Shown piece after piece: positions 1 through 56,221 of a stretch of 56,221 nt of DNA (positions within the stretch are counted from its first letter, which is position 1; every line of letters starts with the position of its first letter). Position numbers and translations under genes: made by a program. The notes beneath the pieces were generated by a model. It was not told the origin of the DNA. It ran no database searches and worked only from the letters and a program-made list of their open reading frames with translations. Where the stretch lies: positions 1 to 56,221 of the forward strand of contig CAYLVM010000005.1 of the NCBI GenBank assembly GCA_964387145.1, read 5' to 3'. Origin of the DNA: an uncultured Acidimicrobiaceae bacterium (GTDB lineage Bacteria; Actinomycetota; Acidimicrobiia; Spongiisociales; UBA5794).

Positions 1-3
1 GAA

Positions 4-795
4 TCAGTACGCTCTGGCGATGAGAAGTGCCTTCTCTGCGTACTCACCGACGGCCTTGAGACCGGTCTCGTCGGCACTCTGACGCTGTACGACGAGACGG
101 CACCAGTCTCCAGCCATACCCTTGATCACCTGGTCGGTGTCTTCAGGCCCGAACCGCCATGCTGCGTACAGCGGACCCATCACCTCGACACGGATTCCGG
201 TCTCGGGGAACTCCTCGCCGGCCTGGGCGAAGGCGAACGGCAATGAACGCTGTCCGAGGGACGCTATATGACGCAGACGGAGCGAGTCGGCGAGCGGATC
301 GTCGTACTCCTCCTCATCCTCATCGTCCGGCGGTTTGTCGAGCGGTGTGATCCTGCCAAGCATCGCGGCTTTGACATCGAGACCGTGAGCCCATGTCTCC
401 ATGAGACGGATACTGGCGAACGACTGAGCGCTCATCGTGCCGTGGAGCCAGTGCACGCGTTCAGTGCCGATCATGCGCGAAAGCGCGTCGACGACGTCGG
501 CGCGCCCGAACCGCCACCACTCGATGATCTCCTGATGGCGGCGCCCTCGGCCCTGTTCGACACCGATGGCAGTCCACGCGTCGATGTCGGTGACCTTCTC
601 GGATTTGAGTCGTTTCTCACCCTCGGCGAGAACCTCGGCGGCAAAGTCTTCGGTGAAAGCGAGATGGCTCACCGTGTCCTGAATCGTCCAACCGTCGGCA
701 GGCGTGGATATCGCCCATTGCCGATCACGAAGGGTTTGTAGGAACTGGTCGAGCTGTTGTTGCTCGGCCACTAGATCTGAGAGGATCTCACGCAT
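4..795 (-). CDS. TIGR03084-type / maleylpyruvate isomerase (MDMPI/DinB-like) metal-binding protein
   Basis: N-terminus LxDLxAEQxxLD...TPAxGWTIxDTVSHLA and RLMETWAHGLDV are typical of this actinobacterial family. TAGAAT lies 6 nt upstream of the ATG. Confidence 0.75.
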   Translation of the reverse strand: MREILSDLVAEQQQLDQFLQTLRDRQWAISTPADGWTIQDTVSHLAFTEDFAAEVLAEGEKRLKSEKVTDIDAWTAIGVEQGRGRRHQEIIEWWRFGRADVVDALSRMIGTERVHWLHGTMSAQSFASIRLMETWAHGLDVKAAMLGRITPLDKPPDDEDEEEYDDPLADSLRLRHIASLGQRSLPFAFAQAGEEFPETGIRVEVMGPLYAAWRFGPEDTDQVIKGMAGDWCRLVVQRQSADETGLKAVGEYAEKALLIARAY

Positions 796-838
796 GAGTC
801 AATTCTACTGTACTTCGGGGGTGAGTCGGATAGCGGCT

Positions 839-1879
839 CTACAGGGCAGCGGCGTTGAGACGGTCGATCAGTGCGCGGAGGCGGCCGTAGCCATGTCGGT
901 CGAACTCAAAAGCAAGGCGCGGAAGCTCAACGTGGTCGTCGCCGTCGATCTCCGCCTTCGCCGGCGGGACCCGCTCGATCGTCCCGGACGCGATGATGTC
1001 GGCGAACTCTGCGTTCAGCTCGGTGATCAGGGAGTCCGGGACGTCGCGGCTGAGGCGGAGAACAAGGCGCCCATCGACGTAGCGCTGGGAGTGGTAGACA
1101 CGGAAGAAGCCGACGATCTCTTCGATCGCTTCATCGATGTCGTGGGTGAGAAAGTAGAGGTTCTTGTCCGCCGAAGAGATCATGCCAAGGTCGATGAGCG
1201 TGTTGCACAGGCCCTCCCAAGCTTCCCAGTATCGGGTGTCCTCGTGGTCGATCATCACGATGGGGTGCATATCGGACTTGCCAGTCTGGACGAGCGTGAG
1301 AAGCTCGAACGCTTCGTCCATCGTCCCGAAACCGCCCGGGAACAGTGCAAAGCCGTCGGACTCCTTGACGAACTGGACCTTACGGGTGAAGAAGTACTTG
1401 AAGTTGATGACCTTGCCGGGTGAGAGGTACTCGTTCGCCCCGTTCTCGAAGGGCAGCCGGATGTTGACTCCGAAACTCGCCTCGGTGCCTGCTCCCTTGT
1501 TGGCTGCCTCCATGATGCCGGGGCCGGCACCGGTCACGACCATCCACTCGTGGTACTCAGCCATCCTCCGGCCGAACTCCTCGGCCATCTGATAGTTCGG
1601 ATCGTCGGGTTGGGTTCGTGCCGACCCGTAGACGGCGACCTTCTTGCGGTCGCGATGCGGGTTGAACACGAGGAAGGAGTACCGCAACTCCTTGAGAGCG
1701 GTGTTCATCATCTTGATGTCGCCGCGGTCTGTCTTGTCCTTGATGAGTTTGAGCGCGGTGACGATGATCTCGCGCACGAGATCTCGATCGGCGTCGTCCC
1801 CATCGGTCATGGCGACGACGTCGGCTACCAACTGGTCGATTTGTGCATCGATCGATTCGTTGTTCATGCGGTAGGTCAT
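839..1879 (-). CDS. LOG-family (TIGR00730-like) Rossmann-fold nucleotide phosphoribohydrolase, long form
   Basis: VAVYGSART, TGAGPGIMEAAN, FKYFFTRKVQF and PGGFGTMDEAFE motifs. Confidence 0.85.
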   Translation of the reverse strand: MTYRMNNESIDAQIDQLVADVVAMTDGDDADRDLVREIIVTALKLIKDKTDRGDIKMMNTALKELRYSFLVFNPHRDRKKVAVYGSARTQPDDPNYQMAEEFGRRMAEYHEWMVVTGAGPGIMEAANKGAGTEASFGVNIRLPFENGANEYLSPGKVINFKYFFTRKVQFVKESDGFALFPGGFGTMDEAFELLTLVQTGKSDMHPIVMIDHEDTRYWEAWEGLCNTLIDLGMISSADKNLYFLTHDIDEAIEEIVGFFRVYHSQRYVDGRLVLRLSRDVPDSLITELNAEFADIIASGTIERVPPAKAEIDGDDHVELPRLAFEFDRHGYGRLRALIDRLNAAAL

Positions 1880-1924
1880 GGTCGCAACGGTAGCGGGGGA
1901 TGCTCGTTGTCTGGTGACTGTTTC

Positions 1925-2122
1925 CTACGGGTGCCGGCCGTCCTTGAGCGGCGGTCGTCGAGATGTCGACTCGTTGTCGACGCCACGGGCCCGGGGGATG
2001 AACAGGGTTGCATGGAACGTACAGAGCAGTGTGCCTGATCGATGGATCGTGACGGCTGGCTTGTCGCACCAGCTGCAACGAACTTCGTTTTCGAGTCGGG
2101 CGGTGGTCGTTGTGTACTCCAT
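1925..2122 (-). CDS. Small hypothetical protein (65 aa) with CxxC...CxxH
   Basis: ATG at 2122 preceded by AGGAC. Translation contains RCSWCDKP and LLCTFHA. Fills the gap between the LOG gene and yajQ on the same strand. Confidence 0.45.
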   Translation of the reverse strand: MEYTTTTARLENEVRCSWCDKPAVTIHRSGTLLCTFHATLFIPRARGVDNESTSRRPPLKDGRHP

Positions 2123-2235
2123 ATGTCCTGTATCGGCAGGAAAGGGTTCGAGGGTGAGAATGGTTCCCTGATTCACACCGTGACTAGACACTGCTCGAGG
2201 TGCCCGTCTGAAGATATCGCGGGTTCGCGTCGTGG

Positions 2236-2721
2236 TCAGTCCCGGAAGTTGACGTACTGGAGCGGGAGCCGAAAATCGAGGGCCTTGACCGCGGTGATGA
2301 CCTCCTGGAGATCATCACGTTTCTTGCCCTGGACACGGAGCTGTTCTCCCTGGATCTGGACCTGAACCTTGAGCTTCATGTCGCGGATCAGCTTCGAGAG
2401 TTCCTTCGCGGCGTCCTGCGCTATACCTTCGTTCAGCGTGAAGACGGCCTGGAATCTTCCGCCACCGATCTGCTTTGGGTCACCACCTGCAATCGACTTC
2501 AACGAGACGCTTCGGCGCACGAGCTTGCTTTTGAGCACGTCGATCGCCGCGTCCAGGCGTCCCTCGGCCGAAGACTCGACGGTGATCCCGTCATCGGAGA
2601 GTCGGATCGCCGAGTCGGTCCCCTTGAAGTCGTAGCGGTTGACGATCTCACGACTCGCCTGATCTACGGCGTTGCGAACCTCTTGCATGTCTACCTGTGA
2701 AACAATGTCGAATGATGGCAT
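2236..2721 (-). CDS. yajQ: YajQ-family nucleotide / c-di-GMP binding protein
   Basis: MPSFDIVS...RYDFKG...VQVQIQGEQLRVQGKKRDDLQ...LPLQYVNFRD is the family signature. Confidence 0.95.
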   Translation of the reverse strand: MPSFDIVSQVDMQEVRNAVDQASREIVNRYDFKGTDSAIRLSDDGITVESSAEGRLDAAIDVLKSKLVRRSVSLKSIAGGDPKQIGGGRFQAVFTLNEGIAQDAAKELSKLIRDMKLKVQVQIQGEQLRVQGKKRDDLQEVITAVKALDFRLPLQYVNFRD

Positions 2722-2734
2722 GGTGCAATGCTAC

Positions 2735-3727
2735 TCAGTCTGAGAACGGTGGACCGGCAGGTCCCTTGCGGACGACCGCCGACCACACTGTCTCATAATG
2801 ATCCCGGTCGTACTGGTCGATGTGGGGAAGTACGAACTCCTCCCACGCAGAGCGCATCGGGTCCTCCATCGCCCCATACATGCGCAGGCCTGCGGGGAAT
2901 CGATCAAGGACTGTTCGCAGAGACATCGGGGTCTCGACGCGTGTTCTCGCGTCACCTGCTGTGAAGGACGTGTTGATCTCAACGGCGAGCTTGGTGAGCA
3001 GCGAGCGGATCTCCGGCTTCATGCCGGGGTGTCGTCTCTCGATCATGACGGCCAGACCCTCCTCTCCTGGGAACGTCTTCTCCCAGATGATCCAACGGTC
3101 TGCGAACGCCTTGTTGAGGGTCTGGGTGCCCGCGTAGTCGCGAAGGTCGGTGGGGTTCAAGGTTCCAAAGATCCGCACGTCGCCACGGAGCTTGATCATC
3201 TCACCGGTTGGGAGTTCGATGGCTTGATGCCGGTCGAGGAGTCCATGGAGGGCGAAGAGCGTCTCGGCTCCTGCAGCGTTGAGTTCGGAGAGGTTGACGA
3301 TCGCCGGCCCACGCAAGGCACGAGTGATGTCTCCGTCCTCCCACCTGCTCTCGGTGCCGCCCTTGCCGTCGCCGTGCAACTTGACGGACCCGATGAGGGT
3401 GATGTCGCGGACTTCACCGGTGAGGGGAATGCGGTAGTACGGGGTCTTGAGACGCGCTGCGAACTGTTCGAGGTCATGATCCTTGCCTGTGCCCATGTGC
3501 CCGCGTAGAGCAAGGTGGAGTGGGGCATCGACAAAGTGCTCGCGACGAACCGCCTCGAGGAGGGCGAGCTTGTACTGCATGCCGAGATCGACGTAGTACG
3601 GGTCCTGTGTCGGGATGTGGTTCAGGCGGATATCGTGATCAGGCACGTCGGATCCGACCTCGGCAACGGGTAGCTCGACATCTGGTCCGATACCCAACGG
3701 GTCGGTGAAGGTGACTGTGTTCGTCAT
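2735..3727 (-). CDS. MoxR-class AAA+ ATPase, CobS/CbbQ/NorQ-like
   Basis: GHMGTGKD P-loop, LEQFAARL, YAGTQTLNKAFADRW (sensor/Arg-finger region). AGGAG RBS before ATG 3727. Confidence 0.8.
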   Translation of the reverse strand: MTNTVTFTDPLGIGPDVELPVAEVGSDVPDHDIRLNHIPTQDPYYVDLGMQYKLALLEAVRREHFVDAPLHLALRGHMGTGKDHDLEQFAARLKTPYYRIPLTGEVRDITLIGSVKLHGDGKGGTESRWEDGDITRALRGPAIVNLSELNAAGAETLFALHGLLDRHQAIELPTGEMIKLRGDVRIFGTLNPTDLRDYAGTQTLNKAFADRWIIWEKTFPGEEGLAVMIERRHPGMKPEIRSLLTKLAVEINTSFTAGDARTRVETPMSLRTVLDRFPAGLRMYGAMEDPMRSAWEEFVLPHIDQYDRDHYETVWSAVVRKGPAGPPFSD

Positions 3728-3738
3728 GGGTGTGTCTC

Positions 3739-5955
3739 CTAGTTGGCAAAGGTTTCGAGTGCCCGGTCGCCAGCGTGGACCCACCAAACGTCGGATCCTG
3801 ATTCGGCGATGCTGCGATACAGCGTCGAGCGAACACCGTCGATCATCGCAGATGCAAGGGTCAGCGGTTGCTCGACGACCTGGGCACGGGAGTACGCCGC
3901 ACGCACGGTGTCGTCACCGATGCCGATCCCGAGCACCGTGGTGCCCGCACGTTCGATGCTGGCAACCGTCTCAGCGAGAGCAGCGACCGAGCCCCTGGTC
4001 ATGCCGTCGGCGAGCACGATGATCATGCGATGACTTGCACGCTGTGCAGTCAGTCGTTCGGCGGCGTGTGCGAGGTTGAACTCATCGACGTTCGCTGCCT
4101 TGTCGAACATCGATACCGGGGGGGAGAGAAGTGGGTTCTTGCGTGCAATACGTGCAGCATCCTGAGGTGCCGCGGCTGTGTAGAACAGTCCGGCGAGCAC
4201 ATCTGAGGAGACTCTCCACCGATCGCGGAAGCTCTTGATGATGTAGTGGTTGACGGTTCTGGTGAGACGTTCAGCGTTGCCTCCCTGGCTCTGCCTGAGG
4301 CCTGCCGTGGCCCGCGTCCGCATCTCACGGTACGAGTGTTCGGTGTCGTTCGAGCTCGTGGCGAACGATCGGTTGAAGATGGCGATCTCGAAGTCGATCT
4401 GGAGTTCGTCCGCGAGCTGGGCAAGGGTCCACGCTCCCAGAAGGGCGGCGGCCATCGCCCACGGAGCCTTGCGGGAACCGAGGCCTCTCGGTTGGAGCAT
4501 CGATGCCGAGCCATCCACGAGGAGGCTCACCGCGTACGAGCGTCGGCTGGGAAGATCCCTGCGTTCGAACATGCGGTTGTAGAGACCGGCACCGAGCAAG
4601 AGGGGCGTGTAGGGAGAGAGATCCCCTGCGTCGAATCCGGAGCGAAGCCCACGGCGTTGGTTGGCAAGGAACAGGGGGTACAGCTCGCCCGAGATACGGT
4701 GTTGGGCAACGCCCCAGTCGAGGGATGCCTGGTCGAGCATCGCCCGGCCCTCACTCGAGAACGTTGCAAAGGTGTGGGGGAAGTCCACGACGAGGAGCTT
4801 TCCTCCTTGACCCGTCGGCAGGTACACGGTGGGTGCCGACGAGACCTTCATGATCTGATCGGTTGCGGGGTCACCGGCAGTTTCGGCGTCACCCTTCTTG
4901 CCTTCGTGAGCAGACACGCTCTGTGCCGCAGCCCTGGTCTGGTCGTATGCATCCCGGTTCGCAAGGGGGGGCGAGACGATCCGTACAGCATCTACCGACT
5001 CGGAGATAGCGGCTGCATCGGCCTCCATCTCCGTCTTCCGTCCGCGCTGGCCGGATGTTGCTGCACCTTCCTGGACCAGGTTGTGCATCTTGGCTACGGA
5101 GAGCAGCTGAAGTGCGATGGTTCCAACTGACCAAGGATCATCGATCTCGGCGACGGGATCCATGAACGCCATTGCATCGTCGATGGCGGGGGCAACGTGG
5201 GGTGCGAGACGTTTCTGGACAGCATCGCGATCTTCATGCCCGCCGGCGATGAGAAAGCATGCGAGAGCGAACTGTCCGAGTGGGCGTGCATTCCCCATGG
5301 CGTGCCCAACCGACGTTCGGTAGAGGTCGCGCAGCACCGACCCCGCCCCCGGGTAGGCGTTGAAGTGGATTCTTTCCTGGCGTGCATCCTCGATCGAGAG
5401 GAAGAGTGCCTCGGCTGCGGGCCCACCGATGGCGTTCAACGCATGGAGGAGGGGCACCGCATCGGGAGGGGTGTCGGATTCTTCGTCGAAGTCGATGTCG
5501 TCTTCAGAGAGTTCCGGACGAACGAGATCCTTGTCCATCTCCCCGAACTCGAAGAGGCCGATGGGAACGGGTGCGCCTTCGGGGTCTTCGTCATCGGCGG
5601 AGGCATCCTCTTTGAACGCGAGCCACTCTCTGGGGATCGGTCGCTCTTCGTCGAGATCCGTCGCGATCAGATGGATGACTTCGTGAAGTGCCGAGGTGAG
5701 TGCAACCTCCGACGGAGTGACCGGCGCCGATCTGGCATATGCCGTTTGGAACACGCCGGGGTCGATGACGACCATGTCCCCGGTGGAGGTCGCCTGGGTT
5801 CCAAGTCGAACCTGGAGTTCGTCGTTGCCCGACAGCGTGCGCGCGAATCTCGTGATGGCAGGGGCCACACGTTGGTAGCGTGCAACCACGGCCTCGATCG
5901 CCCGTTCCTCTGGGGGGAGGATCTCACTGAGAATGGATTGGTCTCTGTCGCGCAT
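3739..5955 (-). CDS. vWA-domain partner protein, CobT/NorD-like
   Basis: MIDAS motif LLVDGSASM, C-terminal IIVLADG and VLGIGIG, acidic linker, CobT-like N-terminus (FARTLSGNDELQV). Lies directly upstream of the AAA+ gene. TACAAT upstream of ATG 5955. Confidence 0.8.
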   Translation of the reverse strand: MRDRDQSILSEILPPEERAIEAVVARYQRVAPAITRFARTLSGNDELQVRLGTQATSTGDMVVIDPGVFQTAYARSAPVTPSEVALTSALHEVIHLIATDLDEERPIPREWLAFKEDASADDEDPEGAPVPIGLFEFGEMDKDLVRPELSEDDIDFDEESDTPPDAVPLLHALNAIGGPAAEALFLSIEDARQERIHFNAYPGAGSVLRDLYRTSVGHAMGNARPLGQFALACFLIAGGHEDRDAVQKRLAPHVAPAIDDAMAFMDPVAEIDDPWSVGTIALQLLSVAKMHNLVQEGAATSGQRGRKTEMEADAAAISESVDAVRIVSPPLANRDAYDQTRAAAQSVSAHEGKKGDAETAGDPATDQIMKVSSAPTVYLPTGQGGKLLVVDFPHTFATFSSEGRAMLDQASLDWGVAQHRISGELYPLFLANQRRGLRSGFDAGDLSPYTPLLLGAGLYNRMFERRDLPSRRSYAVSLLVDGSASMLQPRGLGSRKAPWAMAAALLGAWTLAQLADELQIDFEIAIFNRSFATSSNDTEHSYREMRTRATAGLRQSQGGNAERLTRTVNHYIIKSFRDRWRVSSDVLAGLFYTAAAPQDAARIARKNPLLSPPVSMFDKAANVDEFNLAHAAERLTAQRASHRMIIVLADGMTRGSVAALAETVASIERAGTTVLGIGIGDDTVRAAYSRAQVVEQPLTLASAMIDGVRSTLYRSIAESGSDVWWVHAGDRALETFAN

Positions 5956-6003
5956 GAACTTCCGATTGTACGATGGTGGCAATCTCACTGGGGCGGTTCT
6001 GCA

Positions 6004-6396
6004 ATGCGCTTCAACATTCCAGAGTCGGAGCTGCTGTGGCACTTCGACACGTCGGGTGGTCCGGGAGGCCAGCACGCCAACAAGAGCGCGACGCGTGTTG
6101 TGCTCCGGTTCGGTGTTGCTGAGTCGCGGGCTTTCGACGGATCCACGCGGGATCGGATAGTGAACCGCCTCGGGAGTGAGGTTCGCATCGTTGAGGCGGG
6201 TTCGCGGTCCCAGGCTACGAACCGCAAACGTGCTGTGCGTCGGCTTCACGCGATGCTCGAGGAGGCTGCACGGCCACGACCGCCCCACCGCAAGGCAACC
6301 CGTCCTCCAAGAGCGTCACGCCGCCGCCGCCTCGAGGCCAAACGTTCTCGTGGTCTTCTGAAGCGGCAACGTTCGCAACCTTGGGACGATACGTAG
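6004..6396 (+). CDS. arfB: Alternative ribosome-rescue peptidyl-tRNA hydrolase ArfB
   Basis: SGGPGGQHANK (GGQ motif), RSQATNRKRA, and a basic C-terminal tail RRRLEAKRSRGLLKRQR. Confidence 0.93.
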   Translation: MRFNIPESELLWHFDTSGGPGGQHANKSATRVVLRFGVAESRAFDGSTRDRIVNRLGSEVRIVEAGSRSQATNRKRAVRRLHAMLEEAARPRPPHRKATRPPRASRRRRLEAKRSRGLLKRQRSQPWDDT

Positions 6397-6482
6397 CTGA
6401 GGGCAGGTACGGGTGTCGTCAACGCTCCCAGTGAGGCAGTGAAACACTCAGGCACCAAGTGATGTGAACCGATATATGACGG

Positions 6483-7940
6483 ATGGAATCTGGAATGGGG
6501 CCTCTCGCCGCCCCACGTCGTGGCCAGCCGCGGCCCCAGCGCGTCGTGGTGCTCGTCATGGCGGTCGTGCTCGGGCTCGCAGTTCTCGGTTTGGCAATGT
6601 CGTTCGCCAACTCGGCGAGTGCCGAACGAGTAGCTGAGAATGCGTCCTTGCTCCACTGGACGAACTCGGCTCACGGCTCTGCTGCATTGGCTCGAAGCGC
6701 TGTTGGGCAGGCAGTCGTGTTCGCCATCGGTGAGGAGCTTGGAGTTGTAGATGCCCAGGACCGTGCATCGGCGTTGTCCGAGGCCGAGGAGAGTCTGGCG
6801 GCATTCAACCGATGGGCGGATTCAGCGCCACCAGAACTGCTCGTCCAGACGCCGGGCCTCGGTCCTGAGCTCAAGAGGTTCACCGACGCGAGCAGTGAGG
6901 TGCTGCAGCTTCTCGGGAGCGGGGACACTTCCAAGGCAGAAGAGGTACGTGACGGGGTGGTCGAGGAGGCCTACGTTTCGCTCGCAGCGACGGTCGGAGC
7001 GAACCAGCGTCTGGTCGCCGATCGCATAGCCAACAACGAAGACAGGGCTGCGTTGGTCTCCCAGATGCTGCGGCTCTTGGTGACGTTGTTGATTCCAGCG
7101 GTTGCATTGATCGTGTATTGGCGAATCGCGAGACGGCAACTTCGTGAACGGCGTGTGGAGATGAACGCCACGGTGGCTGCACAACATGCGATGATCGCGG
7201 GGGTGTCGCATGAGCTACGTACACCGCTCACATCCATCGTTGGATTCTCCGAGGTTCTGCTGACCGATGAACTCGGGGACCAGGAATCGGTGACCGAGCT
7301 GATCACCGTGATCAATACCGAGGCAGAGCAGCTGGCCCGGATGGTGGATGACCTGTTGGTCGCTGCACGTGTCGACATGGATGAGATTGCCCTCATTCCG
7401 ACGCAGATAGACCCACGGTTCGAGATCGATGTGGTCGCAGCACCGTTCCGTCGAGGGGGTGAGGAGATCCATGTCGAGTGCACCTCAGGGACGATCGAAG
7501 TCGACGTCGAGATGTTCCGGCACGTTCTTCGCAACTTGATATCCAACGCCGTCAAGCACGGTGGGCCGTCGTGCGTGGTGATGGGCACCTGGGGCGACGA
7601 CGAGGTTCGTTTCACGGTGATGGATGACGGGACAGGCGTCGATGAGGCGATAGAGAGAGACCTCTTCAGACCTTTCGTCAACCACGGGGAACGAGCGCTC
7701 CTGAGCGGCAGCGTCGGCCTCGGTCTGGCAGTTTCGCGCGCGCTCGCGCGAAGCATGGGTGGCGAGCTCACCTATGCGCGTTCGGATGGTTGGTCCAGGT
7801 TCTCTCTCACACTCAGTCCGGACGTCGTTGTCACCGACGAGCACGAGAATCCAACACCGGTAGAGGCGGGCGATCTGTTCGACGAGCCGGCCCGTGGTGC
7901 ATCTCGTGCAGCGGCCGCGGCACCGAGTGAGTCTGGATGA
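6483..7940 (+). CDS. Membrane sensor histidine kinase (orphan in window)
   Basis: Two TM segments flanking a helical sensor domain. H-box SHELRTPLTSI, N-box NLISNAVKH, DDGTG and GLGLAVSR boxes. Confidence 0.92.
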   Translation: MESGMGPLAAPRRGQPRPQRVVVLVMAVVLGLAVLGLAMSFANSASAERVAENASLLHWTNSAHGSAALARSAVGQAVVFAIGEELGVVDAQDRASALSEAEESLAAFNRWADSAPPELLVQTPGLGPELKRFTDASSEVLQLLGSGDTSKAEEVRDGVVEEAYVSLAATVGANQRLVADRIANNEDRAALVSQMLRLLVTLLIPAVALIVYWRIARRQLRERRVEMNATVAAQHAMIAGVSHELRTPLTSIVGFSEVLLTDELGDQESVTELITVINTEAEQLARMVDDLLVAARVDMDEIALIPTQIDPRFEIDVVAAPFRRGGEEIHVECTSGTIEVDVEMFRHVLRNLISNAVKHGGPSCVVMGTWGDDEVRFTVMDDGTGVDEAIERDLFRPFVNHGERALLSGSVGLGLAVSRALARSMGGELTYARSDGWSRFSLTLSPDVVVTDEHENPTPVEAGDLFDEPARGASRAAAAAPSESG

Positions 7941-9058
7941 CGCAGATGGGGCAAAGGTTCTCGGTGCCATCGGTGCGGATCGTGTTGGCCGGCATGGCCG
8001 GGGTAGTTGTCTCTCTCGTTGCCCTCACCGTCGCGGTCAGCGCTCTGAGCGGTGACGTTGGAGACTCTTTCCCCGCTGTTGCCTATAACGGGAACACCGG
8101 GACCTTGGACTGGGCGGGACCCTGGGTCGAGATGGGAGAATCCGATGGGCCGACGGTTGGTGTAGTCGATGTGGTCACCAGTGTTCGCTGTAGCGCTGGT
8201 AACTGTCTGCGTATCGGGGGCGATCCGGCAGATGCAGAGGGACTGGGTGTGTGGCGTGAGGTCGACCTCGCCGGTGCATCTTCTGTCGTCCTGTCGTTCA
8301 GTTACCGACGCGAGGTTGCGCTCAGCACCGGTTCTGTGACCGTGGCCGTATCCGCCGACGGCGGGGGTACATGGATCGACCTTGCCACCTACGACTTCGC
8401 TGGGGCTTCCAACGAGTTCGCTGCAAGCTTCGACATCTCGTCATACGCTGCGGTGAATATGAGGGTCAGATTTCTGGGGGCGGGAAGCGCTGTCACCGGA
8501 TACCTGCACTTCGATGACATCGCCATCACCGTCGTTCTGCCCGATGTAGCGACGACGACGACGGCTGCCACGACGACGACGGCTGGGACCACGACGACGA
8601 CTGTTGGGACCACGACGACGACGGCTGCCACGACGACGACGGCTGGGACCACGACGACGACGACGGCTGCCACGACGACGAGCACGACCATCGCGTCGTT
8701 GACCTCTGCATCGACGACGACGGCTGCCACGACGACGAGCACGACCATCGCGTCGTTGACCTCTGCATCGACAACGACAACGACGATGGCCGATACGATC
8801 ACAGCGATGGGAACTCCCCCTGCCAGCGCAGGTGGAGTCGTCGGTTCGTTGAGGAGGCTCACTCCGATGAAGGATCTCACCGTTGTCTTCGTCACGACGG
8901 TCGAGGTCCTCGGCGAGAACGCTCTCTCAGGGGTCATCCTCGGCGTACTGGTCGGGTGGCTGGCGATCCTCGGCATCGATCGACGCGCCGGGGGCCTGGT
9001 GCAGGGATGGTGGCCACGTGTATCTGGCACAGCGAGCAGCAGGGATAGCGATACCTGA
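7937..9058 (+). CDS. Exported/surface protein: beta-sandwich domain, Thr-rich linker, C-terminal TM anchor
   Basis: Hydrophobic N-terminal signal, beta-rich domain with one Cys pair, long poly-Thr tract, C-terminal hydrophobic helix followed by RR. ATGA overlap with the kinase stop. Confidence 0.7.
   Translation: MTQMGQRFSVPSVRIVLAGMAGVVVSLVALTVAVSALSGDVGDSFPAVAYNGNTGTLDWAGPWVEMGESDGPTVGVVDVVTSVRCSAGNCLRIGGDPADAEGLGVWREVDLAGASSVVLSFSYRREVALSTGSVTVAVSADGGGTWIDLATYDFAGASNEFAASFDISSYAAVNMRVRFLGAGSAVTGYLHFDDIAITVVLPDVATTTTAATTTTAGTTTTTVGTTTTTAATTTTAGTTTTTTAATTTSTTIASLTSASTTTAATTTSTTIASLTSASTTTTTMADTITAMGTPPASAGGVVGSLRRLTPMKDLTVVFVTTVEVLGENALSGVILGVLVGWLAILGIDRRAGGLVQGWWPRVSGTASSRDSDT
8550..8785 (+). 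repeat. Coding tandem repeats (ACG-rich; one ~60-nt and one 57-nt duplication)
   Basis: 8552-8600 recurs at 8612-8660. A 57-nt unit encoding TTTAATTTSTTIASLTSAS occurs twice in tandem (about 8658-8771). Confidence 0.9.
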
Positions 9059-9087
9059 GCACGTTGGAGTGTTGGCGACCCTCCAAT

Positions 9088-9161
9088 GATCGGATGCTAG
9101 GTCGACACCGGTAGCCGGGACGAAGATTCCCATGAGGCTGGTGCCTCGCACCTCCTCGAGC
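9088..9161 (+). pseudogene. Decayed fragment of the M16 peptidase gene (direct repeat of 13467-13540)
   Basis: 68/74 identical by manual alignment, including a 32-nt exact core GGTCGACACCGGTAGCCGGGACGAAGATTCCC. The TGG codon is TAG in this copy. Confidence 0.9.
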
Positions 9162-9471
9162 GCCCCCCTCATCGTCCGTTCCCCGAGGGGGGGGTCTGGC
9201 TGAGAACGCGAGTCTCGAGGATGTTGCTCGACCGATTTCACCGAGGCGGAAAGAGACACGTCCGTTGCTGGCACCACGTCGGTGCCGCCTCGGGTGGAAG
9301 CGTGCGCGCGCTCACCTGAAGCGCCAACGCGGCTGCCCACAGGACGACTCCCTCTGGAGGCGGGAGATTGTGTGGAAGGTGTACTCCGTCGAGTGCGGAT
9401 GCACGGCGCACGGTTCGAGAAGGAACCCCCTTTACCTTCCAGTGGAGTGGAGGGTATATGGTGGAGATATT

Positions 9472-10068
9472 GTGACAAATGCACACCACCCATCCACCGC
9501 AACGACATCGGACGAGCGGAGGTTTCTGAGAGCACCGCTACGTGTCGGCATCGTATTCACCCTCCTCGTGTTGGGACTGAACCTCGGTACGAACCTCCTC
9601 ATCGGGGGGTTCGATCCTCAGATACACCAACTCCTCCTTCGGGACGTGTCGCCGACGTCACTCGTTGTACCGGCAAACCCGCCGGCGTTCCAGGAGATGC
9701 CAACACCCAAGACCGAGGGTGATGTTGCGCACATGGCCTTCGAGGTGGTGCTCACCGACTTCTTCCCACAGAGCATGTACAACACGCTCTACATCTTCCT
9801 GATCAGCCTCTTCGCTGCGAACGCCCCTTTCATCGGAGATCACGAGCGACGGCTCATCACCTGGATGGTTGGGGTGGGCGGATTCACGTTCGCTCTCGTA
9901 TTCCTCATCACCGCACTCCTCACACCCACGTTCGGCCCTGCCGGTCACCAGATAGCCCGAACGTGGCTCTTCCCGATCCCGGCCTTGATGATCGCCGCCG
10001 CGTTCACCTGGACGATATTCGCCTACATCGCCGGGCTGTTCATCCCGAGTCCGAAAGGCGCCAACTGA
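9472..10068 (+). CDS. Integral membrane protein, possibly a divergent RnfA/NqrE-like subunit without Cys
   Basis: GGAG RBS then GTG at 9472, about 4-5 TM helices, stop 1 nt before rnfC. Segments EVVLTDFFPQSMYNTLYIFL...NAPFIG, GFTFALVFL and ALMIAAAF...IAGL resemble the remembered RnfA consensus. Confidence 0.55.
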   Translation: MTNAHHPSTATTSDERRFLRAPLRVGIVFTLLVLGLNLGTNLLIGGFDPQIHQLLLRDVSPTSLVVPANPPAFQEMPTPKTEGDVAHMAFEVVLTDFFPQSMYNTLYIFLISLFAANAPFIGDHERRLITWMVGVGGFTFALVFLITALLTPTFGPAGHQIARTWLFPIPALMIAAAFTWTIFAYIAGLFIPSPKGAN

Positions 10069-10069
10069 C

Positions 10070-11392
10070 ATGAAGCTTCTCCGACGACACAGGCACGTTC
10101 CCGCACTCGAAGCCCGCAAGGAGGCAACGGCCGGCGCGGCGACGCAACCGTTGCCTGCCCCCGACGTCGTCGCCATACCTCTGCGTCAGCACATCGGAGA
10201 GACCTGTGAGCCGACCGTGCACGCTGGTGACCGTGTCCGTATCGGCGACCTCATCGGAGAGAGCTCTGCTGTGGTGAGTGCGAATGTTCATGCTTCCGTC
10301 TCGGGGCGTGTACGCGACGTCGGGCCGTACCCACACCCACTGGGAAGCGACGTCGACGCTGTTGTGATCGAGAATGATGGAGACGATGAGTGGGCGGACC
10401 TATACGTCGTCCCCGACCCCGAAGGTGCAGGACCCGATGCGTTACGAGCAGCCGTTCGACGCGCAGGAGTAGCGGGCATGGCGGGGGCAGGGTTCCCGGC
10501 AGCTGTCAAGCTCGATCCTCCTCCCGGGTCTGACATCGACACGGTGATCATCAACGCGATGGAGGGTGAGCCCTATCTGTCTGCCGATCACCGCATGGCG
10601 CTCGAGCACGCGGACGCAGTGGTCGACGGCGCTCGTTGGATCATGCGTATCGTCGATGCTCCCCACACAGTGATCGCAGTGGAGAGCGACAAGACGGATG
10701 CCGCTACGGCCCTCGAACGAGCAGCCGAGGCTGCCGGCGTCTCCTCCGTACTCGAGGTGCAGCTCCTGCCGCGCGACTATGCGGCTGGCGCCGAGAAGAT
10801 CCTGGTTCAGTCCATCCTCGGTCGAGAGATCCCGGGTGGCGGGTTTCCCTACGACGTCGGCGTGGTGAGCCAGAACGTGAGTACCACTGTTGCGATCTCA
10901 CAAGCCATTCGTCTCGGCCGTCCACTCACCGAACGCGTGATCACCGTTGCAGGTGAAGGTGTGCAACGGCCTGGCAACTATCTCGTGCGAATCGGAACGT
11001 CCTTCGACCATATCCTCGAGCAGGTCGGCACGACCGGTGACGTCGACCGGGTCATCATGGGTGGCCCGATGATGGGGATTGCCCAGGGCGATCTGTCGGT
11101 CCCGGTGATCAAGCCGACGACGGGCATCGTTGCGTTGTCGAGCGCCGAGTCCCGTCGGGGCGCGGAGGTTGCATGTATCCACTGCGCATGGTGTGTCGAG
11201 GTCTGCCCCATCGGTCTCATGCCCTTCTTCCTCGTGGACATGATCCGGATCGGCGAGCCGCTCACGGCCGAGGCGTCTCACCTGTTCGACTGCTTCGAGT
11301 GCGGTCTTTGCGACTATGTGTGTCCTTCCAACATCCCCCTTGTCGAGGTGATCCGCTCGGGAAAGAGCACCATCTCGGAGACCCGACGATGA
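10070..11392 (+). CDS. rnfC: RnfC/RsxC-like electron transport subunit (FMN/NADH site, two 4Fe-4S)
   Basis: PLRQHIG, HASVSG, AGVAGMAGAGFP, EPYLSADHR, IMGGPMMG, CIHCAWCVEVCP and CFECGLCDYVCPSNIPL. Confidence 0.92.
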   Translation: MKLLRRHRHVPALEARKEATAGAATQPLPAPDVVAIPLRQHIGETCEPTVHAGDRVRIGDLIGESSAVVSANVHASVSGRVRDVGPYPHPLGSDVDAVVIENDGDDEWADLYVVPDPEGAGPDALRAAVRRAGVAGMAGAGFPAAVKLDPPPGSDIDTVIINAMEGEPYLSADHRMALEHADAVVDGARWIMRIVDAPHTVIAVESDKTDAATALERAAEAAGVSSVLEVQLLPRDYAAGAEKILVQSILGREIPGGGFPYDVGVVSQNVSTTVAISQAIRLGRPLTERVITVAGEGVQRPGNYLVRIGTSFDHILEQVGTTGDVDRVIMGGPMMGIAQGDLSVPVIKPTTGIVALSSAESRRGAEVACIHCAWCVEVCPIGLMPFFLVDMIRIGEPLTAEASHLFDCFECGLCDYVCPSNIPLVEVIRSGKSTISETRR

Positions 11393-12300
11393 ACGTCCCA
11401 GTATCCCCACACGTACGGCGATCACTGGACAAGCAACGCGTGATGTGGGAGGTGATCGCTGCCCTACTCCCCGCTGCAGTGTTCGGTATCTGGTACTTCG
11501 GACCCGCCGAAACCCTTCCACAGTTGACGGCTTCGATCGCCGGCGCTGTGGTTACCCAGGCGTTCGTGGAGCGACTTCGGCGTCGACCCATCACTGTGAT
11601 GGACGGTGCCCCGTGGGTGACCGGCCTCATACTCGGGATGAGTCTTCCCCCTGGACTCAACCCACTCATCGCGCTCGCCGGAGGGGCGTTCGCCACTGGA
11701 GTGGTCAAAGCGTTCGTCACCACGTCGACCGGTCGAAGCCTCTTGAACCCGGCCATGGTCGCCAGAGTTCTCATCGTATCTGAGTTCCTCGTACCGGCGA
11801 CCACGTTCACCGTGGATGGAGTTTCGACGGCGACGCCGCTGACGTCGAGTTCCCCGACGAGCTACCTCGATCTCTTCATCGGGGCGCGTATCGGCTCGAT
11901 CGGCGAGACGACGGCTGTTCTGCTGCTGCTTGGCGGTGGATACCTTCTGTGGCGTGGGATCATCCGATGGCATCTCCCCGTTGCCTACCTCGTTGGTGTC
12001 GTGGCGACGTCACTGATCCTCGGTCGTGATCCGTTCTTCGACCTTCTCGCAGGCGCGAGCATCCTCACCGCCTTTTTCATCATCACCGATCCGACCACGT
12101 CGCCCGCCACGGTTCCAGGTCGGGTGGGATTCGGATTCGCGACAGCGACGATCGCGACGTTCATCCGTATCACGACACTGTTCCCGACAGGGGAAGCGTT
12201 GGCAGTCGTCATCGGCAACTTCGCTACACCGTTCATAGATCGTGTCGTGACGAACCGCGTGTACGGGACACGGAGGCGCGCAGGAAGGGCATCGACATGA
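11389..12300 (+). CDS. rnfD: RnfD/NqrB-family membrane subunit
   Basis: SPHVR...MWEVIAALLPA, VTGLILGMSLPP, NPAM, flavinylation-type motif DGVSTATPL, GSIGET, TDPTTSP. ATGA overlap with rnfC. Confidence 0.9.
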   Translation: MNVPVSPHVRRSLDKQRVMWEVIAALLPAAVFGIWYFGPAETLPQLTASIAGAVVTQAFVERLRRRPITVMDGAPWVTGLILGMSLPPGLNPLIALAGGAFATGVVKAFVTTSTGRSLLNPAMVARVLIVSEFLVPATTFTVDGVSTATPLTSSSPTSYLDLFIGARIGSIGETTAVLLLLGGGYLLWRGIIRWHLPVAYLVGVVATSLILGRDPFFDLLAGASILTAFFIITDPTTSPATVPGRVGFGFATATIATFIRITTLFPTGEALAVVIGNFATPFIDRVVTNRVYGTRRRAGRAST

Positions 12301-13301
12301 TCTCACGAAGACGCTTCATCCGGGATATGTCGGGCGTTGTCGCTGGTGCCGGACTCGTTGCGCTGCCCGTCTGGCAGTGGACGGCCCAGCGACAGAGAGT
12401 CGAGCGGTTCACCCGTCCGATGATGGGCACCGATGTCGAGATCGTTCTCCTCGGTCTCGGGCGTGATGCCGCAGTCTCAGCTGCAGAACATGCCTTCGTC
12501 ACGATGAAAGCGGTTGCGGATCAGCTCACGACGTTCGATCCACAGAGCGATCTGAGTGGCCTCAACGCCTCGGCGGGGAAGGGGCCGGTCCGCGTTGGTC
12601 GGGATCTCGAAGCCGTGCTGCTCCAGGCGAATACGATGCGAACTCGCACCGAGGGTGCTTTCACGCCTGCGATCCTTCCCCTCAGCCTGCTCTGGCGACC
12701 ACCCCGAACACAGGTCCCCGAAGCCGTCGCGATAGAAGCGGCTCTCGAGGCGGTGTCGCGGGCGGAGGTACGTGTGCCATCGACGGGTTGGGGTGAGGTT
12801 GCCACGACCACACGTCTCGACTTCGGGGGCATCGCGAAGGGGTACGCAGTAGATCGGGCGGTCCAATCGCTCAGGGCAGCAGGGGTCACCGATGGAATCG
12901 TCGATGCCGGTGGTGACCTCAGACTTCTCGGGTCGCGTGGTGGCCAACCGTGGCGTATCGGTATTCCAAACCCAGATCACCCACAGCAGATCGCACGTGT
13001 CCTGCACCTTCGCGATGCTGCGGTCGCAACGTCAGGAGGGTACGAGCGCTTCTTCGTGGTCGATGGTGTCCGTTATCACCACATCGTTGACCCTCGTACC
13101 GGGTATCCGGCACGCTCGACCACGTCGTTCACCGTCGTGCTTCGAGATGGCACGTCGGCAGACGCTGCTGCAACCGCCGGATTCGTACTCGGACCCGGGG
13201 CAGGACTCGACTTCGTAACCAGCATCGGAGGCGAAGCCCTTGCTCTGGGGCCGGACGGCTCATGGCAGTACACGAAAGGGCTCGAAGACCGGCGGGCGTG
13301 A
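12297..13301 (+). CDS. apbE: FAD:protein FMN transferase ApbE with twin-arginine signal
   Basis: MMGT, SDLSGLN, LDFGGIAKGYAVD, DAGGDLR, ATSGGYERFF, YHHIVDPRTGYP, ADAAATA. N-terminal SRRRFI. Confidence 0.93.
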   Translation: MISRRRFIRDMSGVVAGAGLVALPVWQWTAQRQRVERFTRPMMGTDVEIVLLGLGRDAAVSAAEHAFVTMKAVADQLTTFDPQSDLSGLNASAGKGPVRVGRDLEAVLLQANTMRTRTEGAFTPAILPLSLLWRPPRTQVPEAVAIEAALEAVSRAEVRVPSTGWGEVATTTRLDFGGIAKGYAVDRAVQSLRAAGVTDGIVDAGGDLRLLGSRGGQPWRIGIPNPDHPQQIARVLHLRDAAVATSGGYERFFVVDGVRYHHIVDPRTGYPARSTTSFTVVLRDGTSADAAATAGFVLGPGAGLDFVTSIGGEALALGPDGSWQYTKGLEDRRA

Positions 13302-13389
13302 TGTCGCGTCACACGTTCTCAGCCATGTGGCCGGTGTTTCGTTGACAAGTCGACTTGGTGAGTCCACGTGTTCCTATCATCTCTGATCG

Positions 13390-14637
13390 ATGCACTACGA
13401 ACTCACGACACTCCCCAACGGTCTACGGATCATCACAGAGCACATGCCTTCGATCCGTTCGGCAACGATCGGTTGCTGGGTCGACACCGGTAGCCGGGAC
13501 GAAGATTCCCGTGAGGCTGGTGCCTCACACTTCCTCGAACACCTCCTCTTCAAGGGGTCGGAGGACTGGTCAGCGCGCCGGATCTCTGAGACCTTCGATG
13601 GGCTCGGGGCGCGTCACAACGCCTTCACATCCAAGGAGTACACGTGTTTCTGGACCAGGACCCGTGACGAGGATCTCCCGGTCGGTGTCGAGATCCTCGG
13701 TGAGATGCTCCAGTTGCCTTCGTTTCGCCAGGAGGAGATCGACTCGGAGCGCAACGTCGTTCTCGAAGAGATCAACATGAACGAGGACGATCCGACCGAT
13801 GTCGCCCATGAGCAGTTCATCGAGGCGATGTGGGGATCACATCCGCTCGCCGCACCGATCCTGGGTACGAAGGAGTCGATCACCGGGATGTCGCGCACGA
13901 CCATCCGGTCGTACTGGGAGCGAAGGTACTCGCCGCACACGACCGTCATCGCCGTTGCAGGGAACCTGCCGGAGAACCTCATCGAACTTCTCACCGACCG
14001 CTTCGGCTCATGGGACGGAACCGGCGGTGAGAGGGTGTCTGTCGAACCGACGGTCACCGCCACCGTCGGTTTGCGCACCAAGGACACGGAACAGGCGCAT
14101 CTGATCTTCGGTTCACCGTCGCTCGTACGCGACGATGATCGTCGATTCGCTCTGACCATTCTCGACCACGTGCTTGGTGGCGGCATGTCGTCACGGCTCT
14201 TTCACGAGATTCGTGAGACGCGTGGCCTTGCCTACGCCGTGCACAGTTTTCGTATGCCGTTCCTGGATGCGGGAGCCTCCGCGGTGTACGTCGGTACGAC
14301 ACCATCCCAGGTCGACGAAGTCCTCAAGATCGTGAGGGCACAACTCGACGAGCTCATCGCCAACGGCATCTCGGACGAGGAGTTGGAGCGAGCCAAGGGC
14401 CACATCAAGGGGTCGCTCGCGCTTGGGCTCGAAGATTCGAGTTCGCGGATGAACCGTCTCGGGCGGAACGAGCTGACGGGGATCGACCACCTCTCCGTCG
14501 ATGAGACCGTTGAGAGGATCGCGCAGGTGACCAACGACGACATCAAGCAGGTTGCGAAGATCGCCTACTCCGGGCCGTACGTCCTCGGTGCGGTTGGTCC
14601 GTTCGATCGCGACGATCTCGAGGAGTACGTCAGATGA
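13390..14637 (+). CDS. M16 (pitrilysin/insulinase) family zinc peptidase
   Basis: GASHFLEHLLFKG (inverted HxxEH), NAFTSKEYT, LGGGMSSRLFHEIRETRGLAY. Confidence 0.95.
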   Translation: MHYELTTLPNGLRIITEHMPSIRSATIGCWVDTGSRDEDSREAGASHFLEHLLFKGSEDWSARRISETFDGLGARHNAFTSKEYTCFWTRTRDEDLPVGVEILGEMLQLPSFRQEEIDSERNVVLEEINMNEDDPTDVAHEQFIEAMWGSHPLAAPILGTKESITGMSRTTIRSYWERRYSPHTTVIAVAGNLPENLIELLTDRFGSWDGTGGERVSVEPTVTATVGLRTKDTEQAHLIFGSPSLVRDDDRRFALTILDHVLGGGMSSRLFHEIRETRGLAYAVHSFRMPFLDAGASAVYVGTTPSQVDEVLKIVRAQLDELIANGISDEELERAKGHIKGSLALGLEDSSSRMNRLGRNELTGIDHLSVDETVERIAQVTNDDIKQVAKIAYSGPYVLGAVGPFDRDDLEEYVR

Positions 14638-15392
14638 AGGTCGGTGTGTCTGGTGCCTCCGGACGTATGGGAAGCCTTGCAGCGGCGACCATCGACGAGC
14701 AAGAGGATCTGCATCTCATAGCGTTGTACGACGCGCACACGGTCGGCAACATCGCAGGGCTCTCCATCAATCAGGATCCCGGCACCCTGGACGGCTGTGA
14801 CGTGATCGTCGAGTTCTCTCGTCCAGACGTCGTGATGGACAACCTCGCTCGATGGCGTTCCCTCGGAGCGAACGTGGTCGTCGGCACTTCTGGTTTCGAC
14901 GCGCAGCGTCTTGGGGCGCTCGATGAACTGTGGGGGAACGGACCGGGGAACTGCCTCGTCGTACCGAACTTCTCGATCGGTGCCGTTCTCATGATGAAGC
15001 TCGCCGAGATCGCAGCACGGCACTTCCCTGTCGTCGAGATCATCGAGATGCACCACGATGAAAAGGCCGATGCACCTTCGGGCACGGCGATCGCGACGGC
15101 CCGTGTCGTCGCGTCTGTTGCGGGCGAGCCTGTGCGGGCGGTCGACTCTGAGGAGTTGTACGACGGTGCGCTCGGTGCCGATGTGGAGTCCGTGCGCATC
15201 CACTCCGTAAGGATGCCGGGCATCGTTGCGCACCAGGATGTCATCTTCGGCGGTCCCGGCGAAACGCTCACCATCAGCCACGACACGACGGACCGCTCCT
15301 CGTTCATGCCGGGACTGCTGTTGGCGGTGCGAAGTGTCGGTGCTCAGAAAGAAACGCTCGCCGTTGGCCTCGATCGGTTGCTGCGGATCTGA
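14634..15392 (+). CDS. dapB: 4-hydroxy-tetrahydrodipicolinate reductase
   Basis: GASGRMG, VVGTSGF, PNFSIG, EMHHDEKADAPSGTA, HDTTDRSSFMPG. Confidence 0.96.
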   Translation: MKVGVSGASGRMGSLAAATIDEQEDLHLIALYDAHTVGNIAGLSINQDPGTLDGCDVIVEFSRPDVVMDNLARWRSLGANVVVGTSGFDAQRLGALDELWGNGPGNCLVVPNFSIGAVLMMKLAEIAARHFPVVEIIEMHHDEKADAPSGTAIATARVVASVAGEPVRAVDSEELYDGALGADVESVRIHSVRMPGIVAHQDVIFGGPGETLTISHDTTDRSSFMPGLLLAVRSVGAQKETLAVGLDRLLRI

Positions 15393-15480
15393 GAACTCTC
15401 GCGAACATGCAGCACCCCGGGTTCTGTGGGCCCACTGCGGCATATATCGGACGTACAACCCTGGGTACGCGCAGAGGGGG

Positions 15481-16326
15481 TTAGTAGAGGGTGTTGGCGA
15501 GTTGGCGGCGGTACGTCACGGTGAGTGGGTGGTCGGGTCCGAGCACCCCGAAGATGTCGACCATGGCGAGACGGGCCTCCTCCCTCAGGTCTCCGTTGTG
15601 GCGGACGACGTCGAGCATCCGATCGAGAGCCGGTTCGTACTCCGCGTGAGCTGCGAGTGCGCGTGCCAGTTCCAATTGGGCGTTGTCATCGGCGGGATCG
15701 GCCCGTACTGCGGCTTCGAGTTCGGAGAGATCGGTCCCAGCCGACCCACGAAGGCGGGCGGCGGACTGGAGTCGCCCGACATCGGCGTCAGGGATGAGCT
15801 TGCCGAGGACGATCATGGCTTCTTCGGTCTCGCCCTTGTCGATCAACAGTGCCGCAAGCGACGTCCCGGCTTCCTGGTGATCCGGCTTCTGATCGAGGAC
15901 CTGGCGAAGCATGTGCTCGGCTGCCGTGGTGTCGCCGGCGACGAGCGCCGATCGTGCCTCGTCGACGAGCAGATCGAGCTCGCTCGGCATCACCCCATCG
16001 ATGAACGCCAGGATCGATGCTTCAGGGAGCGCTCCCGAGAACCGGTCCACCTCCTTGCCGTGACGGATGGCAACGACGGTTGGGATCGACTGGACCCCGA
16101 ACTGCGCCGAGAGCTCCTGATTGGCGTCGACATCCACCTTTGCAAGTTCGAATCGGCCACCGGCTTCGTCCGTGATGCGTTCCAGGAGGGGGGACAGCGT
16201 CTTGCACGGGCCGCACCACTCGGCCCAGAAGTCCACGAGGACCGGGACTTCACGCGACCGGAGCAGCACGTCCTGTTGGAACTCCGCCGTTGAAATGTCC
16301 TTGATGTGGGGGCTTGTATCTTCCAT
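15481..16326 (-). CDS. Thioredoxin-TPR co-chaperone (YbbN/CnoX-like)
   Basis: VLVDFWAEWCGPCK thioredoxin domain plus a TPR-like C-terminus ending YRRQLANTLY. TATCCT 7 nt upstream of ATG 16326. Confidence 0.9.
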   Translation of the reverse strand: MEDTSPHIKDISTAEFQQDVLLRSREVPVLVDFWAEWCGPCKTLSPLLERITDEAGGRFELAKVDVDANQELSAQFGVQSIPTVVAIRHGKEVDRFSGALPEASILAFIDGVMPSELDLLVDEARSALVAGDTTAAEHMLRQVLDQKPDHQEAGTSLAALLIDKGETEEAMIVLGKLIPDADVGRLQSAARLRGSAGTDLSELEAAVRADPADDNAQLELARALAAHAEYEPALDRMLDVVRHNGDLREEARLAMVDIFGVLGPDHPLTVTYRRQLANTLY

Positions 16327-16368
16327 GGGGACAAGGATAGATAACGGTCCCGTGGTAACTTGCGGGTC

Positions 16369-17274
16369 ATGGAACATCGCACCGAGGCACCGTTCGGACG
16401 GGTCCTCACCGCCGTCATCACCCCGTTCGGCGATAACGGCTCAATCGACTACGCGGCGTTCTTCCGTCTGGTGAAGCACCTGAAGAAGAACCGCTCCGAC
16501 GGCATCGTCGTTGCCGGTACAACGGGAGAATCGCCCGTCCTGTCTCGGCCGGAGAAGATCGCTCTCTTTCGCGCAGCCGTAGATGCAGCGAAAGGTGGGA
16601 TGGTTGTCGTTGCAGGTGTAGGGACCTACGACACGAGGGAGTCGGTCGCGCTCGCCAAGGCAGCGGCGGACGCCGGAGTCGATGGTCTCATGGCAGTGAC
16701 CCCCTACTACTCGAAACCGCCGCAGGCGGGGATCGTCGCCCACATGGTCGCGATCGCCGATGCGACCGATCTCCCGCTGATGATCTACAACATTCCGGGG
16801 AGGACATGCACGCGGATCGAGATCGAGACACTCGTCGAACTCGCCATCCACCCGAGGATCGTCGCAGTCAAGGATGCTGTGGATGATCTCGAGTGGTCCA
16901 AGAGAGCCATCGATGCGTTCCCGGAGAGCTTCGCCGTCTACTCGGGGAGCGACGCCATGACGAAGGATCTGGTGGAGGCTGGGGCCGTCGGGGTCGTTTC
17001 TGTTGCCTCCCATCTCGCAGGTGTGACGATCGCAGAGATGATCGATGCTGCTCTCGGTGGAGATCTCGACAGGGCTGCAGTGATCGACACCGTGCTCGGC
17101 CCCCTCGTCGAAGCACTGTTCATGGAGCCGAGTCCGATGCCGCTCAAGGCCGGTCTCACCTCCTACTGGGACTCCGTCGGCGAACCACGCCTCCCGCTGG
17201 TTCCGGCGAGGCAAGAGACGACGGAGGCGATAGGCTCGGCACTCGAAGCGATCAACGAATTCAGGTCACAATGA
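16369..17274 (+). CDS. dapA: 4-hydroxy-tetrahydrodipicolinate synthase
   Basis: GTTGES, VTPYYSKP, YNIPGRT, Schiff-base Lys in VAVKDA, EPSPMPLK. TAACTT 7 nt before ATG 16369. Confidence 0.95.
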   Translation: MEHRTEAPFGRVLTAVITPFGDNGSIDYAAFFRLVKHLKKNRSDGIVVAGTTGESPVLSRPEKIALFRAAVDAAKGGMVVVAGVGTYDTRESVALAKAAADAGVDGLMAVTPYYSKPPQAGIVAHMVAIADATDLPLMIYNIPGRTCTRIEIETLVELAIHPRIVAVKDAVDDLEWSKRAIDAFPESFAVYSGSDAMTKDLVEAGAVGVVSVASHLAGVTIAEMIDAALGGDLDRAAVIDTVLGPLVEALFMEPSPMPLKAGLTSYWDSVGEPRLPLVPARQETTEAIGSALEAINEFRSQ

Positions 17275-18899
17275 CGGTCAAAATAGGATTTCTCGGCGGC
17301 CTCGGCGAAGTCGGGCGCAACTGTGCATCGGTCGATATCGACGGCGAACTCGCCATGATCGATTGCGGCTTGATGTTCCCGGAAGAGGACATGCTCGGTG
17401 TCGATCTCGTCCTCCCGGACTTCACGTCGATCCTCGACCGCCGGGACGATCTCAACTGCATCATCCTGACGCACGGCCACGAGGACCACATCGGTGCCCT
17501 TGCGTTCCTCCTCCGTGACGTCAACGTTCCCATCTATGGAACTGCGCTCACCGTCGAGTTCGCTCGTGCTCGCGTCGAAGAGTACGGGATCACCCCCGAC
17601 CTGCGGGTGGTCGAGCAGTACGAGTGGGTCGATCATGGACCGTTCCGCTTCACGTTCGTGCCGGTGTCGCACTCGATCCCCGATGCCGCCGGCGTTGCGT
17701 TCGACACCCCGGAAGGGATCGTCCTGCACAGCGGTGACTTCAAGCTCGATCCGACACCGATCGATGGGGTGCCGACAGATCTCCGGTCGTTCGCGACGAT
17801 CGGGAAGAAGGGTGTCCGGCTGCTTCTTGCCGACTCGACGAACGCCGAACGGCCGGGCTTCGTGCCGTCGGAAACGACAGTGGGGGTACGCCTCGACGAG
17901 ATCATGAGCAAGGCGACCGGCAGAGTGATCGTTGCTTGTTTCGCCTCACATGTGCACCGGGTCCAGCAAGCGATCAACGCTGCCGTCAGCGACGGGCGAC
18001 GCTTCGCCTTCATCGGTCGATCGATGCTGCGCAACTCGGACATAGCGGTCGATCTCGGTGTGCTCGAAATCCCCGATGGTGCGCTCGTCGATCTCGACGC
18101 ACTTGTTTCGATGCCAGAGGAAGAGACGGCGATCATCTCGACCGGCAGTCAGGGAGAACCTTTCGCAGCGCTGTCGCTCATGTCGGCAGGGGACCATCGG
18201 TCGGTGAAGTTGACCGAGCGCGATACGGTCATCATCTCGGCGACACCCATTCCCGGGAACGAAACGAAAGTGTCGCGGGTCATCAACAACCTGTACCGGC
18301 TCGGTGTCACGGTGTTCCACGGTCGCAACACCCACGTCCACGTTTCCGGACACGCCGCAGCTGAAGAGCTCAAGACCTTCTACAACACGGTCCGCCCGGA
18401 CGCGTTGGTCCCGGTGCACGGTGAGTACCGCCACCTCGTCACGAACGCCGCCATCGGCAGGGAGATGCGGATCCCTGAAGTCGAGGTGTGTGAGGACGGC
18501 GACGTCGTCATCCTCGAGGACGGCAAGCTACGCGTGGAGCGCCAGGCGATCCCTGCCGGGTACGTCTACGTCGACGGGACCGAGATCGGAGAGGCCGATA
18601 CGATCATCAGAGACCGTCGCCACCTCGCCGACGACGGTGTCCTGATCGTCACCGTCGGAGTGAACTTCACGACGGGTGAGGTTCTCATCGGCCCCGACGT
18701 CGACAGCCATGGTGTGATCACCGACGAAGAGGACATGCACGCGCTCATCAAAGAGCGCGTCATGGCATCGATCGCTGATCTCGATCCTCCGATCGACGCC
18801 GACGTGTTGCGCCGCCGTGTGCGCAACGTCGCTACGAGAGCCATCAAGAAGGCTGCCAAGAGGCGACCCGTGGTGTTGCCCGTCGTCATAGAGGTCTGA
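17271..18899 (+). CDS. rnj: Ribonuclease J
   Basis: GGLGEVGRN, THGHEDHIG, HSIPD, GDFKLD, FASHVHRVQQ, TGSQGEP, HVSGH, PVHGEYRH. Confidence 0.97.
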   Translation: MTVKIGFLGGLGEVGRNCASVDIDGELAMIDCGLMFPEEDMLGVDLVLPDFTSILDRRDDLNCIILTHGHEDHIGALAFLLRDVNVPIYGTALTVEFARARVEEYGITPDLRVVEQYEWVDHGPFRFTFVPVSHSIPDAAGVAFDTPEGIVLHSGDFKLDPTPIDGVPTDLRSFATIGKKGVRLLLADSTNAERPGFVPSETTVGVRLDEIMSKATGRVIVACFASHVHRVQQAINAAVSDGRRFAFIGRSMLRNSDIAVDLGVLEIPDGALVDLDALVSMPEEETAIISTGSQGEPFAALSLMSAGDHRSVKLTERDTVIISATPIPGNETKVSRVINNLYRLGVTVFHGRNTHVHVSGHAAAEELKTFYNTVRPDALVPVHGEYRHLVTNAAIGREMRIPEVEVCEDGDVVILEDGKLRVERQAIPAGYVYVDGTEIGEADTIIRDRRHLADDGVLIVTVGVNFTTGEVLIGPDVDSHGVITDEEDMHALIKERVMASIADLDPPIDADVLRRRVRNVATRAIKKAAKRRPVVLPVVIEV

Positions 18900-19010
18900 G
18901 CCGGTCTCTGCCCGATTCCAGGGTGAATTACAAGCAGGTAACTCTGAGCGCGACGAATCGCGCGAACGGTGGTTTGTTGTTGGTGGGATCTGGGGTACAG
19001 TTATAACCCC

Positions 19011-21251
19011 ATGGCGACACGCACTACGTCGAGTCGGGCCACGGGGCGGAGAACGGCACAACGCAAACAGAAGAAACCGACACGATCGAGACGCACGGTC
19101 CTCGCGCTGAGGAGCATCCCGTCGAAGGTCGGTGACCACCTCGGCGACCACCGTGCCGACGTATGGGGGATCGCCCTCATCGCATCGGGTCTCCTCGTCC
19201 TCCTCTCGTTCTTCGATCTGTCCGGACCGATCGGCAGCATCGCGTCGAGCGGAACACGGTCTCTCTTCGGGGTCTGGGCGTTCATCGTGCCGCTCGTGCT
19301 CATCGTTTTCGGTCTCTCGCTGATGGGTGTGCTGCCGAAGCGGGACAACAACCGATCCATCATCGGCACGGCGATCATCTTCCTCGGATCACTTGCACTG
19401 TTCCACCTCATGACGGGCAATGTCCCTCTCGTCGGTGCAGAGACGTCCGTCGACCAGTCCGGCGGGATCGTCGGATCCGTCATGGCCTTCCCCCTGGAGC
19501 GCCTTTCCGGTTTCTGGGGAGCGTTCGTGATCCTGCTTGCCGTGATCGGTGTCGGCGCGCTGCTCGTGACGGGGGCGACGATCGGCGACGTCGTGAGCGC
19601 TGGCGCAAGATCTGCGAGAAGTTTCTGGAACTGGGTCGGCATGGCACGCGTGCAGCGTTCCGTGCCGACCGAGGCCACGGCTACGGCGACCATCATCGAC
19701 GACGCTCCGATCGAGGTCGCCGCACCCCAGCCGAAGGCCAAACGGAAGTCGGCGAAGGCCAAGCAGACGCCCCGGACCGAAGCGGTGAAGGTCGCGACAC
19801 CAACAACAACGAACGGCTACCAGCTTCCCCCGCTCGACATGCTCCACCTGTCCAAACGCTCCGGCCACGATGGGAGAGGCCTGAAAGAGACGGGCGAGGC
19901 ACTCGAGGAGGCACTCAAACAGCACGGAGTCGACGCAAGGTTGACCCGCATCGTGCCAGGCCCGACCGTGACACGCTATGAGATCGAGCTTGCACCCGGT
20001 GTCAAGGTGAACAAGGTCACGAATCTCAGCAACGATATCGCCTACGCACTTGCCTCTGCAGACGTGCGGATCCTTGCACCGATACCTGGCAAGTCGGCGA
20101 TCGGCGTCGAGGTCCCCAACAGGAAACGACAGCTCGTGACCGCAGGCGACATCCTGCGCTCCGATGTCGCCCAGGCCGACCACGACCCGATGCTCGTCAG
20201 CCTCGGCATGGATGTCTCAGGGACACCGAGAATGCTTCGACTCACAGAGCTTCCGCACATGCTCATCGCCGGGGCGACGGGGGCAGGCAAGTCGTCATGC
20301 ATCAACTCGTTACTTACGTCGCTGCTCGTCCGCTCGACACCCGAGGAGGTCCGCCTGATCCTCGTCGACCCGAAGCGCGTGGAACTCGGCCAGTACAACG
20401 ATGCACCTCACCTGCTCACGCGGGTCATCACGAACCCGAAGAAGGCTGCCGACGCGCTGCAGTGGGCAGTCGCGGAGATGGATCGCAGGTACGACCTCCT
20501 CGCAGACGCCGGCGTGCGGGACATCGACTCGTACCGTGAGAAGTACGATGCTGGCGGTGTCGACGAGGAGATGTTCGACCGGTTCCCCTACATCGTCATC
20601 GTCGTCGATGAGCTGAACGACCTCATGATGGTCGCCGGTCGTGTGGTCGAGGACTCGATCGTGCGCATCGCCCAGATGGCCCGTGCGGTCGGTATCCACC
20701 TCGTTCTCGCCACGCAGCGACCCTCGGTCAACGTCATCACCGGTGTGATCAAGGCGAACATACCGAGCAGACTCGCGTTCTCCGTGGCTTCTCAGACGGA
20801 TTCGCGGGTGATCATCGATCAGGCAGGGGCAGACAAACTCATCGGTCTCGGCGACATGCTCGTCGTCACGAGCCGGGACCCGAAGCCGGAGCGAATCCAG
20901 GGTTCGTTCGTCTCTGAGGCAGAGATCCATGCGGTCGTCGAGTGGGTCAAGGCGCAACGAGAAACGCAGTACCGCGACACCGAGGTCTTCGAACAAGCCA
21001 AGCAGCAGGCGGCAGATGTCGAGGAGTTCGATGGCGAGGATCCCGAGATCATGCGTCAGGCGATCGAGCTGATCGTGCGCTCCCAGCTTGGATCGACGTC
21101 GATGCTCCAACGGAAGCTTCGGATCGGATTCGCACGTGCAGGGCGCGTGATGGACATCCTCGAAGCCAAGGGTGTGGTTGGACCATCCGAAGGATCGAAG
21201 GCCCGATCAGTGTTGATCACCGAGGACGAGCTGACGTCGATTCTCGGCTAG
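19011..21251 (+). CDS. ftsK: DNA translocase FtsK/SpoIIIE
   Basis: N-terminal TM domain, PHMLIAGATGAGKS, VVDELNDLMM, ATQRPSVNVITG, gamma domain STSMLQRKLRIGFARAGR. Confidence 0.97.
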   Translation: MATRTTSSRATGRRTAQRKQKKPTRSRRTVLALRSIPSKVGDHLGDHRADVWGIALIASGLLVLLSFFDLSGPIGSIASSGTRSLFGVWAFIVPLVLIVFGLSLMGVLPKRDNNRSIIGTAIIFLGSLALFHLMTGNVPLVGAETSVDQSGGIVGSVMAFPLERLSGFWGAFVILLAVIGVGALLVTGATIGDVVSAGARSARSFWNWVGMARVQRSVPTEATATATIIDDAPIEVAAPQPKAKRKSAKAKQTPRTEAVKVATPTTTNGYQLPPLDMLHLSKRSGHDGRGLKETGEALEEALKQHGVDARLTRIVPGPTVTRYEIELAPGVKVNKVTNLSNDIAYALASADVRILAPIPGKSAIGVEVPNRKRQLVTAGDILRSDVAQADHDPMLVSLGMDVSGTPRMLRLTELPHMLIAGATGAGKSSCINSLLTSLLVRSTPEEVRLILVDPKRVELGQYNDAPHLLTRVITNPKKAADALQWAVAEMDRRYDLLADAGVRDIDSYREKYDAGGVDEEMFDRFPYIVIVVDELNDLMMVAGRVVEDSIVRIAQMARAVGIHLVLATQRPSVNVITGVIKANIPSRLAFSVASQTDSRVIIDQAGADKLIGLGDMLVVTSRDPKPERIQGSFVSEAEIHAVVEWVKAQRETQYRDTEVFEQAKQQAADVEEFDGEDPEIMRQAIELIVRSQLGSTSMLQRKLRIGFARAGRVMDILEAKGVVGPSEGSKARSVLITEDELTSILG

Positions 21252-21371
21252 GGACGGCCGATCCATGCGATAGAGGATTCGCGCTCTTCGTCATCGAACA
21301 GAACGGCCGAGCTGGCACGCAACGCGGGCTGTGCCTCCCTCGTGTCGAGGACCTTCGGTAGGGTTGCAGAC

Positions 21372-22985
21372 TCACTCCATCAAGAGGTTCTCGTACTCGG
21401 CGCGTACAACCTTCTTGTCGAACTTGCCGGTGCCCGTCTTGGGGATGTCATCGATGAAGATGAACGCGTCCGGCATCCACCAGTCGGCGATGCGCGGCCC
21501 GAGATACTCTCTGATGTCGGATTCGGTCACCTCGGAGTTCTCCTTGGCGACGACGAACGCGACGGGTCGTTCCTGCCACTTCGGGTGTGCAAGGCCGACC
21601 ACCGTCGCCTCGGCGACGCCGGGACAACCCATGATCTCGTTCTCGACGTCGAGTGACGAGATCCACTCGCCTCCGGACTTGATCACGTCTTTCGCCCTGT
21701 CGGTGATCCTGACGTAGCCGTCTGGCGTGATCTTGCACACGTCTCCCGTTCGGAGCCAACCGTCGACGAACGACTCGGGGGAGCGGGGATCGTTGTAGTA
21801 CTCAGCTGCGATCCATGGTCCACGGATGAGGAGTTCACCGAACGCTTCCCCATCGTTTGGGAGCGTGGCGAAGCTCTCGTCGACGATCTTGACCTGGAGG
21901 CCCGGGATGGGGCGGCCTGCCGTCTCGAGCACATCGAGCTTCTTCTCCCACGTCCAGTCCTCCATCCACGGCTTGAGCATCGAGGCGGCCGCGACCGGGT
22001 TCGTCTCCGTCATCCCCCAACCCTGGACGACGCGAACGCCGGCGTTCTTCTCGAACCAATCGATCATCGACCGAGGCACGGCTGATCCGCCGCACAGGAA
22101 CTTCTTGATGTTCGAGATGTCGAGGTCGGGGTTGGCTTCGAGATGGTGCTGGATCGCGAGCCATACGGTCGGAACGCCGGCAGAGAAGGTGACCTTCTCG
22201 TCGATGAACAGTTTCGTGAGGCCTGGTCCGGAGAGGTCGGGACCGGGGTACGTGAGCTTCGCTCCGACGGTGACTGCCATGAACGGGTACCCCCACGACG
22301 CTGCGTGGAACATCGGAACGACGGGCAGGATGTTGTCTTCGGCCGACAGCGGGTTCGCCACGAGGTTCGAGATCGTATGAAGGTACGTGGAGCGCTGTGT
22401 GTACGCGACTCCTTTGGGGTTCCCTGTGGTTCCCGAGGTGTAGCAGTACATCATGGGGCTGCGCTCATCGAGGAGCGGCCACTCGGTCATCGGCTCGACG
22501 TCAGCAATGAGGTCCTCATAGGCGATCGCACCGTCGATACCGCAGCCCTCGGTCGTGGGTCCCATGATGACGATGTGCTCGACGGTCTCGAACTTGGAGA
22601 CCATCGGGGCGAGCACGGATGCGAGGTCGGGATCGACGAAGATCACCCGGTCCTCGCCGTGGTTGACGATGTACTCGAGTTGGTGAGGGAAGAGCCGGAT
22701 GTTCAGGGTGTGGCAGATCCGCCCGGAGTTCGCCGTTGCCCAATACAGCTCGTGGTGCCGATGGTTGTTCCATGCGAACGTCCCGACGGCCTCCCCTTGT
22801 CCGATGTCGAGCTTGTCGGCGATCGCTGCGGCCAAACGGCGGATGCGGTCGTCCGTCTCGAGATAGGTGGTGCGGTGGATCGTTCGATCAGCTTCCACGG
22901 ACACGATCTCCTGCTGGGGGTACTGCCAAACAGCGTTGTCATACAACGTGCTCATCAGCAGTGGGAAGTCGTCTTGCATGTGCAT
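21372..22985 (-). CDS. Acyl-CoA ligase (AlkK / DmdB-like medium-chain fatty acid-CoA ligase)
   Basis: YTSGTTGNPKG, VVPMFHAASWG, QGWGMTETNP, WLRTGD, DRAKDVIKSGGEWISS. AGGA RBS before ATG 22985. Confidence 0.9.
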   Translation of the reverse strand: MHMQDDFPLLMSTLYDNAVWQYPQQEIVSVEADRTIHRTTYLETDDRIRRLAAAIADKLDIGQGEAVGTFAWNNHRHHELYWATANSGRICHTLNIRLFPHQLEYIVNHGEDRVIFVDPDLASVLAPMVSKFETVEHIVIMGPTTEGCGIDGAIAYEDLIADVEPMTEWPLLDERSPMMYCYTSGTTGNPKGVAYTQRSTYLHTISNLVANPLSAEDNILPVVPMFHAASWGYPFMAVTVGAKLTYPGPDLSGPGLTKLFIDEKVTFSAGVPTVWLAIQHHLEANPDLDISNIKKFLCGGSAVPRSMIDWFEKNAGVRVVQGWGMTETNPVAAASMLKPWMEDWTWEKKLDVLETAGRPIPGLQVKIVDESFATLPNDGEAFGELLIRGPWIAAEYYNDPRSPESFVDGWLRTGDVCKITPDGYVRITDRAKDVIKSGGEWISSLDVENEIMGCPGVAEATVVGLAHPKWQERPVAFVVAKENSEVTESDIREYLGPRIADWWMPDAFIFIDDIPKTGTGKFDKKVVRAEYENLLME

Positions 22986-23075
22986 GGAATCGTTCCTTTC
23001 GTGACCACCCCACGATAGGAACCCTTGGGGCATGTGCAACGCACACATACCCCGTCGAACGCGTACCCTCAGGGT

Positions 23076-24845
23076 ATGTTTGGTGCTCGATTCGACGACG
23101 TGGCGAGGCAGGAGTCGTTCGTACTGACACGGCCTCTCGAGACGCTCGCGGCGTCGACGTGCGACGAGGTTCGCGACGTGATCGCTCGGGCGGGTGAGGC
23201 AGCCCGGGGCGGGGCCTGGGTTGCAGGGTACGTGTCGTACGAAGCTGCACCAGCGTTCGACGCCGGCTACGTCGTGCGATCGTCCTCCAGGCCGTACGTG
23301 GCATGGTTCGGCGTCTTCGGTGGGAGGGAGCTCGTTCCGGTGGCTGTGCACGACCCGCGTGCAGGCGGTGGGTACGCTGTGTCGAAGTGGAGCCCTGTGA
23401 TCGACAAGGACGATTACGAGTCCATCTTCTGCGCTGTCAAGGAGCGTATCGAGAACGGGGAGGCGAACCAGGTCGAACTGACGTTCCCGCTCCGTGCAGC
23501 CTTCACGGGTAGCGCCGACGTGTTCTACAACGATCTCGTCTGTGCGCAGCGCCCCGGATACGCGTCACACCTCTGGCACGACAACGTCCACGTTCTGTCG
23601 GTGTCCCCGGAGCGGTTCTTCACCGTCGACGACGGCGTCGTGACCGTCCAACCGATGAAGGGTGTGGCCGCCAGAGGGCGATGGCTTGCAGAGGACGACA
23701 TGCATAGGGATGCTCTTGCAGCCTCAGGCGAAGACCGGTCAGACAATCGCATGGTCGTTGACCTGGTACGCAAGGAACTCTCCCGGATCGCGATACCCGG
23801 TACCGTCGAAGTTGGCGACCTCTTCACCGTCGAGCAGTTCAGAACCGGTTGGCAGATGAGCTCGACGATCACCGCTGTGACCAGGGAGGACACGGGCCTC
23901 CTCGACGTGTTCGATACGTTGTTCCCGAGCGGAACGGCCACGGGCGATCCGAAGGCTCGATCCATGAAGATCATCGCCGACCTCGAGCCGTCGCCACGTG
24001 GCATCTACTGCGGAACGATCGGCTACATCCCACCTGGCGATGGGCTCGAGGGTGCGTCGTTCAACGTCGCGATCAGGACCGTCGAAGTCGACGAGGCCGA
24101 GGGCGTTGCTACCTACGGTGTGGGAGCGGCGATCACGAGGCACTCGACCGTCGACGAGGAGTTCGATGAGGCGGTCACCACGTCTGAGGTTCTGCGGTTC
24201 AACGTCTCTCCACTGCAGCTGATCGAGATCGTCCGATGGGACGATGGCTGGCTGTGGTTGGACGATCATCTCGATCGCATGGAACGAAGTGCTTCTTACT
24301 GGGGTTTCAAGGTCGATCGCTACGAGATCATCGAGATGCTCGACGAAGCTGTCTCGACGTGTTCGGGACCGATGCTGATACGCATCGTGGCTCAGCCAGA
24401 CGGATCCGTGTTCGTGACGACGGAGTCGACACATGAACGCTGGTCTCCAGGCCCGGGGCCGTCGGCTGATCCGGTGCTACTCGCTCTCGATCTCGAGCCG
24501 ATCGACAGTCGTAACCCGCGGATATTCCACAAGACGTCCGACCGACGATCATTCGCGGTTCGCAGCGAGCGCCATCCGGGATGCGACGATGTGCTCCTCA
24601 TCAACCGCCATGGGCAGGTCACCGAGTCGACGGTCGCCAATGTCGCGTTTCGCATCGACGAGCGATGGGTCACGCCTCCGGTGACCGACGGTCTCCTCGC
24701 GGGAGTGATGCGGAACCGACTCGTCGCCTCAGGCACGTTGGAGGAACGATCGGTGAGCATCCGTGAGGCGCTCGACGCGGACGTCGTCGCGCTCGTGTCG
24801 TCTGTACACGGCTGGCGACCTGCCGTCCTGGTCGAGCACTCCTGA
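23076..24845 (+). CDS. PabB-PabC-type fusion (chorismate-binding domain + class IV PLP lyase domain)
   Basis: SPERFF, PMKG, RGIYCGTIG and FNVAIRT (MST fold); LDDHLDRMERSA, FHKT and DGLLAG (class IV). TACCCT 6 nt before ATG 23076. Confidence 0.85.
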   Translation: MFGARFDDVARQESFVLTRPLETLAASTCDEVRDVIARAGEAARGGAWVAGYVSYEAAPAFDAGYVVRSSSRPYVAWFGVFGGRELVPVAVHDPRAGGGYAVSKWSPVIDKDDYESIFCAVKERIENGEANQVELTFPLRAAFTGSADVFYNDLVCAQRPGYASHLWHDNVHVLSVSPERFFTVDDGVVTVQPMKGVAARGRWLAEDDMHRDALAASGEDRSDNRMVVDLVRKELSRIAIPGTVEVGDLFTVEQFRTGWQMSSTITAVTREDTGLLDVFDTLFPSGTATGDPKARSMKIIADLEPSPRGIYCGTIGYIPPGDGLEGASFNVAIRTVEVDEAEGVATYGVGAAITRHSTVDEEFDEAVTTSEVLRFNVSPLQLIEIVRWDDGWLWLDDHLDRMERSASYWGFKVDRYEIIEMLDEAVSTCSGPMLIRIVAQPDGSVFVTTESTHERWSPGPGPSADPVLLALDLEPIDSRNPRIFHKTSDRRSFAVRSERHPGCDDVLLINRHGQVTESTVANVAFRIDERWVTPPVTDGLLAGVMRNRLVASGTLEERSVSIREALDADVVALVSSVHGWRPAVLVEHS

Positions 24846-24879
24846 ACCCGATCCGTGGGTTCGTCCTGTGCCCGCTCCG

Positions 24880-25722
24880 TCACTCGGTGGCCAGGAACGT
24901 CTCCGTCGTGTCCCAGAGATCCTCGATGCGGTCGACGCGAACGGTTGCATCGTCATGGAGATCTGAGGCGACCTGGGCGACAAGCAGCTCAGCCATGGTG
25001 ACGGCAGGAACCGAGCTGTCGAAGGGGCCGATCGCCGGCACGGTCAGCTCGCACCATGTCGCGGCGAGGGCAGCGAGGGGAGACAGCGGACCGTCGGTGA
25101 TAGCGATCATCTCAACGCCGGCGTCGGCGAGGATGCGTGCGATGCGAACGGCCTCTGCGCGGTAGCGGGAGAAGTCGAACGCGACACCGGCATCACCGGC
25201 CCGCGCGTCGGCAAGGGCGACGGGAACGGTTGCCCCTTCGAGGAAGTGAACGTTCGGTCGGATCATGCTGAGTCCGCTGAACAGCGTGGAGGCGCCTGCC
25301 CGGGATGTCTCGCCGGTCACGATCCACACTGCATGGGCGCGCACGAGGGGAGCGGCGAGAGCCGCAAGTCGTCCACCCTCTGTGACCTCGAACACGGATG
25401 CGGTGGCACGGTCGATCGCGGCCTGCGCGGTCGCGTTCGTGGACCCATCGTGGCGGATCCTCTGACTCGGGCGGGTCACCTGTTCCGAGAGCGTCTCGCG
25501 AACCGAAGCCTGGAGTTCGCTGTACCCACCGAATCCGAGCTTGTGCGCGAACCGCACGATCGACGGCCGGCTCGTCCCGACACGGGTTGCGAGATCCGAT
25601 ACGGTGCCGAACGCGAGAAGCGTAGGTTCGGCGAGTACCGCCTCTGCGATGCGGCGCTCCGTCGGTGTCAGGCGATCTGCAGCGGCGGCGATGAGTTCCG
25701 GTGTCGTGGCTCGGATGTGCAT
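24880..25722 (-). CDS. MurR/RpiR-family transcriptional regulator (HTH + SIS)
   Basis: LTPTERRIA, TSRPSIVRFAHKLGFGGYSELQ, SIS-domain AITDGPLSPLA. Divergent from the aminomutase operon. Confidence 0.93.
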   Translation of the reverse strand: MHIRATTPELIAAAADRLTPTERRIAEAVLAEPTLLAFGTVSDLATRVGTSRPSIVRFAHKLGFGGYSELQASVRETLSEQVTRPSQRIRHDGSTNATAQAAIDRATASVFEVTEGGRLAALAAPLVRAHAVWIVTGETSRAGASTLFSGLSMIRPNVHFLEGATVPVALADARAGDAGVAFDFSRYRAEAVRIARILADAGVEMIAITDGPLSPLAALAATWCELTVPAIGPFDSSVPAVTMAELLVAQVASDLHDDATVRVDRIEDLWDTTETFLATE

Positions 25723-25802
25723 TGTGTTACAGTATCATAAAGCAGATATTCACTGCGTTACATGACCGACTCCGTGAGAGCACCAGCGAATCGAGGCTGC
25801 AA
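25723..25802. promoter_or_regulatory. Divergent promoter region rpiR / aminomutase operon
   Basis: TACTGT 6 nt before the rpiR ATG on the minus strand, TATCAT (25733-25738) on the plus strand, two GTTACA copies (25726, 25757). Confidence 0.55.
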
Positions 25803-27257
25803 GTGGGCACATCGAGCAAGTACGTTCCATCGGCGAGGGAGCAGGCGTTCCTCGACCGGGTGGAGAACCCCAAGTACGATCGGGAGATCATCAACGGTCT
25901 CACCCCGTTCTTCGAGGACCGAGCCCCGGACGATATGAAGGACTTCTACTCGAGCGACGAGATCGCTGCATTGACAGAACTCCGCGGCACCGAGCGTGAC
26001 GTCGAGGCCCGCATGCCGGTCAAGATCACCCGGCATTACTTCGAGATGGCGAAGCATTCACAGGCCCTTCAGCGTCTGGTCAAGGCGAGCCCCGACGAGA
26101 CGCTCAACCTGGCAGGATCTGAGGATCCAGGCTTTCAGATGGACTACAGCCCGGTCGAAGGCTTGCTGCACAAGTACGAGATGGGACTCATGTACGTGAT
26201 CTCTACATGCTCGGCCCACTGTCGGTTCTGTTACCGCGAGGAGCTGATCTCTCGCAAGGACATCGAGCGCCAGGACGGGACCGTTGCCAAGAAGGGGTTG
26301 GCCCAGATCGGCGACGTGACGGCCTACATTCGGTCACACAACGCAGTCGTCGAGAGCAACGGTGGCGTCCACCCCGAGTCGGGGCGTGAGAAGCTGCGCG
26401 AGATCCTGCTCTCTGGTGGCGATCCGATGGTGCTGCCGAACGCGAAGATCGCAGCATGGTTCGCCGCACTCGCCGAGGCAGGTGTCGAATCCATCCGGCT
26501 TGGAACGAAGGAGATGGCGTTCTACCCCGATCGTTTCGACGGTGCGTTCCTCTCCATGCTCGATGCGTTCCACGAGACGTACCCCGACGTGGGGCTCAGG
26601 TTGATGGTCCACTTCAACCACCCCGACGAGTTCCTCGTCAAGGATGCTTCCGGTGCGTACCTCGAGAACCCGAACGGGTCGCTGCGATGGAACGATCGGG
26701 CCAAGCGGGCCATGGATGCGATCGTCGAACGTGGCTGGATCAACGTCGAGAACCAGGCACCGATCATCAAAGGGATCAACGACGACGCTGATGCCCTGCG
26801 GATCATGCAGCGGGCGCTGTACCGGGTCGGAGTCGGCAACCACTACTTCTTCTGCGGTAGGGACATCGTTGCCCACAAGGCGTTCAACGTACCCATCGAG
26901 ACCGCATGGCACATCCTCAACGAATCCCAGAAGGGCCTCTCGGGCGTTGAGACCCACGCTCGTCTGTCGATCACCCACTACAAGGGCAAGACCGAGGTGG
27001 CAGCGGTCACGAACGAGCCGATCCCCGGCGTTCCAGCATCCCAGAACGGGGTCCTGGTCTTCAAGATCCTTCGCAACGCCAAGGACGCGAAGGACCGAGG
27101 CAAGGTGTGCATCGTCGGTCGCAACCCTGACGCGATCTGGTTCGACGACTACGAGGATCGCGTCATCTACGACGAGGCGGGACTCTTCGACTACCGGCGC
27201 GTCGAAGCCCAAGGTGCTGAGGTTCCGTTGAGCGTTGGCTCGCCCGTGTCGTCGTGA
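25803..27257 (+). CDS. KamA/lysine-2,3-aminomutase-like radical SAM enzyme (substrate unknown)
   Basis: PVKITRHY, SPVEGLLHKY, CSAHCRFCYR (CxxxCxxC), LSGGDP, HFNHPDE, NQAPIIKGINDD, LSG...KGK. GAGG RBS before GTG 25803. Confidence 0.9.
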   Translation: MGTSSKYVPSAREQAFLDRVENPKYDREIINGLTPFFEDRAPDDMKDFYSSDEIAALTELRGTERDVEARMPVKITRHYFEMAKHSQALQRLVKASPDETLNLAGSEDPGFQMDYSPVEGLLHKYEMGLMYVISTCSAHCRFCYREELISRKDIERQDGTVAKKGLAQIGDVTAYIRSHNAVVESNGGVHPESGREKLREILLSGGDPMVLPNAKIAAWFAALAEAGVESIRLGTKEMAFYPDRFDGAFLSMLDAFHETYPDVGLRLMVHFNHPDEFLVKDASGAYLENPNGSLRWNDRAKRAMDAIVERGWINVENQAPIIKGINDDADALRIMQRALYRVGVGNHYFFCGRDIVAHKAFNVPIETAWHILNESQKGLSGVETHARLSITHYKGKTEVAAVTNEPIPGVPASQNGVLVFKILRNAKDAKDRGKVCIVGRNPDAIWFDDYEDRVIYDEAGLFDYRRVEAQGAEVPLSVGSPVSS

Positions 27258-27964
27258 TCGACAAGACCGTCCCCGGGTGTGCCGCCGCTGTTGGCGACGT
27301 CTTCGACGGAGCAACCGTGATGATCGGTGGCTTTGGAGAAGCAGGGAGCCCGATCGAACTCATCCACGCACTCATCGATCAGGGTGCAGGCGAACTCACC
27401 GTCGTCAACAACAACACGGGAAGTGGAGAAGTCGGGCTCGCGGCGTTGATCAAGGCAGGGCGCGTATCCAAGATGATCTGCTCGTACCCGCGAACGGTGA
27501 ACTCAACCGTCTTCCCTGAGCTGTACCGCAGCGGCCGCACGGAACTCGAGCTCGTGCCCCAGGGAACCCTTGCCGAGCGGATACGTGCCGGTGGTGCCGG
27601 GATCCCTGCGTTCTACACACCAACATCCGTCGGGACACCGCTCGAGGAGGGCAAGGAACGCCGATCGTTCGCGGGGAGGGAGTACGTGCTCGAACACGGT
27701 CTCACCGCAGATTTCGCGTTGATCAAGTGCCAGGTTGCCGACCGATACGGCAACCTCGTCTACAACAAGACAGCGCGCAACTTCGGTCCCATCATGGCGA
27801 CCGCAGCCGATACCACGATCGTTCAAGCCACCGAGATCGTCGAACCAGGAGGTATCGATCCCGAGTCGGTGGTCACTCCGGGGATCTTCGTCGACGCGGT
27901 CGTCCTGGTCCCGCATCCCACCTACGAATCCGAACTCGTCGCAAAGGGAGTGTCGTACCCGTGA
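27254..27964 (+). CDS. pcaI: 3-oxoacid CoA-transferase subunit A, PcaI-type
   Basis: MIDK, DGATVMIGGFG, NNNTGSGEVGLAALI, ELVPQGTLAERIRAGGAGI, GNLVYNKTARNFGPIMA, VVTPGIFV. Close to the remembered PcaI sequence. GTGA overlap with the upstream gene. Confidence 0.85.
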   Translation: MIDKTVPGCAAAVGDVFDGATVMIGGFGEAGSPIELIHALIDQGAGELTVVNNNTGSGEVGLAALIKAGRVSKMICSYPRTVNSTVFPELYRSGRTELELVPQGTLAERIRAGGAGIPAFYTPTSVGTPLEEGKERRSFAGREYVLEHGLTADFALIKCQVADRYGNLVYNKTARNFGPIMATAADTTIVQATEIVEPGGIDPESVVTPGIFVDAVVLVPHPTYESELVAKGVSYP

Positions 27965-28650
27965 GCAGCCGAACCACGATCGTTGGATGGACGCGGGATG
28001 AGATGGCTGAACGCGCAGCACGCGACATCCCAGACGGTTCCTATGTGAACCTTGGTATCGGCATCCCCGAGCTCGTCGCTACACACGTACCTGCCGGCAG
28101 GGAGGTCATCTATCACACCGAGAACGGGCTGCTCGGGATGGGGCCGTCCCCCGAGGACGGGATGGGTGATCCAGAGTTGATCAACGCGGGTAAGCGACAG
28201 GTCACAGCGTTGCCGGGAGCAGCGTTCTTCCACCACGCAGATAGTTTTGCGATGATCCGCGGCGGACACATCGACCTCTGCGTTCTCGGCGCCCTGCAGG
28301 TCTCTCAGTACGGCGATCTCGCCAACTGGTCCACCGGCGCCCCGGACGCCATTCCTGCCGTCGGCGGGGCCATGGACCTCGTAGCGGGGGTCAAGACGAT
28401 CCACGTCATCACGCAGCACACGACGAGGGACGGCCAGCCGAAACTCGTGCGTTCGTGTACGTTCCCACTGACAGGACCCGCTGTGGTCGACCGGATCTAT
28501 ACCGATCTCGCCGTGATCGACGTCGCACCGGATGGATTCGTGCTCGTCGAACTCGCACCCGGTGTCGACCTCGACTACGTGCGAGAGCGGACAGGTGCAC
28601 CGCTCATTGCGATCGATGACAGCGAGGAAGGGATTGAGAGCGATGGGTGA
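27961..28650 (+). CDS. pcaJ: 3-oxoacid CoA-transferase subunit B, PcaJ-type
   Basis: YVNLGIGIP, catalytic Glu in HTENGLLGMGP, AFFHHADSFAMIRGGH, GDLANW, AVGGAMDL, FPLTG. Confidence 0.85.
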   Translation: MSSRTTIVGWTRDEMAERAARDIPDGSYVNLGIGIPELVATHVPAGREVIYHTENGLLGMGPSPEDGMGDPELINAGKRQVTALPGAAFFHHADSFAMIRGGHIDLCVLGALQVSQYGDLANWSTGAPDAIPAVGGAMDLVAGVKTIHVITQHTTRDGQPKLVRSCTFPLTGPAVVDRIYTDLAVIDVAPDGFVLVELAPGVDLDYVRERTGAPLIAIDDSEEGIESDG

Positions 28651-29962
28651 AGGAACGACGCAGTCCAAGAGTGCTGCGCTCTACGAACGTGCGCTTCGAG
28701 TCCTGCCGGGTGGGGTGAGTCGCAACACGGTGCTGCGAAAGCCGCACCCCCTCTACGTCGATCATGGGTCCGGATTCCGGGTGACCGACATCGAAGGGGT
28801 CGAACGTATCGACTTCGCGAACAACATGGCGTCGTTGATCCATGGACACGCCCATCCGGCGATCATCGATGCCGTCACCGAACAGATGTCCAAGGGAACT
28901 GCGTTCACTCTCGCTACCGAGGTGGAAATCCGCTACGCCGAACATCTCACCCAACGCAACGATGGATTCGAGAAGATCCGCTTCGTCAACTCGGGAACGG
29001 AGGCCGTGATGGCGTCCGTCAAGGCGTCTCGTGCGTTCACCGGCCGGTCCAAGATCGCGAAAGTCGAAGGGGCCTACCACGGTGTCTACGACTACGCCGA
29101 AATCAGCCAGACATCGAGCCCTGCAAACTGGGGAAACGCATCGGAGCCGGTCGGCGTACCGGTCGCCTACGGCACACCAAGCGCCGTGCTCGCCGACGTC
29201 GTCGTCATCCCGTTCAACGACCCGCAGCGTGCCGTAGCGATCCTCGACGAGCATCGGGGTGAGCTGGCATGTGTCCTGATCGACCTCATGCCACACCGTG
29301 TCGGCCTGTCTCCGGCGGAACCTGCGTTCGTGACGGCCCTGCGGGAGTGGACCGAGGCGGATGGATCGCTGCTCGTGTTCGACGAGGTCATCACGTTCCG
29401 TTCCGAGTACGGCGGAGCCCAGACCTGGTATGCCGAGCGACCGGATCTCACGGCCATGGGCAAGGTCATCGGCGGGGGCTTCCCGGCCGGGGCCATCGCC
29501 GGTCGTAGCGACGTGATGAACGTCATGGATCCCCTTGCCGAGAACGTCCTGTTCCCACACTCCGGTACGTTCTCAGCGAACCCGATCACGATGACGGCCG
29601 GTCTGGTAGCCATGACACTGTTCGATGCTGATGCGGTCGAGCGGGTGAATGCGCTGGCGACTCGCGCCATCGAAGGTATCACGGAGGCGATCACAGCGAG
29701 GGGAGCCACGGCGTGTGTCACCGGTGGCGGGTCCATGTTCCGTGTGCACCTCAAGGCACAGCCGCCGAGAAACTACCGTGAGGCGTACGCCGACGCTCAA
29801 GAGACGGCCCGGCGTCTCGCCCTCGTCGAGTATCTCCTCGAACGCGGGTTCATCATGATCAACACCTGCTCGGCAACGATCTCGACACCGATGGGCAACG
29901 ACGAGATCGATGCCCTCGTCGAAGCGGTGGCGGACGGACTGGAACGTTACGCAACGACGTAG
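28643..29962 (+). CDS. Class III PLP aminotransferase, HemL/beta-transaminase subgroup
   Basis: LPGGVSRNT, IRFVNSGTEA, YHG, FDEVITFR, PDLTAMGKVIGGG (PLP Lys), HSGTFSANP. Confidence 0.9.
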   Translation: MGEGTTQSKSAALYERALRVLPGGVSRNTVLRKPHPLYVDHGSGFRVTDIEGVERIDFANNMASLIHGHAHPAIIDAVTEQMSKGTAFTLATEVEIRYAEHLTQRNDGFEKIRFVNSGTEAVMASVKASRAFTGRSKIAKVEGAYHGVYDYAEISQTSSPANWGNASEPVGVPVAYGTPSAVLADVVVIPFNDPQRAVAILDEHRGELACVLIDLMPHRVGLSPAEPAFVTALREWTEADGSLLVFDEVITFRSEYGGAQTWYAERPDLTAMGKVIGGGFPAGAIAGRSDVMNVMDPLAENVLFPHSGTFSANPITMTAGLVAMTLFDADAVERVNALATRAIEGITEAITARGATACVTGGGSMFRVHLKAQPPRNYREAYADAQETARRLALVEYLLERGFIMINTCSATISTPMGNDEIDALVEAVADGLERYATT

Positions 29963-30002
29963 GCACGTCAGGGGACCGGTCCGGGGCGTCTAGCCTTGCC
30001 CC

Positions 30003-30413
30003 ATGACCGACCCGACAGAGCTCATCAGGAAACTCGCAGATGTTCAGGACCGCATCCTCGCACTTCCCGACGATGCGTTCGCGCAGCGCTGGGAGCTCCG
30101 CAAGGAGCAGGATGATCTTCGCAGCCAGGCCCAAGAGTTCGCGTACGCCATGGACGAGGACAAGTTCGACGACGAGCTTCTCTCCGAACTTCGGGCACTG
30201 CGTGATCGGATGAAGGCCATCGAACGCCAGCGTATCGACCTCGTCGGTCAGGCCGGGGGAGGCTCGATGTCGGGCGAGATGGGCAACCTCGGCGGTGTCA
30301 AGATCAACCGCGGTATCGACGACGCCATGGGGCTACCTGGCATCAAGGCGCGTATCGGTGTCATCAAGGGCGTTCTCATGAACAGGGGTGTCGACATCCC
30401 ACCCGCCGACTGA
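30003..30413 (+). CDS. Hypothetical helical protein (136 aa)
   Basis: Coding-like codon pattern, coiled-coil-like N-half, TAGCCT 6 nt before the ATG. Confidence 0.7.
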   Translation: MTDPTELIRKLADVQDRILALPDDAFAQRWELRKEQDDLRSQAQEFAYAMDEDKFDDELLSELRALRDRMKAIERQRIDLVGQAGGGSMSGEMGNLGGVKINRGIDDAMGLPGIKARIGVIKGVLMNRGVDIPPAD

Positions 30414-30430
30414 CGTCTGCCGCCTCGTCT

Positions 30431-30455
30431 CGGGTACGAGCTAGCCTCGTACCCG
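30431..30455. promoter_or_regulatory. Perfect 10-bp inverted repeat overlapping the -10 of the PHP phosphatase gene
   Basis: CGGGTACGAG-ctagc-CTCGTACCCG abuts ATG 30456 and contains TAGCCT. Confidence 0.6.
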
Positions 30456-31334
30456 ATGGGCGATTATCACGTACACCTCCATCCGCACGGTCCATACACC
30501 GGCAAGGGTCCTCCCCCAGGCCAGTACCCGATCGACCACATCGAGGCGTACTTCGAGACGGCCCGGGCCAACGGCGCCGACGAGATCGGCTTCACCGAGC
30601 ACCTCTATCGGTGCGTCGAGTCTCGATCCGTGCTCGGCAGGTGGTGGGAAGCAGACCCTCGCAAGGACCTGCGCGAGTTCACGAACTCGTATGTACGCAG
30701 TGAGCGGGTGTTGTCTCTCGAACGGTACGTCCAGGCGGTAGTCGATGCCAAGGATCGGGGGCTTCCGGTCAAGTTGGGCCTCGAGGTCGACTTCTTCCCG
30801 GACACGGTCGATGCCGTCGTCGAGTTCCTTGCACCCTATCCATTCGATTTCCTCATAGCGTCGACACACTGGCTCGGCGCGTGGGGTATCGATCTTGCGG
30901 AGCAGGAGCACGAGTTCGATCGCAGGGGCCATCTCCGCTCCTACGAGGAGTACTTTGCCATGGAGACCCGTCTTGCGGCTTCCGGCCACTTCGATGTGCT
31001 TGCCCATGCCGATGTTGTCAAGAAGCGTGGCGTGAAGCTGGACGACACCCCAACCGACATGTACGAAGAACTCGCCGTGGCAGCAGCGCGTGGGGGCACC
31101 GCCGTCGAGGTGTCGACCGCAGGCCTCTTCCAGCCTGCCTGTGAGATGTACCCGGCGCGGCCACTTCTCGAGCGTTTCTACAATCACGACGTTCCGATCA
31201 CCCTCGCGTCCGATGCCCACGTTCCCCAGAACTGCGCCAGAGATCTGTCGAAGGCGATCGAGCTCGCTCGGTCGGTCGGCTACACACAGCGGATCGAGTT
31301 CACGGGGAGAAAGGGTACGCTCGTCCCCCTGTGA
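30456..31334 (+). CDS. PHP-family histidinol-phosphate phosphatase (HisJ-like)
   Basis: DYHVH, IGFTEH, GLEVDF, STHW, LAHAD, EVSTAG, ITLASDAH. Confidence 0.85.
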   Translation: MGDYHVHLHPHGPYTGKGPPPGQYPIDHIEAYFETARANGADEIGFTEHLYRCVESRSVLGRWWEADPRKDLREFTNSYVRSERVLSLERYVQAVVDAKDRGLPVKLGLEVDFFPDTVDAVVEFLAPYPFDFLIASTHWLGAWGIDLAEQEHEFDRRGHLRSYEEYFAMETRLAASGHFDVLAHADVVKKRGVKLDDTPTDMYEELAVAAARGGTAVEVSTAGLFQPACEMYPARPLLERFYNHDVPITLASDAHVPQNCARDLSKAIELARSVGYTQRIEFTGRKGTLVPL

Positions 31335-31408
31335 GGCGGGTACGGTTGCCGATGACCACCGATGGCTTCGCATGAGCCATACACTCCAACCGATTCCAAG
31401 GAAAGACC

Positions 31409-32431
31409 GTGATGTCAGGAAACGCAAGCTTCGACCTGCGAGACGCAGCGATCGTCTCGATCGCCCACGTGGACGCTCCTCAGATCGTGACCTCGAGCGA
31501 CATCGACGAACAGCTCGCCGAGACTTATGAGCGTGTCGGTGCCCAACCCGGCCTTCTCGAAAGTCTTGCGGGTATCCGTGAGCGACGCTGGTGGCCTGAA
31601 GGCCATCTCTTCACGGATGCTGCTGCAGCAGCCGGCGCCAAAGCCATAGAGGCAGCCGGCATCCGCTCCGACGACATTGGCCTTCTCATCGACACATCGG
31701 TGTGTCGAGACCGCCTCGAACCGTCATCGGCAGTCACCGTGCACAACGCACTCGACCTGCCAAGCTCATGCATGAGCTTCGACCTCTCCAATGCCTGCCT
31801 CGGTTTCGTCAACGCGCTCCAAGTTACGGGCAACATGATCGACGGAGGCCAGATCGACTACGCGTTGATCGTCGATGGCGAGGGGAGTCGTGGGCTCCAG
31901 GAGAACACGATCGCCCGCCTGGCCGGACCCGACACGACGATGGGGGACCTCTTCGCAGAGTTCGCATCCTTGACGCTTGGATCCGGCGGCGCTGCAGCCG
32001 TAGTCGGACGCCACTCAGACAACCCGGGGAGTCATCGCATCGTCGGTGGCATCGCTCGTGCCGATACGAGCCACCACGACATCTGCGTAGGCGACCTCGA
32101 GGGCATGCGGACCGATACCAAAGCCCTTCTCGACGCTGGTTTGCACGTGTCCAAGCTGGCCTGGGGTGATGCAGACGAGCGGGGATGGCTCGATGCAGAC
32201 CGCTACATCGTGCATCAGGTGTCCCAGGTACACACCGCAATGCTGAACGAACTTCTCGGTCTTGACCCAGCGAAAGTGCCGCTCACGTTCCCAACACTCG
32301 GAAATGTGGGCCCGGCATCGATCCCGATCACGCTCTCGATGGAGTCCGACTCCCTGAGTCCAGGAGACAAGGTACTCCTGATGGGGATCGGATCCGGGAT
32401 CAACGCGTCTGCCATCGAACTGATCTGGTGA
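31409..32431 (+). CDS. oleA: OleA-type thiolase-fold condensing enzyme
   Basis: GIRERRWW, RLEPS (catalytic Glu), FDLSNACLGF (Cys), ASLTLGSGG, HQVS (His), GNVGPASIP (Asn), MGIGSGIN. Confidence 0.9.
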   Translation: MMSGNASFDLRDAAIVSIAHVDAPQIVTSSDIDEQLAETYERVGAQPGLLESLAGIRERRWWPEGHLFTDAAAAAGAKAIEAAGIRSDDIGLLIDTSVCRDRLEPSSAVTVHNALDLPSSCMSFDLSNACLGFVNALQVTGNMIDGGQIDYALIVDGEGSRGLQENTIARLAGPDTTMGDLFAEFASLTLGSGGAAAVVGRHSDNPGSHRIVGGIARADTSHHDICVGDLEGMRTDTKALLDAGLHVSKLAWGDADERGWLDADRYIVHQVSQVHTAMLNELLGLDPAKVPLTFPTLGNVGPASIPITLSMESDSLSPGDKVLLMGIGSGINASAIELIW

Positions 32432-34995
32432 TCCCGGCCGCTCACCGATCGGCGAGCCTGCCACCGTCTGGCCTCGACGGACTCGACCCGACGTGGTCGC
32501 GGTTGATCACGACCCCCGCCCTCGACGGCGTCGGAAGAACCTGGCACGTGCTCGACAACCGGGTCACAGATCCATCGCTGACACTGCTCTGTGTCCATGG
32601 CAACCCCACATGGTCGTACCTGTGGCGTGACCTTCTCGCATCGGCGCCGCCGGGCGTGCGGGTCGTCGCCGTCGATCACCTCGACATGGGGTTCTCCGAG
32701 CGGACAGGAACAACGCGCCGTCTTGCACAGAGGATCGACGATCTCTGCGCGCTCACCGGTGCCCTCGAGATCGATGGCCCCGTCGTGACCGTAGCCCACG
32801 ACTGGGGAGGGCCGATCTCCCTCGGGTGGGCAGAGCGTCACGTGGACCAACTCGCCGGCGTGATCCTGATGAACACGGCAGTGCACCAACCACAGGACGT
32901 CGCTCCACCCGGCCTGATCCGGCTCGTGAGGACGCCCGGCCTCCTCGAGAAGGTCTGTGTCACCTCGCCGATGTTCGTACGTGGGGCAATGGCCCTGTCA
33001 CGTCCCCGTCCGGACAAGGACGTCAGACGCGCCTACGAGGCCCCGTACGGCAACCCGGAGGTGAGGCATGGGATCGCCGGGTTCGTAGAGGACATACCCC
33101 TCGACCCGCATCATCCGACGCGTGCAACGCTCGACGCCGTTGCGAACGGTCTCGAAGGTCTCAAGGATGTCCCGACGCTGCTGCTGTGGGGACCCTCCGA
33201 TCCGGTGTTCTCGGATCGCTACCTTCGCGATCTCGCGAAACGTCTGCCCCAGGCATCGATCCACCGGTTCATTGGAGCAAGCCACATGCTCCCCGAGGAT
33301 GTAGATGTCGCGCCCGTCGTGTACGCGTGGATCGACCGCGACACCGCTATGCCACCCATCGGTGACGGACGAACCCGAGAATCGCTTTGGGCAGCGATCG
33401 AGCGACGATCCAATGACCGAGATCCAGCGGTGGTCGACATGGGCAAGGAGGGTGCCCAACGGTACGTCACGTTCGCCGAGTTGGCCGAAGGAGTCTCGGA
33501 CCTCGCCTCCGGTCTTGCGGCCATAGGCGTCGCCCCCGGTGACCGGATCGCGTTGCTCGTGCCTCCGGGCATCGACCTGGCGCTCTGTCTCTACGGTGCG
33601 TGGAGAGCGGGTGCTGTCGTGGTGCTCGTCGACGCAGGTCTTGGCGTCCGCGGGATCGGGAGGGCACTCAAGAGCGCCAACCCCCAGTATCTCATCGGCA
33701 TCCCAAAGGCCCTGGCTGCTGCCCGCACGATGCGATGGCCCGGTGTCGGTATCTCGACGTCGACCTTGGCAGTATCTCAGGCCCGCGCTCTCGGTGTCAG
33801 GCACTCACTCGACGAGATCCGCAAGCGCGGACGAAGCCACCAGACGCCTGCCGAGGTCGGCGGTGATGCGTACGCGGCGGTTGCGTTCACATCGGGGGCC
33901 ACCGGACCGGCGAAGGGAGTCGTCTACCGACACCGCCAGCTCCAGGCGCAACGCGATGCACTTGTCGACCTTTACGACATCGTTGAGTCCGACCGGCTCG
34001 TTGCCGCGTTTGGCCCATTCGCTCTCTTTGGGCCGGGGATGGGGATCCCGTCTGTCGTCCCGCACATGGACGTGACATCGCCTGGAACGCTCACCGCCAG
34101 TTCGCTCGCAGCGGCGGTTGAAGCGATCGACGCGACCATGGTGTTCGGATCGCCGGCAGCGCTGCGCAACGTCACCGCGACGGCAAGCGACCTGTCCCAC
34201 GATGAGCGCGAGCACCTCGCACGGGTCCGACTGCTGTTGTCGGCCGGTGCACCGGTTCCCGCCGACGTACTCCATGGTGCGGTCGAGGTGATGCCGAACG
34301 CCGAGCCACATACGCCGTACGGCATGACCGAGGTCCTTCCCGTCGCCGACATCTCTCTTTCTCAGATCGATGAGGCAGGCGACGGTTCCGGTGTCTGCGT
34401 CGGACTTCCGGTCCACGGCATCGACGTCGTGATCGATCCGTTCGACCGACAGGGGGTGCCGAAGGGAGCCACGACGACCGATCCCGACGTGGTCGGGGAG
34501 GTCTGCATCAAGGCGCCGCACATGCGCGATGGTTACGACAACCTGTGGTTCGCGCAGCACGCCGCGTCTCAGCCTCCGGGCTGGCACCGAAGTGGCGACG
34601 TCGGGCACTTCGATGCCGAAGGGCGCCTATGGATCGAGGGCAGGATCGTTCACGTCATCTCCACCATGTCGGGGCCTGTTACCCCTATCGGCCTCGAGCA
34701 TGCGATCAACCGACTCGAGGGAGTTGCGCTCTCGGCCATCGTTGGAGTCGGTCCGAAGGGAACGCAGCAGGTCGTGGCAGTCATCGTTCCCGATCCCGGC
34801 ATCCGGCGATCCTCGCTCGCAGGCGAGGGGCTTGCAGACCAGGTGCGCTCGCAGGTCGGAGCCGTTGACGTCGCAGCGGTGCTCGTCGTCCGGTCGCTGC
34901 CGGTCGACAAGCGGCACAACTCCAAGATCGACCGGACGCGCGTTGCTGCCTGGGCCGAGCGCGTGCTCGCCGGTGGGCGGATGGGGAATCCATGA
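32428..34995 (+). CDS. oleBC: OleB-OleC fusion (alpha/beta hydrolase + beta-lactone synthetase)
   Basis: HGNPTWSYLWR and HDWGG (haloalkane-dehalogenase-like OleB), then FTSGATGPAKGV, TPYGMTEVLP, HRSGDVGH and LPVDKRHNSKIDR (OleC). Confidence 0.9.
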   Translation: MIPAAHRSASLPPSGLDGLDPTWSRLITTPALDGVGRTWHVLDNRVTDPSLTLLCVHGNPTWSYLWRDLLASAPPGVRVVAVDHLDMGFSERTGTTRRLAQRIDDLCALTGALEIDGPVVTVAHDWGGPISLGWAERHVDQLAGVILMNTAVHQPQDVAPPGLIRLVRTPGLLEKVCVTSPMFVRGAMALSRPRPDKDVRRAYEAPYGNPEVRHGIAGFVEDIPLDPHHPTRATLDAVANGLEGLKDVPTLLLWGPSDPVFSDRYLRDLAKRLPQASIHRFIGASHMLPEDVDVAPVVYAWIDRDTAMPPIGDGRTRESLWAAIERRSNDRDPAVVDMGKEGAQRYVTFAELAEGVSDLASGLAAIGVAPGDRIALLVPPGIDLALCLYGAWRAGAVVVLVDAGLGVRGIGRALKSANPQYLIGIPKALAAARTMRWPGVGISTSTLAVSQARALGVRHSLDEIRKRGRSHQTPAEVGGDAYAAVAFTSGATGPAKGVVYRHRQLQAQRDALVDLYDIVESDRLVAAFGPFALFGPGMGIPSVVPHMDVTSPGTLTASSLAAAVEAIDATMVFGSPAALRNVTATASDLSHDEREHLARVRLLLSAGAPVPADVLHGAVEVMPNAEPHTPYGMTEVLPVADISLSQIDEAGDGSGVCVGLPVHGIDVVIDPFDRQGVPKGATTTDPDVVGEVCIKAPHMRDGYDNLWFAQHAASQPPGWHRSGDVGHFDAEGRLWIEGRIVHVISTMSGPVTPIGLEHAINRLEGVALSAIVGVGPKGTQQVVAVIVPDPGIRRSSLAGEGLADQVRSQVGAVDVAAVLVVRSLPVDKRHNSKIDRTRVAAWAERVLAGGRMGNP

Positions 34996-35957
34996 GGGTC
35001 CTCGTGACGGGGGCAACCAGCCTCCTCGGCCGCACGGTCACCGAGCATTTGCTCGCCAGAGGTGACGATGTGACGGTGTTCCAACGCCACTCGAGCGATA
35101 TCGACACGCGTGAGATCCTCGGTGATGTCTCCGACAGTGACGTCGTTGCACGGGCGGCGGAAGGTGTCGATGCGGTCGTGCACCTTGCTGCACGGGTCGG
35201 TGTGGTCGGCGTATGGAGACAGTTCGAGAGAACGAACATCATGGGTACGACGAACGTGATCACTGCTGCGCGTAGCGCCGGTGCATCGCGATTCGTTCAC
35301 GTCTCGTCTCCAGCAGTTGCGCACGCTGGAGTGTCACTCATTGGAGCGGGCGCCGGTGCAGCCAACCCGAACAGTGCACGCGGACCGTACGCCCGCAGTA
35401 AAGCGTTCGCCGAGCATGCCGCACTCGCCGCGAACTCCTCCGAGATGTCAGTCGTGGCGGTACGCCCGCACCTCGTATGGGGACCGGGCGACACACAACT
35501 CGTGGGTCGGATCATCGAGCGAGCCAGGCAGGGGAGACTCGCGATCGTCGGTACGGGTGCATCACTCATCGACAGCACCTACGTCGACAACGCCGCTGAT
35601 GCTCTCGTCGCCGCGCTCGACCGGGCAGACACCGTTGGAGGCAGGGCCTTCGTCGTGTCGAATGGCCAACCGAGGCCGGTACGTGAACTCATCAACAGGA
35701 TCGTTCTTGCCGCAGGGTTGGAGCCGCCGAGCATCGCGGTTCCGTACCGTGTCGCACGCGGCGGCGGCCTGGTATTGGAGAAGGTATGGGACCGCACCGA
35801 GCGGACCGATGACCCCCCGATGACGAGTTTCCTCGCAGAACAGCTGGGAACCGCCCACTGGTTCGATCAGCGCGAGACCCGAGAGGCGCTCGGTTGGATT
35901 CCGTCCGTCTCCCTCGACGAGGGGTTCCGGCGGCTGGCAGCCTCCTTCGGGTCGTAG
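34992..35957 (+). CDS. oleD: OleD-type NAD(P)-dependent reductase (extended SDR)
   Basis: VLVTGATSLLG, VHLAA, HVSSP, YARSK, RPHLVWGPGD. Follows oleBC with an ATGA overlap. Confidence 0.88.
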   Translation: MRVLVTGATSLLGRTVTEHLLARGDDVTVFQRHSSDIDTREILGDVSDSDVVARAAEGVDAVVHLAARVGVVGVWRQFERTNIMGTTNVITAARSAGASRFVHVSSPAVAHAGVSLIGAGAGAANPNSARGPYARSKAFAEHAALAANSSEMSVVAVRPHLVWGPGDTQLVGRIIERARQGRLAIVGTGASLIDSTYVDNAADALVAALDRADTVGGRAFVVSNGQPRPVRELINRIVLAAGLEPPSIAVPYRVARGGGLVLEKVWDRTERTDDPPMTSFLAEQLGTAHWFDQRETREALGWIPSVSLDEGFRRLAASFGS

Positions 35958-36184
35958 GGTTGCTGGTCGTAGGCGAGCGGGAAGTCCCTCTGCCACGCGG
36001 CGATCGTCCTTGGACTCGTGTTCTTTGTGAACTCGCGTTGGGCCGCCGGGAGGGGTTGGGTGTTCAACAAGCACAATCCACGCCCGAGCGGAAGTGGAAT
36101 CCCCACGTTCGTCGATGAGATCTTTCATCCAGCCGTCGAGCACGCGGCGACCGAGGAGGCCTCCGAAGCGGGGAGAGCGGATTG

Positions 36185-36209
36185 GCCCGAGTCGGGTGAC
36201 GACTCGGGC
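36185..36209. other. GC-rich hairpin (possible terminator or processing element)
   Basis: GCCCGAGTC-gggtgac-GACTCGGGC, a perfect 9-bp stem with no U-tract. Confidence 0.4.
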
Positions 36210-36407
36210 AGTGGCAGAGGATCGGAACACCGCGACGACTGAGGATGCGCATCAGGTCTCTTCATGTCCCGGATCTCACAGATTCCTCATGCGTTGGCAC
36301 GCGGGTATGGCCGATTGCGAGATACCGTTGCGCGATTCCAGCAGTTTCACCCGGTGCCGGGACCGAACCACGGATCCCCGGGGAAAGCAATCATCAGGAG
36401 CCACGAC

Positions 36408-36659
36408 ATGACCACCTTGCAGATCACAGAGGACACGAAGGTATCGGAGATTCTCGATGAGTACGGCGACATCGCCGATGTGATGGAAGCACTCGGGATG
36501 AAGCGTGTGGGCGGACTGTCGTTTCGACGGGTCGCAACGAAGGCGATCACGGTCAAGAATGCTGCGAGGATCCATCGTGTGCCTGTCGATGAGTTGCTCG
36601 ACAAGTTGCACGCCGCCGTCGCCCAGATCGAATCTGATGAGGGCCCCCACGAAGCTTGA
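36408..36659 (+). CDS. Small DUF1858-like protein (83 aa)
   Basis: AGGAG RBS. ITEDTKVSEILDEY...ITVKNAARIHRVPVDELLDKL matches the remembered DUF1858 pattern. Confidence 0.65.
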   Translation: MTTLQITEDTKVSEILDEYGDIADVMEALGMKRVGGLSFRRVATKAITVKNAARIHRVPVDELLDKLHAAVAQIESDEGPHEA

Positions 36660-36731
36660 TCGTTGGCGGGCCGGCGTATCGAGACAGTCGGGAGAACGAG
36701 CACGAGTTGATGTGCCGATACACTCGCTCAG

Positions 36732-38048
36732 ATGACCGCCCCCTCCGTATGGCTGACGACGCTTGGCTGCTCCAAGAACCAGGTCGACTCCGACAAGATC
36801 TCCTCAGTCCTGGGTGACTCGGGATACGTCGACGCCGATGATCCCGAGACCGCCGACGTCGTGATGGTGAACACGTGTGGGTTCATCGATGCAGCCCGTA
36901 GGGAGTCGATCGAGACGATCCTCGAGCTTGCCGACGCAAAGCGTGACGATGCGAAGCTCGTGGTGATGGGGTGCATGGCGCAACGCTACGAACAGGAACT
37001 CATCGAAGCACTCCCGGAAGCCGATGCGGTGATCGGGCTGTCACGGTACTCCGAACTCGCGGACGAGATCGACACGATGACCGGATGGCACCCGATCCAG
37101 ATCGGTGGCGTGAAACGATCGCACATGGACATCCTCGAGGGCGTTCGGCGACCAACACCCGCAACGCCGTACGCCTACGTGAAGGTTGCGGAAGGATGCA
37201 ACAAGACGTGTGCGTTCTGTGCCATCCCGCTGATCCGCGGCAAGCAACGCTCGAGGGTAGGGGAGGGCATCGTCGCAGAGATCGAGGGGCTCGTTGCCGG
37301 GGGAGTCCAGGAGATCGTCCTCGTCGCACAGGACCTCGCTGCATACGGGAGGGACAACGATGCGGGCTCTATAGAAGATCTCGTGGAGCGAGCGGCGTCT
37401 GTAGAGGGGCTTGCCCGCTTGCGTCTCTACTACCTGTACCCGAAGGAGATCCGGGAAGGTCTCATCGATCTGATGGCGGGTCATAGGACGATCGCCAACT
37501 ACTTCGACCTGTCACTCCAACACTCCTCAGCAACGCTGCTGCGTGCCATGCGCCGGCCCGGGAGCGGCGACGGGCACCGCGACCTCATCGATCGTATCCG
37601 GGTTGCTGCACCCGACGCTGCAACGCGCTCGAGTTTCATCGTCGGCTTCCCAGGTGAAACCGATGACGACGTCGAGGATCTCGCAGGGTTCCTTCGTGAC
37701 GTTCGACTCGACTGGGCAGGGTTCTTCCCCTTTTCACGGGAGGACGGCACGACGGCGGCCACGATGGAGAACCAGGTTCCTGGCAACGTGATCGGCGAGC
37801 GGCTCCGGTACATTCAGAACATCCAGGACGAGATCACCATGGAGAAGAATGCAGCGACGGTCGGATCGACCGTGCGGGTACTCGTCGACCAGGTAGAGGA
37901 TGGCCAGGCGGTCGGCCGATCACATCGCGAGGCTCCCGAGATCGACGGCATGATCCTTCTCGATGACGGGCATCCGGGGGAGTGGGTCAACGCGACGATC
38001 ACGGGTGCCTACGCAACGGACACGACCGCGACCGTGGTCGGCCTGTGA
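36732..38048 (+). CDS. rimO: Ribosomal protein S12 methylthiotransferase
   Basis: LGCSKNQVDS, NTCGFI, GCMAQRY, EGCNKTCAFCAIP, C-terminal TRAM with EAPEIDG. Confidence 0.96.
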   Translation: MTAPSVWLTTLGCSKNQVDSDKISSVLGDSGYVDADDPETADVVMVNTCGFIDAARRESIETILELADAKRDDAKLVVMGCMAQRYEQELIEALPEADAVIGLSRYSELADEIDTMTGWHPIQIGGVKRSHMDILEGVRRPTPATPYAYVKVAEGCNKTCAFCAIPLIRGKQRSRVGEGIVAEIEGLVAGGVQEIVLVAQDLAAYGRDNDAGSIEDLVERAASVEGLARLRLYYLYPKEIREGLIDLMAGHRTIANYFDLSLQHSSATLLRAMRRPGSGDGHRDLIDRIRVAAPDAATRSSFIVGFPGETDDDVEDLAGFLRDVRLDWAGFFPFSREDGTTAATMENQVPGNVIGERLRYIQNIQDEITMEKNAATVGSTVRVLVDQVEDGQAVGRSHREAPEIDGMILLDDGHPGEWVNATITGAYATDTTATVVGL

Positions 38049-39283
38049 ACGTCGAGACCCTTGCCGTTGGAACCGAGCTCCTTCTCGGTCAGATCGTCAA
38101 CACGAACGCAGCGGACATCGCTGTGCGCCTCGCCGACTCTGGAGTGACTCATGTCCGTCAGACCGTCGTTGGAGACAACGCAGCCAGGATGGAGGATGCG
38201 ATACGTGAGGCCGTCGGACGGTCGGATGCACTCGTCATCACCGGGGGCATCGGGCCGACACAGGATGACATCACGAGGGAAGCGGTAGCGGTCGTTGCGG
38301 GTGTTCCCCTCTTCTTCGACGAGGTGTACGCACGAGACATGCGAGCACTGTGGGAGCGGAGGGGCAGGGAGTTTCCCGAGTCGAACCTGCGTCAGGCGTA
38401 CAGGCCGGAGGGTGCCGTTGCGATAGCGAATCCGAAGGGGAGTGCCCCGGGGTTCCGGATCGAGGTCGACGGGTGCTGGATCTTCGCTCTTCCCGGTGTC
38501 CCTGCTGAGATGCGAGGCATGCTCGACGACAGTGTCATGCCGTTCGTACGGAGCCTGGCGGGGGACGACGCGTCTGTCGTCGTGAGTCGGGTGCTCAAGA
38601 GTTGGGGCATGTCGGAGGCCGCGGTCGGAGAGCTCCTGAGCGACCTCTTCGAGGAATCGGAGAACCCGACGGTGGCGTTCCTGGCATCGGCAGGGGTGAT
38701 CAAGGTACGTCTCACGGCTCGAGCTCCCAGCGACGAGGACGCCTACGCTCTGATCGCGCCGCTCGAAGCCGAGGTCCGACGGCGCCTGGGTGATCGCATC
38801 TTCGGCGTGGACGACGACACGATCGAGGGGATCATCCATACGCTCCTGCTCGAACGACGATGGACGATCGCCACCGCTGAGTCTGCCACCGTCGGGATCG
38901 TCGCGTCTCGACTCACGAGCGTGCCAGGGTCGAGTGCCACGTTCCGAGGATCCATCGGTGCCTACGCTCCCGATATCAAAGCGTCGCTGCTCTTCGTATC
39001 CGAGGCGCTGATGCGTGACAAGGGGATCGTCTCACAGGACACAGCATTGGCAATGGCTCGGGGTGTTCGCCGCCGGCTCGGTGCCGACGTCGGTGTGGCC
39101 GTTACCGGTTCCGCCGGTCCAGAACCGCTCGAGGTGGAAGCAGGGACGATGTGTGTCGCCGTCGTGACACCAGGCGTCGAGCGCTCGCGGACGTTCACCA
39201 TGCCGGGAGACCGCGAACGGGTACGTACCTACACCGCAACAGCTGCACTGCATCAGATCCGATTGGCTTTGATGGAATCATGA
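38045..39283 (+). CDS. cinA: Competence/damage-inducible protein CinA (MoCF domain + NMN deamidase)
   Basis: VGTELLLGQIVNTNA, TGGIGPTQDDIT, PGVPAEM, TAESAT, PGSS, TGSAGP. Confidence 0.93.
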   Translation: MNVETLAVGTELLLGQIVNTNAADIAVRLADSGVTHVRQTVVGDNAARMEDAIREAVGRSDALVITGGIGPTQDDITREAVAVVAGVPLFFDEVYARDMRALWERRGREFPESNLRQAYRPEGAVAIANPKGSAPGFRIEVDGCWIFALPGVPAEMRGMLDDSVMPFVRSLAGDDASVVVSRVLKSWGMSEAAVGELLSDLFEESENPTVAFLASAGVIKVRLTARAPSDEDAYALIAPLEAEVRRRLGDRIFGVDDDTIEGIIHTLLLERRWTIATAESATVGIVASRLTSVPGSSATFRGSIGAYAPDIKASLLFVSEALMRDKGIVSQDTALAMARGVRRRLGADVGVAVTGSAGPEPLEVEAGTMCVAVVTPGVERSRTFTMPGDRERVRTYTATAALHQIRLALMES

Positions 39284-39843
39284 ATGACCACGCGTTCCTC
39301 GCTGTCGACCTCACGACGCATGAACGCCACGCGCTCGCTGCTGCACTCCACGACGCAAGCCCTGGACCGCCGGTTCCCGGCAAGCGGCAACCTCCGGAGA
39401 ACTGGCATGTCACGTTGCGGTTCCTCGGCGAGATGTCGGACACGACCGGAGAGCTGCTCATTCGAGAGATCGACGAAGCCATCGACCTCGCACCGGGGCG
39501 GGTGGCGGGCGTCGGTCTTGGCGTGTTCCCGAGACCAGCGAAGGCATCGGTCCTCTACGTTCGTATCGACGATCCGACGGAGCTTCTCAGCCGCCTTGCG
39601 GCGCGCTGCGAGGCAGCCGCCAGGGACGTCGGGTTCTCTCCAGAGGAGCGTCCGTTCGTACCGCATGTGACGCTGTCGCGACTGCGGCCGGCACAGGATC
39701 TGGCCAGCCTCCTCGACGCCTTCGATGACTTCGAGGTCGGGATCGCCGTTACCGGTGTGACGCTGTTCCGTACCCGTCGATCGCGCTCGCGACTGTGGTA
39801 CGAAGCGATCGACTCGGTCGATCTCGTGAGGGTCGTCTCGTGA
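39280..39843 (+). CDS. thpR: RNA 2',3'-cyclic phosphodiesterase (2H family)
   Basis: Two HxT motifs (WHVTLRFLG, PHVTLSR); usual position after cinA. Confidence 0.9.
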   Translation: MNDHAFLAVDLTTHERHALAAALHDASPGPPVPGKRQPPENWHVTLRFLGEMSDTTGELLIREIDEAIDLAPGRVAGVGLGVFPRPAKASVLYVRIDDPTELLSRLAARCEAAARDVGFSPEERPFVPHVTLSRLRPAQDLASLLDAFDDFEVGIAVTGVTLFRTRRSRSRLWYEAIDSVDLVRVVS

Positions 39844-39999
39844 CCGTCAGGTGATGGGATGGTGCCAGGATCCGGGGGTCGCCCGACGGCAGGGATCGGG
39901 GCCCATATCCTCGTCGAGTCCGGTCCCGCCTAGCATGTGCGCGCTGCGCTCCGGGGAGTGGGCGCTGCTGGGAACGGGTTACTCGCCTGGAGGGACGGG

Positions 40000-42900
40000 A
40001 TGCACACCGAGGCGTTGAGAGCGAATCTCGAGAGAACAGCAGTCGCGGTGGTCATCCCCGATGAGCAACTCGTCCTCCTCGAGATCGCTGCCCCCATGTC
40101 TGGCGTCTATCAGAACACCCGGCAACTCCTCGAAGAGATCAATCACCGCTACGTCGGGTGGGCCGACACCATCTCGGAGCTCCACGGCCGCGCGATGCGC
40201 GACTTCTTCTACTACAACGGCCACGTCGATGGCGTGCACGCGCTCGACGTGTACTGCGACCTCTACGACAAGGCTGTTCGAGAGGCCACGCCGATCCCTC
40301 TGCGCGAGGATGCGATCCGGTGGTGGCTTGCGTATCTCGAGAAGATCGTCACAGATTCTGGAGAGGGACTCGAACGCAACCTCGGTGTCGTGCAGCGATC
40401 GATCGCACGGATCTCGGCCCATATTGCAGACGAACCACACCTCGCAGCCCCCGGCTCGGCGCGCTTGCACCGTCTCGCTGCGTCGCTGCACCACAGCGTG
40501 GGCCCGACAGATGTCACGTGCGCTGAAGCGATGGAGCTGCTGCGTGACGTACTCGACCGCGTCTACGTCCGATGGCTCACTCGGGAGGACCCCGCAATGT
40601 GGTATCTGGATCTCATCGGCCCAGATCAGGGAAACAGCACAATCCCCGACGCCATCTCAGCGCTTTCACACGCAACGCTCACAGCGTATCGACGAGACAT
40701 CGCGGCGATGGACACGTCCGTGCCGGCAATGCCCGATGCCGATCGCCTGCTCGGGTTGCCGGATCACCTCGCGATCACGCGTACGTATCTCTTGGCTGCC
40801 GACGAGATCGACCGTCGCGAGGGAACGGCCGACGGATCGGTACACAACCGGGCTCTGTGGCTGTGCTATCTGCTCGGCGAAGAGTTGCTGGCACCCATCC
40901 ATGAGAAGGCGCTCTGGGCGCTTGCCCGCATCAGTCGTGCACTCGTTGCCGACGCTGCGGACGAGACGTTCGAACACTTCGTCGAGGAGGTGTTCACGAC
41001 GCTGCGCGCCGGCGACGACGGCTTCGCATCGGGAGCCCTCGATTTCGTGAGAAGTCTCGGCATGTCAACGATCGATGGCACCCGCCAGGACAGGATCGAC
41101 CTGGTCATGGACGAGATTCTCACGCTGGAGTTCCACCGGCCTGAGTTCGCCGGGTTCACCGACGAGTGGGGTATACGGGTGAACCCCAATCACCTCAAGA
41201 ACATCCGCACGTATCTCGGGATCATCGATACCGATCCATGGCGAGCGCGCCACCTGCTTGCAGGCCTGCTCATCCACCTCGAGACGGGAGGCGTGTTCAT
41301 CGCCGACACCGACCTGTTTCAAAAGGACGTCTCGGAGTTGTTGTCCGCCGACATCGCCCCGGTGTACGACCAGGTGATCCATCTCCTTCGTCGGTTCCCC
41401 GTCTACTTCAACGACATAGGAGCGGAGGGCCAGTTGCGGGCCGTGTCCACCCGCCTCGACGAGATCGATGCTCGTCAGGATCCGATCTGTCACTTCCTGA
41501 GGAAGCAGAGTCACGTCGAGAGCAACCCGATGCTCGTCCCGATCGTTGAACAGGTCGGCGCGTTCTGGGCAAGCGGGGACGGTTCCGTCCTTGCGAAGTA
41601 CCTTCCCGAGGAGGCACACGGAGACCTCGACGTCGAGACGGACCGGTACCTTGGCCTTCACAGCGTCTTTTCTCGCCTCGTGGAGTCGGCTGGCCCGATC
41701 GAGAGACTGTTCCAGATGCCGGTATCGGACGTCCAAGCGCTCGTTGAGGACATGACACAAGAGACGGAACACGACAGGGAGAAGGCGATCCTGCTGTTCC
41801 GCCTTCGCTTCGAACTGGCCCGCAAGTACACGCTGAGCCACGCCGACCTGATGGAACGGTTGATTGCATTTCACGGCGTGTCGACGAGAGTCGTGCGCGG
41901 CATCGAATCCCACATCGATCAAGGAAGGTACCTCCCAGCGATCGACGTGCTCCTTACGATCATGGAAGATCTGAAGCGCCAGGTACTCGACCGCAGACCA
42001 ACACAAGCATCCGAGGAGATCTACCGAAAGCGACACATCGGAACCGGCATACCGTCGATGTACGGGCGCTATCGGGAGGAGAAGCTCGAAGCCGTGGGGC
42101 TCTCCTTTCGGATCGCCTCGCTCGTAGGTGCCCTCCTGGACCGGATGCTTGCAGCCCAGGGATTCGAGACACTCGATGGTGACGCCCTCGCCGATGCAGG
42201 CGACCTGTTGCGGCTGCTCCAGCGGGCGTTGCGCGTCGAAGGGTACGAATCCTGGAATCTCGAGACGACGCTATCGATGTTCGATGAGGCCATCGTCACC
42301 GGAGGCGTAGCTCGCGAAGAGTTCGCAGACATCGTTCGAGCGATCTCGAAGGCAGTGCAGTCGATCGTCCAGGAACGCCTGTTCGAGGGGTATAGCGAGG
42401 TCTTCGGCATCATCGGGCGGCAACTCGCCATCGAGGGCTCCGGCTCAGACGCGGAGCGCGAGAAGGTCGTGATCAGAGCGTACGAGACGTTCCTGCGCAC
42501 CTTGATCGGTGAGAGCCTGGCACTTCAGCGTGTCGACAACATCACGGCACGCCTCCTCGAAGCACTTTCGGATGACACGAAGCCATGGTCGGTCGACGTG
42601 TCCCGTTCGCTGCCGTCCGCTGAATCGGTGGATCTCGTCCCGCTGTCGGGTGGTGACCGATCCAAGGGACGGATATCCCTCGGCAACAAGGGGTTCATGC
42701 TGACACGCCTCGCCGGTTTCGGCTTCCCGATACCACCCGGATTCATCATCACAACCGACCTCTCTCGCAACGCGATCGGGAGGAAGCTCGAAACGATCCC
42801 CGACGAGTTGTTCGACAGGGTCGTTGCGCGAATCGGTGTTCTCGAAGCCGGTGCCCGCGGCCGCTTCGGCGATGAGGACCGCCCGCTGCTGCTCTCTGTA

Positions 42901-44175
42901 CGTGGAGGTGCACCGTTGAGTATGCCCGGCATGCTCGATTCGTTCCTCAACGTGGGCATCAACCCCGACATCGTCGAGGGGTTCGCCTCGACGTCGGGAA
43001 GTCCGTGGGCTGCGTGGGACGCGTATCGCCGCTTCCTGCAGTTCTGGGGGATGAGCCAGGGACTCGATCGAGATCTGTTCGACGATGCTATGTCGGGAGC
43101 CAAGGAAGAGTCCGGTGTTCCGAAGAAGGCGTTCCTGTCGGTACCAAGGATGCGACAACTTGCCTTCGAGTACCGTGCGTTGCTTGCCGACCATGATGTT
43201 CCCGTTGTCGACGAGCCGTTCGCTCAGCTTCGTCGCTGTATCGGCCTCGTTGTCGACTCGTGGAACTCCTCGATGGCGACGATGTATCGCGAGGAGATGG
43301 GGATCTCCCATGGATGGGGCACTGCGGTGATCATCCAGCGAATGGTGTACGGCAATCTCAGTCCCCAGTCGGGTACGGGGGTCGCTCTGGTTCGACGGAG
43401 CGGTTCGAACGGATCGGTCGAGATTGCAGGGGATTATGTGTCTTACGGCCAGGGAGACGACGTCGTCAGCGGCCTCGTCGAGACGTTCCCCGTCAGCAAC
43501 GCACAGCGTACGGACCCGAGGTTGCACACGTTCCGCTCCCTCGAGCGGGACCGCCCTCCCATCTACGCTGAGCTTGCACATCTCGGGCGATCCCTCCTCA
43601 TCGAGTATCGGCTCCCCGACCAGGAGCTCGAGTTCACGTTCGAATCGGAGAGCCCTGCGGATCTCCACGTTCTCCAGGCACGAGAGGCGATCCGTGAACC
43701 CCTCGACGTCGTTGCGACCTTCGTCCAGACCGAGGAGTTGCAGGCGTCGCGAATCGGTGTTGGGATCGGTGTCGGCGGGGGAGCAGGGTGCTACCGCGTC
43801 GCGTTGGATCAGGATGACATCGATCGTCTCAGGAGGGAGCACCCGGACGATCAGATACTGCTCGTCCGGCCCGATACGGTTCCCGACGATATCGAGCTGC
43901 TCATCAACGCAGACGCGCTCCTCACCGCGCTCGGCGGTGCGACGAGCCACGCCGCTGTGGTCGCAAGAACCCTCGGGCGGACGTGCGTCGTGGGATGTCG
44001 CGCCCTACGTGTCTTCGAGCAGGAAGGGTTGGTCGAGATAGGCGGCACAACGCTGCATCCGGGCGATATCGTTTCGGTCAGTGGAGTCGATGGCTCCGTG
44101 TTCGTCGGCAGACAAGCCGTCGAGCTCGCCGAGCACCCACACTGGGTCACCATGGAGATCGGATCACACGAATGA
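40000..44175 (+). CDS. Large PPDK-like dikinase: unknown N-terminal region + ATP-grasp + phospho-His swivel, no PEP-binding barrel
   Basis: LGNKG, PIPPGFII, LLSVRGGAPLSMPGMLD, QRMVYGN, SGTGV, QGDDVVSGL, GGATSHAAVVAR (His codon 43948-43950). The protein ends about 75 aa later. GGAGG RBS before ATG 40000. Confidence 0.85.
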   Translation: MHTEALRANLERTAVAVVIPDEQLVLLEIAAPMSGVYQNTRQLLEEINHRYVGWADTISELHGRAMRDFFYYNGHVDGVHALDVYCDLYDKAVREATPIPLREDAIRWWLAYLEKIVTDSGEGLERNLGVVQRSIARISAHIADEPHLAAPGSARLHRLAASLHHSVGPTDVTCAEAMELLRDVLDRVYVRWLTREDPAMWYLDLIGPDQGNSTIPDAISALSHATLTAYRRDIAAMDTSVPAMPDADRLLGLPDHLAITRTYLLAADEIDRREGTADGSVHNRALWLCYLLGEELLAPIHEKALWALARISRALVADAADETFEHFVEEVFTTLRAGDDGFASGALDFVRSLGMSTIDGTRQDRIDLVMDEILTLEFHRPEFAGFTDEWGIRVNPNHLKNIRTYLGIIDTDPWRARHLLAGLLIHLETGGVFIADTDLFQKDVSELLSADIAPVYDQVIHLLRRFPVYFNDIGAEGQLRAVSTRLDEIDARQDPICHFLRKQSHVESNPMLVPIVEQVGAFWASGDGSVLAKYLPEEAHGDLDVETDRYLGLHSVFSRLVESAGPIERLFQMPVSDVQALVEDMTQETEHDREKAILLFRLRFELARKYTLSHADLMERLIAFHGVSTRVVRGIESHIDQGRYLPAIDVLLTIMEDLKRQVLDRRPTQASEEIYRKRHIGTGIPSMYGRYREEKLEAVGLSFRIASLVGALLDRMLAAQGFETLDGDALADAGDLLRLLQRALRVEGYESWNLETTLSMFDEAIVTGGVAREEFADIVRAISKAVQSIVQERLFEGYSEVFGIIGRQLAIEGSGSDAEREKVVIRAYETFLRTLIGESLALQRVDNITARLLEALSDDTKPWSVDVSRSLPSAESVDLVPLSGGDRSKGRISLGNKGFMLTRLAGFGFPIPPGFIITTDLSRNAIGRKLETIPDELFDRVVARIGVLEAGARGRFGDEDRPLLLSVRGGAPLSMPGMLDSFLNVGINPDIVEGFASTSGSPWAAWDAYRRFLQFWGMSQGLDRDLFDDAMSGAKEESGVPKKAFLSVPRMRQLAFEYRALLADHDVPVVDEPFAQLRRCIGLVVDSWNSSMATMYREEMGISHGWGTAVIIQRMVYGNLSPQSGTGVALVRRSGSNGSVEIAGDYVSYGQGDDVVSGLVETFPVSNAQRTDPRLHTFRSLERDRPPIYAELAHLGRSLLIEYRLPDQELEFTFESESPADLHVLQAREAIREPLDVVATFVQTEELQASRIGVGIGVGGGAGCYRVALDQDDIDRLRREHPDDQILLVRPDTVPDDIELLINADALLTALGGATSHAAVVARTLGRTCVVGCRALRVFEQEGLVEIGGTTLHPGDIVSVSGVDGSVFVGRQAVELAEHPHWVTMEIGSHE

Positions 44176-45440
44176 ACGCTCAAGGAACACGCAGCGACTG
44201 TCTCGGGATCAACGGTCTCGGCCGAATCGGGAAGTTGACGCTTTGGCACCACGTTGCCCGCCGTCACTTCCCCGGCATCGTCGTCAACGTTGGGAGGGAT
44301 GTCGGGCAGGGGATCGAAGCGGTGTGCGGTGCGATCGAACGTGACTCCACCTATGGGGCGATGCATCGCTTCCTCTTCGGCGTCAACGCGGATCCATGTG
44401 TAAGGATCGTCGATGCCGAACGGGGTCTCCTCGACGTTGCCGGTGTGCCAGTCACTGTGCTGCGCGAAGCACGCAACCCGAGGGACATCGATTGGAAGCA
44501 GCACGATGTACGGGTCGTCGTCGACACGACCGGGGTCTTCAACGATCCGACGCGTATCGCCGACGACCCCAAGGGTGCGCTCCGTGGGCACCTCGCAGCC
44601 GGTGCCGAGAAGGTGATCAACAGCGCAGCATTCAAGATCCGTGACGGTGGCCTGTCGATACCCGACGACGCGGTGACGTTGATCGCGGGTATCAACCAGG
44701 ATGTGTTCGACCCGGCACGACACAACCTCATCTCTGCTGCCTCGTGCACGACGACCGCAGTGGCGCACATGCTCAAGCCGTTGCTCGATGCGCTCGGTGC
44801 GTCGAGCATCATGACCGCTGCGATGAGCACCGTGCACGCAGCGACCAACACGCAGCAGGTGCTCGACACGGTCCCTGCCGCAGGTTCTCGAGATCTGCGG
44901 AAGAACCGGAGTGTTCTCAACAGCATCATCCTGACCTCGACGAACGCCACTGCTGCGCTCGAGCAGGTGATGCCAGAGATACGCCAGATCGGCTTCATGG
45001 CTGACTCGGTGCGGGTTCCCGTGCAAACAGGATCGCTGGCGATCCTGAACCTGACCTTCCAATCGACGGTCAACGAGGACGATGAGTCCAGCGTGACGCG
45101 AGAAGTCTTGAACGGCATCTACGCCGACGCCGCTCAAGGCGCCCAGCGGGGACACCTCGTCTACAGCGAGGAGCAGAACGTGCCCGCTGACTTCGTGGGA
45201 TCCCGAGCAGCGGTCGTGCTCGAGGGGAACGAGACGCACACCCGTACCGGGTTCTCCGTCGTGGATCTGACAACGCTTCCGGGGATCAGCGATTCGATCA
45301 TCGACGCACTGCACGAGACGAGCATCAGTGTTCCGGTGACACATGCCAAGCTCTTCGGCTGGTACGACAACGAGTTCGGGAGCTACACGAACATGCTCGG
45401 GGACCTCACGGTCCACGTGCACGAGAGTCTCGACGCATAG
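44172..45440 (+). CDS. Divergent GAPDH-family dehydrogenase (422 aa)
   Basis: GINGLGRIG, DTTGVF, SAASCTTT (catalytic Cys), STVHA, RVPV, WYDNEFG. ATGA overlap with the dikinase. Confidence 0.9.
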   Translation: MNAQGTRSDCLGINGLGRIGKLTLWHHVARRHFPGIVVNVGRDVGQGIEAVCGAIERDSTYGAMHRFLFGVNADPCVRIVDAERGLLDVAGVPVTVLREARNPRDIDWKQHDVRVVVDTTGVFNDPTRIADDPKGALRGHLAAGAEKVINSAAFKIRDGGLSIPDDAVTLIAGINQDVFDPARHNLISAASCTTTAVAHMLKPLLDALGASSIMTAAMSTVHAATNTQQVLDTVPAAGSRDLRKNRSVLNSIILTSTNATAALEQVMPEIRQIGFMADSVRVPVQTGSLAILNLTFQSTVNEDDESSVTREVLNGIYADAAQGAQRGHLVYSEEQNVPADFVGSRAAVVLEGNETHTRTGFSVVDLTTLPGISDSIIDALHETSISVPVTHAKLFGWYDNEFGSYTNMLGDLTVHVHESLDA

Positions 45441-45663
45441 GGATCACCGCTTGGATACCTCCCGGATCCGTCCAGGTACCCGGGTCGGACGCGAAGAGGA
45501 TCAGCGGATAGGTGGATGCGGTCGCTGGGTTTGCAGTGCACAGTTCACCCTTCACATCGAGAAACCCGCACCGTTTCTGGATGCGTGCGCTTGGTCGGCA
45601 AACGGAGAACGGCAAACGGTGTACGACTACTCCCTATCCGCGCGCCTTGGAAATACTCGACAT

Positions 45664-45677
45664 CGAACAGGTGTTCG
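45664..45677. promoter_or_regulatory. LexA (SOS) box upstream of recA
   Basis: CGAACAGGTGTTCG is a perfect CGAAC-N4-GTTCG. Confidence 0.9.
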
Positions 45678-45730
45678 GTTAGCGTATGGGTCACGGCTCG
45701 AATGCCAGGCATGTGATTCGGTCCGTAATC

Positions 45731-45752
45731 TGTCACACACGATTGATACGGT
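45731..45752 (+). promoter_or_regulatory. RecA-NDp / PafBC-like promoter upstream of recA
   Basis: TGTCAC-N10-TACGGT versus the consensus TGTCGG-N10-TA-N3-T. Spacing is exact. Confidence 0.55.
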
Positions 45753-45781
45753 GTTGCAAACACGTCGAAAGGGAAGAGCAG

Positions 45782-46852
45782 ATGGCTTCAGGAGTGAGCG
45801 ATCACGACAAGAACCTCGAGATAGCGATGGCTCAGATCGAGCGTCAGTTTGGTAAGGGGGCCATCATGCGGCTCGGAACCGACCAGATCCGCCGCATGGA
45901 GTTCATCCCGACGGGGGCGTTGTCACTGGACCTCGCACTCGGCATCGGTGGCGTGCCTCGCGGACGGGTCGTCGAGATCTTCGGTCCGGAGTCCTCCGGC
46001 AAGACATCGCTCGCTCTCCACATCATCGCCGAGGCACAGCGAAACGGTGGTACGGCGGCCTTCATCGATGCCGAGCACGCTCTCGACCCGATTTATGCGA
46101 GAGCGATCGGGGTGGATATCGACGAGTTGCTCATCTCCCAGCCAGATACCGGGGAGCAGGCGCTCGAGATCGCCGACATGTTGATCCGTTCGGGAGCCCT
46201 CGACGTCGTCGTGATCGACTCGGTCGCAGCGCTCGTCCCGAGAGCGGAACTCGAGGGTGACATGGGAGACATCCACGTTGGCCTCCAGGCTCGCCTCATG
46301 TCCCAGGCGTTGCGCAAGCTGGCAGGGTCGATCAACCGTTCCAACACCACGGCGATCTTCATCAACCAGATCCGCGAGAAGATAGGGGTGATGTTCGGCT
46401 CACCTGAGACGACCCCCGGTGGTCGGGCGCTCAAGTTCTACGCGAGCGTACGGATAGACATTCGTCGCATCGAGGCGATCAAGGTCGGAACCGAGAACAT
46501 CGGAAACCGTGTACGTACCAAGATCGTCAAGAACAAGGTCGCGCCGCCGTTCCGTCTCGCCGAGTTCGACATCATGTTCGGAGAGGGCATCTCGAGGGAG
46601 GGGAGCCTCATCGACGTTGCCGTCGAGCAGGGCATCGTGCGTAAGGCGGGTGCCTGGTACACCTACGACGGCGATCAGCTGGGTCAGGGACGTGAGAAGG
46701 CCAAGGAGTACCTGCGTCAGAACCCTGAGCTGTCGATGCAACTCCAAGATCAGGTGCTCCGGGCGGTCGGCCTCATCGAGGAGGATGGTGCCGAAGACGG
46801 CGAGTCCGAAGTCGTCGATGCCGAGGAATCCGGGGCTTCCGACAGCGAGTGA
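45782..46852 (+). CDS. recA: Recombinase A
   Basis: [55 protein letters not shown]. Confidence 0.99.
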
Positions 46853-46894
46853 GTCTTTCCCGATTTTCGCGTTCCCGAACGAGGTCGCGTGAGG

Positions 46895-47072
46895 TACTAT
46901 CGGGGAATAATCACACACACCGATATTGAAAACAACTCTGAAGCGTGAACGAACCAATGCAAGACACGAGATAACCAGCCGATAGGCGACCAACTCGAAT
47001 ACGTCTGTGTGTGTGCCGAGCCCGGCGTGGCTCGGCACGTTCGTATCCGCATCGGGGGGAACGAGGAACGAG
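46895..47072 (+). promoter_or_regulatory. rny promoter (-10 TACTAT) and structured 5' leader
   Basis: TACTAT at 46895-46900. CACACACAC (46912-20) is complementary to GTGTGTGTG (47007-15). A 10-bp hairpin spans 47013-47038. Confidence 0.5.
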
Positions 47073-48599
47073 ATGGAACAGATCACCAGCCTGTTGGTAC
47101 CGGGGTTGGTCGTAGCGGGCGTGTTCCTTGCAGGGCTCCTGGTGGGTCGGCGCATCGTCAAGCAGCCGCCCGCTCCCGAAGAGATACTGGCTGATGCTCG
47201 TATGGAGGCACAGAGGATCCTCGCGAGGGCAGATGAAGAGGCTCGGGCCAAGGCCGAGGTCTACCGCGATAGAGAAGAGGCAACCCTCGAGCACCGTCTG
47301 GTGGAGGTCGGCTCCAAGGAGGGTCGCATCGCCCAGCGTGCTGCAACGCTCGAACAACGCGCTGCGAACCTCGCACAGCGCGAGGAACTCGTCATCGACA
47401 AGGAACGCGAAGCGATGGCGCTTTCGATCGAGGCAGCCAAGCTCCAGGAGGAGGCGTTGCTGGAGTTGGAGGCCCTTGCAGGCTTCGACTCGAGGGCGGC
47501 CAAGGAGGAGTTGCTGCAAAAGGTACAGGATGAGGCCAGGCGAGACGCGATGGTCCTGGTTCGCGACATGGAGACGAAGGCGCGTGAGGAGGGCGATCGA
47601 CGCTCCCGTCGGATCCTGGCCACCGTGATCCAGCGCATCGCCTCCGATGTGGTCTCCGATACGACGATCTCGACGGTGACGCTTCCCTCAGACGATATGA
47701 AGGGTCGGATCATCGGGAGAGACGGGCGGAACATCCGCACCTTCGAGGCGGTCACCGGTGTCGACCTCATCGTCGACGACACTCCGGAGAGCGTTTCGGT
47801 ATCGACGTTCGATCCGGTCAGGCGAGAGGTCGCCCGTCGTGCACTGGTCCGTCTTGTCGAGGATGGCCGTATCCATCCAACATCTATAGAAGAGGCGTAC
47901 GAAAAGGCGAAGGACGAGGTCGAGCAGTCGATTCGCGATGCCGGGGAGTGGGCGATGCTCGAGGTCGGCCTCACCAGGCTTCACCCCGAGCTCACGACAC
48001 TGGTCGGCCGCCTTCGGTACCGCTCGAGCTACGGACAGAACGTGCTGGACCACCTGGTGGAGACCGCGCACATCGCGGGGATGCTTGCTGCCGAGCTCGG
48101 CGTCGACGAGGCCGAGGCCAAGCGAGCGGCGTTCCTCCATGACATCGGCAAGGCCGTCAGCCACGAGGTCGGTGGATCCCACGCGTTGATCGGCGCAGAG
48201 ATAGCGAGGCGTTTCGGTGAGGATGCAGGCATCGTGCATGCGATCGAGGCTCATCACAACGAGGTAGAGCCACGTACGCTGACGGCAGTGCTCGTCCAGG
48301 CAGCAGATGCAGTGTCTGCAGCGCGGCCAGGCGCTCGCAGAGAGGCCCTCGAATCCTACGTGCGTCGTCTCGAGCGTCTCGAGGAGATCGCTCAGGGCTT
48401 CGACGGTGTGGAGAAGGTGTTCGCTCTCCAAGCGGGCCGAGAGGTTCGCGTCGTTGTCGATCCAGGTTCACTCGACGACACCGGCTCCAAGGATCTTGCA
48501 CGGCGCATCGCTCGCAAGCTGGAAGACGATCTCCAGTACCCCGGCCAGATCGAAATCACGGTCATCCGTGAGTACCGGGCGAAGGACTACGCGCGGTAG
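47073..48599 (+). CDS. rny: Ribonuclease Y
   Basis: N-terminal TM, coiled coil, KH domain MKGRIIGRDGRNIR, HD domain RSSYGQNVL...FLHDIGK...HHNE...ADAVSAARPGAR. Confidence 0.97.
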   Translation: MEQITSLLVPGLVVAGVFLAGLLVGRRIVKQPPAPEEILADARMEAQRILARADEEARAKAEVYRDREEATLEHRLVEVGSKEGRIAQRAATLEQRAANLAQREELVIDKEREAMALSIEAAKLQEEALLELEALAGFDSRAAKEELLQKVQDEARRDAMVLVRDMETKAREEGDRRSRRILATVIQRIASDVVSDTTISTVTLPSDDMKGRIIGRDGRNIRTFEAVTGVDLIVDDTPESVSVSTFDPVRREVARRALVRLVEDGRIHPTSIEEAYEKAKDEVEQSIRDAGEWAMLEVGLTRLHPELTTLVGRLRYRSSYGQNVLDHLVETAHIAGMLAAELGVDEAEAKRAAFLHDIGKAVSHEVGGSHALIGAEIARRFGEDAGIVHAIEAHHNEVEPRTLTAVLVQAADAVSAARPGARREALESYVRRLERLEEIAQGFDGVEKVFALQAGREVRVVVDPGSLDDTGSKDLARRIARKLEDDLQYPGQIEITVIREYRAKDYAR

Positions 48600-48673
48600 A
48601 TGGCGCCTGGCCGTGTGGAGTCCGGCGTTGGTACCCTGTCGTGCGTTCCGTAACGACGATCGGGTGAACGTTC

Positions 48674-50062
48674 ATGCCTGAGATCACCATGCTCGACATG
48701 CCAGGGCTCAAAGCGGTCCGTACGCCAACGCGCGTCGGACGACGGTACTTCGTGCGTACCTTTGGATGTCAAATGAACGAACACGACTCCGAGCGGATAG
48801 CCGGCCTGCTCGAGGCCGATGGAATGATCCGCACGGAGACGATCGACGATGCTGATCTCATCGTGCTCAACACCTGCACGATACGCGAGAACGCCGACAC
48901 GAAACTCTATGGGTACCTTGGATCCTTGAAGCGGGCCAAGACCGAGAACCCGGATCTCAAGATCGCCGTTGGGGGCTGCTCTGCCCAGAAGGAACGGGAC
49001 CTCATCCATGAACGCGCAGGGTGGGTCGATGTCGTGTTCGGCACCCACAACGTGCACAGAGTCGTCGATCTGCTCGACCACGCCGACGAGTGGGGACCCA
49101 TCACCGAGATCTGGGATGAGACCAGATCGGGGAGTGACATCCCGAGTGGGCTTCCCGTTCATCGTGAGACCGAACACTCGGCGTGGGTAACGGTGACGAT
49201 CGGCTGCAACAACTCGTGTACGTTCTGCATAGTTCCGATCGTGCGTGGTCCCGAGATATCGCGTCGCCCCGGCGACATCATCAGGGAGATCGAGTCGCTC
49301 GCGGCAGAAGGGGTCACAGAGATCACGCTGCTCGGCCAGAACGTCAACTCCTATGGGCGGGATCTCGACCTCAATGGACGGAGCCCGTTGTTCGCGGATC
49401 TGCTGCGACGGGTAGGGTCTGTCGAAGGTGTCGAGCGTATCCGCTACACGAGCCCCCACCCGAAGGACTTTCGGGAGGATGTCGCTGTTGCGATGGCAGA
49501 GACCCCCGCCGTGTGTGAGCAGATCCACTTCCCCCTGCAGTCTGGCTCTGATCGCATCCTGGCCGCGATGCATCGTGGGTACAGCGCACAGCGCTTCCTC
49601 GAGAAGCTCGAGATGATGCGCTCGATCGTGCCGAACCTCGCCGCGTCGACGGATGTCATCGTCGGCTTCCCTGGAGAAGCAGAGCAAGACTTCGCTGCAA
49701 CGCTCGAGGTCATGGAAGCTGCTCGTTTCGACAACGCGTTCATGTTCCAGTTCTCGCCGCGCCCGGGAACACCCGCAGCTGAGATGGGCGGCCGGGTCTC
49801 ACGAGATGTCGTCCAGGAGCGTTTTGACAGGCTGGTCGAGCTTCAGAGTCGGATCACCTACGAGCAGAACCTTGCACAAGTTGGTCGTATCGAAGAGGTG
49901 ATGGTCGAAGGACCATCGAAGCGGGACGAGACCGTTGTGACGTCCCGGACCCGGGGCAACCGGATCGTCCACATCCCCGGACAGTGGCCGGCAGGATCGC
50001 TTCTTCGTGTGCGTATCACGAGGGCTGCACCCCACTACCTCGAAGGAGCGTTGTCGTCCTGA
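48674..50062 (+). CDS. miaB: tRNA 2-methylthio-N6-isopentenyladenosine synthase
   Basis: TFGCQMNEHDSE, NTCTIRE, GCNNSCTFCIVP, LLGQNVNSYG, HFPLQSGS, TRAM domain. Confidence 0.97.
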   Translation: MPEITMLDMPGLKAVRTPTRVGRRYFVRTFGCQMNEHDSERIAGLLEADGMIRTETIDDADLIVLNTCTIRENADTKLYGYLGSLKRAKTENPDLKIAVGGCSAQKERDLIHERAGWVDVVFGTHNVHRVVDLLDHADEWGPITEIWDETRSGSDIPSGLPVHRETEHSAWVTVTIGCNNSCTFCIVPIVRGPEISRRPGDIIREIESLAAEGVTEITLLGQNVNSYGRDLDLNGRSPLFADLLRRVGSVEGVERIRYTSPHPKDFREDVAVAMAETPAVCEQIHFPLQSGSDRILAAMHRGYSAQRFLEKLEMMRSIVPNLAASTDVIVGFPGEAEQDFAATLEVMEAARFDNAFMFQFSPRPGTPAAEMGGRVSRDVVQERFDRLVELQSRITYEQNLAQVGRIEEVMVEGPSKRDETVVTSRTRGNRIVHIPGQWPAGSLLRVRITRAAPHYLEGALSS

Positions 50063-50979
50063 ACGTCGTTGCCATCGTCGGCCCTACCGCTGCGGGCAAG
50101 TCGGCAATCGCAGAGGCGGTCGTCGGACGCTTCGGGGCATCCATCGTGTCCGTCGATTCGATGCAGGTCTACCGCGGGATGGACATCGGGACGGCGAAGC
50201 CCGACTGGAGCACGCGTCAGCGGATCGACTACCGGATGCTCGATGTGTGCGATCCCGACGAGGAACTGTCCGCGCAACGCTTCCAGGAGCTTGCGAGACA
50301 CGAAGTGGCCGAGATCCTCGGGACAGGCGGGAGGGTGGTCATCGCCGGTGGGTCGGGGCTTCATTTTCGTACGATCGTGGATGCCATGACGTTCGCCCCC
50401 ACGGATCGTGAGGTGAGAGCTCGTCTCGAAGCCCGATCGGGCGAGTCGCTCGTCACCGAGCTCCTCGGAGCCGATCCCTTGGCGGGAGACGTTGTCGACC
50501 TGGCGAACCCCCGGCGGGTTCTCCGGGCGGTCGAGGTGTGGCGACTCACTGGGCAGACTCCGACACAGCGAGCAGCGACCCCTGAGGCGCTGGCGCTGGC
50601 GCGCTACGAGCCTGTGCTCGAGTTCGTTGGGTTCGGGATCGACGGCGTCGGATCCCTCGAGCACCGTATTCGCAAGAGGCTCACGGCGATGGTCGAAGCG
50701 GGACTCCCCGACGAAGTCGCCCGGTTGCAGGGACGGATGGGGAGGACGGCATCCCAGGCCGTTGGCTACAGGCAGTACAGTGCAGCCCTCGGCGGTGAAA
50801 TGTCCGAGAGCGAGGCGTTCGATGCGACGGTGCGAGCAACGAACGCGCTCGTGAAGCGACAGAGAACGTTCTTCCGAAGGGATCCACGCATCCGGTGGAT
50901 CACGTGCCAGGATGGCACCGAACGTGAAATCGAAACGGCTGTCACGACGATCGGGGAGGCGATGCGATGGAGTTCGTGA
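49984..50979 (+). CDS. miaA: tRNA dimethylallyltransferase (start uncertain; true start probably near 50050-50060)
   Basis: IVGPTAAGKS, DSMQVYRGMDIGTAKP, GGSGLH, AVGY, KRQRTFFR. Confidence 0.95.
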   Translation: MAGRIASSCAYHEGCTPLPRRSVVVLNVVAIVGPTAAGKSAIAEAVVGRFGASIVSVDSMQVYRGMDIGTAKPDWSTRQRIDYRMLDVCDPDEELSAQRFQELARHEVAEILGTGGRVVIAGGSGLHFRTIVDAMTFAPTDREVRARLEARSGESLVTELLGADPLAGDVVDLANPRRVLRAVEVWRLTGQTPTQRAATPEALALARYEPVLEFVGFGIDGVGSLEHRIRKRLTAMVEAGLPDEVARLQGRMGRTASQAVGYRQYSAALGGEMSESEAFDATVRATNALVKRQRTFFRRDPRIRWITCQDGTEREIETAVTTIGEAMRWSS

Positions 50980-51722
50980 AAGTAGAGGCTCTCGGCAACG
51001 ACTTCATCGTCGTAGATGGCCCGTTCGTGCCGGATCCTGACGATGTTGTCCGCTGGTGTGCGCGTCGTTGCGGTGTCGGGGCCGATGGTGTTCTGGTGAT
51101 CGAACCGATCGATGCTACGAGGATGTCCATGCGGTACTGGAACGCGGACGGTGGCGAGGCAGAGATGTGTGGGAACGGTCTGCGCTGTGTCGCCAGGCTC
51201 GGGTATGACCGAGGCTGGGTCGCCTCGGGTACGTTCACCGTCAACACGGCGGTTGGTGATCATGAGGTCACCGTCACGGATGACTTGGTGATCGCGTTCG
51301 TCGGCGTTCCGACGCCCTTCAGGACCGGTGAGCTGAACATCGGCACTCACACGGTTCACCCGTTCGCCATTGGAAACCCACACGCCGTCCTGTTGGTCGA
51401 CAGTGTCGAGGACGTCGATGTGGCGGCGATCGGATCCGAGATCGAGAACGATCCTCTGTTCCCGAACAGAACGAACGTCGAGTTCGTCGAAGTGCTCGAT
51501 GAAGGTGGGATCAAAGCCCGTATCTGGGAGAGGGGAGTGGGGGAGACGCCTGCATCCGGAACAGGTGCAACCGCAGCGGCCTATATTGCTCACACGCAGG
51601 CAGGCGTGGAACTCCCAGTAGATGTTCACCTCCCGGGAGGGGTCCTGACGGTCACCTTCGACGACGCTGGTGCATGGATGGAGGGTCCTGCCGAAGTCGT
51701 GTTCTGCGGATCGATCGACTGA
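50967..51722 (+). CDS. dapF: Diaminopimelate epimerase (second catalytic Cys replaced by Ser)
   Basis: GNDF, GVGADG, NADGGEAEMCGNGLRC, GNPH, TNVEFV, ERGVGETPASGTG. Confidence 0.9.
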   Translation: MEFVKVEALGNDFIVVDGPFVPDPDDVVRWCARRCGVGADGVLVIEPIDATRMSMRYWNADGGEAEMCGNGLRCVARLGYDRGWVASGTFTVNTAVGDHEVTVTDDLVIAFVGVPTPFRTGELNIGTHTVHPFAIGNPHAVLLVDSVEDVDVAAIGSEIENDPLFPNRTNVEFVEVLDEGGIKARIWERGVGETPASGTGATAAAYIAHTQAGVELPVDVHLPGGVLTVTFDDAGAWMEGPAEVVFCGSID

Positions 51723-52355
51723 TCAGCCCAGTCGACGCAACACAGCGACCACGACACCGAGGATGTCGACACCCTCGGTGAAGACCATTGTTTCGTATGC
51801 GTCGTTGTGTGGGATCAGACTCACCGCGGTGTCGGAACGATGGAAGGTCTTGACCGTGGCTTCCTCTCCGTCGACGAGTGCAGCAACGATGTCTCCGTTC
51901 TTCGCTGTGTTCTGCTTTTGGACCACGACGTAGTCACCGTCGTAGATGCCGGCGTTCAGCATCGAATCGCCTCGTATCCGCAACATGAACACCGGTTCGT
52001 GCCCGACGAGTTCCGTCGGCAACGGGTAGACCTCCTCGATGTCCTCTTCAGCGAGGATCGGTGACCCGGCAGCGATGTGGCCCACGAGGGGGACGTCACG
52101 AACTGCTGCTCGTGAGATCGGTACGGCACCGTCGACGTCGATGATCTCGATCGCGCGGGGTTTGGACGGGTCCCTGCGAATGTACCCCTCGGCTGAGAGC
52201 GTTGAGAGATGACTGTGAACGGTCGATGGCGAGCTCAAGCCGACGGCATCGCCGATCTCACGTACCGACGGCGGATAGCCACGTTTGGCAACGGTCGATC
52301 TGATGAGTTCGAGGATCTCGCGTTGTCTCTGGGTCAGGCTCGCACGTTCAGTCAC
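51723..52355 (-). CDS. lexA: SOS repressor LexA
   Basis: GYPPSVREIG, STVHSHL, RDPSKPRAI, cleavage site IAAGSP, GDSM (Ser), ATVKTF (Lys). GAGGAG RBS before GTG 52355. Confidence 0.97.
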   Translation of the reverse strand: MTERASLTQRQREILELIRSTVAKRGYPPSVREIGDAVGLSSPSTVHSHLSTLSAEGYIRRDPSKPRAIEIIDVDGAVPISRAAVRDVPLVGHIAAGSPILAEEDIEEVYPLPTELVGHEPVFMLRIRGDSMLNAGIYDGDYVVVQKQNTAKNGDIVAALVDGEEATVKTFHRSDTAVSLIPHNDAYETMVFTEGVDILGVVVAVLRRLG

Positions 52356-52404
52356 GGTTCCTCCTCGTCGTTCCCACGAGTCTAGAGCGATGTCCGCTTC
52401 AGAC

Positions 52405-52474
52405 CAAACATACGTTCGACTTGACAACCGAACAGATGTTCGATATGTTTCTCGGTACACCGAACAGGTGTTCG
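52405..52474. promoter_or_regulatory. Three LexA boxes in the lexA / lysM divergent promoter
   Basis: CAAACATACGTTCG (52405-18), CGAACAGATGTTCG (52429-42), CGAACAGGTGTTCG (52461-74). TTGACA at 52421-26. Confidence 0.9.
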
Positions 52475-52612
52475 GTCGGGTAGGGCATCGATGCGGCGCC
52501 CACGTGCATCGGAACGTGTCATACCCGGCCGATACCGTCGGTGTCAGGAGCGAAGCTCCTCCCACGAGAACTGGGAAACCAGGCTGGGCAGCAGGGACGA
52601 GGAGACGGCAAC

Positions 52613-52903
52613 ATGACAACGACCAGCATCGCTCGCTTACGAGCGTTCATCATCATCTCCATTACGGTCGCGGCCGTGTTGCTTCTCCTTGCCTCTGCAG
52701 GAAACGCCACGAACGAGATCACCGAGACGGTGCAGTACCGCGTTCAGATGGGTGACACGCTCTGGGAGATCGCTGCCGAACAGGGCCCCGATGGTGTCGA
52801 TCGTCGTCGTGTGGTGGCCACCATCGAGCAGATCAACGACCTCGACGCTGCAATGCTTCAGGCCGGTCAGATCATCGAGATTCCGGTGATGTCCACACCC
52901 TGA
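52613..52903 (+). CDS. Small TM + LysM protein (YneA/ChiZ-like SOS cell-division inhibitor candidate)
   Basis: N-terminal TM, then YRVQMGDTLWEIA...IEQINDL...LQAGQIIEIP. GAGGAG RBS. Divergent from lexA. Confidence 0.85.
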   Translation: MTTTSIARLRAFIIISITVAAVLLLLASAGNATNEITETVQYRVQMGDTLWEIAAEQGPDGVDRRRVVATIEQINDLDAAMLQAGQIIEIPVMSTP

Positions 52904-52965
52904 GCGGCAAGGTGATGCTCGACGCTCACACTCCAGATGGTCACCGACCGTTGTACGCTGCCGGG

Positions 52966-53433
52966 ATGCGATGCCCCCTCTGCACCACAGACGATACGAG
53001 AGTCGTCGACTCACGCCCGACTGAGGAGGGCCGTGCGATTCGGCGTCGACGTTCCTGCCCACGGTGTGGACACCGTTTCACGACGTTCGAACGTGCAAGT
53101 GCCGTCGTCGTGGTCAAGCGTGACGGACGCCGTCAAGCGTTCGATGCATCCAAGGTTCGGCTGGGCGTCGAGATCACGCTTGCAGATCGCCCGGTGCCCC
53201 AGGACGCCGTCGACGATCTCGTGGCGACGGTCGAGCGAGCGGCGTACACATCCCGAGGATCGATTCACGCCGACGACATCGGAGCAATCGTGCTCGAAGG
53301 CCTCCGCGACATCGATGAGGTCGGCTACCTCCGTTTCGCTTCGGTGTACAAGGAGTTCCAGCGGGCCTCCGATTTCGAGAGGGAGGTTGCTTCCCTCGAT
53401 GCTGAAGAATCCCTCAACGAACGAGATCGTTGA
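52966..53433 (+). CDS. nrdR: Transcriptional repressor NrdR
   Basis: MRCPLC, TRVVDSR, IRRRRSCPRCGHRFTTFE, ATP-cone, YLRFASVYK. Confidence 0.97.
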   Translation: MRCPLCTTDDTRVVDSRPTEEGRAIRRRRSCPRCGHRFTTFERASAVVVVKRDGRRQAFDASKVRLGVEITLADRPVPQDAVDDLVATVERAAYTSRGSIHADDIGAIVLEGLRDIDEVGYLRFASVYKEFQRASDFEREVASLDAEESLNERDR

Positions 53434-54619
53434 GGTGCTCGTCGAGGAGGCCCGCGAGAGACAGGATGCGACCGTCCATCTCGGTTCGGAACGCCACGAG
53501 CGCAGCAGTGGTGATCGACGCGAGGTCGTCACGTAACGCATCGATCTCGTCGATGAGCACCGTGGCAGTTTCGGTATCACCGGATGCGAGTGAGGCAAGG
53601 TACTCGTCCTGCCATCGAGCGTACCGCTCGACCGCCGACCCAGCAGCTTGTGCAACTCCACTGAACGCCGGGTCACTGGGGAGATCCCCAAGAACACCGG
53701 CATCGTCCGCCAGCGATGACGCGAGGTCGACGGCAACGACGTTGATCTCCTGGGTCGATGCCTCGGTTGCAAGGTCGCCGGTGGTGAGAAGTTGTGGGAT
53801 GGACGTGCGATATACGTAGGCGTGGCCGAGGCGTCGGGCAATCTCAGCCGTTTCGGATGCAAGGATGTTGGAACGTTCCTGGAGCGGAACGAGGGCGTCG
53901 AGTGAGTTGGAGGGGACGAAGGGCAAGAGGGTCGGCAGCGGGATCGCCGCAGCTTCCGACAGGGTGCTTGCGTGGCTCGACAACTGTGAGATCGTCGGGA
54001 TCGCACCATCGACCTGTTCGTTCGTGCTCTGGGGGTTGGTGACAGCATCGAGAGCACCCTGGGCTGGAGGCAGGTAACTGCGTACTGCGAGTGTGGCGTC
54101 GTAGTTGCTCTGGCGGACCGCAAGCGCCTCCTGGTCGGCGGCGCGGGGGAGCCAGACGGCAGCAACGCCGATCGCTACGAGGATGGTTATCAGGGCGATA
54201 GCGACGGGCCACCGGAAGCGTCGGCGGGTTCGCAAGGCTGGGGATAGGAGCGTTTCGTCGAACTCGGGTTCCGGTGTGTCGGGTCGTGCGGTATCGCTCG
54301 TGAGAACCGTTGGTGGCGGGGGAGGTTCGGGTATAGGGGCGAACGTCGACGTCGACGTACCGGGGTCGCCGTCGAAGGTGGCCTGTTGAATCTGGTCCTG
54401 GTGCACGGGGGCCGTGTCGTTGTTTGCCTGGGGGGGCTCGCCCGGGGAGTCGAGTTCCGGGATCGCGTTCTCCCGTGTCAGCTCTTCGACGGCCTCGATA
54501 GGAGTTGGAGATGGCGCTCTAGCTCCGACAGCCTCGAGGAACCATGTACCGTCATCCTGTGCCGGCTTCTGTGGGGGTTGCTTGGCCAATCCGATCCACT
54601 CCGTGGGAGAATCCACCAT
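53414..54619 (-). CDS. Hypothetical single-pass membrane protein (Pro/acidic N-tail, TM, helical C-domain)
   Basis: Disordered N-terminus, RRRF followed by a hydrophobic helix, then a long helical region. Upstream of 54619 the ORF only shadows dut. Confidence 0.7.
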   Translation of the reverse strand: MVDSPTEWIGLAKQPPQKPAQDDGTWFLEAVGARAPSPTPIEAVEELTRENAIPELDSPGEPPQANNDTAPVHQDQIQQATFDGDPGTSTSTFAPIPEPPPPPTVLTSDTARPDTPEPEFDETLLSPALRTRRRFRWPVAIALITILVAIGVAAVWLPRAADQEALAVRQSNYDATLAVRSYLPPAQGALDAVTNPQSTNEQVDGAIPTISQLSSHASTLSEAAAIPLPTLLPFVPSNSLDALVPLQERSNILASETAEIARRLGHAYVYRTSIPQLLTTGDLATEASTQEINVVAVDLASSLADDAGVLGDLPSDPAFSGVAQAAGSAVERYARWQDEYLASLASGDTETATVLIDEIDALRDDLASITTAALVAFRTEMDGRILSLAGLLDEHLNDLVR

Positions 54620-55055
54620 GAAGATACCCGTTACACGCAAAGAGTTGAGGCACCCGCTTCCCGGCTTCGCACACCCGGGGGACGCGGGAGCGGACCTCAC
54701 CGCGAGTGAGCACGTCACTGTTGCCCCCGGGGGTCGGGTCCTCGTACCCACCGGCCTTGCTATCGCGATTCCTGAGGGGTACGCAGGGTTCGTTCTGCCG
54801 AGGAGCGGCCTTGCCATCAAACACGGTGTGACCGTGATCAACGCCCCGGGACTCATCGACTCCGGGTATCGGGGGGAGCTCCGTGTGGGCCTCGTGAACC
54901 ACGGAGACCACCCGTTTACGATCGAGCCGGGGGACCGCATCGCCCAACTCGTGATCATGGCGGTGGAAACACCGGTGTTCTTCGAGGTCGCTGATCTCGA
55001 CGCGACGTCACGCGGCGAGGGTGGTTTCGGTTCGACGGGACTCGGTAGCTCCTGA
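54618..55055 (+). CDS. dut: dUTP diphosphatase (trimeric)
   Basis: GDAGADL, PRSGLA, GLIDSGYRGEL, RIAQLV, RGEGGFGSTG. GGAG RBS. Confidence 0.97.
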   Translation: MKIPVTRKELRHPLPGFAHPGDAGADLTASEHVTVAPGGRVLVPTGLAIAIPEGYAGFVLPRSGLAIKHGVTVINAPGLIDSGYRGELRVGLVNHGDHPFTIEPGDRIAQLVIMAVETPVFFEVADLDATSRGEGGFGSTGLGSS

Positions 55056-55075
55056 TCACCGCTGGCTGAGCGTGA

Positions 55076-55921
55076 TCATGGCTTCCGATCTTCCTTACGG
55101 AGCCTGACGATGGCGTCATTGAACTCTGCACCGAGGATGACCGACAGCGACGAGATCCAGAACCACAGCAGCAGGATCACGGCTGCTCCGAGTACTCCGT
55201 AGGTGGCGTTGTACTTTCCGTAGGACGATACGTACACGGAGAAGCCGATGGATGCGCCCGACCACAGAACCGTTGCGAGAACCGCACCGGGCAGGACGTC
55301 TCTCCAGCCGTCGGGACGCAGCGGAGGGGCGTAGCGGTACAGCAGTCCGATGACCAGAACTGCCCCGCCGGCGATCGCCACCCACCTGGTGTTGCCGATC
55401 GTGACGATCGCATCGGTTGGGTCGAAGCGTTGGAGCACGACGGGCACGACGGCGATCATCGCGAGGACGAGAACCCCGCCACCGATCACGAGGAAAGTGA
55501 GGCCGATCGCTACGGCTCTCGACTCGAGGATGGATCGGTGCTCCTCCTGGTCGTACGCGATCTTGACCGCTCCGATCATCGCTCTCGTGGCGTTCGACAC
55601 GGTCCAGAGAAACGCTGTGATCGAGAGGGCGAACCCGACGCTGAGTCCGGCACTGGATCCCGAAGCAATGGATGAAAGTTGGGCTGTGAGGAGGGCAGCG
55701 GACTCCGCAGGGAGGACAGCGAGGAGCCCGTCGATCTGTTGCTCGGCGTCTGCAACGTTGGCGAAGAGTCCATAGAGCGTGATCGCAATGAACATGGCGG
55801 GCAGCAGTGCAAGGACCGCGTAGAAGGCGACACCGGCGGCGATGATGACGGCGTGGTCGCTGCGCGCCTCACGCCTCACATCGTTGCCGATGGCTAGCCA
55901 GTATCGGAGCCGGTCTTGCAC
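55076..55921 (-). CDS. YihY/BrkB-family membrane protein
   Basis: AAGVAFYAVLALLP, LYRYAP, VLPGAVLA, YNATYGVLGAAVILLLWFW, ILGAEFN. Start placed at GTG 55921 (uncertain). Confidence 0.88.
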   Translation of the reverse strand: MQDRLRYWLAIGNDVRREARSDHAVIIAAGVAFYAVLALLPAMFIAITLYGLFANVADAEQQIDGLLAVLPAESAALLTAQLSSIASGSSAGLSVGFALSITAFLWTVSNATRAMIGAVKIAYDQEEHRSILESRAVAIGLTFLVIGGGVLVLAMIAVVPVVLQRFDPTDAIVTIGNTRWVAIAGGAVLVIGLLYRYAPPLRPDGWRDVLPGAVLATVLWSGASIGFSVYVSSYGKYNATYGVLGAAVILLLWFWISSLSVILGAEFNDAIVRLRKEDRKP

Positions 55922-56055
55922 TGCTGTCTCGCTGAACGTCGGGTATCGGAAGGTACCGCCTTGGAGCGGCTGTGTCACCGAGATGTGGCATCGTTGGGCC
56001 GATGACGGCAGCGAGCGGCGTGCCGCCCCGGGGGTAGAAACGATCAGCCTCGTGG

Positions 56056-56061
56056 TACCAT
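56056..56061 (+). promoter_or_regulatory. Extended -10 element of the tRNA operon
   Basis: TGG-TACCAT, 9 nt upstream of tRNA-Gly. Confidence 0.55.
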
Positions 56062-56070
56062 CCAGTGCAC

Positions 56071-56143
56071 GCGGACGTAGCTCAGCTGGTAGAGCGCAAC
56101 CTTGCCAAGGTTGAGGTCGCCGGTTCGAACCCGGTCGTCCGCT
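56071..56143 (+). tRNA. tRNA-Gly(GCC)
   Basis: Acceptor stem GCGGACG/CGTCCGC, D-arm AGCTCAGCTGGTAGAGC, anticodon loop CTTGCCAA, T-arm GGTTCGAACCC. CCA is not fully encoded (CCG). Confidence 0.97.
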
Positions 56144-56151
56144 CCGATGAG

Positions 56152-56170
56152 GGCGGTCCGTGCGACCGCC
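56152..56170 (+). other. Inter-tRNA spacer hairpin
   Basis: GGCGGTC-cgtgc-GACCGCC, extendable with ATGA/TCAT. Confidence 0.5.
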
Positions 56171-56179
56171 TTTCATTAT

Positions 56180-56221
56180 GGCGACGTGGCCGAGTGGCTA
56201 GGCAAGGGTCTGCAAAACCCT
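56180..56221 (+). tRNA. tRNA-Cys(GCA), truncated by the window end
   Basis: GGCGACGTGGCCGAGTGGCTAGGC, then anticodon arm AGGGT-CTGCAAA-ACCCT. Confidence 0.9.

Follow-up and report, generated by a model that had tools for sequence, protein, structure and literature searches.

Among the described systems closest to the locus studied here is Rnf, the RnfABCDGE ferredoxin:NAD+ oxidoreductase (7ZC6, 8AHX, 9ERI). In that complex the two terminal arms of RnfD, N and C, hold RnfC in place (PMC9588780), RnfG touches RnfD over a small area only (PMC9588780; 10.1101/2024.06.21.599731), and RnfD has been proposed to act in electron transfer only, with ions passing via RnfA/E (10.1101/2024.06.21.599731). 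Partial derivatives of Nqr and Rnf have also been described, mainly in Actinobacteria. In these "NQR/RNF-like" systems (PMC8238504; follow-up 2024, PMC10979944), which are clustered with ApbE and were suggested to work as one-way routes for electrons from NAD(P)H to the cell exterior, NqrB/RnfD and an NqrF-type NAD-binding domain (PF00175) form a single fusion protein, accompanied by an FMN_bind subunit.

The locus analysed here lies in a 56-kb stretch of DNA (56,221 nucleotides, hereafter the window) from an uncultured member of the Acidimicrobiia. It comprises four intact frames (9472-13301), encoding an orphan membrane protein (g1), RnfC, RnfD and an ApbE with a Tat signal, preceded by a promoter:

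9431..9462, + strand: promoter with embedded operator, from the upstream alignment across loci
9472..10068, + strand: g1, orphan membrane subunit of 198 aa, open reading frame with a GTG start
10070..11392, + strand: rnfC, RnfC-type subunit of 440 aa, Pfam and NCBIfam matches
11389..12300, + strand: rnfD, RnfD-type subunit of 303 aa, full-length Pfam match
12297..13301, + strand: apbE, ApbE-family FAD:protein FMN transferase of 334 aa, PF02424

The junctions between successive genes (TGAcATG, ATGA and ATGA) imply that the four are translationally coupled. The module is not an assembly chimera, because the independent metagenome assembly of run X2 has positions 9102-13399 on one contig, with a single difference. 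The sequencing runs that contain the module sequence are DNA runs.

RnfC and RnfD are full-length homologues of their Rnf counterparts, about 40% and 35-38% identical, respectively. RnfC has the RnfC_N, Complex1_51K, SLBB and 4Fe-4S dicluster domains, scores 466 bits against TIGR01945 (cutoff 246), and aligns end to end with the proteins of A. vinelandii (8AHX_C, E = 6e-97), C. tetanomorphum and A. woodii. It has a NuoF-like NADH/FMN domain and two intact [4Fe-4S] motifs, CIHCAWCVEVCP and CFECGLCDYVCP. RnfD matches PF03116 over its full length (255 bits) and falls under the cutoff of TIGR01946 (185.7, cutoff 207). Its DGVSTATPL segment lines up with the Thr that is flavinylated in the RnfD of C. 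tetanomorphum (Thr153) and of A. woodii (T156), and the corresponding Thr149 (..SxATPL) is invariant in 26/26 clade clusters. Using residue roles drawn from PMC9588780, PMC9293633 and 10.1101/2024.06.21.599731, we find that the riboflavin-site Asn120 (NPA) and Asp234 (TDP) are retained, as is Glu173; N124, D248 and E185 all have equivalents. The N-terminal "SPHVR" arm, which docks into RnfC, is kept too. The sequences thus support an intact RnfC-RnfD cofactor chain, and dependence on ApbE for maturation would be a further trait in common with Rnf. ApbE itself scores 253 bits against PF02424, and the twin-arginine signal MISRR(R/H/L)F(I/L/V)R conserved at the N-termini of eight clade members places flavinylation outside the cytoplasm.

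Both Rnf subunits nevertheless differ from the canonical ones. RnfC carries NAMEGEP in place of NG(A/G/S)ECEP, with N(A/V)MEGEP as the clade signature, and RnfD carries KAFVTTSTGRSLLNPA in place of K..(F/Y)GG.G.N..NPA. In RnfD the riboflavin-pocket motif GGxGxN has become T(T/V)STGR(S/T/N), and a Glu invariant in canonical RnfD is replaced by Gln57. Sequencing noise does not account for the divergent motifs, since they are fixed in all 26 RnfD clusters and in every clade RnfC. The original prediction, made from the DNA letters and their translations, had described four tightly coupled genes at 9472-13301, the coordinates confirmed here, with a dedicated ApbE after rnfD, both 4Fe-4S motifs and the flavinylation Thr in place, and divergent motifs in RnfC and RnfD; all of this agrees with our alignments and domain matches, and the divergence extends to the whole clade.

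In place of the RnfB, RnfG, RnfA and RnfE of the canonical complex, which are neither in the operon nor nearby, the module has g1, a cysteine-free protein with four predicted transmembrane helices. In every copy of the module it comes first, and its 18 homologues all belong to the same clade. It has no Pfam, NCBIfam or PDB relative, and among 1.8 billion proteins no relative was detectable beyond the clade except a homologue in a more distant lineage, 36% identical, that precedes an rnfC (46% identical). This homologue, a g1 split into two genes (P0139 and P0140), was all that an exhaustive profile search added. The AF2 model is a four-helix bundle of moderate confidence (pLDDT 66), for which Foldseek gave no match better than E = 0.26. 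A relationship to RnfA, RnfB, RnfG or RnfE received no support from hhalign (probability <1% against these profiles; 100% for the RnfA-RnfE control). The alignment of homologues shows invariant H52, H87, H159, M76, M88, E75, D84, E91 and D96, predicted from the positive-inside rule to lie on the extracytoplasmic face. Gene linkage suggests that g1 is a true partner of RnfC and RnfD and that it may contact RnfD. The invariant, outward-predicted His and Met of g1, together with the operator, are the most informative clue to function, and were absent from the original prediction.

The promoter has a -35 element TTTACC (9431-9436) and a -10 element TATGGT (9457-9462), separated by a 20-nt spacer that contains the palindrome ACCTTCCAGTGGAGTGGAGGGT (9434-9455), of the form ACCTTCCAG-N4-CTGGAAGG. 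The GTG start of g1 follows 9 nt past the -10, so its mRNA would be leaderless or nearly so. This is the layout of CueR/HmrR promoters (E. coli PcopA and relatives), with a palindrome between -35 and -10, a 3-bp overlap with the -35 and an over-long spacer. The arms are identical to those of the published HmrR/CueR copper-regulator signal, ACCTTCCAG-(3)-CTGGAAGG for HmrR (PMC1526738) and a CCTTCC-N7-GGAAGG core overlapping the -35 by 3 bp for CueR (PMC8169799), whereas the central gap is 1 nt longer (4 nt versus 3, core N8 versus N7) and the promoter spacer has 20 bp where theirs has 19. Here, too, the host is an actinobacterium, a further difference, and the operator controls a redox module instead of an efflux ATPase or multicopper oxidase. 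The motif matches once in the window against 0.11 matches expected by chance, and the MerR-type promoter precedes g1 in 15 of the 17 contigs with upstream DNA (in L005 it stands before an SPW gene that precedes g1), being missing in two lineages, L096 and L086. The same operator precedes co-located genes for SPW membrane proteins with His-rich tails. No cognate regulator gene was found in the window; in L005 a heavy-metal-type MerR gene abuts apbE, and its product has the three-Cys pattern of divalent-metal sensors, not that of CueR. Two contigs (L094 and L095) have copper-chaperone genes for Sco1, PCuAC and CtaG 1.5-4 kb upstream of the module, with adjoining ArsR regulators, and L007, a contig that begins inside this cluster, has an ArsR regulator and CtaG. 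Apart from these, the neighbouring genes have housekeeping roles, and none points to an acceptor. Judging from the promoter, expression is probably metal-inducible. Against a metal signal of the CueR/HmrR kind stand the longer gap of the operator, the lack of a cognate regulator gene in the window, the sensor pattern of the L005 protein, the two lineages that have no operator, and the use of MerR-type promoters by redox and drug sensors as well.

With only the NADH-side arm, its own ApbE and a copper-sensor-type promoter, the module looks like a wire leading outward and not like an ion pump. Lacking RnfB, it could not be a ferredoxin-linked enzyme, and lacking RnfA/E, it would have no equivalent of the proposed ion path. 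The reading we favour, at roughly even chances, is a metal-inducible conduit for electrons from NADH to the outside, made of g1, RnfC and RnfD and matured by the exported ApbE, all encoded in one self-contained operon. These three subunits would form a membrane complex equivalent to the NAD(H)-side arm of Rnf, free of the ferredoxin-input RnfB, the FMN shuttle RnfG and the RnfA/E pair. The FMN of RnfC would oxidise NADH, and electrons would pass through the two [4Fe-4S] clusters of RnfC to a flavin bound non-covalently within the cytoplasmic half of RnfD and on to the FMN attached by ApbE at Thr149, near its outer face, their outward flow being assisted, not opposed, by the membrane potential. 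Beside RnfD, in the place of RnfG/A/E, g1 may provide the exit site with its invariant His, Met and acidic residues, and the acceptor would most likely be a soft metal ion, copper for instance, bound there, or else a partner protein that handles metals. Expression would be switched on by a CueR/HmrR-type activator of the MerR family. The sequences show the gene content, the cofactor motifs, the conservation of the genes and the selection on them, the promoter layout and the absence of the other Rnf genes nearby; the complex with g1, the direction of the electrons, their acceptor and the inducing signal are what we infer from these features. Turning extracellular Cu(II) into Cu(I) has no obvious protective value, which counts against this reading.

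The same outward conduit might instead serve an extracytoplasmic reductase for protein repair or cofactor delivery, with a protein as acceptor in place of a free metal ion, and be induced by metal or redox stress via a MerR or SoxR-like sensor. Candidate acceptors would be the SPW protein, the Cu-site assembly factors Sco1 and PCuAC, or thiols and methionines that have become oxidised in exposed proteins. MerR-type promoters are also used by redox sensors, such as SoxR, and by drug sensors, and Rsx, the Rnf homologue of E. coli, acts on SoxR. The SPW genes share the operator of the module and would be co-regulated with it, and the Sco1, PCuAC and CtaG genes are nearby in some loci. Yet this copper-chaperone neighbourhood is limited to one sub-lineage, the operator arms are those of CueR/HmrR and not of a SoxR box, and conservation with the module extends to no carrier gene, whether thioredoxin-like, Msr-like or other. 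We consider such a reductase unlikely.

A respiratory NADH:menaquinone oxidoreductase, in which electrons would leave the non-covalent flavin of RnfD for a quinone site formed with g1, is distinctly unlikely. The parallel is Na+-NQR (NqrA-F), whose NqrB and NqrA are homologous to RnfD and RnfC, respectively, and whose riboflavin-site residues N203 and D346 have equivalents in the RnfD of the module (PMC9293633), though the module has no NqrF, C, D or E and the RnfC cofactors are not found in NqrA. In Na+-NQR, NqrB hands electrons from riboflavin to quinone, and the riboflavin-pocket motif is exactly what the clade has remodelled (GGxGxN to TTSTGRS); these organisms also have aerobic-chain genes such as CtaG. 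However, the N-terminal amphipathic helices that form the NqrB quinone site are missing from this short, 303-aa RnfD. A strictly kept outward FMN Thr and an exported ApbE would be needless if a flavin on the cytoplasmic side were the exit, and a metal-type inducible promoter would be unusual for a core dehydrogenase.

On 11 distinct contigs, set in at least six different neighbourhoods, the four genes follow one another in the same order, which answers the survey proposed with the original prediction. The hosts are a small group of uncultured Acidimicrobiia from hydrothermal vents, a habitat in keeping with a link to metals. Clade RnfD occurs in only 4 of 185,579 GTDB species and is at most 39% identical to any canonical RnfD, with next-best identities ≤39%. 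The claim that RnfB, RnfG and RnfE are missing holds locally: canonical RnfA/B/G/E queries gave no tblastn match in the window (56 kb) or in those related loci that were examined, a Pfam scan of the other genes of the window found no Rnf or FMN_bind domains, and neither RnfA/B/E/G nor FMN_bind genes lie within 10 kb in these loci, all clade members being fragmented MAGs. This bears on a split canonical Rnf, in which RnfC, RnfD and ApbE would join RnfA, E, G and B encoded elsewhere, with g1 as an accessory. Every canonical cofactor site is indeed retained in RnfC and RnfD, but about 90% of the sampled canonical loci keep the six genes together (in 67-71 of 76, RnfA/B/G/E are no more than 10 kb from rnfD), while on the 11 clade contigs not one of the four missing genes lies within that distance. 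The changes fixed in RnfD fall where canonical RnfD is invariant, the operon comes with a metal-type promoter of its own, and a ferredoxin-dependent pump would not be expected where a lineage has genes for caa3 oxidase assembly; we regard the split complex as improbable.

Inward flow, from a low-potential extracytoplasmic donor through the FMN of RnfD to NAD+, possibly with ions passing through RnfD, seems very improbable. In Rnf the RnfD-to-RnfC arm does work in this direction physiologically, and the residues named in earlier proposals of a Na+ route through RnfD (equivalents of D248, E185 and N124) are retained. Against it, the module has no linked enzyme that would oxidise a donor, electrons moving inward would run against the membrane potential, a recent study found no route for ions through RnfD (10.1101/2024.06.21.599731), and Gln stands here where canonical RnfD has an invariant Glu.

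Each of the four genes evolves with a dN/dS of about 0.06-0.2, including in the unsaturated pair formed by the window and L006. Values are 0.11-0.16 for rnfC in main-clade pairs (0.21 against L005, the most divergent locus), 0.12-0.21 for apbE and about 0.1 for g1, on which selection is as strong as on RnfC and RnfD. The original prediction had taken the intact frames as an argument against decay, and had named confinement to one genome with relaxed selection as the contrary outcome; the recurrence on 11 contigs and these ratios go against the latter. Although only two of the six canonical genes are present locally, a decaying, non-functional remnant of an Rnf operon has a negligible probability, effectively refuted by the dN/dS values and also at odds with intact frames and with an architecture and promoter kept across lineages saturated at synonymous sites. 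The evidence supports a distinct, conserved module under strong purifying selection.

Returning to the outward conduit, the original prediction had proposed that the half-complex could carry electrons from NADH to an outward-facing covalent FMN on RnfD, for an extracytoplasmic acceptor. The intact cofactor chain favours it, and the one-way idea agrees with structural work in which the arms of RnfD hold RnfC and RnfD serves electron transfer only. It is less new than was implied, since one-way partial "NQR/RNF-like" systems in Actinobacteria had already been proposed by Meheust et al. 2021 (eLife, PMC8238504). The module fits none of the categories of that paper, because RNF was defined there by the presence of RnfB. 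Unlike the "NQR/RNF-like" systems, whose RnfD-like part lacks the Thr, it keeps this residue, and it has a separate RnfC with Fe-S clusters, an orphan subunit and no FMN_bind protein. The module is best read as a variant of the known partial Nqr/Rnf systems, with a function predicted from sequence, and what is new here is its conserved MerR-type, HmrR/CueR-like promoter-operator.

The original prediction of four coupled, same-strand genes is borne out, all four lying within 9472-13301 of the window:

9472-10068 (+), g1, GTG start, 198 aa
10070-11392 (+), rnfC, open reading frame with Pfam and NCBIfam matches
11389-12300 (+), rnfD, 303 aa, Pfam and NCBIfam matches
12297-13301 (+), apbE, Pfam PF02424

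The genes meet at the junctions TGAcATG, ATGA and ATGA, a pattern typical of translational coupling. The start of apbE overlaps the stop codon of rnfD, the gene is present in 11/11 complete loci, and its product scores 253 bits against PF02424. Judged by its conserved Tat signal, this ApbE is an exported flavin transferase. An assembly chimera can be ruled out, because another vent metagenome, assembled independently, has 9102-13399 on a single contig with one difference. Four candidate runs checked for operon transcripts had flat coverage across intergenic DNA, and are metagenomic DNA rather than RNA. Upstream of g1, Rfam models gave no FMN or other riboswitch, whether the gathering thresholds were applied or matches with E up to 1 were admitted.

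The surroundings of the module in the window are a housekeeping region, with genes of the dapB, rnj, ftsK, recA, rny, miaB and rimO types. The window has several other features:

2735-3787 (-), AAA_5 (MoxR-like) ATPase
3739-6288 (-), 849-aa protein lacking a Pfam match
6483-7940, histidine-kinase gene
7937-9058 (+), gene directly upstream of the module, product lacking a Pfam match
39937-44175 (+), unusually long open reading frame, 1412 aa
55076-56176 (-), BrkB-family open reading frame, mechanically called
56071-56145 (+), tRNA-Gly(GCC) gene

The 849-aa protein adjoins the ATPase, and the pair is kept at the same position in two related contigs, L001 and L009. These syntenic contigs lack, at this place, both the histidine-kinase gene and the gene 7937-9058 that overlaps its stop codon. 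In the product of the latter, hydrophobic segments at the N- and C-termini flank a long Thr/Ala-rich tract, for which tandem repeats of 18, 21, 39 and 57 nt (repeats at 8550-8778) code; the repeat is the break point of independent assemblies. The 1412-aa frame has pyruvate-phosphate-dikinase-type ATP-binding and PEP-utilising mobile domains in its C-terminal third only, its N-terminal ~900 aa having no Pfam match. Finally, the BrkB-family frame runs at its 5' end into the tRNA gene, and its true start must be further downstream.

A survey for the same architecture, as the original prediction had proposed, identified the complete g1-rnfC-rnfD-apbE order on 11 different contigs, namely the window, L001 (equivalent to L002 and L008), L003, L005, L007 (equivalent to L092), L009, L088, L090, L094, L095 and L096. 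These represent at least six unrelated neighbourhoods. The RnfD search returned 26 clusters at 67-100% identity, followed by a drop to 38% (canonical sequences from Halanaerobium and others). When one genome per species was considered (185,579 species), this clade of RnfD was present in only four MAGs, all of Acidimicrobiia type. Module sequence was found in hydrothermal-vent and marine-sediment metagenomes of several studies.

The cofactor sites of the RnfC-RnfD arm all appear to be retained in the module. RnfC has the RnfC_N, Complex1_51K, SLBB and 4Fe-4S dicluster domains of Pfam, scores 466 bits against TIGR01945 (cutoff 246), and is alignable end to end with RnfC of the three Rnf complexes of solved structure, 8AHX_C (E = 6e-97), then 7ZC6_C and 9ERI_C. 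It thus presents the RnfC feature of the Rnf complex, a NuoF-like NADH/FMN domain with two [4Fe-4S] clusters, and both cluster motifs, as predicted, are intact (CxxCxxCxxxCP). RnfD matches PF03116 over its full length (255 bits), has no other Pfam domain, and aligns with 7ZC6_D (E = 5.5e-48) and 9ERI_D; its score against NCBIfam TIGR01946, 185.7 bits, is under the cutoff of 207. The flavinylation Thr was correctly recognized: DGVSTATPL corresponds in the alignment to DGVTTATPL in RnfD of C. tetanomorphum, where Thr153 carries the FMN (PMC9588780), and this residue is invariant across 26/26 clade clusters. Clade RnfD also retains the riboflavin-pocket residues Asn(NPA) and Asp(TDP), which are equivalent to N124/D248 in C. 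tetanomorphum, N123/D249 in A. woodii and N203/D346 in NqrB. The window RnfD keeps the equivalent of E185, near the covalent FMN, and the N-terminal 'SPH(V/I)R' arm. In known structures this arm is buried in RnfC, which is suspended from RnfD via the RnfD termini (PMC9588780).

The divergence noted earlier in both proteins is a signature of the whole clade. RnfC has N(A/V)MEGEP in place of NG(A/G/S)ECEP, and in RnfD the motif K.F(V/L)(T/V)TSTGR(S/T/N)L.NPA replaces K...GG.G.N..NPA. Column comparison of 23 clade and 87 canonical sequences revealed more fixed RnfD changes, of which one stands out: Gln57 is found in 23/23 clade sequences (~11557-11559 in the window), at a position where 87/87 canonical ones have Glu (Glu62 in C. 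tetanomorphum). Two interpretations of the remodelled segment were discarded. The GGxG motif is not the G140/G141 quinone site of NqrB, because the primer sequences in PMC9293633 place it at the N200/N203 riboflavin motif. A flavodoxin-like phosphate loop at TSTGRS was dropped, since NqrB itself has 'TGR' there.

The fourth protein, g1, has no Pfam or NCBIfam match, and no relative among PDB sequences even at E = 10. Its 18 homologues all belong to the same clade, and when 1.8 billion representatives were searched exhaustively with a profile, only two more came up, P0139 (E = 1e-23) and P0140. These are the products of neighbouring genes on a distant contig, L086, and between them match the C- and N-terminal portions of g1:

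L086 3179-3508, N-terminal TM-plus-loop part of a split g1
L086 3678-4295, C-terminal 3-TM part of the split g1
L086 4490-5590, rnfC, 46% identical to the window rnfC; the contig ends there

Hence, the linkage between g1 and rnfC survives at much greater distance. Upstream on this contig are genes for a histidine kinase (PAS-GAF) and a response regulator (LuxR type). We can rule out that g1 is a diverged RnfA, RnfE, RnfG or RnfB: hhalign probability is <1%, against 100% for the RnfA-RnfE control, and the protein lacks both Cys and a flavinylation motif. Its AF2 model is a four-helix bundle (pLDDT 66), for which Foldseek retrieved from the PDB only generic 4-helix bundles (best E = 0.26). The positive-inside rule would make both termini and the TM2-TM3 loop cytoplasmic, and the invariant H52, E75, M76, D84, H87, M88, E91, D96 and H159 are predicted on the outer face. 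The outer loops of P0139 and P0140, which cannot be aligned, are likewise rich in His, Met and acidic residues.

Upstream alignment across loci uncovered a conserved DNA block before g1 that is absent from the original prediction. It consists of TTGAC(C/A), the palindrome ACCTTCCAG-N4-CTGGAAGG and TAnnnT, with the start codon 9 nt further. Its elements in the window, as placed by the cross-locus alignment, are:

9431-9436 (+), -35 element
9434-9455 (+), palindrome
9457-9462 (+), -10 element
9472 (+), GTG start codon

A 20-nt spacer separates the -35 from the -10 element, and the palindrome overlaps the -35 element by 3 nt. Of the 17 contigs with upstream sequence, 15 have the block, which is missing in L096 and in the distant L086, and the window has one match versus 0.11 expected by chance. 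The promoter was detected through cross-locus alignment only; a generic scan for sigma-70 promoters and terminators found neither. With the start codon so close, a leaderless mRNA is implied, and the GTG at 9472 is favoured over the longer gene models of databases. Promoters activated by MerR-family regulators are defined by a strong palindrome in a spacer of 19 or 20 bp (PMC1526738), and this is, judged by sequence, the architecture of the block. The arms are identical to those of the HmrR signal ACCTTCCAG-N3-CTGGAAGG (PMC1526738), but the N4 gap is 1 nt longer. They also contain the CueR core CCTTCC-N7-GGAAGG (PMC8169799), again with a gap one base longer in the module.

The same promoter-operator precedes genes for SPW-family (PF03779) membrane proteins that adjoin the module in other contigs:

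L001/L008 12143-12535 (-), SPW gene with its own operator at 12581-12604
L093 813-1202 (-), SPW gene with its own operator at 1251-1274
L005 7583-7978 (+), SPW gene, first of the operon, operator at 7506-7529

The C-termini of these proteins are His-rich, e.g. HGGDHDHMAHGSH. The window contains neither an SPW gene nor a MerR gene. Genes for ArsR-family regulators adjoin the module in L007, L090, L094 and L095, and L094 and L095 have copper-chaperone genes (Sco1, PCuAC, Caa3_CtaG) at 1.5-4 kb upstream. The metal links given by these neighbours, and by the MerR-family gene of L005, are circumstantial.

Some of these neighbourhoods can be described more precisely:

L005 11902-12411 (-), heavy-metal-type MerR-family gene directly after apbE, convergent
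L094 3187-6342 and L095 2206-5338, copper-site assembly cluster upstream of the module
L007 284-1114, CtaG end only of this cluster
L094 7756-7944 (-) and L095 7731-7925 (-), open reading frame of 62-64 aa between the ArsR-family gene and the g1 promoter, divergent

The MerR-family protein carries three Cys residues, Cys77, Cys109 and Cys120, in the pattern known from divalent-metal sensors; among solved structures it is closest to CadR, MerR and CueR. Upstream of its gene, on the same strand, is a gene for a PAS histidine kinase. The copper-site cluster, found in one sub-lineage, encodes a SIP-type FAD protein, the product of an unknown gene, Sco1/SenC, PCuAC (PF04314) and Caa3_CtaG. The 62-64 aa frame, which has no Pfam match, may encode a metal-binding peptide; it conserves two Cys-Cys pairs, one in ..GCCGG.. 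and the other (..CC..) close to the C-terminus.

In Rnf, the electron-transfer chain of this arm consists of FMN(RnfC), two [4Fe-4S] clusters, riboflavin(RnfD) and FMN(RnfD), with steps of 7.7-11.7 Å between riboflavin and its neighbours, and the contact between RnfG and RnfD is slight in Rnf structures. The simplest reading of the module would be an outward electron conduit, fed by NADH and ending at the Thr149-FMN of RnfD, in which g1 would replace the ferredoxin-input and shuttle subunits and supply the exit or the acceptor site. We give outward flow from NADH about an even chance. The promoter type, a g1 outer face rich in His and Met, and life at hydrothermal vents together suggest that the inducer, and possibly the acceptor, is a soft metal ion. 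Copper would be the leading candidate, with Ag, Au, Hg and Cd-type metals also candidates. That the metal ion is the direct acceptor is possible, if on balance doubtful. Tentatively, and in the knowledge that the full proposal is rather unlikely to hold, g1-RnfC-RnfD could be an unrecognised class of metal-resistance or metal-handling enzyme: an NADH-powered transmembrane reductase, induced by copper or another soft metal, in which g1 would bind the metal outside and take electrons from the covalent FMN of RnfD. Such an enzyme would at the same time be an RnfCD complex reduced by nature to its minimum.

Other explanations can be envisaged. Electrons could be delivered to a protein, such as the Cu-site assembly factors or SPW, under the control of metal or redox stress; we consider this unlikely, and a search of the flanking genes for an acceptor found none common to all module contexts. 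An NADH:menaquinone reductase using the remodelled riboflavin pocket is a quite unlikely alternative, because the Thr of the outward FMN is strictly retained and ApbE is exported. A split canonical Rnf seems improbable. The clade members are all uncultured and their genomes fragmented. The predicted lack of RnfB, RnfG and RnfE near the module held, as tblastn with RnfA, RnfB, RnfG and RnfE queries from two canonical operons gave no match in the 56-kb window or the clade loci to which it was applied. The same queries, with the same flank size, matched RnfA, RnfB and RnfG in 67/76 canonical loci and RnfE in 71/76. L094-L096 were covered by precomputed Pfam gene tables, which list no RnfA/E or FMN_bind family, and Pfam scans of the other window genes found no Rnf or FMN_bind domain. 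In our judgement, the module quite likely functions without RnfABEG. Inward flow from an external donor is very improbable, and the inside-negative membrane potential would favour the outward movement of electrons. Lastly, that the module is a remnant of decay has a negligible chance of being correct and is refuted by selection: pairwise dN/dS is 0.06-0.21 for every module gene, far from the values near 1 that the original prediction named as the sign of relaxed selection, and 0.09-0.16 in the unsaturated pair formed by the window and L006 (dS 0.22-0.38). These values rule out relaxed selection and pseudogenisation.

The module is outside the six-subunit Rnf family. The Fe-S membrane pair RnfA/RnfE has no local counterpart, g1 qualifying neither by Cys content nor by profile similarity, and the RnfG (FMN_bind) shuttle and the RnfB polyferredoxin are missing from the window and the loci tested. 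It is also outside the NQR/RNF-like family, which comprises partial Nqr/Rnf systems with ApbE, mostly in Actinobacteria and CPR, for which one-way electron flow from NAD(P)H to the outside was proposed (Meheust et al. 2021, PMC8238504). Those systems have an NqrB/RnfD-NqrF fusion and an FMN_bind protein, and their RnfD has lost the Thr (PMC10979944). In contrast, the module RnfD carries PF03116 only, not fused to the NqrF-type PF00175, and neither the operon nor the window has an FMN_bind partner (NqrC/RnfG homologue). An ApbE in the gene cluster is shared by both, and the module probably works like the NQR/RNF-like system. In the survey of Meheust et al. 2021, RnfB was the defining mark of RNF and the fusion that of NQR/RNF-like systems (PMC8238504), so the module would not have been counted there. 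No account of a system made of RnfC and RnfD only, or of Rnf in Acidimicrobiia, emerged from full-text literature searches.

If our reading is true, the ancient Rnf/Nqr machinery has in RnfC-RnfD an arm that can be detached and reused as a stand-alone wire from NADH to the exterior, and the catalogue of ApbE-dependent extracytoplasmic electron-transfer systems is extended. Some authors see no ion path in RnfD and assign pumping to RnfA/E (10.1101/2024.06.21.599731; Kumar 2024/25), whereas others place a Na+ channel in RnfD/NqrB (Hau 2023, Vitt 2022). An RnfD without RnfA/E is a natural minimal system for this dispute between ion translocation and electron conduit. Finally, the copper-regulator-type promoter and the His/Met-rich g1 would connect flavin chemistry of the respiratory type with metal stress in Actinobacteria of hydrothermal vents, and give g1 and the SPW family a testable role.

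Follow-up and report, generated by a model that had tools for sequence, protein, structure and literature searches.

The window analysed here (the whole stretch of 56,221 nucleotides of DNA) carries an operon that likely encodes a degradative route in which an aminomutase is followed by a beta-transaminase, CoA activation and thiolysis. The substrate we favour for the mutase is 2-aminoadipate, a choice with about an even chance of being right. The direction of the route, the order of transamination and CoA transfer and the substrate are all predicted from sequence, whereas the sequences directly show which families the genes belong to, their joint conservation, the non-orthologous replacements, the operator and the pattern of active-site residues. 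The gene set is a self-contained catabolic module that is horizontally mobile, and it is found in marine-sediment and vent bacteria.

Results

Gene organization and conservation

As an earlier sequence-only reading of this DNA had described, an RpiR gene diverges from four overlapping genes on the same strand, and all five were confirmed at the coordinates first given (Table 1), with overlaps of 4, 4 and 8 nt between successive operon genes. The longest open reading frame of the mutase gene begins at 25701; we set its real start at the GTG at 25803 because the resulting protein equals the homologues in length. A Pfam scan covering about 35 ORFs of the 56-kb window returned none of the pcaBCDGH, kamDE, kdd, kce, efp/epmA and hem genes, in agreement with that reading, and no thiolase. 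The rest of the neighbourhood consists of housekeeping genes (RNase J, FtsK, PabBC, oleABCD, MiaB, CinA, RecA, RNase Y, MiaA, DapF).

Table 1. Features of the operon region in the window
Feature	Positions	Strand	Evidence
RpiR/MurR-family transcriptional regulator	24880-25722	-	HTH_6 55.6 bits (5.5e-15) and SIS 35.8 bits (8.4e-9), Pfam
GTTACA-N25-GTTACA, candidate RpiR operator	25726-25762	+	single match in window
KamA-superfamily radical SAM protein, 484 aa	25803-27257	+	TIGR00238 E 2.7e-25, under cut-off
CoA-transferase subunit A (PcaI/ScoA family)	27254-27964	+	TIGR02429 338 bits vs cut-off 128.5
CoA-transferase subunit B (PcaJ/ScoB family)	27961-28650	+	TIGR02428 299 bits vs cut-off 243.6
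Class III (GSAM-like) aminotransferase	28643-29962	+	Aminotran_3 1.3e-51

In a set of the 80 closest loci, which span at least eight phyla, a CoA-transferase adjoins the mutase gene in 74, an aminotransferase is found in 68 and RpiR lies beside the mutase gene in 68. Since the adjacency recurs in 74 of the 80 loci across phyla, it is not due to chance. The lineages include Acidimicrobiia, Gammaproteobacteria (Woeseiaceae, Lysobacterales), Gemmatimonadota, Acidobacteriota, Chloroflexota and Planctomycetota, among others, and at least 561 species genomes encode a mutase orthologue with 75-90% identity. Forty loci have the gene order of the window; in 33, aminotransferase, thiolase, CoA-transferase subunits B and A and RpiR are divergent from the mutase gene. 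The genes are thus conserved together in two orders, and in some lineages the aminotransferase and the CoA-transferase have each been swapped for a non-orthologous enzyme. Three Chloroflexota loci have no CoA-transferase near the mutase and aminotransferase genes, which counts against the proposed pathway.

The motif GTTACA-N25-GTTACA, for which 0.01 matches would be expected in the window, lies in the divergent intergenic region, with an extended repeat unit of about CATTnTGTTACAnTA. It is present once, in the same orientation, in 55 of the 68 loci with RpiR and in none of the 12 without, and precedes the mutase start by 16-107 bp (median 39). It probably serves as the operator for RpiR, in overlap with the promoters. 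The usual ligands of SIS domains in the RpiR family are sugar phosphates and not amino acids, which counts against an amino-acid pathway.

Predicted radical SAM aminomutase

The first enzyme of the operon appears to be a PLP-dependent radical SAM 2,3-aminomutase of a deep new clade of the KamA superfamily. The Fe-S motif C136-x3-C140-x2-C143, GGDP and HFNHPDE are all there; the conserved R145 corresponds to the alpha-carboxylate-binding R134 of LAM, and the invariant K396 to its PLP lysine, K337. With an AlphaFold2 model (pLDDT 92.8), the best PDB fold match is LAM itself (2A5H, E 5.5e-18, TM 0.67), far ahead of the next radical SAM enzyme (2e-5). Family scores are low: 89 bits with the KamA family model (cut-off 199), 69 with the lysine 2,3-aminomutase (525), 76 with the glutamate 2,3-aminomutase (650) and 86 with the arginine aminomutase model (600), and 53-62 bits with the only solved relative. 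The label "kamA-like" given earlier thus holds for the superfamily but not for the family. A shift of the amino group from C2 to C3 is the chemistry that the family suggests.

Both lysine-binding aspartates of LAM are affected. The position of Asp293 is occupied by an Arg353 that is invariant in the clade, and that of Asp330, judged via a LAM-type relative standing in for LAM, falls at a two-residue deletion. These changes speak against a lysine-specific mutase, and from the Asp293-to-Arg change we infer an acidic substrate. The arginine is also common to a large KamA branch (FQCRP...SHxxGK), so it may not define the substrate.

Aminotransferase

The class III aminotransferase, for which we propose the reaction of 3-aminoadipate with a 2-oxo acid to 3-oxoadipate and an amino acid, contains PGGVSRNT and HSGTF, the two motifs quoted earlier. 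Its best PDB matches are 6K8H (1.7e-122) and ForI 6SSD (2.3e-106), and the beta-transaminases 2YKU and 4AO9 follow at about 1e-55. The PGGxxR arginine aligns with R54 of MesAT, the Schiff-base lysine lies in AMGKVIGGG, and there is no arginine at the MesAT R412 position. Two aminotransferase types, with a mutual identity of only about 30%, occur among the loci, and both retain the R54-aligned arginine, which from the MesAT structures we take to bind the carboxylate of a free beta-amino acid. For the second, MesAT-like type (27 of 80 loci, in Gammaproteobacteria), E values of about 1e-121 were obtained against 6IZ9, 2YKU and 4AO9, all three characterised beta-transaminases. The window enzyme scores below the HemL equivalog cut-off (320 bits against 527). 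With the PGGxxR arginine present and a beta-transaminase as replacement in a third of the loci, the original distinction from HemL stands.

CoA-transferase, thiolase and neighbouring genes

The two CoA-transferase subunits are predicted to form a succinyl-CoA:3-oxoadipate CoA-transferase of the PcaIJ type. Subunit A is 63.7% identical to Rhizobium etli PcaI, whose gene belongs to a pcaIJF operon preceded by a regulator gene of the IclR family; subunit B is 57% identical to R. etli PcaJ and has a TENG motif (...IYHTENGLLGMGP...) at the site of the family's catalytic glutamate. On a plasmid of the cultured Mesorhizobium sp. 113-3-3, a glutaconate-CoA-transferase-like pair (1POI_A 1.8e-19, 1POI_B 1.8e-32) takes the place of the PcaIJ type, and fdxA (ferredoxin) lies between the mutase and aminotransferase genes. 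The enzyme that this pair resembles prefers C5 dicarboxylates, which counts against 2-aminoadipate.

The thiolysis predicted as the final step is directly supported by a thiolase within the operon in 24 of the 80 loci. This enzyme scores above the curated cut-offs for PcaF, the 3-oxoadipyl-CoA thiolase (TIGR02430 664 vs 597; NF006551 685 vs 605), although thiolases for other 3-oxo-dicarboxyl-CoAs may also pass the curated model. Its identity to R. etli PcaF is 64%, and with the acetoacetyl-CoA thiolase model PhaA it reaches only 289 against 740. A PcaF-type thiolase in the operon favours a route from 2-aminoadipate to 3-oxoadipate over one from glutamate. Moreover, in two Woeseiaceae loci an L-lysine 6-dehydrogenase homologue directly follows the transaminase gene on the same strand; its best PDB match is 3ABI (E 1.2e-53), confirmed as L-lysine 6-dehydrogenase (PMC10413350). 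In a further locus (L019), a more distant saccharopine-dehydrogenase-fold gene abuts RpiR. That this link is limited to two or three of the 80 loci counts against 2-aminoadipate, as does the lack of any aminoadipate-semialdehyde dehydrogenase gene close by. Taken together, the PcaF-passing thiolase, the PcaI-like subunit A and the lysine 6-dehydrogenase homologue point to a dicarboxylate of adipate length.

Discussion

Proposed pathway and alternatives

In the pathway that we propose, RpiR would bind the GTTACA repeats in the divergent promoter region until an effector, probably the substrate or an intermediate, releases the operon. The mutase, with a reduced [4Fe-4S] cluster, SAM and PLP, would act on an acidic L-alpha-amino acid and shift its amino group from C2 to C3, most likely converting L-2-aminoadipate from lysine breakdown into 3-aminoadipate. 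The GSAM-like beta-transaminase would then yield 3-oxoadipate, the PcaIJ-type transferase would form 3-oxoadipyl-CoA with succinyl-CoA, and a PcaF thiolase would cleave this to succinyl-CoA and acetyl-CoA. About one lineage in three has the thiolase in its operon. Its absence from the window counts against the pathway, and this genome presumably encodes it elsewhere. If this is true, 2-aminoadipate carbon joins central metabolism via the lower beta-ketoadipate pathway, by a route that bypasses 2-oxoadipate dehydrogenase and glutaryl-CoA dehydrogenase. The sequence-only reading had traced the same course, from alpha- to beta-amino acid, 3-oxo acid and 3-oxoacyl-CoA. Our results support it, and as far as sequence allows none of the three findings that would have told against it (genes not conserved together, a lysine-specific mutase, a HemL-type aminotransferase) was made.

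A C5 substrate is unlikely. Beta-glutamate (3-aminoglutarate), either imported or formed by the mutase from glutamate, would pass through 3-oxoglutarate and 3-oxoglutaryl-CoA to acetyl-CoA and malonyl-CoA; in a variant, 3-oxoglutarate would decarboxylate to acetoacetate, which a ScoAB-like transferase would activate, and the mutase, in parallel with the transaminase, might then turn beta-glutamate into glutamate. Beta-aminoglutarate is prominent among the free amino acids in the pore water of marine sediments, and the carriers of the module are chiefly of marine sediment. Furthermore, any acidic side chain would suit a basic residue in place of LAM D293, the Mesorhizobium cluster uses its glutaconate-CoA-transferase-like enzyme, and a glutamate dehydrogenase gene lies upstream in a Chloroflexota locus (L058). 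A preprint (bioRxiv 10.1101/2025.11.21.689712) cites glutamate 2,3-aminomutase as an established activity of the KamA family; the mutase is however far below the cut-off of the glutamate 2,3-aminomutase model. The in-operon thiolase passes the 3-oxoadipyl-CoA thiolase equivalogs and falls far short of that for PhaA, the transferase shares 64% identity with a true PcaI, and two operons include the lysine 6-dehydrogenase homologue. Glutamate already has simpler catabolic routes, and imported beta-glutamate would need only one branch, mutase or transaminase, whereas 68 of the 80 loci keep both.

It is quite improbable that the two middle steps are reversed, so that the CoA-transferase activates the 3-amino acid and the aminotransferase then converts the 3-aminoacyl-CoA into the 3-oxoacyl-CoA. 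Such an order would avoid a labile free beta-keto acid and would fit the lack of an arginine at the R412 position. It also has a parallel in Kat, a HemL-like class III enzyme that takes only CoA thioesters and occurs alongside KamA and AtoAD (PMC3149608). The transferase, however, is a member of the 3-oxoacid CoA-transferase family with PcaIJ as its nearest relative, and the second aminotransferase type matches enzymes for free beta-amino acids. The arginine presumed to hold the free carboxylate is, in addition, kept in both types, as the proposed order with transamination first would have it.

A basic or neutral substrate is very improbable, whether lysine (via beta-lysine to 3-oxo-6-aminohexanoate) or leucine (via beta-leucine to beta-ketoisocaproate, the "beta-keto pathway", gene-less so far), in each case followed by CoA transfer and thiolysis. 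The label lysine 2,3-aminomutase that sources give to homologues, ABC transporters of the Liv and polar amino-acid types near some loci, LysA downstream in two loci and the KEGG link between leucine 2,3-aminomutase and EC 2.8.3.5 would agree with it. Nevertheless, both lysine-binding aspartates are gone and an epsilon-ammonium group would meet repulsion from the arginine at D293, scores stay far under the cut-offs for lysine and arginine aminomutases, and the PcaF-type thiolase with PcaIJ-type or Gct-type transferases indicates a dicarboxylate. Finally, KamA-family enzymes also make the osmolytes beta-lysine and beta-glutamate and macrolactam starter units, but a cluster making a beta-amino acid as osmolyte or natural-product building block, from a 3-oxoacyl-CoA or an alpha-amino acid, is hardly credible: no NRPS, PKS, acetyltransferase (ablB-like) or ligase is conserved with it in the related loci, its conserved partners (CoA-transferase and degradative thiolase) are catabolic, and it comes with a dedicated regulator of the substrate type and an operator for that regulator.

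Comparison with known systems

The logic from alpha- to beta-amino acid to 3-oxo acid is reportedly that of the beta-lysine route of Pseudomonas B4 (N6-acetyl-beta-lysine transaminase) and of Poston's beta-keto route of leucine, to neither of which, to our knowledge, have genes been assigned. Our literature search found no paper describing a pathway of the form proposed here. The earlier claim that none is characterised was nevertheless slightly too strong, since lysine fermentation in its Kat variant (KamA, KamDE, Kdd, Kce, Kat or Kal, AtoAD; PMC3149608) shares its enzyme logic: like the module, it starts with a KamA-type aminomutase, and its further enzymes include a beta-transaminase resembling HemL, a CoA-transferase of class I and a thiolase. 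It differs in needing the B12-dependent KamDE, Kdd and Kce, which the module lacks, in a transaminase acting on the CoA ester, and in turning lysine into acetate and butyrate.

With LAM (KamA/AblA; Clostridium subterminale) and the other KamA aminomutases (glutamate, arginine, EpmB), the mutase has CxxxCxxC, GGDP and HxNHPxE in common, and it keeps the equivalents of R134 and K337 of LAM. It fits the 2A5H fold better than any other solved structure, with about 18% identity in the Foldseek alignment. In contrast to LAM, it has no Zn-site cysteines (C268 is Asp, and CxCxxC is missing) but has extra insertions and longer N- and C-terminal regions. From KamA enzymes in general it is set apart by the changes at D293 and D330, by other genomic partners and by scores under every curated family cut-off. 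The beta-transaminases of Mesorhizobium sp. LUK (MesAT, 2YKU) and Variovorax (4AO9), as well as 6K8H and ForI, have the class III fold and, like the window aminotransferase, carry both the PLP lysine and the arginine of PGGxxR. The window enzyme has the class III fold too but is distant from MesAT in sequence and differs at R412. MesAT-type enzymes are known as biocatalysts on aromatic and aliphatic beta-amino acids, with no physiological pathway assigned.

The closest relatives of the module's later steps are in the lower beta-ketoadipate pathway (R. etli pcaIJF), with which it shares a related transferase (64/57% to PcaI/PcaJ) and, where present in the operon and not in the window, a related thiolase. 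Unlike that pathway, the module would be fed by an aminomutase and a transaminase instead of the cleavage of aromatic rings, it has no pcaBCDGH or cat genes, and its regulator is of the RpiR type instead of IclR/PcaR.

Results

Gene set and surroundings

The sequence-only reading had described an RpiR regulator divergent from four overlapping, co-oriented genes, and all of these were found at the expected positions (see the table), with overlaps of 4, 4 and 8 nt between the plus-strand genes. The start of the radical SAM protein, hereafter the mutase, was placed at GTG because this yields a product as long as its homologues; the longest ORF begins at 25701, inside rpiR. A scan of about 35 further ORFs across the window turned up genes of housekeeping type (RNase J, FtsK, acyl-CoA ligase, a PabB-PabC fusion, a HisJ-type phosphatase, oleA/oleBC/oleD, two MiaB-like enzymes, CinA, RecA, RNase Y, MiaA and DapF). 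None of them is an aromatic-degradation, lysine-fermentation, EF-P or haem gene, as that reading had also stated, and no thiolase gene was found among them.

Coordinates of the features discussed, in the window and in related loci
Sequence	Feature	Position	Strand	Details
Window	RpiR/MurR regulator	24880-25722	-	HTH_6 and SIS domains; ATG at 25722-25720
Window	First box of candidate operator	25720-25731		
Window	GTTACA-N(23-27)-GTTACA match	25726-25762		
Window	Radical SAM protein (mutase)	25803-27257	+	GTG start at 25803; 484 aa
Window	CoA-transferase subunit A	27254-27964	+	TIGR02429, 338 bits (cut-off 128.5)
Window	CoA-transferase subunit B	27961-28650	+	TIGR02428, 299 bits (cut-off 243.6)
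Window	Class III aminotransferase	28643-29962	+	Aminotran_3, 176 bits
Window	136-aa gene	30003-30413		no family match
Window	Complete ole cluster	31409-35957		
Window	OleA-like thiolase	31409-32431		ole cluster
Window	OleB-OleC fusion	32428-34995		ole cluster; alpha/beta-hydrolase and AMP-binding
Window	OleD-like NAD epimerase/dehydratase	34992-35957		ole cluster
Window	MiaB/RimO-type methylthiotransferase, first	36732-38048		UPF0004, Radical_SAM, TRAM
Window	1412-aa ORF	39937-44175		PPDK_N and PEP-utilizer mobile domains
Window	MiaB/RimO-type methylthiotransferase, second	48674-50062		UPF0004, Radical_SAM, TRAM
Window	BrkB-family gene, longest ORF	55076-56176	-	
Window	tRNA-Gly(GCC)	56071-56145	+	
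L022 (Acidimicrobiia)	lysA	12118-13452		TIGR01048, 434 bits (298)
L043 (Acidimicrobiia)	lysA	12220-13491		TIGR01048, 434 bits (298)
L080	Thiolase of architecture 2	4487-5689		TIGR02430, 664 bits (597); NF006551, 685 bits (605)
L081 (Tistrella mobilis plasmid pTM2)	CoA-transferase region	1599-9391		
L083 (Mesorhizobium plasmid NZ_AP023244.1)	Module	12001-16852		
L083	GctA-like ORF	~15242-15970		missing in the PLSDB gene table

Several other features of the window deserve mention in their own right. The 136-aa gene, which follows the aminotransferase gene after 41 bp, encodes a protein with a coiled-coil-like N-terminal half and a Gly-rich C-terminal half; it is kept only in the closest Acidimicrobiia relatives, is duplicated in one of them (L001), and probably does not belong to the module. 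The complete ole cluster just 3' of the operon points to synthesis of long-chain olefins by this lineage of Acidimicrobiia, and its synteny is common to the close relatives L001, L007, L011 and L013. Two paralogous radical SAM methylthiotransferases lie less than 12 kb apart, the second directly upstream of miaA. In the 1412-aa ORF the recognised domains are confined to the last 500 residues, the first ~900 being without Pfam match. The longest BrkB-family ORF runs at its 5' end into the tRNA-Gly(GCC), so that the true start of this gene must be further in.

Conservation and spread of the module

The protein collection contains more than 2000 relatives of the mutase, with identities of 77-99% for the best 120, and a scan with one genome per species placed an orthologue in at least 561 species. 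The 80 best loci are all from MAGs and belong to Acidimicrobiia and other Actinomycetota, Gammaproteobacteria (Woeseiaceae, Lysobacterales, Chromatiales), Gemmatimonadota, Acidobacteriota, Chloroflexota, Planctomycetota, Polyangiaceae, Kiloniellales and Eiseniibacteriota, with mutase identities of 75-87% even between phyla. The window sequence derives from metagenomes of hydrothermal vents, and its closest relatives are Acidimicrobiia MAGs. The public runs that matched it were all of metagenomic DNA, sampled at hydrothermal vents or in marine sediment.

When the window proteins were mapped onto these 80 loci, the mutase was adjoined by a CoA-transferase in 74, by a class III aminotransferase in 68 and by RpiR in 68, most loci without a partner gene being short contigs. 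The co-conservation expected by the sequence-only reading is thus striking, and chance adjacency was rejected. The window's gene order (architecture 1) occurs in 40 loci; in 33, mostly from Gammaproteobacteria and Acidobacteriota, the genes for aminotransferase, thiolase, CoA-transferase subunits B and A and RpiR are arranged in this order and divergent from the mutase (architecture 2). Since the neighbourhoods outside the core vary between loci, the module travels as one unit. Three Chloroflexota loci (L058, L065, L067) keep RpiR, the mutase and a window-like (type-1) aminotransferase, with no CoA-transferase nearby; in L058, a glutamate dehydrogenase and a DRTGG/AAA_26 protein are encoded upstream. 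In two Acidimicrobiia loci, a bona fide gene for diaminopimelate decarboxylase, lysA, directly follows the aminotransferase gene, which could be a coincidence or a lysine-related regulatory link.

The regulator and a candidate operator

Both domains of the RpiR gene product, the N-terminal HTH_6 and the C-terminal SIS, score above the Pfam cut-offs. When the divergent intergenic regions of loci from five phyla were aligned, two direct repeats of approximately CATTnTGTTACAnTA, 31 bp apart, stood out as conserved. Their core, GTTACA-N(23-27)-GTTACA, has one match in the window (0.01 expected by chance). Of the 68 loci with RpiR, 55 carry it exactly once, always in the same orientation and at a distance of 16-107 bp (median 39) upstream of the mutase gene; the 12 loci without RpiR all lack it, and ~1 Mb of flanking sequence contains no further copy. 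GTTACA-N25-GTTACA is most simply read as a candidate RpiR operator. Its first box abuts the rpiR start codon, the "CAT" itself lying within the repeat unit, which may point to autoregulation of rpiR or to a leaderless rpiR transcript. Scans of the operon for inverted repeats, promoters and terminators gave nothing above chance; the operator, a direct repeat, came to light only through the intergenic alignment.

The mutase is a deep outlier of the KamA superfamily

The CxxxCxxC motif for the [4Fe-4S] cluster and SAM (C136-SAH-C140-RF-C143) is invariant in the three mutase alignments A1-A3, and the GGDP and HFNHPDE motifs are conserved. K396 corresponds to the PLP-binding K337 of lysine 2,3-aminomutase (LAM, PDB 2A5H) and is invariant in 39 diverse relatives, down to 25% identity; R145 aligns with LAM R134, which binds the alpha-carboxylate, in the HMMER alignment to 2A5H. 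An AF2 model built from the 39-sequence alignment of 50%-cluster representatives reached a pLDDT of 92.8 (a shallow alignment, with members all at least 77% identical, gave an unusable model of pLDDT 50). Its best Foldseek match was 2A5H (E 5.5e-18, TM (target) 0.67, 430 columns), thirteen orders of magnitude ahead of the runner-up (E 2e-5). The designation "kamA-like" given from the sequence alone therefore stands for the superfamily, on motifs and fold. It does not extend to the family, since the mutase scores 89 bits against TIGR00238, the KamA family model, with a cut-off of 199.2. The models for the lysine, glutamate and arginine aminomutases and for EpmB give 69-86 bits for cut-offs of 369-650 (TIGR03820, lysine 2,3-aminomutase, 69 vs 525; TIGR04368, glutamate 2,3-aminomutase or Eam, 75.6 vs 650), and LAM 2A5H itself, the sole solved relative, is matched with 53-62 bits. 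By these comparisons the mutase is a KamA-superfamily member and a deep outlier in a distinct clade, for which 2,3-amino migration is a prediction.

The active site differs from that of LAM where the lysine side chain is bound. Neither residue of the Asp pair that holds its epsilon-ammonium, D293 and D330, is kept: with the 2A5H numbering verified, the D293 position is Arg353, invariant within the family, and the D330 position shows a two-residue deletion or Thr/His (SI--THYKGK vs V-I-D-V-P-G-x-x-G-K of a LAM-type relative). A cationic R353 at LAM's anionic D293 speaks for a substrate with an acidic side chain rather than lysine. Lysine specificity, which would have spoken against the sequence-only reading, thus finds no counterpart here. 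In glutamate 2,3-aminomutase the two positions are reportedly Lys and Asn. The structural Zn site of LAM (C268, C375, C377, C380) is absent, C268 aligning with Asp and the C-terminal part being devoid of CxCxxC. R353 is not unique to the clade, since an arginine of this type also occurs in a large branch of shorter KamA proteins (350-400 aa; proteins P0186-P0258 of A3). Many of these are archaeal (Methanospirillum, Diapherotrites), FQCRP replaces the YQCD of LAM and SHxxGKxEV its DxPGGGGK, and they are annotated in the sources only as "KamA family radical SAM protein"; their substrate is probably not lysine either.

Two types of predicted beta-transaminase

The aminotransferase carries the PGGVSRNT and HSGTF motifs that had been noticed from the sequence alone, and its assignment as a beta-transaminase rather than HemL is supported by 320 bits against the HemL equivalog (cut-off 527) and by a PGGxxR motif. 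The resemblance to HemL stays under the cut-off, and a HemL/tetrapyrrole function was rejected. The lysine of AMGKVIGGG aligns with the Schiff-base lysine of ForI, an enzyme of formycin biosynthesis that is among the best PDB matches (2.3e-106, after 6K8H with 1.7e-122); GSAMs follow at ~1e-66 and beta-transaminases at ~1e-55. In architecture 2, a type-2 enzyme takes the place of the window's aminotransferase, to which it is only ~30% identical. Its matches at E ~1e-121 are experimentally characterised beta-transaminases: 6IZ9, 2YKU, which is MesAT of Mesorhizobium sp. LUK, and 4AO9, the beta-phenylalanine aminotransferase of Variovorax. The arginine of PGGxxR, R54 in MesAT, is present in both types, the motif reading PGGVSR in the window enzyme and PGGNTR in both MesAT and the type-2 enzymes; in MesAT it is reported to bind the carboxylate of the beta-amino acid. 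At the position of the switching arginine (MesAT R412), the type-2 enzymes have Arg, and the window enzyme, 6K8H and ForI do not.

CoA-transferase and thiolase

Subunits A and B both exceed their family cut-offs, and B carries the catalytic-Glu (S/T)ENG motif as HTENG. Subunit A is 63.7% identical to Rhizobium etli PcaI, which lies in a pcaIJF context, and subunit B 57% to R. etli PcaJ. Subunit A is nearer to this PcaI than to the solved ScoA/AtoD proteins (E 1e-64 to 1e-52), a comparison to be read knowing that no curated model separates 3-oxoadipate from acetoacetate specificity. The thiolysis predicted by the sequence-only reading has a counterpart outside the window: in architecture 2, a 400-aa thiolase is encoded between aminotransferase and CoA-transferase. 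The one from L080 exceeds both equivalog cut-offs for PcaF, the 3-oxoadipyl-CoA thiolase, scores far under the acetoacetyl-CoA thiolase models and is 64% identical to PcaF of the R. etli pcaIJF operon. Thiolase homologues occur in 24 of the 80 loci, one of them from Actinomycetota. Together, a thiolase of PcaF grade and a PcaIJ-like transferase favour an adipate skeleton.

The closest plasmid-borne CoA-transferase homologue, on Tistrella mobilis pTM2, is 71% identical, and its vicinity encodes a PLP aminotransferase, an aldehyde dehydrogenase and a protein of the DUF1338 family. To this family belongs HglS, the 2-oxoadipate-converting enzyme of lysine catabolism, and this context may be a further link between the transferase clade and 2-aminoadipate metabolism.

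A plasmid version with replaced partners

A tblastn search of plasmids found a 67% identical mutase, WP_199202193.1, in the cultured Mesorhizobium sp. 113-3-3, where it is annotated as "hypothetical protein". It is followed by the ferredoxin gene fdxA, a type-1 aminotransferase (62% identical) and a glutaconate CoA-transferase-like pair matching GctA and GctB (1POI_A 1.8e-19, 1POI_B 1.8e-32), and a GlxA-type regulator replaces RpiR. A ferredoxin beside the mutase fits a radical SAM enzyme requiring a reductant. A BREX-1 defence system lies directly upstream. With the aminotransferase and CoA-transferase replacements, three enzyme solutions exist for the same triad of aminomutase, beta-transaminase and CoA-transferase. 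Such non-orthologous replacements are the strongest argument that the members of the module would be functionally coupled.

Discussion

The pathway proposed by the sequence-only reading, with 2-aminoadipate, 3-aminoadipate and 3-oxoadipate as its best fit, followed by the CoA ester and its thiolysis, is supported by all the computational tests available; our analysis sharpens the scheme in four ways, with an in-operon PcaF thiolase, the swap of one predicted beta-transaminase for another, a ferredoxin beside the mutase and a candidate operator. In two Woeseiaceae loci, a full-length homologue of L-lysine 6-dehydrogenase (best PDB match at E 1.2e-53 to 3ABI, whose function is confirmed in PMC10413350), the enzyme that converts lysine to 2-aminoadipate semialdehyde, is encoded on the same strand 21 bp after the beta-transaminase gene. 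In L019, a distant saccharopine-dehydrogenase-fold gene adjoins RpiR, beside a polar amino-acid ABC transporter. Essentially no aldehyde dehydrogenase (aminoadipate-semialdehyde dehydrogenase) or DUF1338 gene was found near the loci. The lysine 6-dehydrogenase homologue, the saccharopine-dehydrogenase-fold gene, the PcaF-grade thiolase and the PcaI-like transferase favour 2-aminoadipate, and so does metabolic logic, since the breakdown of 2-aminoadipate would otherwise depend on 2-oxoadipate dehydrogenase and glutaryl-CoA dehydrogenase. We give 2-aminoadipate an even chance of being the substrate of the module.

A module acting on beta-glutamate is in our view unlikely, though it is the best of the alternatives. 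Glutamate 2,3-aminomutase is a known KamA-family activity, the Mesorhizobium cluster has a Gct-like transferase, and beta-aminoglutarate is abundant in marine pore waters, the home of most carriers; however, glutamate already has trivial routes. Other substrates or step orders share the probability that these two leave. Among them, CoA transfer might precede transamination, as in the Kat route, where a HemL-like beta-transaminase acts on the CoA ester (PMC3149608); this order is rated lower because the transferase belongs with the 3-oxoacid enzymes and the type-2 aminotransferases match enzymes using free beta-amino acids. EF-P lysylation (no efp or epmA) and classical lysine fermentation (no kamDE, kdd or kce) were rejected.

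Returning to 2-aminoadipate, the mutase clade might represent a fourth substrate class among the PLP/radical-SAM aminomutases, 2-aminoadipate 2,3-aminomutase, and form with the beta-transaminase a new branch of lysine catabolism that enters the beta-ketoadipate pathway via 3-aminoadipate and 3-oxoadipate. Module, regulator and operator would have spread horizontally among at least eight phyla of marine-sediment and hydrothermal bacteria, and the orphan MesAT-like beta-transaminases would acquire a first physiological role. We advance this whole proposal tentatively, its chance being slightly short of even. To our knowledge, lysine, arginine and glutamate are the only known free substrates of KamA-type aminomutases. 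If the proposal is true, a small and mechanistically famous enzyme family would gain a new substrate class and probably a new metabolite, 3-aminoadipate. A short, dehydrogenase-free path would lead from lysine/2-aminoadipate to succinyl-CoA and acetyl-CoA and be active in Woeseiaceae, Acidimicrobiia and similarly abundant but uncultured bacteria of sediments. It would also place in a physiological context beta-transaminases studied so far solely as biocatalysts, and supply parts for producing C6 dicarboxylates and beta-amino acids. The cultured carrier, Mesorhizobium sp. 113-3-3 with its plasmid-borne ferredoxin gene beside the mutase, makes the module directly testable.

In the literature searched, we found no paper describing this gene combination or pathway, and a mention of "beta-aminoadipic" proved to be a typographical error in a reference list. 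The beta-lysine route of Pseudomonas B4 and Poston's beta-keto leucine route reportedly follow a similar logic, both gene-less. The component families are known; what our comparisons suggest to be new is the KamA clade, probably with a substrate of its own, and the pathway arrangement in which it is embedded. Among the nearest to the module in logic are the lower beta-ketoadipate pathway and the Kat variant of lysine fermentation, which comprises KamA, the HemL-like beta-transaminase, AtoAD and a thiolase (PMC3149608).

Follow-up and report, generated by a model that had tools for sequence, protein, structure and literature searches.

Radical SAM 2,3-aminomutases have, to our knowledge, only three established substrates: lysine, glutamate and arginine. 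A gene of this kind lies in the 56,221-nt stretch of DNA analysed here (the window), and the residues of its predicted side-chain pocket raise the question of which amino acid its product acts on. In lysine 2,3-aminomutase (LAM; KamA of Clostridium subterminale, 2A5H; also AblA and YodO), Asp293 touches the distal end of the substrate. The gene product was best explained as a divergent KamA-type enzyme, an amino acid 2,3-aminomutase that uses radical SAM chemistry and PLP and retains the catalytic core. L-2-aminoadipate is its probable substrate (we put the probability at roughly 0.55), with a route via 3-aminoadipate and 3-oxoadipate to succinyl-CoA and acetyl-CoA. The features of the locus are as follows.

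24880-25722, minus strand: RpiR/MurR-family regulator (HTH_6 and SIS; Pfam PF01418 and PF01380), divergent; it adjoins the aminomutase gene in most related loci.
25723-25802, no strand: divergent intergenic region of 80 bp, with a putative ribosome-binding site GAGG (25793-96) ahead of GTG 25803, read from the sequence.
25803-27257, plus strand: KamA-like radical SAM/PLP 2,3-aminomutase, 484 aa; the mechanical ORF start is 25701.
26208-26237, plus strand: CSAHCRFCYR, with the cluster cysteines C170, C174 and C177 and with Arg179; aligned with LAM CSMYCRHCTR.
26409-26426, plus strand: LSGGDP, SAM-binding motif, in which G, G and D are invariant; aligned with LAM LLSGGD.
26838-26870, plus strand: NHYFFCGRDIV, strand and loop with Arg387 and then Asp388; placed by alignment and invariant in 71 orthologues.
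26958-26990, plus strand: ARLSITHYKGK hairpin with the PLP lysine Lys430 and the basic His426 and Lys428; Gly-Lys is invariant and the LAM Asp330 position is deleted.
27254-27964, plus strand: 3-oxoacid CoA-transferase subunit A (PcaI/ScoA family), whose start overlaps the aminomutase stop; TIGR02429 338.1 bits against a cut-off of 128.5.
27961-28650, plus strand: 3-oxoacid CoA-transferase subunit B (PcaJ/ScoB family), joined to subunit A by a GTGA overlap; TIGR02428 299.1 against 243.55.
28643-29962, plus strand: class III aminotransferase of the beta/gamma-amino-acid (GSAM-like) type (PF00202); probable start ATG 28643, mechanical ORF start 28532.

The 518-codon mechanical ORF of the aminomutase begins too far upstream: it runs into the divergent rpiR gene, which starts at 25722, and homologues have about 484 aa; homologue alignments began at residues 30-40 of this ORF. 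GTG 25803, preceded by GAGG, is the likely start. Residues are numbered on the translation of 25701-27254 (plus strand) unless stated otherwise. In this translation, GNHYFFCGRDIV carries Asn380 (26838-40), Arg387 (AGG, 26859-61) and Asp388 (26862-64), and HARLSITHYKGK carries Arg421 (26961-63), Lys428 (26982-84) and Lys430 (26988-90). The two segments named in a first-pass annotation of this DNA, NHYFFCGRDIV and RLSITHYKGK, matched the translation exactly in coordinates and residues.

The catalytic core was compared with that of LAM. The CxxxCxxC [4Fe-4S]/SAM motif was present as CSAHCRFC (residues 170-177), its three invariant Cys aligning with the LAM cluster cysteines, and Arg179, after the third Cys, occupied the position of LAM Arg134, which binds the alpha-carboxylate in that enzyme. 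The GGD motif and the Gly-Lys of the PLP lysine were likewise shared. The AF2 model had a pLDDT of 91.3. Its top Foldseek match was 2A5H (E 5e-17), the sole close PDB relative; the next matches, with E about 1e-5, were generic radical SAM proteins. HHalign gave a probability of 100% for the same fold. A homodimer was predicted with a score of 0.88, against 0.00 for the best control. However, identity to 2A5H was about 18% in the Foldseek structural alignment. Unlike LAM, the protein carries two insertions (about 22-30 aa each), has another C-terminal domain and lacks the WxDWxWQ N-terminus. The structural zinc site was absent as well. Its ligands in LAM are reportedly the Cys of GVNDC and a C-terminal CxCxxC, whereas GINDD aligned with GVNDC here and the 484 aa contained five Cys with no C-terminal Cys cluster.

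The score against the KamA family model TIGR00238 was 88.6 bits, under the NCBIfam cut-off of 199.2, indicating a distant member by sequence. The narrower models scored 68.8 against a cut-off of 525.4 (TIGR03820, lysine 2,3-aminomutase), 75.2 against 650 (TIGR04368, glutamate 2,3-aminomutase), 85.4 against 600 (TIGR04468, arginine 2,3-aminomutase) and 81.5 against 369.3 (TIGR03821, EpmB). No close orthologue was found in a 300-genome sample of the same phylum. Where public names are given to these proteins, they are mostly 'lysine 2,3-aminomutase', which the residue evidence contradicts.

The first-pass annotation had placed Arg387 at the LAM Asp293 position from an ungapped alignment, with a possible one-residue shift to Asp388 as its stated doubt. 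Four alignment tests upheld the placement. A HMMER family profile paired the family 'FQCR' with 'YQCD293' of 2A5H; MAFFT joined the LAM-like 'HQCD', the sister 'FFQCR' and the query 'FFCGR' without gaps; and HHalign (probability 100%, E 2e-46), which compared the family and its sisters with 20 LAM-type proteins, set the Arg opposite the invariant Asp of the LAM clade. Three conserved anchors, Tyr, Phe (+13) and Pro (+16), were equally spaced in LAM and the query, leaving no room for a one-residue shift that would use Asp388, and the shift was rejected. The segments N-H-Y-F-F-C-G-R-D-I and H-A-R-L-S-I-T-H-Y-x-G-K-T-E-V were invariant in 71 orthologues from many phyla, x being K in 67, R in 3 and L in 1. 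In a 45-sequence alignment reaching down to 25-30% identity, the Arg was at least 90% conserved and the Gly-Lys was invariant. Judged from these alignments, the distal side-chain site would be charge-reversed relative to LAM, with Arg387 where Asp293 binds the lysine epsilon-ammonium; Arg387 may thus be the residue that receives an acidic side chain.

The earlier expectation that no Asp is available for position 330 was also borne out, as all three alignments have a gap at this position and no acidic residue occurs in the segment. The hairpin ahead of the PLP lysine was one residue shorter than in LAM; AF2 secondary structure gave a strand at 387-392, a two-residue turn and a strand at 395-403 (484-aa numbering). 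The PLP lysine is the second Lys of the KGK motif, Lys430. Gly429 and Lys430 were invariant in the 45-sequence and a further 20-sequence alignment and aligned with GGGGK337 of LAM. His426 and Lys428, both orthologue-specific, lie beside the PLP lysine and make the shortened hairpin basic.

By alignment, the Arg in place of Asp293 and the missing Asp330 loop mark a whole deep, uncharacterised KamA branch and not this gene alone, so the signature by itself cannot name a substrate. These alignments covered the Arg branch, its sister clades and LAM-type proteins. None of 15 uncharacterised KamA-like proteins from the Arg branch and sister clades reached a cut-off of any curated equivalog model, and seven sister-clade loci (P0131-like) shared no neighbouring genes from which a substrate could be read.

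The substrate, the reaction direction and the role of Arg387 are inferred, and for the substrate the gene context, a conserved module, is the best guide. The aminomutase, the RpiR regulator, the class III transaminase and the PcaIJ-type CoA-transferase were almost always clustered. Of 80 genome loci, from Acidimicrobiia, Gammaproteobacteria, Acidobacteriota, Planctomycetota, Chloroflexota and further groups, nearly all kept the module, as did most of 73 more metagenome loci where the contig extends far enough. Identity across distant phyla was 70-85%. The carriers were mostly marine-sediment or vent bacteria. Subunit A was 63.7% identical to Rhizobium etli pcaI, which is part of a pcaIJF operon; the NCBIfam model for this subunit (TIGR02429) does not separate PcaI from ScoA. 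The best solved relative of the transaminase was 6K8H (E 1.6e-122), and the beta-transaminases 2YKU and 4AO9 matched too. 6K8H is a Sphaerobacter thermophilus transaminase acting on beta- and gamma-amino acids (PMC10589169). The window held no thiolase. Thiolases were found inside the cluster in 27 of the 80 related genome loci, and 3-oxoadipyl-CoA thiolase (PcaF) was the best family for all 24 full-length ones scanned (678 against a cut-off of 597 in locus L029). These conserved neighbours of 3-oxoadipate type independently support the acidic side chain that had been proposed from the pocket residues. Beyond the core module, no conserved genes were observed in the loci examined, save parts of an amino-acid-type ABC transporter in about nine, and no lysine-to-2-aminoadipate genes were linked to the module in those loci.

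The cluster resembles the lower beta-ketoadipate pathway in its CoA-transferase subunits A and B and, in other phyla, its thiolase, and the end products would be the same succinyl-CoA and acetyl-CoA. However, 3-oxoadipate would arise here from an amino acid via aminomutase and transaminase and not from aromatic ring cleavage. There were no pcaBCDGH genes here, and the regulator was RpiR instead of PcaR/IclR, whereas the rhizobial pcaIJF operon has a divergent IclR-family regulator. Lysine fermentation (KamA, KamDE, Kdd, Kce, Kat/Kal) also begins with a KamA-type 2,3-aminomutase and takes a beta-keto acid to CoA esters. It differs from the present system in its 5,6-aminomutase, 3,5-diaminohexanoate dehydrogenase and BKACE, which were missing here, and in the predicted substrate; the beta-keto acid would here be activated by CoA-transferase and cleaved by thiolase.

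In its own genome, the organism had one PcaF above cut-off (635.5 bits), on another contig than the aminomutase cluster, and no PcaI/ScoA-family gene other than the one described. Because PaaA is present, this PcaF could belong to a phenylacetate pathway. Protocatechuate dioxygenase (pcaH) was absent from the genome and no pcaD exceeded its cut-off, and the reading that the transferase serves aromatic catabolism in this genome was rejected. As for the supply of 2-aminoadipate, one saccharopine-dehydrogenase-like gene was present, with uninformative neighbours, and no match to lysine 6-transaminase reached cut-off in the genome.

For L-2-aminoadipate the proposed sequence of events would be as follows. 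A 5'-deoxyadenosyl radical would take the C3 hydrogen off the substrate-PLP aldimine, the imine nitrogen would migrate through an azacyclopropylcarbinyl radical, and the aminomutase would release 3-aminoadipate. The co-transcribed beta-type transaminase would convert this to 3-oxoadipate, which the PcaIJ-type transferase would activate to 3-oxoadipyl-CoA with succinyl-CoA as donor. A PcaF thiolase, encoded elsewhere in this genome and in the cluster in other phyla, would then yield succinyl-CoA and acetyl-CoA, the former being the donor that the transferase needs. The terminal carboxylate oxygens of 2-aminoadipate are as many bonds from C-alpha as the N-zeta of lysine. We found no published account of a route from 2-aminoadipate through 3-aminoadipate to 3-oxoadipate, and the papers found on natural 3-aminoadipate metabolism were all unrelated.

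Other substrates were weighed against this. The enzyme might still act on lysine or another basic amino acid, with a local bulge that puts Asp388 in the role of Asp293; in favour is the invariance of Asp388, directly after the Arg, in the 71 orthologues. We hold this to be very improbable. Besides the three alignment methods and the anchor spacing, there is no counterpart of Asp330, and position 388 is Leu, Glu or Pro in sister clades. No kamDE, kdd, kce, ablB or efp/epmA was found near the aminomutase, and a route from beta-lysine to 3-oxoadipate would take extra enzymes. EpmB (YjeK) and arginine 2,3-aminomutase (BlsG type) share the superfamily chemistry, a PLP and radical SAM 2,3-amino shift on a free amino acid; however, their substrates are basic, and neither efp/epmA nor an antibiotic-cluster context was seen here. 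The Arg occurs throughout the non-LAM branch, sister clades in other gene contexts included, and may therefore have a general role instead of selecting 2-aminoadipate. In that case Arg387 would have a structural or cofactor-binding function across the branch, the substrate would be neutral (e.g., leucine or 2-aminobutyrate) and the cluster would be a general beta-keto-acid route. The Arg is kept in clades with differing contexts (flagellar neighbours, BKACE in locus L123, a transaminase in locus L093), some sister sequences without the Arg134 equivalent still have that of Arg387, and the top-scoring solved CoA-transferase was Bacillus ScoA. This explanation was considered unlikely, given that the thiolases are PcaF-type and not acetoacetyl-CoA-type, that the same position in LAM meets the distal end of the substrate, and that His426 and Lys428 bring more positive charge beside the PLP lysine.

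Other acidic substrates were weighed too. Beta-glutamate is a marine osmolyte, and a glutamate 2,3-aminomutase, with Arg387 binding the gamma-carboxylate and the cluster handling beta-glutamate through 3-oxoglutarate, would suit the mostly marine-sediment or vent origin of the carriers. Arg is about 3-4 Å longer than Asp, and by geometry alone a shorter acid, for example glutamate, would fit as well or better. The charge-reversed pocket also resembles that of Eam, the glutamate 2,3-aminomutase of Clostridioides difficile (TIGR04368). Eam likewise lacks both lysine-binding aspartates, its Asp293 position is basic, and it acts on an acidic amino acid, the substrate class predicted here. However, Eam reportedly has Lys at the Asp293 and Asn at the Asp330 position, against an Arg and a deletion here, and the present gene context is of 3-oxoadipate type. 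The TIGR04368 score (75 bits for a cut-off of 650), the 3-oxoadipyl-CoA type of the linked thiolase in every cluster scanned and the 64% identity of subunit A to rhizobial pcaI also count against glutamate. Moreover, a radical route is unnecessary for glutamate catabolism, and use of beta-glutamate needs a mutase or a transaminase branch, not both. Glutamate was thus judged decidedly unlikely, and the gene context favours 2-aminoadipate over it. The substrate could also be some other dicarboxylic amino acid, one candidate being 2-aminopimelate, which would lead through 3-oxopimeloyl-CoA to glutaryl-CoA and acetyl-CoA. PcaF/PaaJ-type thiolases take C6 to C8 3-oxo-dicarboxyl-CoAs, and the pocket evidence leaves chain length unfixed. 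However, 2-aminoadipate is the common metabolite, and it is the thiolase of the 3-oxoadipate route that yields exactly the transferase donor, making such an acid a highly doubtful candidate.

L-2-aminoadipate remains our preferred substrate, and the consequences extend beyond this gene. We regard as evenly balanced the wider proposal that the Arg-type KamA branch is a large unstudied set of non-basic, probably acidic, 2,3-aminomutases, and that the orthologue group described here is an L-2-aminoadipate 2,3-aminomutase founding a carbon-conserving route, widespread and horizontally spread, that takes lysine-derived 2-aminoadipate to succinyl-CoA and acetyl-CoA in bacteria of marine sediments and vents from eight or more phyla. 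If true, 2-aminoadipate would be a fourth substrate of the radical SAM 2,3-aminomutases. The change of Asp293 to Arg together with the loop deletion would re-code the distal pocket, which would be useful for engineering beta-amino acid synthesis. Lysine catabolism would gain a third fate for 2-aminoadipate, one without oxidative decarboxylation that ends in central CoA esters. The phyla across which the module is so highly conserved are distant from one another and abundant in marine sediments.

The mechanical ORF of the aminomutase gene ran from 25701 to 27257 on the forward strand (518 codons), and its codons 1-34 overlapped the divergent rpiR gene, which starts at 25722. Homologues were approximately 484 aa long with matches beginning at query residues 30-40, and a GAGG (25793-96) preceded the GTG at 25803. 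For these reasons GTG 25803 was chosen as the start and the gene was taken as 25803-27257 (484 aa). Residue numbers refer to the 518-residue translation; subtracting 34 gives the numbering of the 484-aa protein. Use of the longest-ORF start, GTG 25701, which overlaps the rpiR start, is almost certainly excluded, and annotation pipelines may over-extend the 5' end of this gene. The genes concerned were the following:

23025-24845, forward: fusion of a chorismate-binding (PabB-like) and a class IV aminotransferase (PabC-like) domain in a single ORF
start at 25722, divergent from the aminomutase gene: RpiR regulator
25803-27257, forward: aminomutase
27254-27964, forward: PcaI/ScoA-family CoA-transferase A subunit, its start overlapping the aminomutase stop
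27961-28650, forward: CoA-transferase B subunit, overlapping the A subunit gene
28643 (probable start)-29962, forward: class III aminotransferase, after the B subunit
31409-35957, forward: KAS III-like protein, alpha/beta-hydrolase/AMP-binding fusion (855 aa) and NAD-dependent epimerase/reductase, consecutive and co-oriented; possibly a small lipid or polyketide-like unit

The nearest NCBIfam model was the KamA family, with 88.6 bits against a cut-off of 199.2, and equivalog scores were far under their cut-offs (arginine 2,3-aminomutase, 85/600; EpmB, 82/369; glutamate 2,3-aminomutase, 75/650; lysine 2,3-aminomutase (LAM), 69/525). Pfam gave only a sub-threshold Radical_SAM match. The sole solved relative found by sequence was the Clostridium subterminale LAM (2A5H), which the family profile matched much more strongly (E 2e-78). 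From an alignment of 45 sequences AlphaFold2 produced a confident model (pLDDT 91.3, pTM 0.89); Foldseek placed 2A5H on top (E 5e-17), with generic radical SAM folds twelve orders of magnitude behind. The catalytic core was kept in the alignments (CSAHCRFC with the invariant cluster Cys, LSGGDP and an invariant Gly-Lys), and Arg179, the second residue past the third cluster Cys, occupied the LAM Arg134 position. In contrast to LAM, the query had GINDD in place of GVNDC, lacking the zinc-site Cys, and had no C-terminal Cys cluster. It also carried two insertions, after the cluster helix and after HFNHPDE, and its C-terminal domain was unlike that of LAM.

Translation reproduced exactly the two motifs quoted in the first-pass annotation, N380-H-Y-F-F-C-G-R387-D388-I-V (Arg387 codon AGG, 26859-61) and R421-L-S-I-T-H426-Y-K428-G-K430 (26961-26990). 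Both were invariant in 71 orthologues (from 80 genome loci) save for Lys428 (K in 67, R in 3, L in 1), and 228 of the 484 positions were at least 97% conserved. The ungapped placement of Arg at LAM Asp293, which binds the lysine epsilon-ammonium together with Asp330, was upheld by four concurring tests. HMMER aligned the family profile 'ylFqcrp' to LAM 'YIYQCD293'. MAFFT joined 'HQCD' of P0265 (a LAM-like protein), 'FFQCR' of the sister clades and 'FFCGR' of the query gap-free; in P0265 aligned to 2A5H, the Asp fell on Asp293 and the later Asp and Lys on Asp330 and Lys337. HHalign of the family and sisters against 20 LAM-type proteins, including the named AblA and YodO enzymes (probability 100%, E 2e-46), matched Arg387 to the Asp that is invariant throughout the LAM clade. 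Spacing from the conserved strand Tyr was alike in LAM and query (Asp293/Arg387 +5, Phe +13, Pro +16). At the sequence level Arg387 is the counterpart of Asp293, a placement we regard as very probable. The adjacent Asp388 had left room for a one-residue shift, with lysine retained as the substrate; given the identical Tyr/Phe/Pro spacing, that register would take two compensating indels within eight residues, and it was rejected.

Ahead of its PLP lysine LAM has T-F-V-V-D330-A-P-G-G-G-G-K337, whereas the query has A-R-L-S-I-T-H-Y-K-G-K, one residue fewer from the conserved Ser-Gly to Lys. In the MAFFT alignments, made with two settings, and in that of HHalign alike, Asp330 fell into a gap between Ser423 and Thr425. 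The AlphaFold2 secondary structure was a tight hairpin, with a strand, a two-residue Tyr-Lys turn and a strand starting at Gly-Lys430; the second Lys of KGK (Lys430) is the PLP lysine. The hairpin segment held His419, Arg421, His426 and Lys428 and no acidic residue, in agreement with the earlier statement that no Asp is available for 330.

A homodimer was predicted with high confidence despite the absent zinc-site Cys, scoring 0.88 against 0.00 for the best of three controls. Among proteins whose solved structures are pairs, 20 of 30 attain this mark, as does 1 of 23 whose structures are single chains. At least 93% of contacts were common to the runs, and the partner pLDDT was at least 85. As the solved structure of LAM is already an oligomer, the prediction may have passed simply through resemblance to it. 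In the predicted dimer, His381 (347 in 484-aa numbering) of one copy contacts residues 415-419 (381-385) of its partner, directly N-terminal to the PLP hairpin, so the substrate pocket may lie near the subunit interface.

The charge reversal relative to LAM claimed for this pocket is real, but it is an old trait of a whole branch and not specific to this gene, since a 64-sequence tree with its root at the LAM-like clade split cleanly by residue 293 and loop. All LAM-like sequences had Asp at 293 and x-D-x-P/T-G-G-G-G-K; throughout the other branch the loop was the shorter one and residue 293 was Arg, apart from single cases of Lys, Met and, in a poor sequence, Cys. Generic 'KamA family' proteins sharing 25-30% identity belonged to the Arg branch, and not one of them reached an equivalog cut-off. 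Specific to the orthologue group were Cys385, Gly386 and Asp388 (Gln, Cys and Leu/Glu/Pro in sisters) and Thr425, His426, Tyr427 and Lys428 (Ser-Thr-Glu-x in sisters). P0262, an Arg-branch protein, had Lys at the Asp293 position and Asn four residues ahead of its PLP lysine, and scored 188 bits for glutamate 2,3-aminomutase against the 650 cut-off. Its pair recalls the Lys/Asn reportedly found at the Asp293/Asp330 positions of that enzyme, and P0262 may be an independent glutamate-type solution. A sister clade typified by P0131 (approximately 42% identical to the query) lacked the pcaIJ module; its neighbours were a BKACE beta-keto-acid cleavage enzyme at locus L123 (1696-2565, reverse), a class III aminotransferase at locus L093 (4538-5896, forward) and fliI/fliJ in four further loci. 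L123 and L093 may represent other aminomutase-initiated beta-keto routes.

The best solved relative of the transaminase was 6K8H (E 1.6e-122), an omega-transaminase from Sphaerobacter thermophilus that is employed with beta- and gamma-amino acids (PMC10589169); the beta-transaminases 2YKU and 4AO9 matched too. The module was found in nearly all of the 80 genome loci (aminomutase identity 70-85%), carried by Acidimicrobiia, Woeseiaceae, Lysobacterales, Thermoanaerobaculia, Planctomycetota, Chloroflexota, Gemmatimonadota, Polyangiaceae and others, and in most of 73 further metagenome loci where the contig was long enough. A 300-genome sample of the organism's own phylum held no close orthologue. 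This patchy distribution suggests horizontal spread. The gammaproteobacterial arrangement had the thiolase next to the transferase, and all 24 in-cluster thiolases scanned matched 3-oxoadipyl-CoA thiolase families best, that of locus L029 exceeding the equivalog cut-off (678/597). Six metagenome loci (L115, L129, L133, L134, L147 and L153) showed a third arrangement of aminomutase, transferase A and B, transaminase and a convergent PcaF-like thiolase approximately 55% identical to gammaproteobacterial PcaF. The A subunit was 63.7% identical to pcaI of the Rhizobium etli pcaIJF operon, whose divergent regulator is of the IclR family. Its closest plasmid-borne relative (71.5%), at L090 (Tistrella mobilis plasmid pTM2, NC_017966.1 335828-352532), had a DUF1338 protein, an aldehyde dehydrogenase and a PLP aminotransferase encoded no more than a few kb away. 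DUF1338 is the family to which HglS, an enzyme that converts 2-oxoadipate, belongs, and these surroundings look like a lysine/2-aminoadipate neighbourhood.

The organism's own genome had a single PcaI/ScoA-family gene, that of the window, and, on another contig, one thiolase that passed the PcaF cut-off with 635.5 bits; protocatechuate dioxygenase was absent, and no pcaD reached its cut-off. Because PaaA was present, this PcaF may serve phenylacetate catabolism too, a pathway that requires no free-acid CoA-transferase.

The acidic side chain favoured in the first-pass annotation fits the 3-oxoadipate-type transferase and thiolase context, and we consider an acidic substrate quite likely. With a transaminase of the beta type acting ahead of a transferase and a thiolase of the 3-oxoadipate type, the beta-amino acid would be 3-aminoadipate and hence the mutase substrate 2-aminoadipate, to which we assign a probability of roughly 0.55. 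Counted in bonds from C-alpha, the terminal carboxylate oxygens of 2-aminoadipate equal lysine N-zeta, so Arg is what one would expect in place of Asp293, and the pocket agrees with this substrate. Less likely acidic substrates are glutamate or beta-glutamate, against which stand the low glutamate-model score and the 3-oxoadipate-type partners, and another dicarboxylic amino acid. A neutral substrate, with Arg387 in a general role, would accord with Arg throughout the branch and less with the 3-oxoadipate-type context.

A literature search found no description of a natural 3-aminoadipate route. Following the established chemistry of LAM, the mutase would cleave SAM, abstract C3-H from the PLP aldimine of its substrate, pass through an aziridinyl-carbinyl radical and return the hydrogen. 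The resulting 3-aminoadipate would then be handed to the beta-type transaminase, the 3-oxoadipate-type transferase and finally the thiolase.

Follow-up and report, generated by a model that had tools for sequence, protein, structure and literature searches.

A widespread PPDK-derived dikinase with a large helical N-terminal domain and its adjacent GAPDH paralogue

A giant gene in the window (the whole 56,221-nt stretch of DNA analysed) appears, judging by its domain matches, to encode a PPDK-derived dikinase module without the PEP/pyruvate domain. Together with a neighbouring gene for a GAPDH paralogue it forms a two-gene unit that is widely conserved and without a published study; no literature on the giant dikinase family was found, and no RNA runs were identified. 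The reading we favour, with evenly balanced confidence, is that of a novel-acceptor dikinase acting together with the GAPDH paralogue. The location of the dikinase beside a special GAPDH copy hints that sugar metabolism has a step or point of control, so far undescribed, among the triose phosphates. A sequence-only reading had proposed a dikinase for some other acceptor, or a regulator of the His-phosphorelay or PTS-like type, functionally tied to the GAPDH homolog. That interpretation is partly supported overall, and the link to gap-pgk-tpiA, the hemerythrin-fused subclade, the VadK precedent and the catalytic-site-like conservation of the N-terminal domain go beyond it.

Gene structure and the dikinase module

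The dikinase gene spans positions 40000-44175 of the forward strand, from ATG at 40000 to the stop TGA at 44173-44175, and its translation is 1391 aa long. The mechanical open reading frame covers 39937-44175; the ATG at 40000 is the likely start, with a Shine-Dalgarno-like GGAGG read off the same strand at 39989-39993, 6 nt 5' of it. The same layout is common to 499 homologues. Many family members are labelled 'pyruvate, phosphate dikinase' in databases.

The only Pfam matches in the dikinase are PPDK_N (aa 941-1161) and the PEP-utilizers mobile domain (aa 1286-1364); these two families, PF01326 and PF00391, exceed their gathering thresholds in this protein as well as in 33 of 33 diverse members. 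The trait of the swivelling-His superfamily, an ATP-grasp and a mobile His domain on one polypeptide, is present. The PPDK-type ATP-grasp nucleotide-binding domain occupies aa ~891-1240 (42670-43719, forward strand), in agreement with the beginning near 42680 that had been read by eye: the NCBIfam PPDK model TIGR01828 is matched from aa 891 (nt ~42670) over profile positions 15-346 of 865, with a score of 336.8 bits that is below half of the equivalog cutoff of 843.45. The domain aligns to residues 16-339 of Clostridium symbiosum PPDK (1KBL/9PZL; domain E=1.7e-50, whole-sequence match E=1.1e-71) and retains the motifs LGNKG, SVRGGA, LEFTFE and LQAR. The phospho-histidine swivel (PEP-utilizers mobile) domain, at aa ~1252-1364 (43753-44091, forward strand; PF00391 E=1.7e-16), aligns to PPDK residues 392-509. 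Its phospho-His motif GGATSHAAVVAR is intact as T1315-S1316-H1317, and the codon of the predicted phospho-carrier His1317, within GGATSH, lies at 43948-43950 of the forward strand, where the sequence-only reading had placed the motif. Equivalents of the PPDK catalytic residues K22, R92, E323, Q335, R337, T453 and H455 are all there, which bears out the assignment as a PPDK-like dikinase. The catalytic residues of both domains are conserved family-wide, His1317 being kept at >=97% across 60 diverse representatives.

The C-terminal TIM barrel had been reported missing, and it is: the protein ends 74 aa past His1317, and the PEP/pyruvate TIM barrel (PF02896) has no Pfam match in the dikinase or in the 33 diverse members. 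The C-terminal end falls 66-100 aa past the motif in all of the ~90 full-length motif-carrying homologues; the absent barrel is therefore no truncation artefact. When the family profile was compared with the PDB, PPDK and PEPS were matched over the C-terminal half only.

The N-terminal domain

The first 890 residues (40000-42669, forward strand) form an all-alpha domain with one beta-hairpin. They had been described beforehand as helical and unassignable, and the searches concur: aa 1-887 match no PDB sequence at E<=10, Pfam has no match here in the dikinase or in any of 33 diverse members, NCBIfam has none in the dikinase, and the family profile finds nothing in the PDB over this domain. AlphaFold (AF2) models of the domain are confident (pLDDT 90 and 93.5; pTM 0.86 and 0.92) and display about 40 helices, a single beta-hairpin and no beta/alpha barrel. 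Foldseek searches with these models returned no significant match, the output being generic noise of the solenoid type at TM<0.2.

Two blocks of the domain match the catalytic C-terminal motifs in conservation. The most conserved block, aa 389-510 (41164-41529, forward strand), has a mean column identity of 0.64-0.77, level with the catalytic motifs, and contains the near-invariant residues W390, H398, D436 (in a DTD loop), R480, D487, D494, R501, K502 and H505. The second, aa 660-720 (41977-42159, forward strand), holds the beta-hairpin 671-692 with K677, R678, H679, P685, S686 and G689, followed by R704. Across 60 representatives, including a remote branch with 27-28% identity, 24 residues are >=97% invariant, and Arg, Lys, His and Asp dominate among them. 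The near-invariance of ~18 charged or polar residues in the N-terminal domain would argue for a catalytic acceptor site, and the invariant Arg/Lys/His/Asp pattern is one that phosphoryl-transfer and anion-binding sites typically show and a passive scaffold does not. We propose that this is a putative acceptor or partner-binding domain and infer from its conservation that it may form an active site.

Two deflationary explanations of the architecture have a negligible probability. The gene might be an assembly or gene-call artefact, either a pseudogene or the product of a frameshift that joined two genes, and the unusual length is the one point in favour; against this, an uninterrupted ORF of 1335-1550 aa recurs in hundreds of independent assemblies, the region of the domain boundary is conserved, and the contig sequence with the dikinase is present in several independent metagenome runs. 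Equally remote is an ordinary PPDK or PEP synthase whose barrel has been circularly permuted to the N-terminus, an arrangement that the sequence-only reading had named in advance as contrary to its own. The database label carried by many members favours an ordinary PPDK, but a permuted barrel is contradicted by the lack of PF02896 in 33 members, by the restriction of the PPDK/PEPS profile match to the C-terminal part, with TIGR01828 scoring under half its cutoff, and by the AF2 models, in which an all-alpha N-terminal domain without a fold match indicates some other fold.

The GAPDH paralogue and the conservation of the pair

The GAPDH paralogue is encoded at 44172-45440 of the forward strand as a protein of 422 aa with Gp_dh_N and Gp_dh_C domains. 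Its start (ATG 44172-44174) shares an ATGA overlap, 44172-44175 on the forward strand, with the dikinase stop, and a GGAGA precedes it at 44154-44158 on the same strand. The overlap points to translational coupling of the two genes in the window, and the coupling to a GAPDH homolog noticed earlier stands. The paralogue scores 283 bits against TIGR01534, below the cutoff of 367.2, and seven insertions specific to the subfamily, one of them ~40 aa long, set it apart from the ~330-aa architecture. The catalytic Cys192/His222 dyad (equivalent to Cys149/His176) and the NAD-binding GxGxxG, in the form GINGLGRIG, are invariant in 69 of 69 members of the subfamily, which likewise keep T179, R231, S148, T150 and T208, with K or R at R195. 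Most of the phosphate-site (Ps/Pi) residues and the WYDNE motif are also retained. These retained residues make acyl-phosphate chemistry on a phosphorylated C3-type substrate plausible. The subfamily has acquired new invariant residues (W25, H199, K202, H356 and R358), and at the D32 position it has a hydrophobic residue, after which comes an invariant G-R.

Many phyla have the dikinase architecture, which occurs in the genomes of at least 596 GTDB species, and the family comprises 412 clusters at 50% identity, of which all full-length ones measure 1335-1540 aa and have the same layout. In 71 of 75 informative loci, drawn from different phyla, the dikinase and the GAPDH paralogue lie side by side, the paralogue not being nearby in the other four, and in five of five distant contigs as well; the functional tie that had been suspected is strongly backed by this adjacency. 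The two genes are co-directional in 36 of the 71 loci and convergent in 32, and three loci are cut by contig ends. Syntrophales loci have the pair between pgk and tpiA or adjoining gap-pgk, in four different gene orders and with a separate canonical GAPDH present. Canonical GAPDH and PGK are encoded in the same loci as the pair. Other surrounding genes vary widely between loci, and no third conserved partner gene was found. The neighbourhood in the window displays no resistance, mobile-element or defence context, and neither protein matches the PADLOC defence-system models. A subclade in Myxococcota/Deltaproteobacteria has an N-terminal hemerythrin domain fused to the dikinase, probably as a gate that responds to O2, NO or iron status.

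Proposed function and comparison with known systems

In the proposed mechanism, the ATP-grasp domain (aa ~891-1240) would bind ATP and load its beta-phosphate onto His1317 of the mobile domain, the gamma-phosphate going to Pi or water; the PPDK lineage of the ATP-grasp domain makes PPi formation our leaning guess. The tethered His domain would then swing across to the 890-aa all-alpha domain and engage a second site there, a candidate site built from H398, D436, R480, D487, D494, R501, K502 and H505, and also from K609, Y610, K677, R678, H679, S686, R833 and D846. The N-terminal domain would in this way replace the PEP/pyruvate barrel of PPDK as acceptor domain, placed N-terminally instead of C-terminally. 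The GAPDH paralogue would be a catalytically competent, phosphorylating-type aldehyde dehydrogenase acting as one unit with the dikinase. Solely from the gene neighbourhood and the residues retained in the partner, we infer as the best reading that the acceptor may be a metabolite of the triose level which the GAPDH paralogue also handles, with 3-phosphoglycerate/1,3-bisphosphoglycerate as one possibility.

Among specific chemistries for this reading, an AMP-forming 3-PG/1,3-BPG route parallel to phosphoglycerate kinase is the one we think likeliest, although taken by itself it is rather unlikely. Here a labile acyl phosphate would be passed to or from the dedicated GAPDH (3-PG <-> 1,3-BPG <-> glyceraldehyde-3-P), by analogy with PPDK/PEPS running parallel to pyruvate kinase. 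The fully specified version, a 3-phosphoglycerate dikinase (ATP + 3-PG (+Pi) <-> AMP + 1,3-BPG (+PPi)) with an acceptor domain of new fold and channelling to GAPDH, is unlikely. If true, it would constitute an AMP/PPi-linked bypass that relates to PGK in lower glycolysis as PPDK/PEPS do to pyruvate kinase, and an unrecognised central carbon step in hundreds of mostly uncultured species, gated by oxygen or iron via hemerythrin in some of them. With canonical GAPDH and PGK encoded alongside the pair, there is no obvious need for a bypass, and a domain of 890 aa is very large for a C3 acid, which counts against a small-acid acceptor. The convergent gene order in about half of the loci, where the pair is not co-transcribed, counts against the favoured reading as a whole, as do the four loci with no paralogue close by, and the hemerythrin fusion, together with the analogy to VadK, would fit a regulatory kinase equally well.

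VadK (Rv1127c) of M. tuberculosis is a PPDK derivative without the PEP/pyruvate domain that phosphorylates itself on the equivalent His and controls enzymes of the methylcitrate cycle through direct interaction (PMC13400623). On this precedent of a truncated PPDK serving as a regulator (PMC13400623), the giant dikinase might only autophosphorylate, with no small-molecule acceptor; its helical domain would be a scaffold on which the GAPDH paralogue docks, perhaps along with further enzymes acting on triose phosphates, and its phosphorylation state, hemerythrin-gated in some lineages, would switch the activity or assembly of the partner. We regard this as the main rival of the favoured reading, though somewhat unlikely. 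The VadK-type model NF004531 is the second-best NCBIfam match of the C-terminal half (E=2.3e-82), yet its 277.3 bits against a cutoff of 456 are so far under that the dikinase is no VadK orthologue. Signalling proteins typically have hemerythrin fusions of this N-terminal kind, the coexistence of the pair with canonical gap and pgk suits a regulatory layer, and the matches of the N-terminal domain in Foldseek were solenoid-like only, of a kind of fold that often binds proteins; however, ~24 near-invariant residues conserved at the level of the ATP site across many phyla are unusual for a pure docking surface, VadK works without an extra domain, and the fully intact active site of the partner fits metabolic coupling. 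Quite improbable is a dikinase for a non-triose acceptor, whether a xenobiotic or antibiotic as in rifampin phosphotransferase (Rph), a polymer as in glucan-water dikinase, or another metabolite, with the GAPDH paralogue separate or only loosely linked, for example in redox or NAD sensing. Dikinases such as Rph are known to swap acceptor domains, the N-terminal domain has no detectable similarity to known substrate-binding domains that would pin the acceptor down, and the widely varying surrounding genes fit; but 95% adjacency to one GAPDH subfamily across phyla is hard to explain if the two are unrelated, as is the repeated placement within gap-pgk-tpiA. The lack of resistance, mobile-element or defence genes and the empty PADLOC result also speak against a non-triose acceptor, and the Rph model NF041857 gives 25.8 bits against a cutoff of 999.

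The swivelling-His class, to which we assign the giant dikinase as a three-module phosphotransferase, includes PPDK, PEPS and Rph, and among its acceptor-swapped members are glucan-water dikinase, phenylphosphate synthase and the HpeHI/MarK-type kinases. The favoured novel-acceptor dikinase resembles PPDK (EC 2.7.9.1; 1KBL) in its ATP-grasp, His swivel domain and T-S-H motif; unlike PPDK, it has no C-terminal TIM barrel, its C-terminal His domain is held by a single tether, and 890 residues are added at the N-terminus. With VadK it shares an ATP-grasp and a His domain of PPDK origin and the lack of a PEP/pyruvate domain, but VadK has ~490 aa and no added domain, against 1391 aa with a conserved 890-aa domain here, and the giant dikinase falls outside the NF004531 class of ~490-534 aa proteins with ATP-grasp and His domains only. 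Their partners differ also: a dedicated GAPDH paralogue here, methylcitrate-cycle enzymes for VadK. Rph and the giant dikinase both combine an ATP-grasp, a C-terminally tethered His domain and a distinct third domain, here the putative acceptor domain, whereas the order is acceptor (putative)-ATP-grasp-His in the latter and ATP-grasp-RIF-binding-His in Rph. The two resemble each other in the His domain only (E~4e-9, family profile against the PDB), and identification as a rifamycin phosphotransferase was rejected, NF041857 being below cutoff with the His domain alone matched. The N-terminal domain is unrelated to the acceptor domains of Rph, glucan-water dikinase, phenylphosphate synthase and HpeHI/MarK. 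The GAPDH paralogue, in turn, has the Rossmann and catalytic domains of Type I GAPDH (TIGR01534; pairs such as B. subtilis GapA/GapB) and differs from it by its 422 aa, its insertions, its sub-equivalog score and the canonical GAPDH encoded in the same loci.

Domain architecture and conservation of the dikinase

The dikinase was called mechanically as an open reading frame at 39937-44175 on the forward strand. Its most likely start is the ATG at 40000, which the sequence shows to be preceded at six bases by GGAGG and which yields a protein of 1391 aa. Only two Pfam families match this protein: PPDK_N at aa 941-1161 and, at aa 1286-1364, the PEP-utilizers mobile domain. Among solved structures, the PPDK of Clostridium symbiosum is matched by the C-terminal 511 residues (E=1.1e-71) over its residues 16-339 (ATP-grasp domain) and 392-509 (His domain), and each of its residues K22, R92, E323, Q335, R337, T453 and H455 has a counterpart in the alignment. 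The NCBIfam model of PPDK, TIGR01828, aligns from dikinase residue 891 and over profile positions 15-346 of 865 only, and its 336.8 bits fall short of the cutoff of 843; the second NCBIfam match, the short VadK-type 'PPDK' model NF004531, also stays below its cutoff of 456, at 277 bits. The sequence-only reading had placed the phosphohistidine motif at 43948, where the codon of His1317 is indeed found, and had claimed that the protein stops shortly after it, with no PEP/pyruvate barrel. This is borne out: 74 residues separate His1317 from the stop. All of the approximately 90 full-length homologues carrying the motif end 66-100 residues past its His, and the absence of the barrel is therefore a trait of the family and not a truncation.

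By sequence-based searches, the 890-aa N-terminal domain (N-domain) is outside any known family. Phmmer found no match to it in the PDB at E<=10, NCBIfam gave nothing significant, and no Pfam match at E<=1 fell on it in any of 33 diverse members; a profile of 96 family sequences matched PDB entries of PPDK, PEPS and EI in the C-terminal part and none elsewhere. An AlphaFold2 model of residues 1-900, built from the 96-sequence alignment (pLDDT 90.0, pTM 0.86), is made up of some 40 helices and just one beta-hairpin (671-692), and the conserved core of 508 aa (residues 363-870), modelled separately, reaches a pLDDT of 93.5 and a pTM of 0.92. Compared with the PDB by Foldseek, the 900-aa model returned only generic helical-solenoid alignments (TM 0.08-0.18, rmsd of about 30 A), and the core model nothing significant (best E=0.024, TM<0.25). 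As modelled, the N-domain is without a detectable structural relative. The predicted secondary structure and the Foldseek results also exclude a permuted PEP-binding barrel in the N-terminus, the outcome that the sequence-only reading had named as its own refutation, and the chance that the protein is an ordinary permuted PPDK is negligible.

Conservation along the protein identifies two blocks of the N-domain, at aa ~390-510 and ~660-720, with a mean column identity of 0.64-0.77, equal to that of the ATP-grasp and His motifs. In 60 diverse full-length representatives, a remote branch of 27-28% identity among them, 24 positions of the N-domain are at least 97% invariant; they include W390, H398, D436, R480, D487, D494, R501, K502, H505, K609, Y610, K677, R678, H679, S686, G689, R833 and D846. 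Such a set, with its many Arg, Lys, His and Asp residues, would be expected of a phosphoryl-transfer or anion-binding site rather than of a passive scaffold. The remote branch (proteins P0252, P0253 and P0263-P0265 of the search of 1.84 billion representatives; 1450-1480 aa) carries a different N-terminal extension of about 100 aa with the motif ICxLDYLxGTLATAYKG.

Distribution of the family and its GAPDH-like partner

A protein search with the N-domain alone matched 499 proteins, of which the complete members are essentially all 1360-1550 aa long and end in PPDK_N and PEP-utilizers. An exhaustive phmmer search of 1.84 billion representatives returned 412 clusters, with E<=1e-30 for 141 of these, and the best 150 of the 412 contained the N-domain only in proteins of the same layout and in fragments, never in another architecture. 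In GTDB contigs taken at one genome per species, the family is present in at least 596 species. The 80 loci retained from these come from Thermoleophilia, Acidobacteriota including Aminicenantales, Gemmatimonadota, Eisenbacteria, Riflebacteria, Nitrospirae and numerous Desulfobacterota (Smithella, Syntrophaceae, Syntrophorhabdus, Desulfobacterales, Desulfatiglans); the protein search adds Acidimicrobiia, Myxococcota and Caulobacteraceae. The module spans Actinomycetota, Acidobacteriota, Desulfobacterota/Syntrophales, Myxococcota, Gemmatimonadota and other phyla. Every named member seen originates from a MAG, and the runs containing the sequence are metagenomes of vents, sediments and mats, none identifiable as RNA. 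Database labels of the dikinase are 'hypothetical', 'PEP-utilizing enzyme' and 'pyruvate phosphate dikinase'; the last is wrong, and the mis-annotation is systematic.

About a quarter of the homologues listed, a Myxococcota/Deltaproteobacteria group of 1530-1550 aa, have their extreme N-terminus extended by some 150 residues that carry a hemerythrin domain (PF01814). At one further locus, a separate hemerythrin gene (L001:14575-15000) lies two genes away from the dikinase, without fusion. The presence of hemerythrin on or beside the dikinase suggests that O2, NO or iron controls it in that clade. The fusions occur in a subset of proteins P0017-P0080 (for example L002:8001-12620), and the surroundings of the separate hemerythrin gene include genes for a Crp/FNR regulator and a molybdopterin oxidoreductase.

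The stop codon of the dikinase overlaps the start of the partner gene (44172-45440, forward strand) as ATGA at 44172-44175, with GGAGA 13 nt upstream of the partner start. On five distant contigs, among them that of a Caulobacteraceae member and that of a Myxococcota-type member with the hemerythrin fusion, a gene for a GAPDH-like protein of 414-426 aa directly follows the dikinase, while all other neighbours differ. The co-occurrence across genomes that the sequence-only reading had proposed to check was surveyed at 87 loci, 12 of them too short for a verdict, and the partner lies beside the dikinase in 71 of the 75 informative ones. It is directly downstream on the same strand at 36 loci, directly downstream and convergent at 32 (Smithella/Syntrophales and relatives) and interrupted by the contig end at three; four loci (L022, L039, L068 and L075) have no GAPDH-like gene within at least 1.7 kb. 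The partner is the more conserved of the two, with 50-70% identity to the copy in the window against 28-41% for the N-domain.

The partner has 422 aa and the Pfam domains Gp_dh_N and Gp_dh_C, matches the Thermus GAPDH at E=6.9e-36 and scores 283 bits with TIGR01534, under the cutoff of 367. Four canonical GAPDHs found at the same related loci were aligned with 69 orthologues of the partner. Invariant in this alignment are S148, T150, T179, T208 and R231, the catalytic Cys and His, and the S-loop's two flanking Arg; the R195 position in the orthologues is K or R. By this residue comparison, the partner still has what acyl-phosphate chemistry on a phosphorylated substrate of the C3 type requires. 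Seven insertions are specific to the subfamily, one of them of about 40 aa ahead of a WYDNE motif, and W25, H199, K202, H356 and R358 are invariant in the subfamily only. From its invariant catalytic residues together with these features, the partner is predicted to be catalytically active as an aldehyde dehydrogenase of the phosphorylating type and to form a distinct subfamily; it would be neither a pseudo-enzyme nor the housekeeping GAPDH. Its preference for NAD or NADP is ambiguous, because the classical D32 position (aa 39-45) has a hydrophobic residue with an invariant Gly-Arg after it, which could be a mark of NADP preference; E or D stands three residues further on, and two aligners disagree. 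His356 and Arg358 lie within the ~40-aa insertion in all 69 sequences and could make a new contact with a substrate or a partner.

Genomic context of the pair

Clustering of open reading frames from 88 loci yielded no third conserved partner gene. In Syntrophales it recovered nothing but tpi, pgk and gap, along with lineage-specific synteny such as that of miaA and mutL, and the recurrent extra neighbours of the pair are glycolytic genes alone. In MAGs of Syntrophales/Deltaproteobacteria the pair lies inside or beside gap-pgk-tpiA in four arrangements, and each such locus has two GAPDH paralogues, one of them a separate canonical GAPDH. The GAPDH-like gene follows gap-pgk and faces the dikinase, with tpiA beyond (L065:4993-13957, L045:5106-14569); it follows gap-pgk-tpi and converges on the dikinase (L028:1960-10699); canonical gap lies directly upstream of the dikinase (L021:4735-14553); or gap-pgk is divergent from the GAPDH-like gene (L016:5950-13836). 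These neighbours tie the module to triose-phosphate metabolism, and since canonical GAPDH and PGK are encoded at the same loci, the module adds to both and replaces neither. Four of these five loci also share a small reading frame near tpiA, conceivably SecG to judge by its position and appearance; its L065 member had no match in a Pfam search.

In the window, the pair lies between cinA-thpR and recA, set apart from them by spacers 156 and 245 bp long, in a region of ordinary actinobacterial housekeeping genes (RNase J, ftsK, recA, RNase Y, miaB, miaA). Around the pair there was no Rfam match to a regulatory RNA and no convincing promoter or terminator, and PADLOC found no similarity of the pair to defence systems. 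RNase J (16893-18899) and RNase Y (47007-48599) are both present, and genes for MiaB/RimO-type radical-SAM methylthiotransferases flank the region (36732-38048 and 48674-50062, forward strand). At E<=1e-5, Pfam matches neither of two long frames, 3739-6285 (reverse strand, 848 aa) and 25701-27254 (forward, 518 aa), which could encode additional uncharacterised proteins or be mechanical calls in high-GC DNA. At 32428-34995 (forward), an alpha/beta-hydrolase domain and an AMP-binding (adenylate-forming) enzyme are fused in one protein of 855 aa, and a gene of the NAD-dependent epimerase/dehydratase family follows (34992-35957). At 23025-24845 (forward), a chorismate-binding enzyme is fused to a class IV aminotransferase in a PabB-PabC-like manner; the mechanical frame overlaps the 5' end of a convergent acyl-CoA-synthetase-like frame (21372-23351, reverse), so that one of the two frames probably starts further in. 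The sole match of the window by Rfam and ARAGORN is a tRNA-Gly(GCC) at 56071-56145 (forward); the frame at 55076-56176 (reverse) overlaps it, and the true start of that frame is therefore internal.

Possible function and comparison with known dikinases

The best-supported reading is a dikinase of three sites with a swivelling His. The ATP-grasp domain would take up ATP, His1317 on the tethered C-terminal domain would receive the beta-phosphate, and the new N-domain would then offer a site to which the phosphate is handed. The logic is shared with PPDK, PEPS and rifampin phosphotransferase, from which the dikinase would differ in its new acceptor domain. That it is a dikinase for a novel acceptor, working with the GAPDH paralogue, we hold to be evenly balanced between true and false. 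The most economical form of this reading, given the acyl-phosphate machinery retained by the partner and the clustering of the pair with gap, pgk and tpiA, is that 3-phosphoglycerate and 1,3-bisphosphoglycerate are interconverted in an AMP-forming reaction, parallel to PGK and coupled to the dedicated GAPDH; these specifics are put forward tentatively and are rather doubtful. The phosphohistidine of swivelling-His enzymes has a transfer potential above that of an acyl phosphate, and 1,3-BPG phosphorylates histidines, as in enzymes of the phosphoglycerate-mutase type, so that either direction is chemically reasonable. The reaction would be either a gluconeogenic step that is driven more strongly or a glycolytic step that conserves PPi, as PPDK does in PPi-dependent glycolysis.

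A different role is suggested by VadK (Rv1127c) of M. tuberculosis, a PPDK derivative without the PEP/pyruvate domain that autophosphorylates on the equivalent His and controls enzymes of the methylcitrate cycle by direct binding (PMC13400623). By analogy, the helical N-domain might dock the GAPDH paralogue, with hemerythrin as an input. The architecture of the dikinase, the coexistence of canonical gap and pgk with the pair and the solenoid-like character of the Foldseek noise are all consistent with such a regulator, but the active-site-like invariance of the N-domain fits it less well, and we regard it as possible though unlikely. It is more improbable still that the acceptor is unrelated and the neighbouring GAPDH incidental, and an assembly artefact has next to no probability.

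Lower glycolysis and gluconeogenesis (GAPDH/PGK) in bacteria are usually regarded as completely mapped. An enzymatic role would add a reaction at the triose-phosphate node, possibly with a new mode of energy coupling (AMP/PPi), and would bear on metabolic models of low-energy anaerobes and uncultured lineages. A regulatory role would extend the newly described principle of VadK, the control of metabolic enzymes by PPDK-derived autokinases, far beyond mycobacteria. Under either reading, a systematic mis-annotation is corrected and a new protein fold is offered for structure solution. The module is widespread, related to central metabolism and directly testable, and its function is what we infer here.

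In the full-text literature we found no paper on the family, and the relevant precedents are VadK and Rph only. Both sequence-defined features of the PEP-utilizer dikinase superfamily are present, and the protein is predicted to work like a member of it. It departs from PPDK by having no barrel and a sub-threshold score, from VadK by its extra domain and, again, a sub-threshold score, and it likewise fails the defining tests of Rph. New to this dikinase are a proposed acceptor or partner domain without known fold and its obligate GAPDH-paralogue partner.
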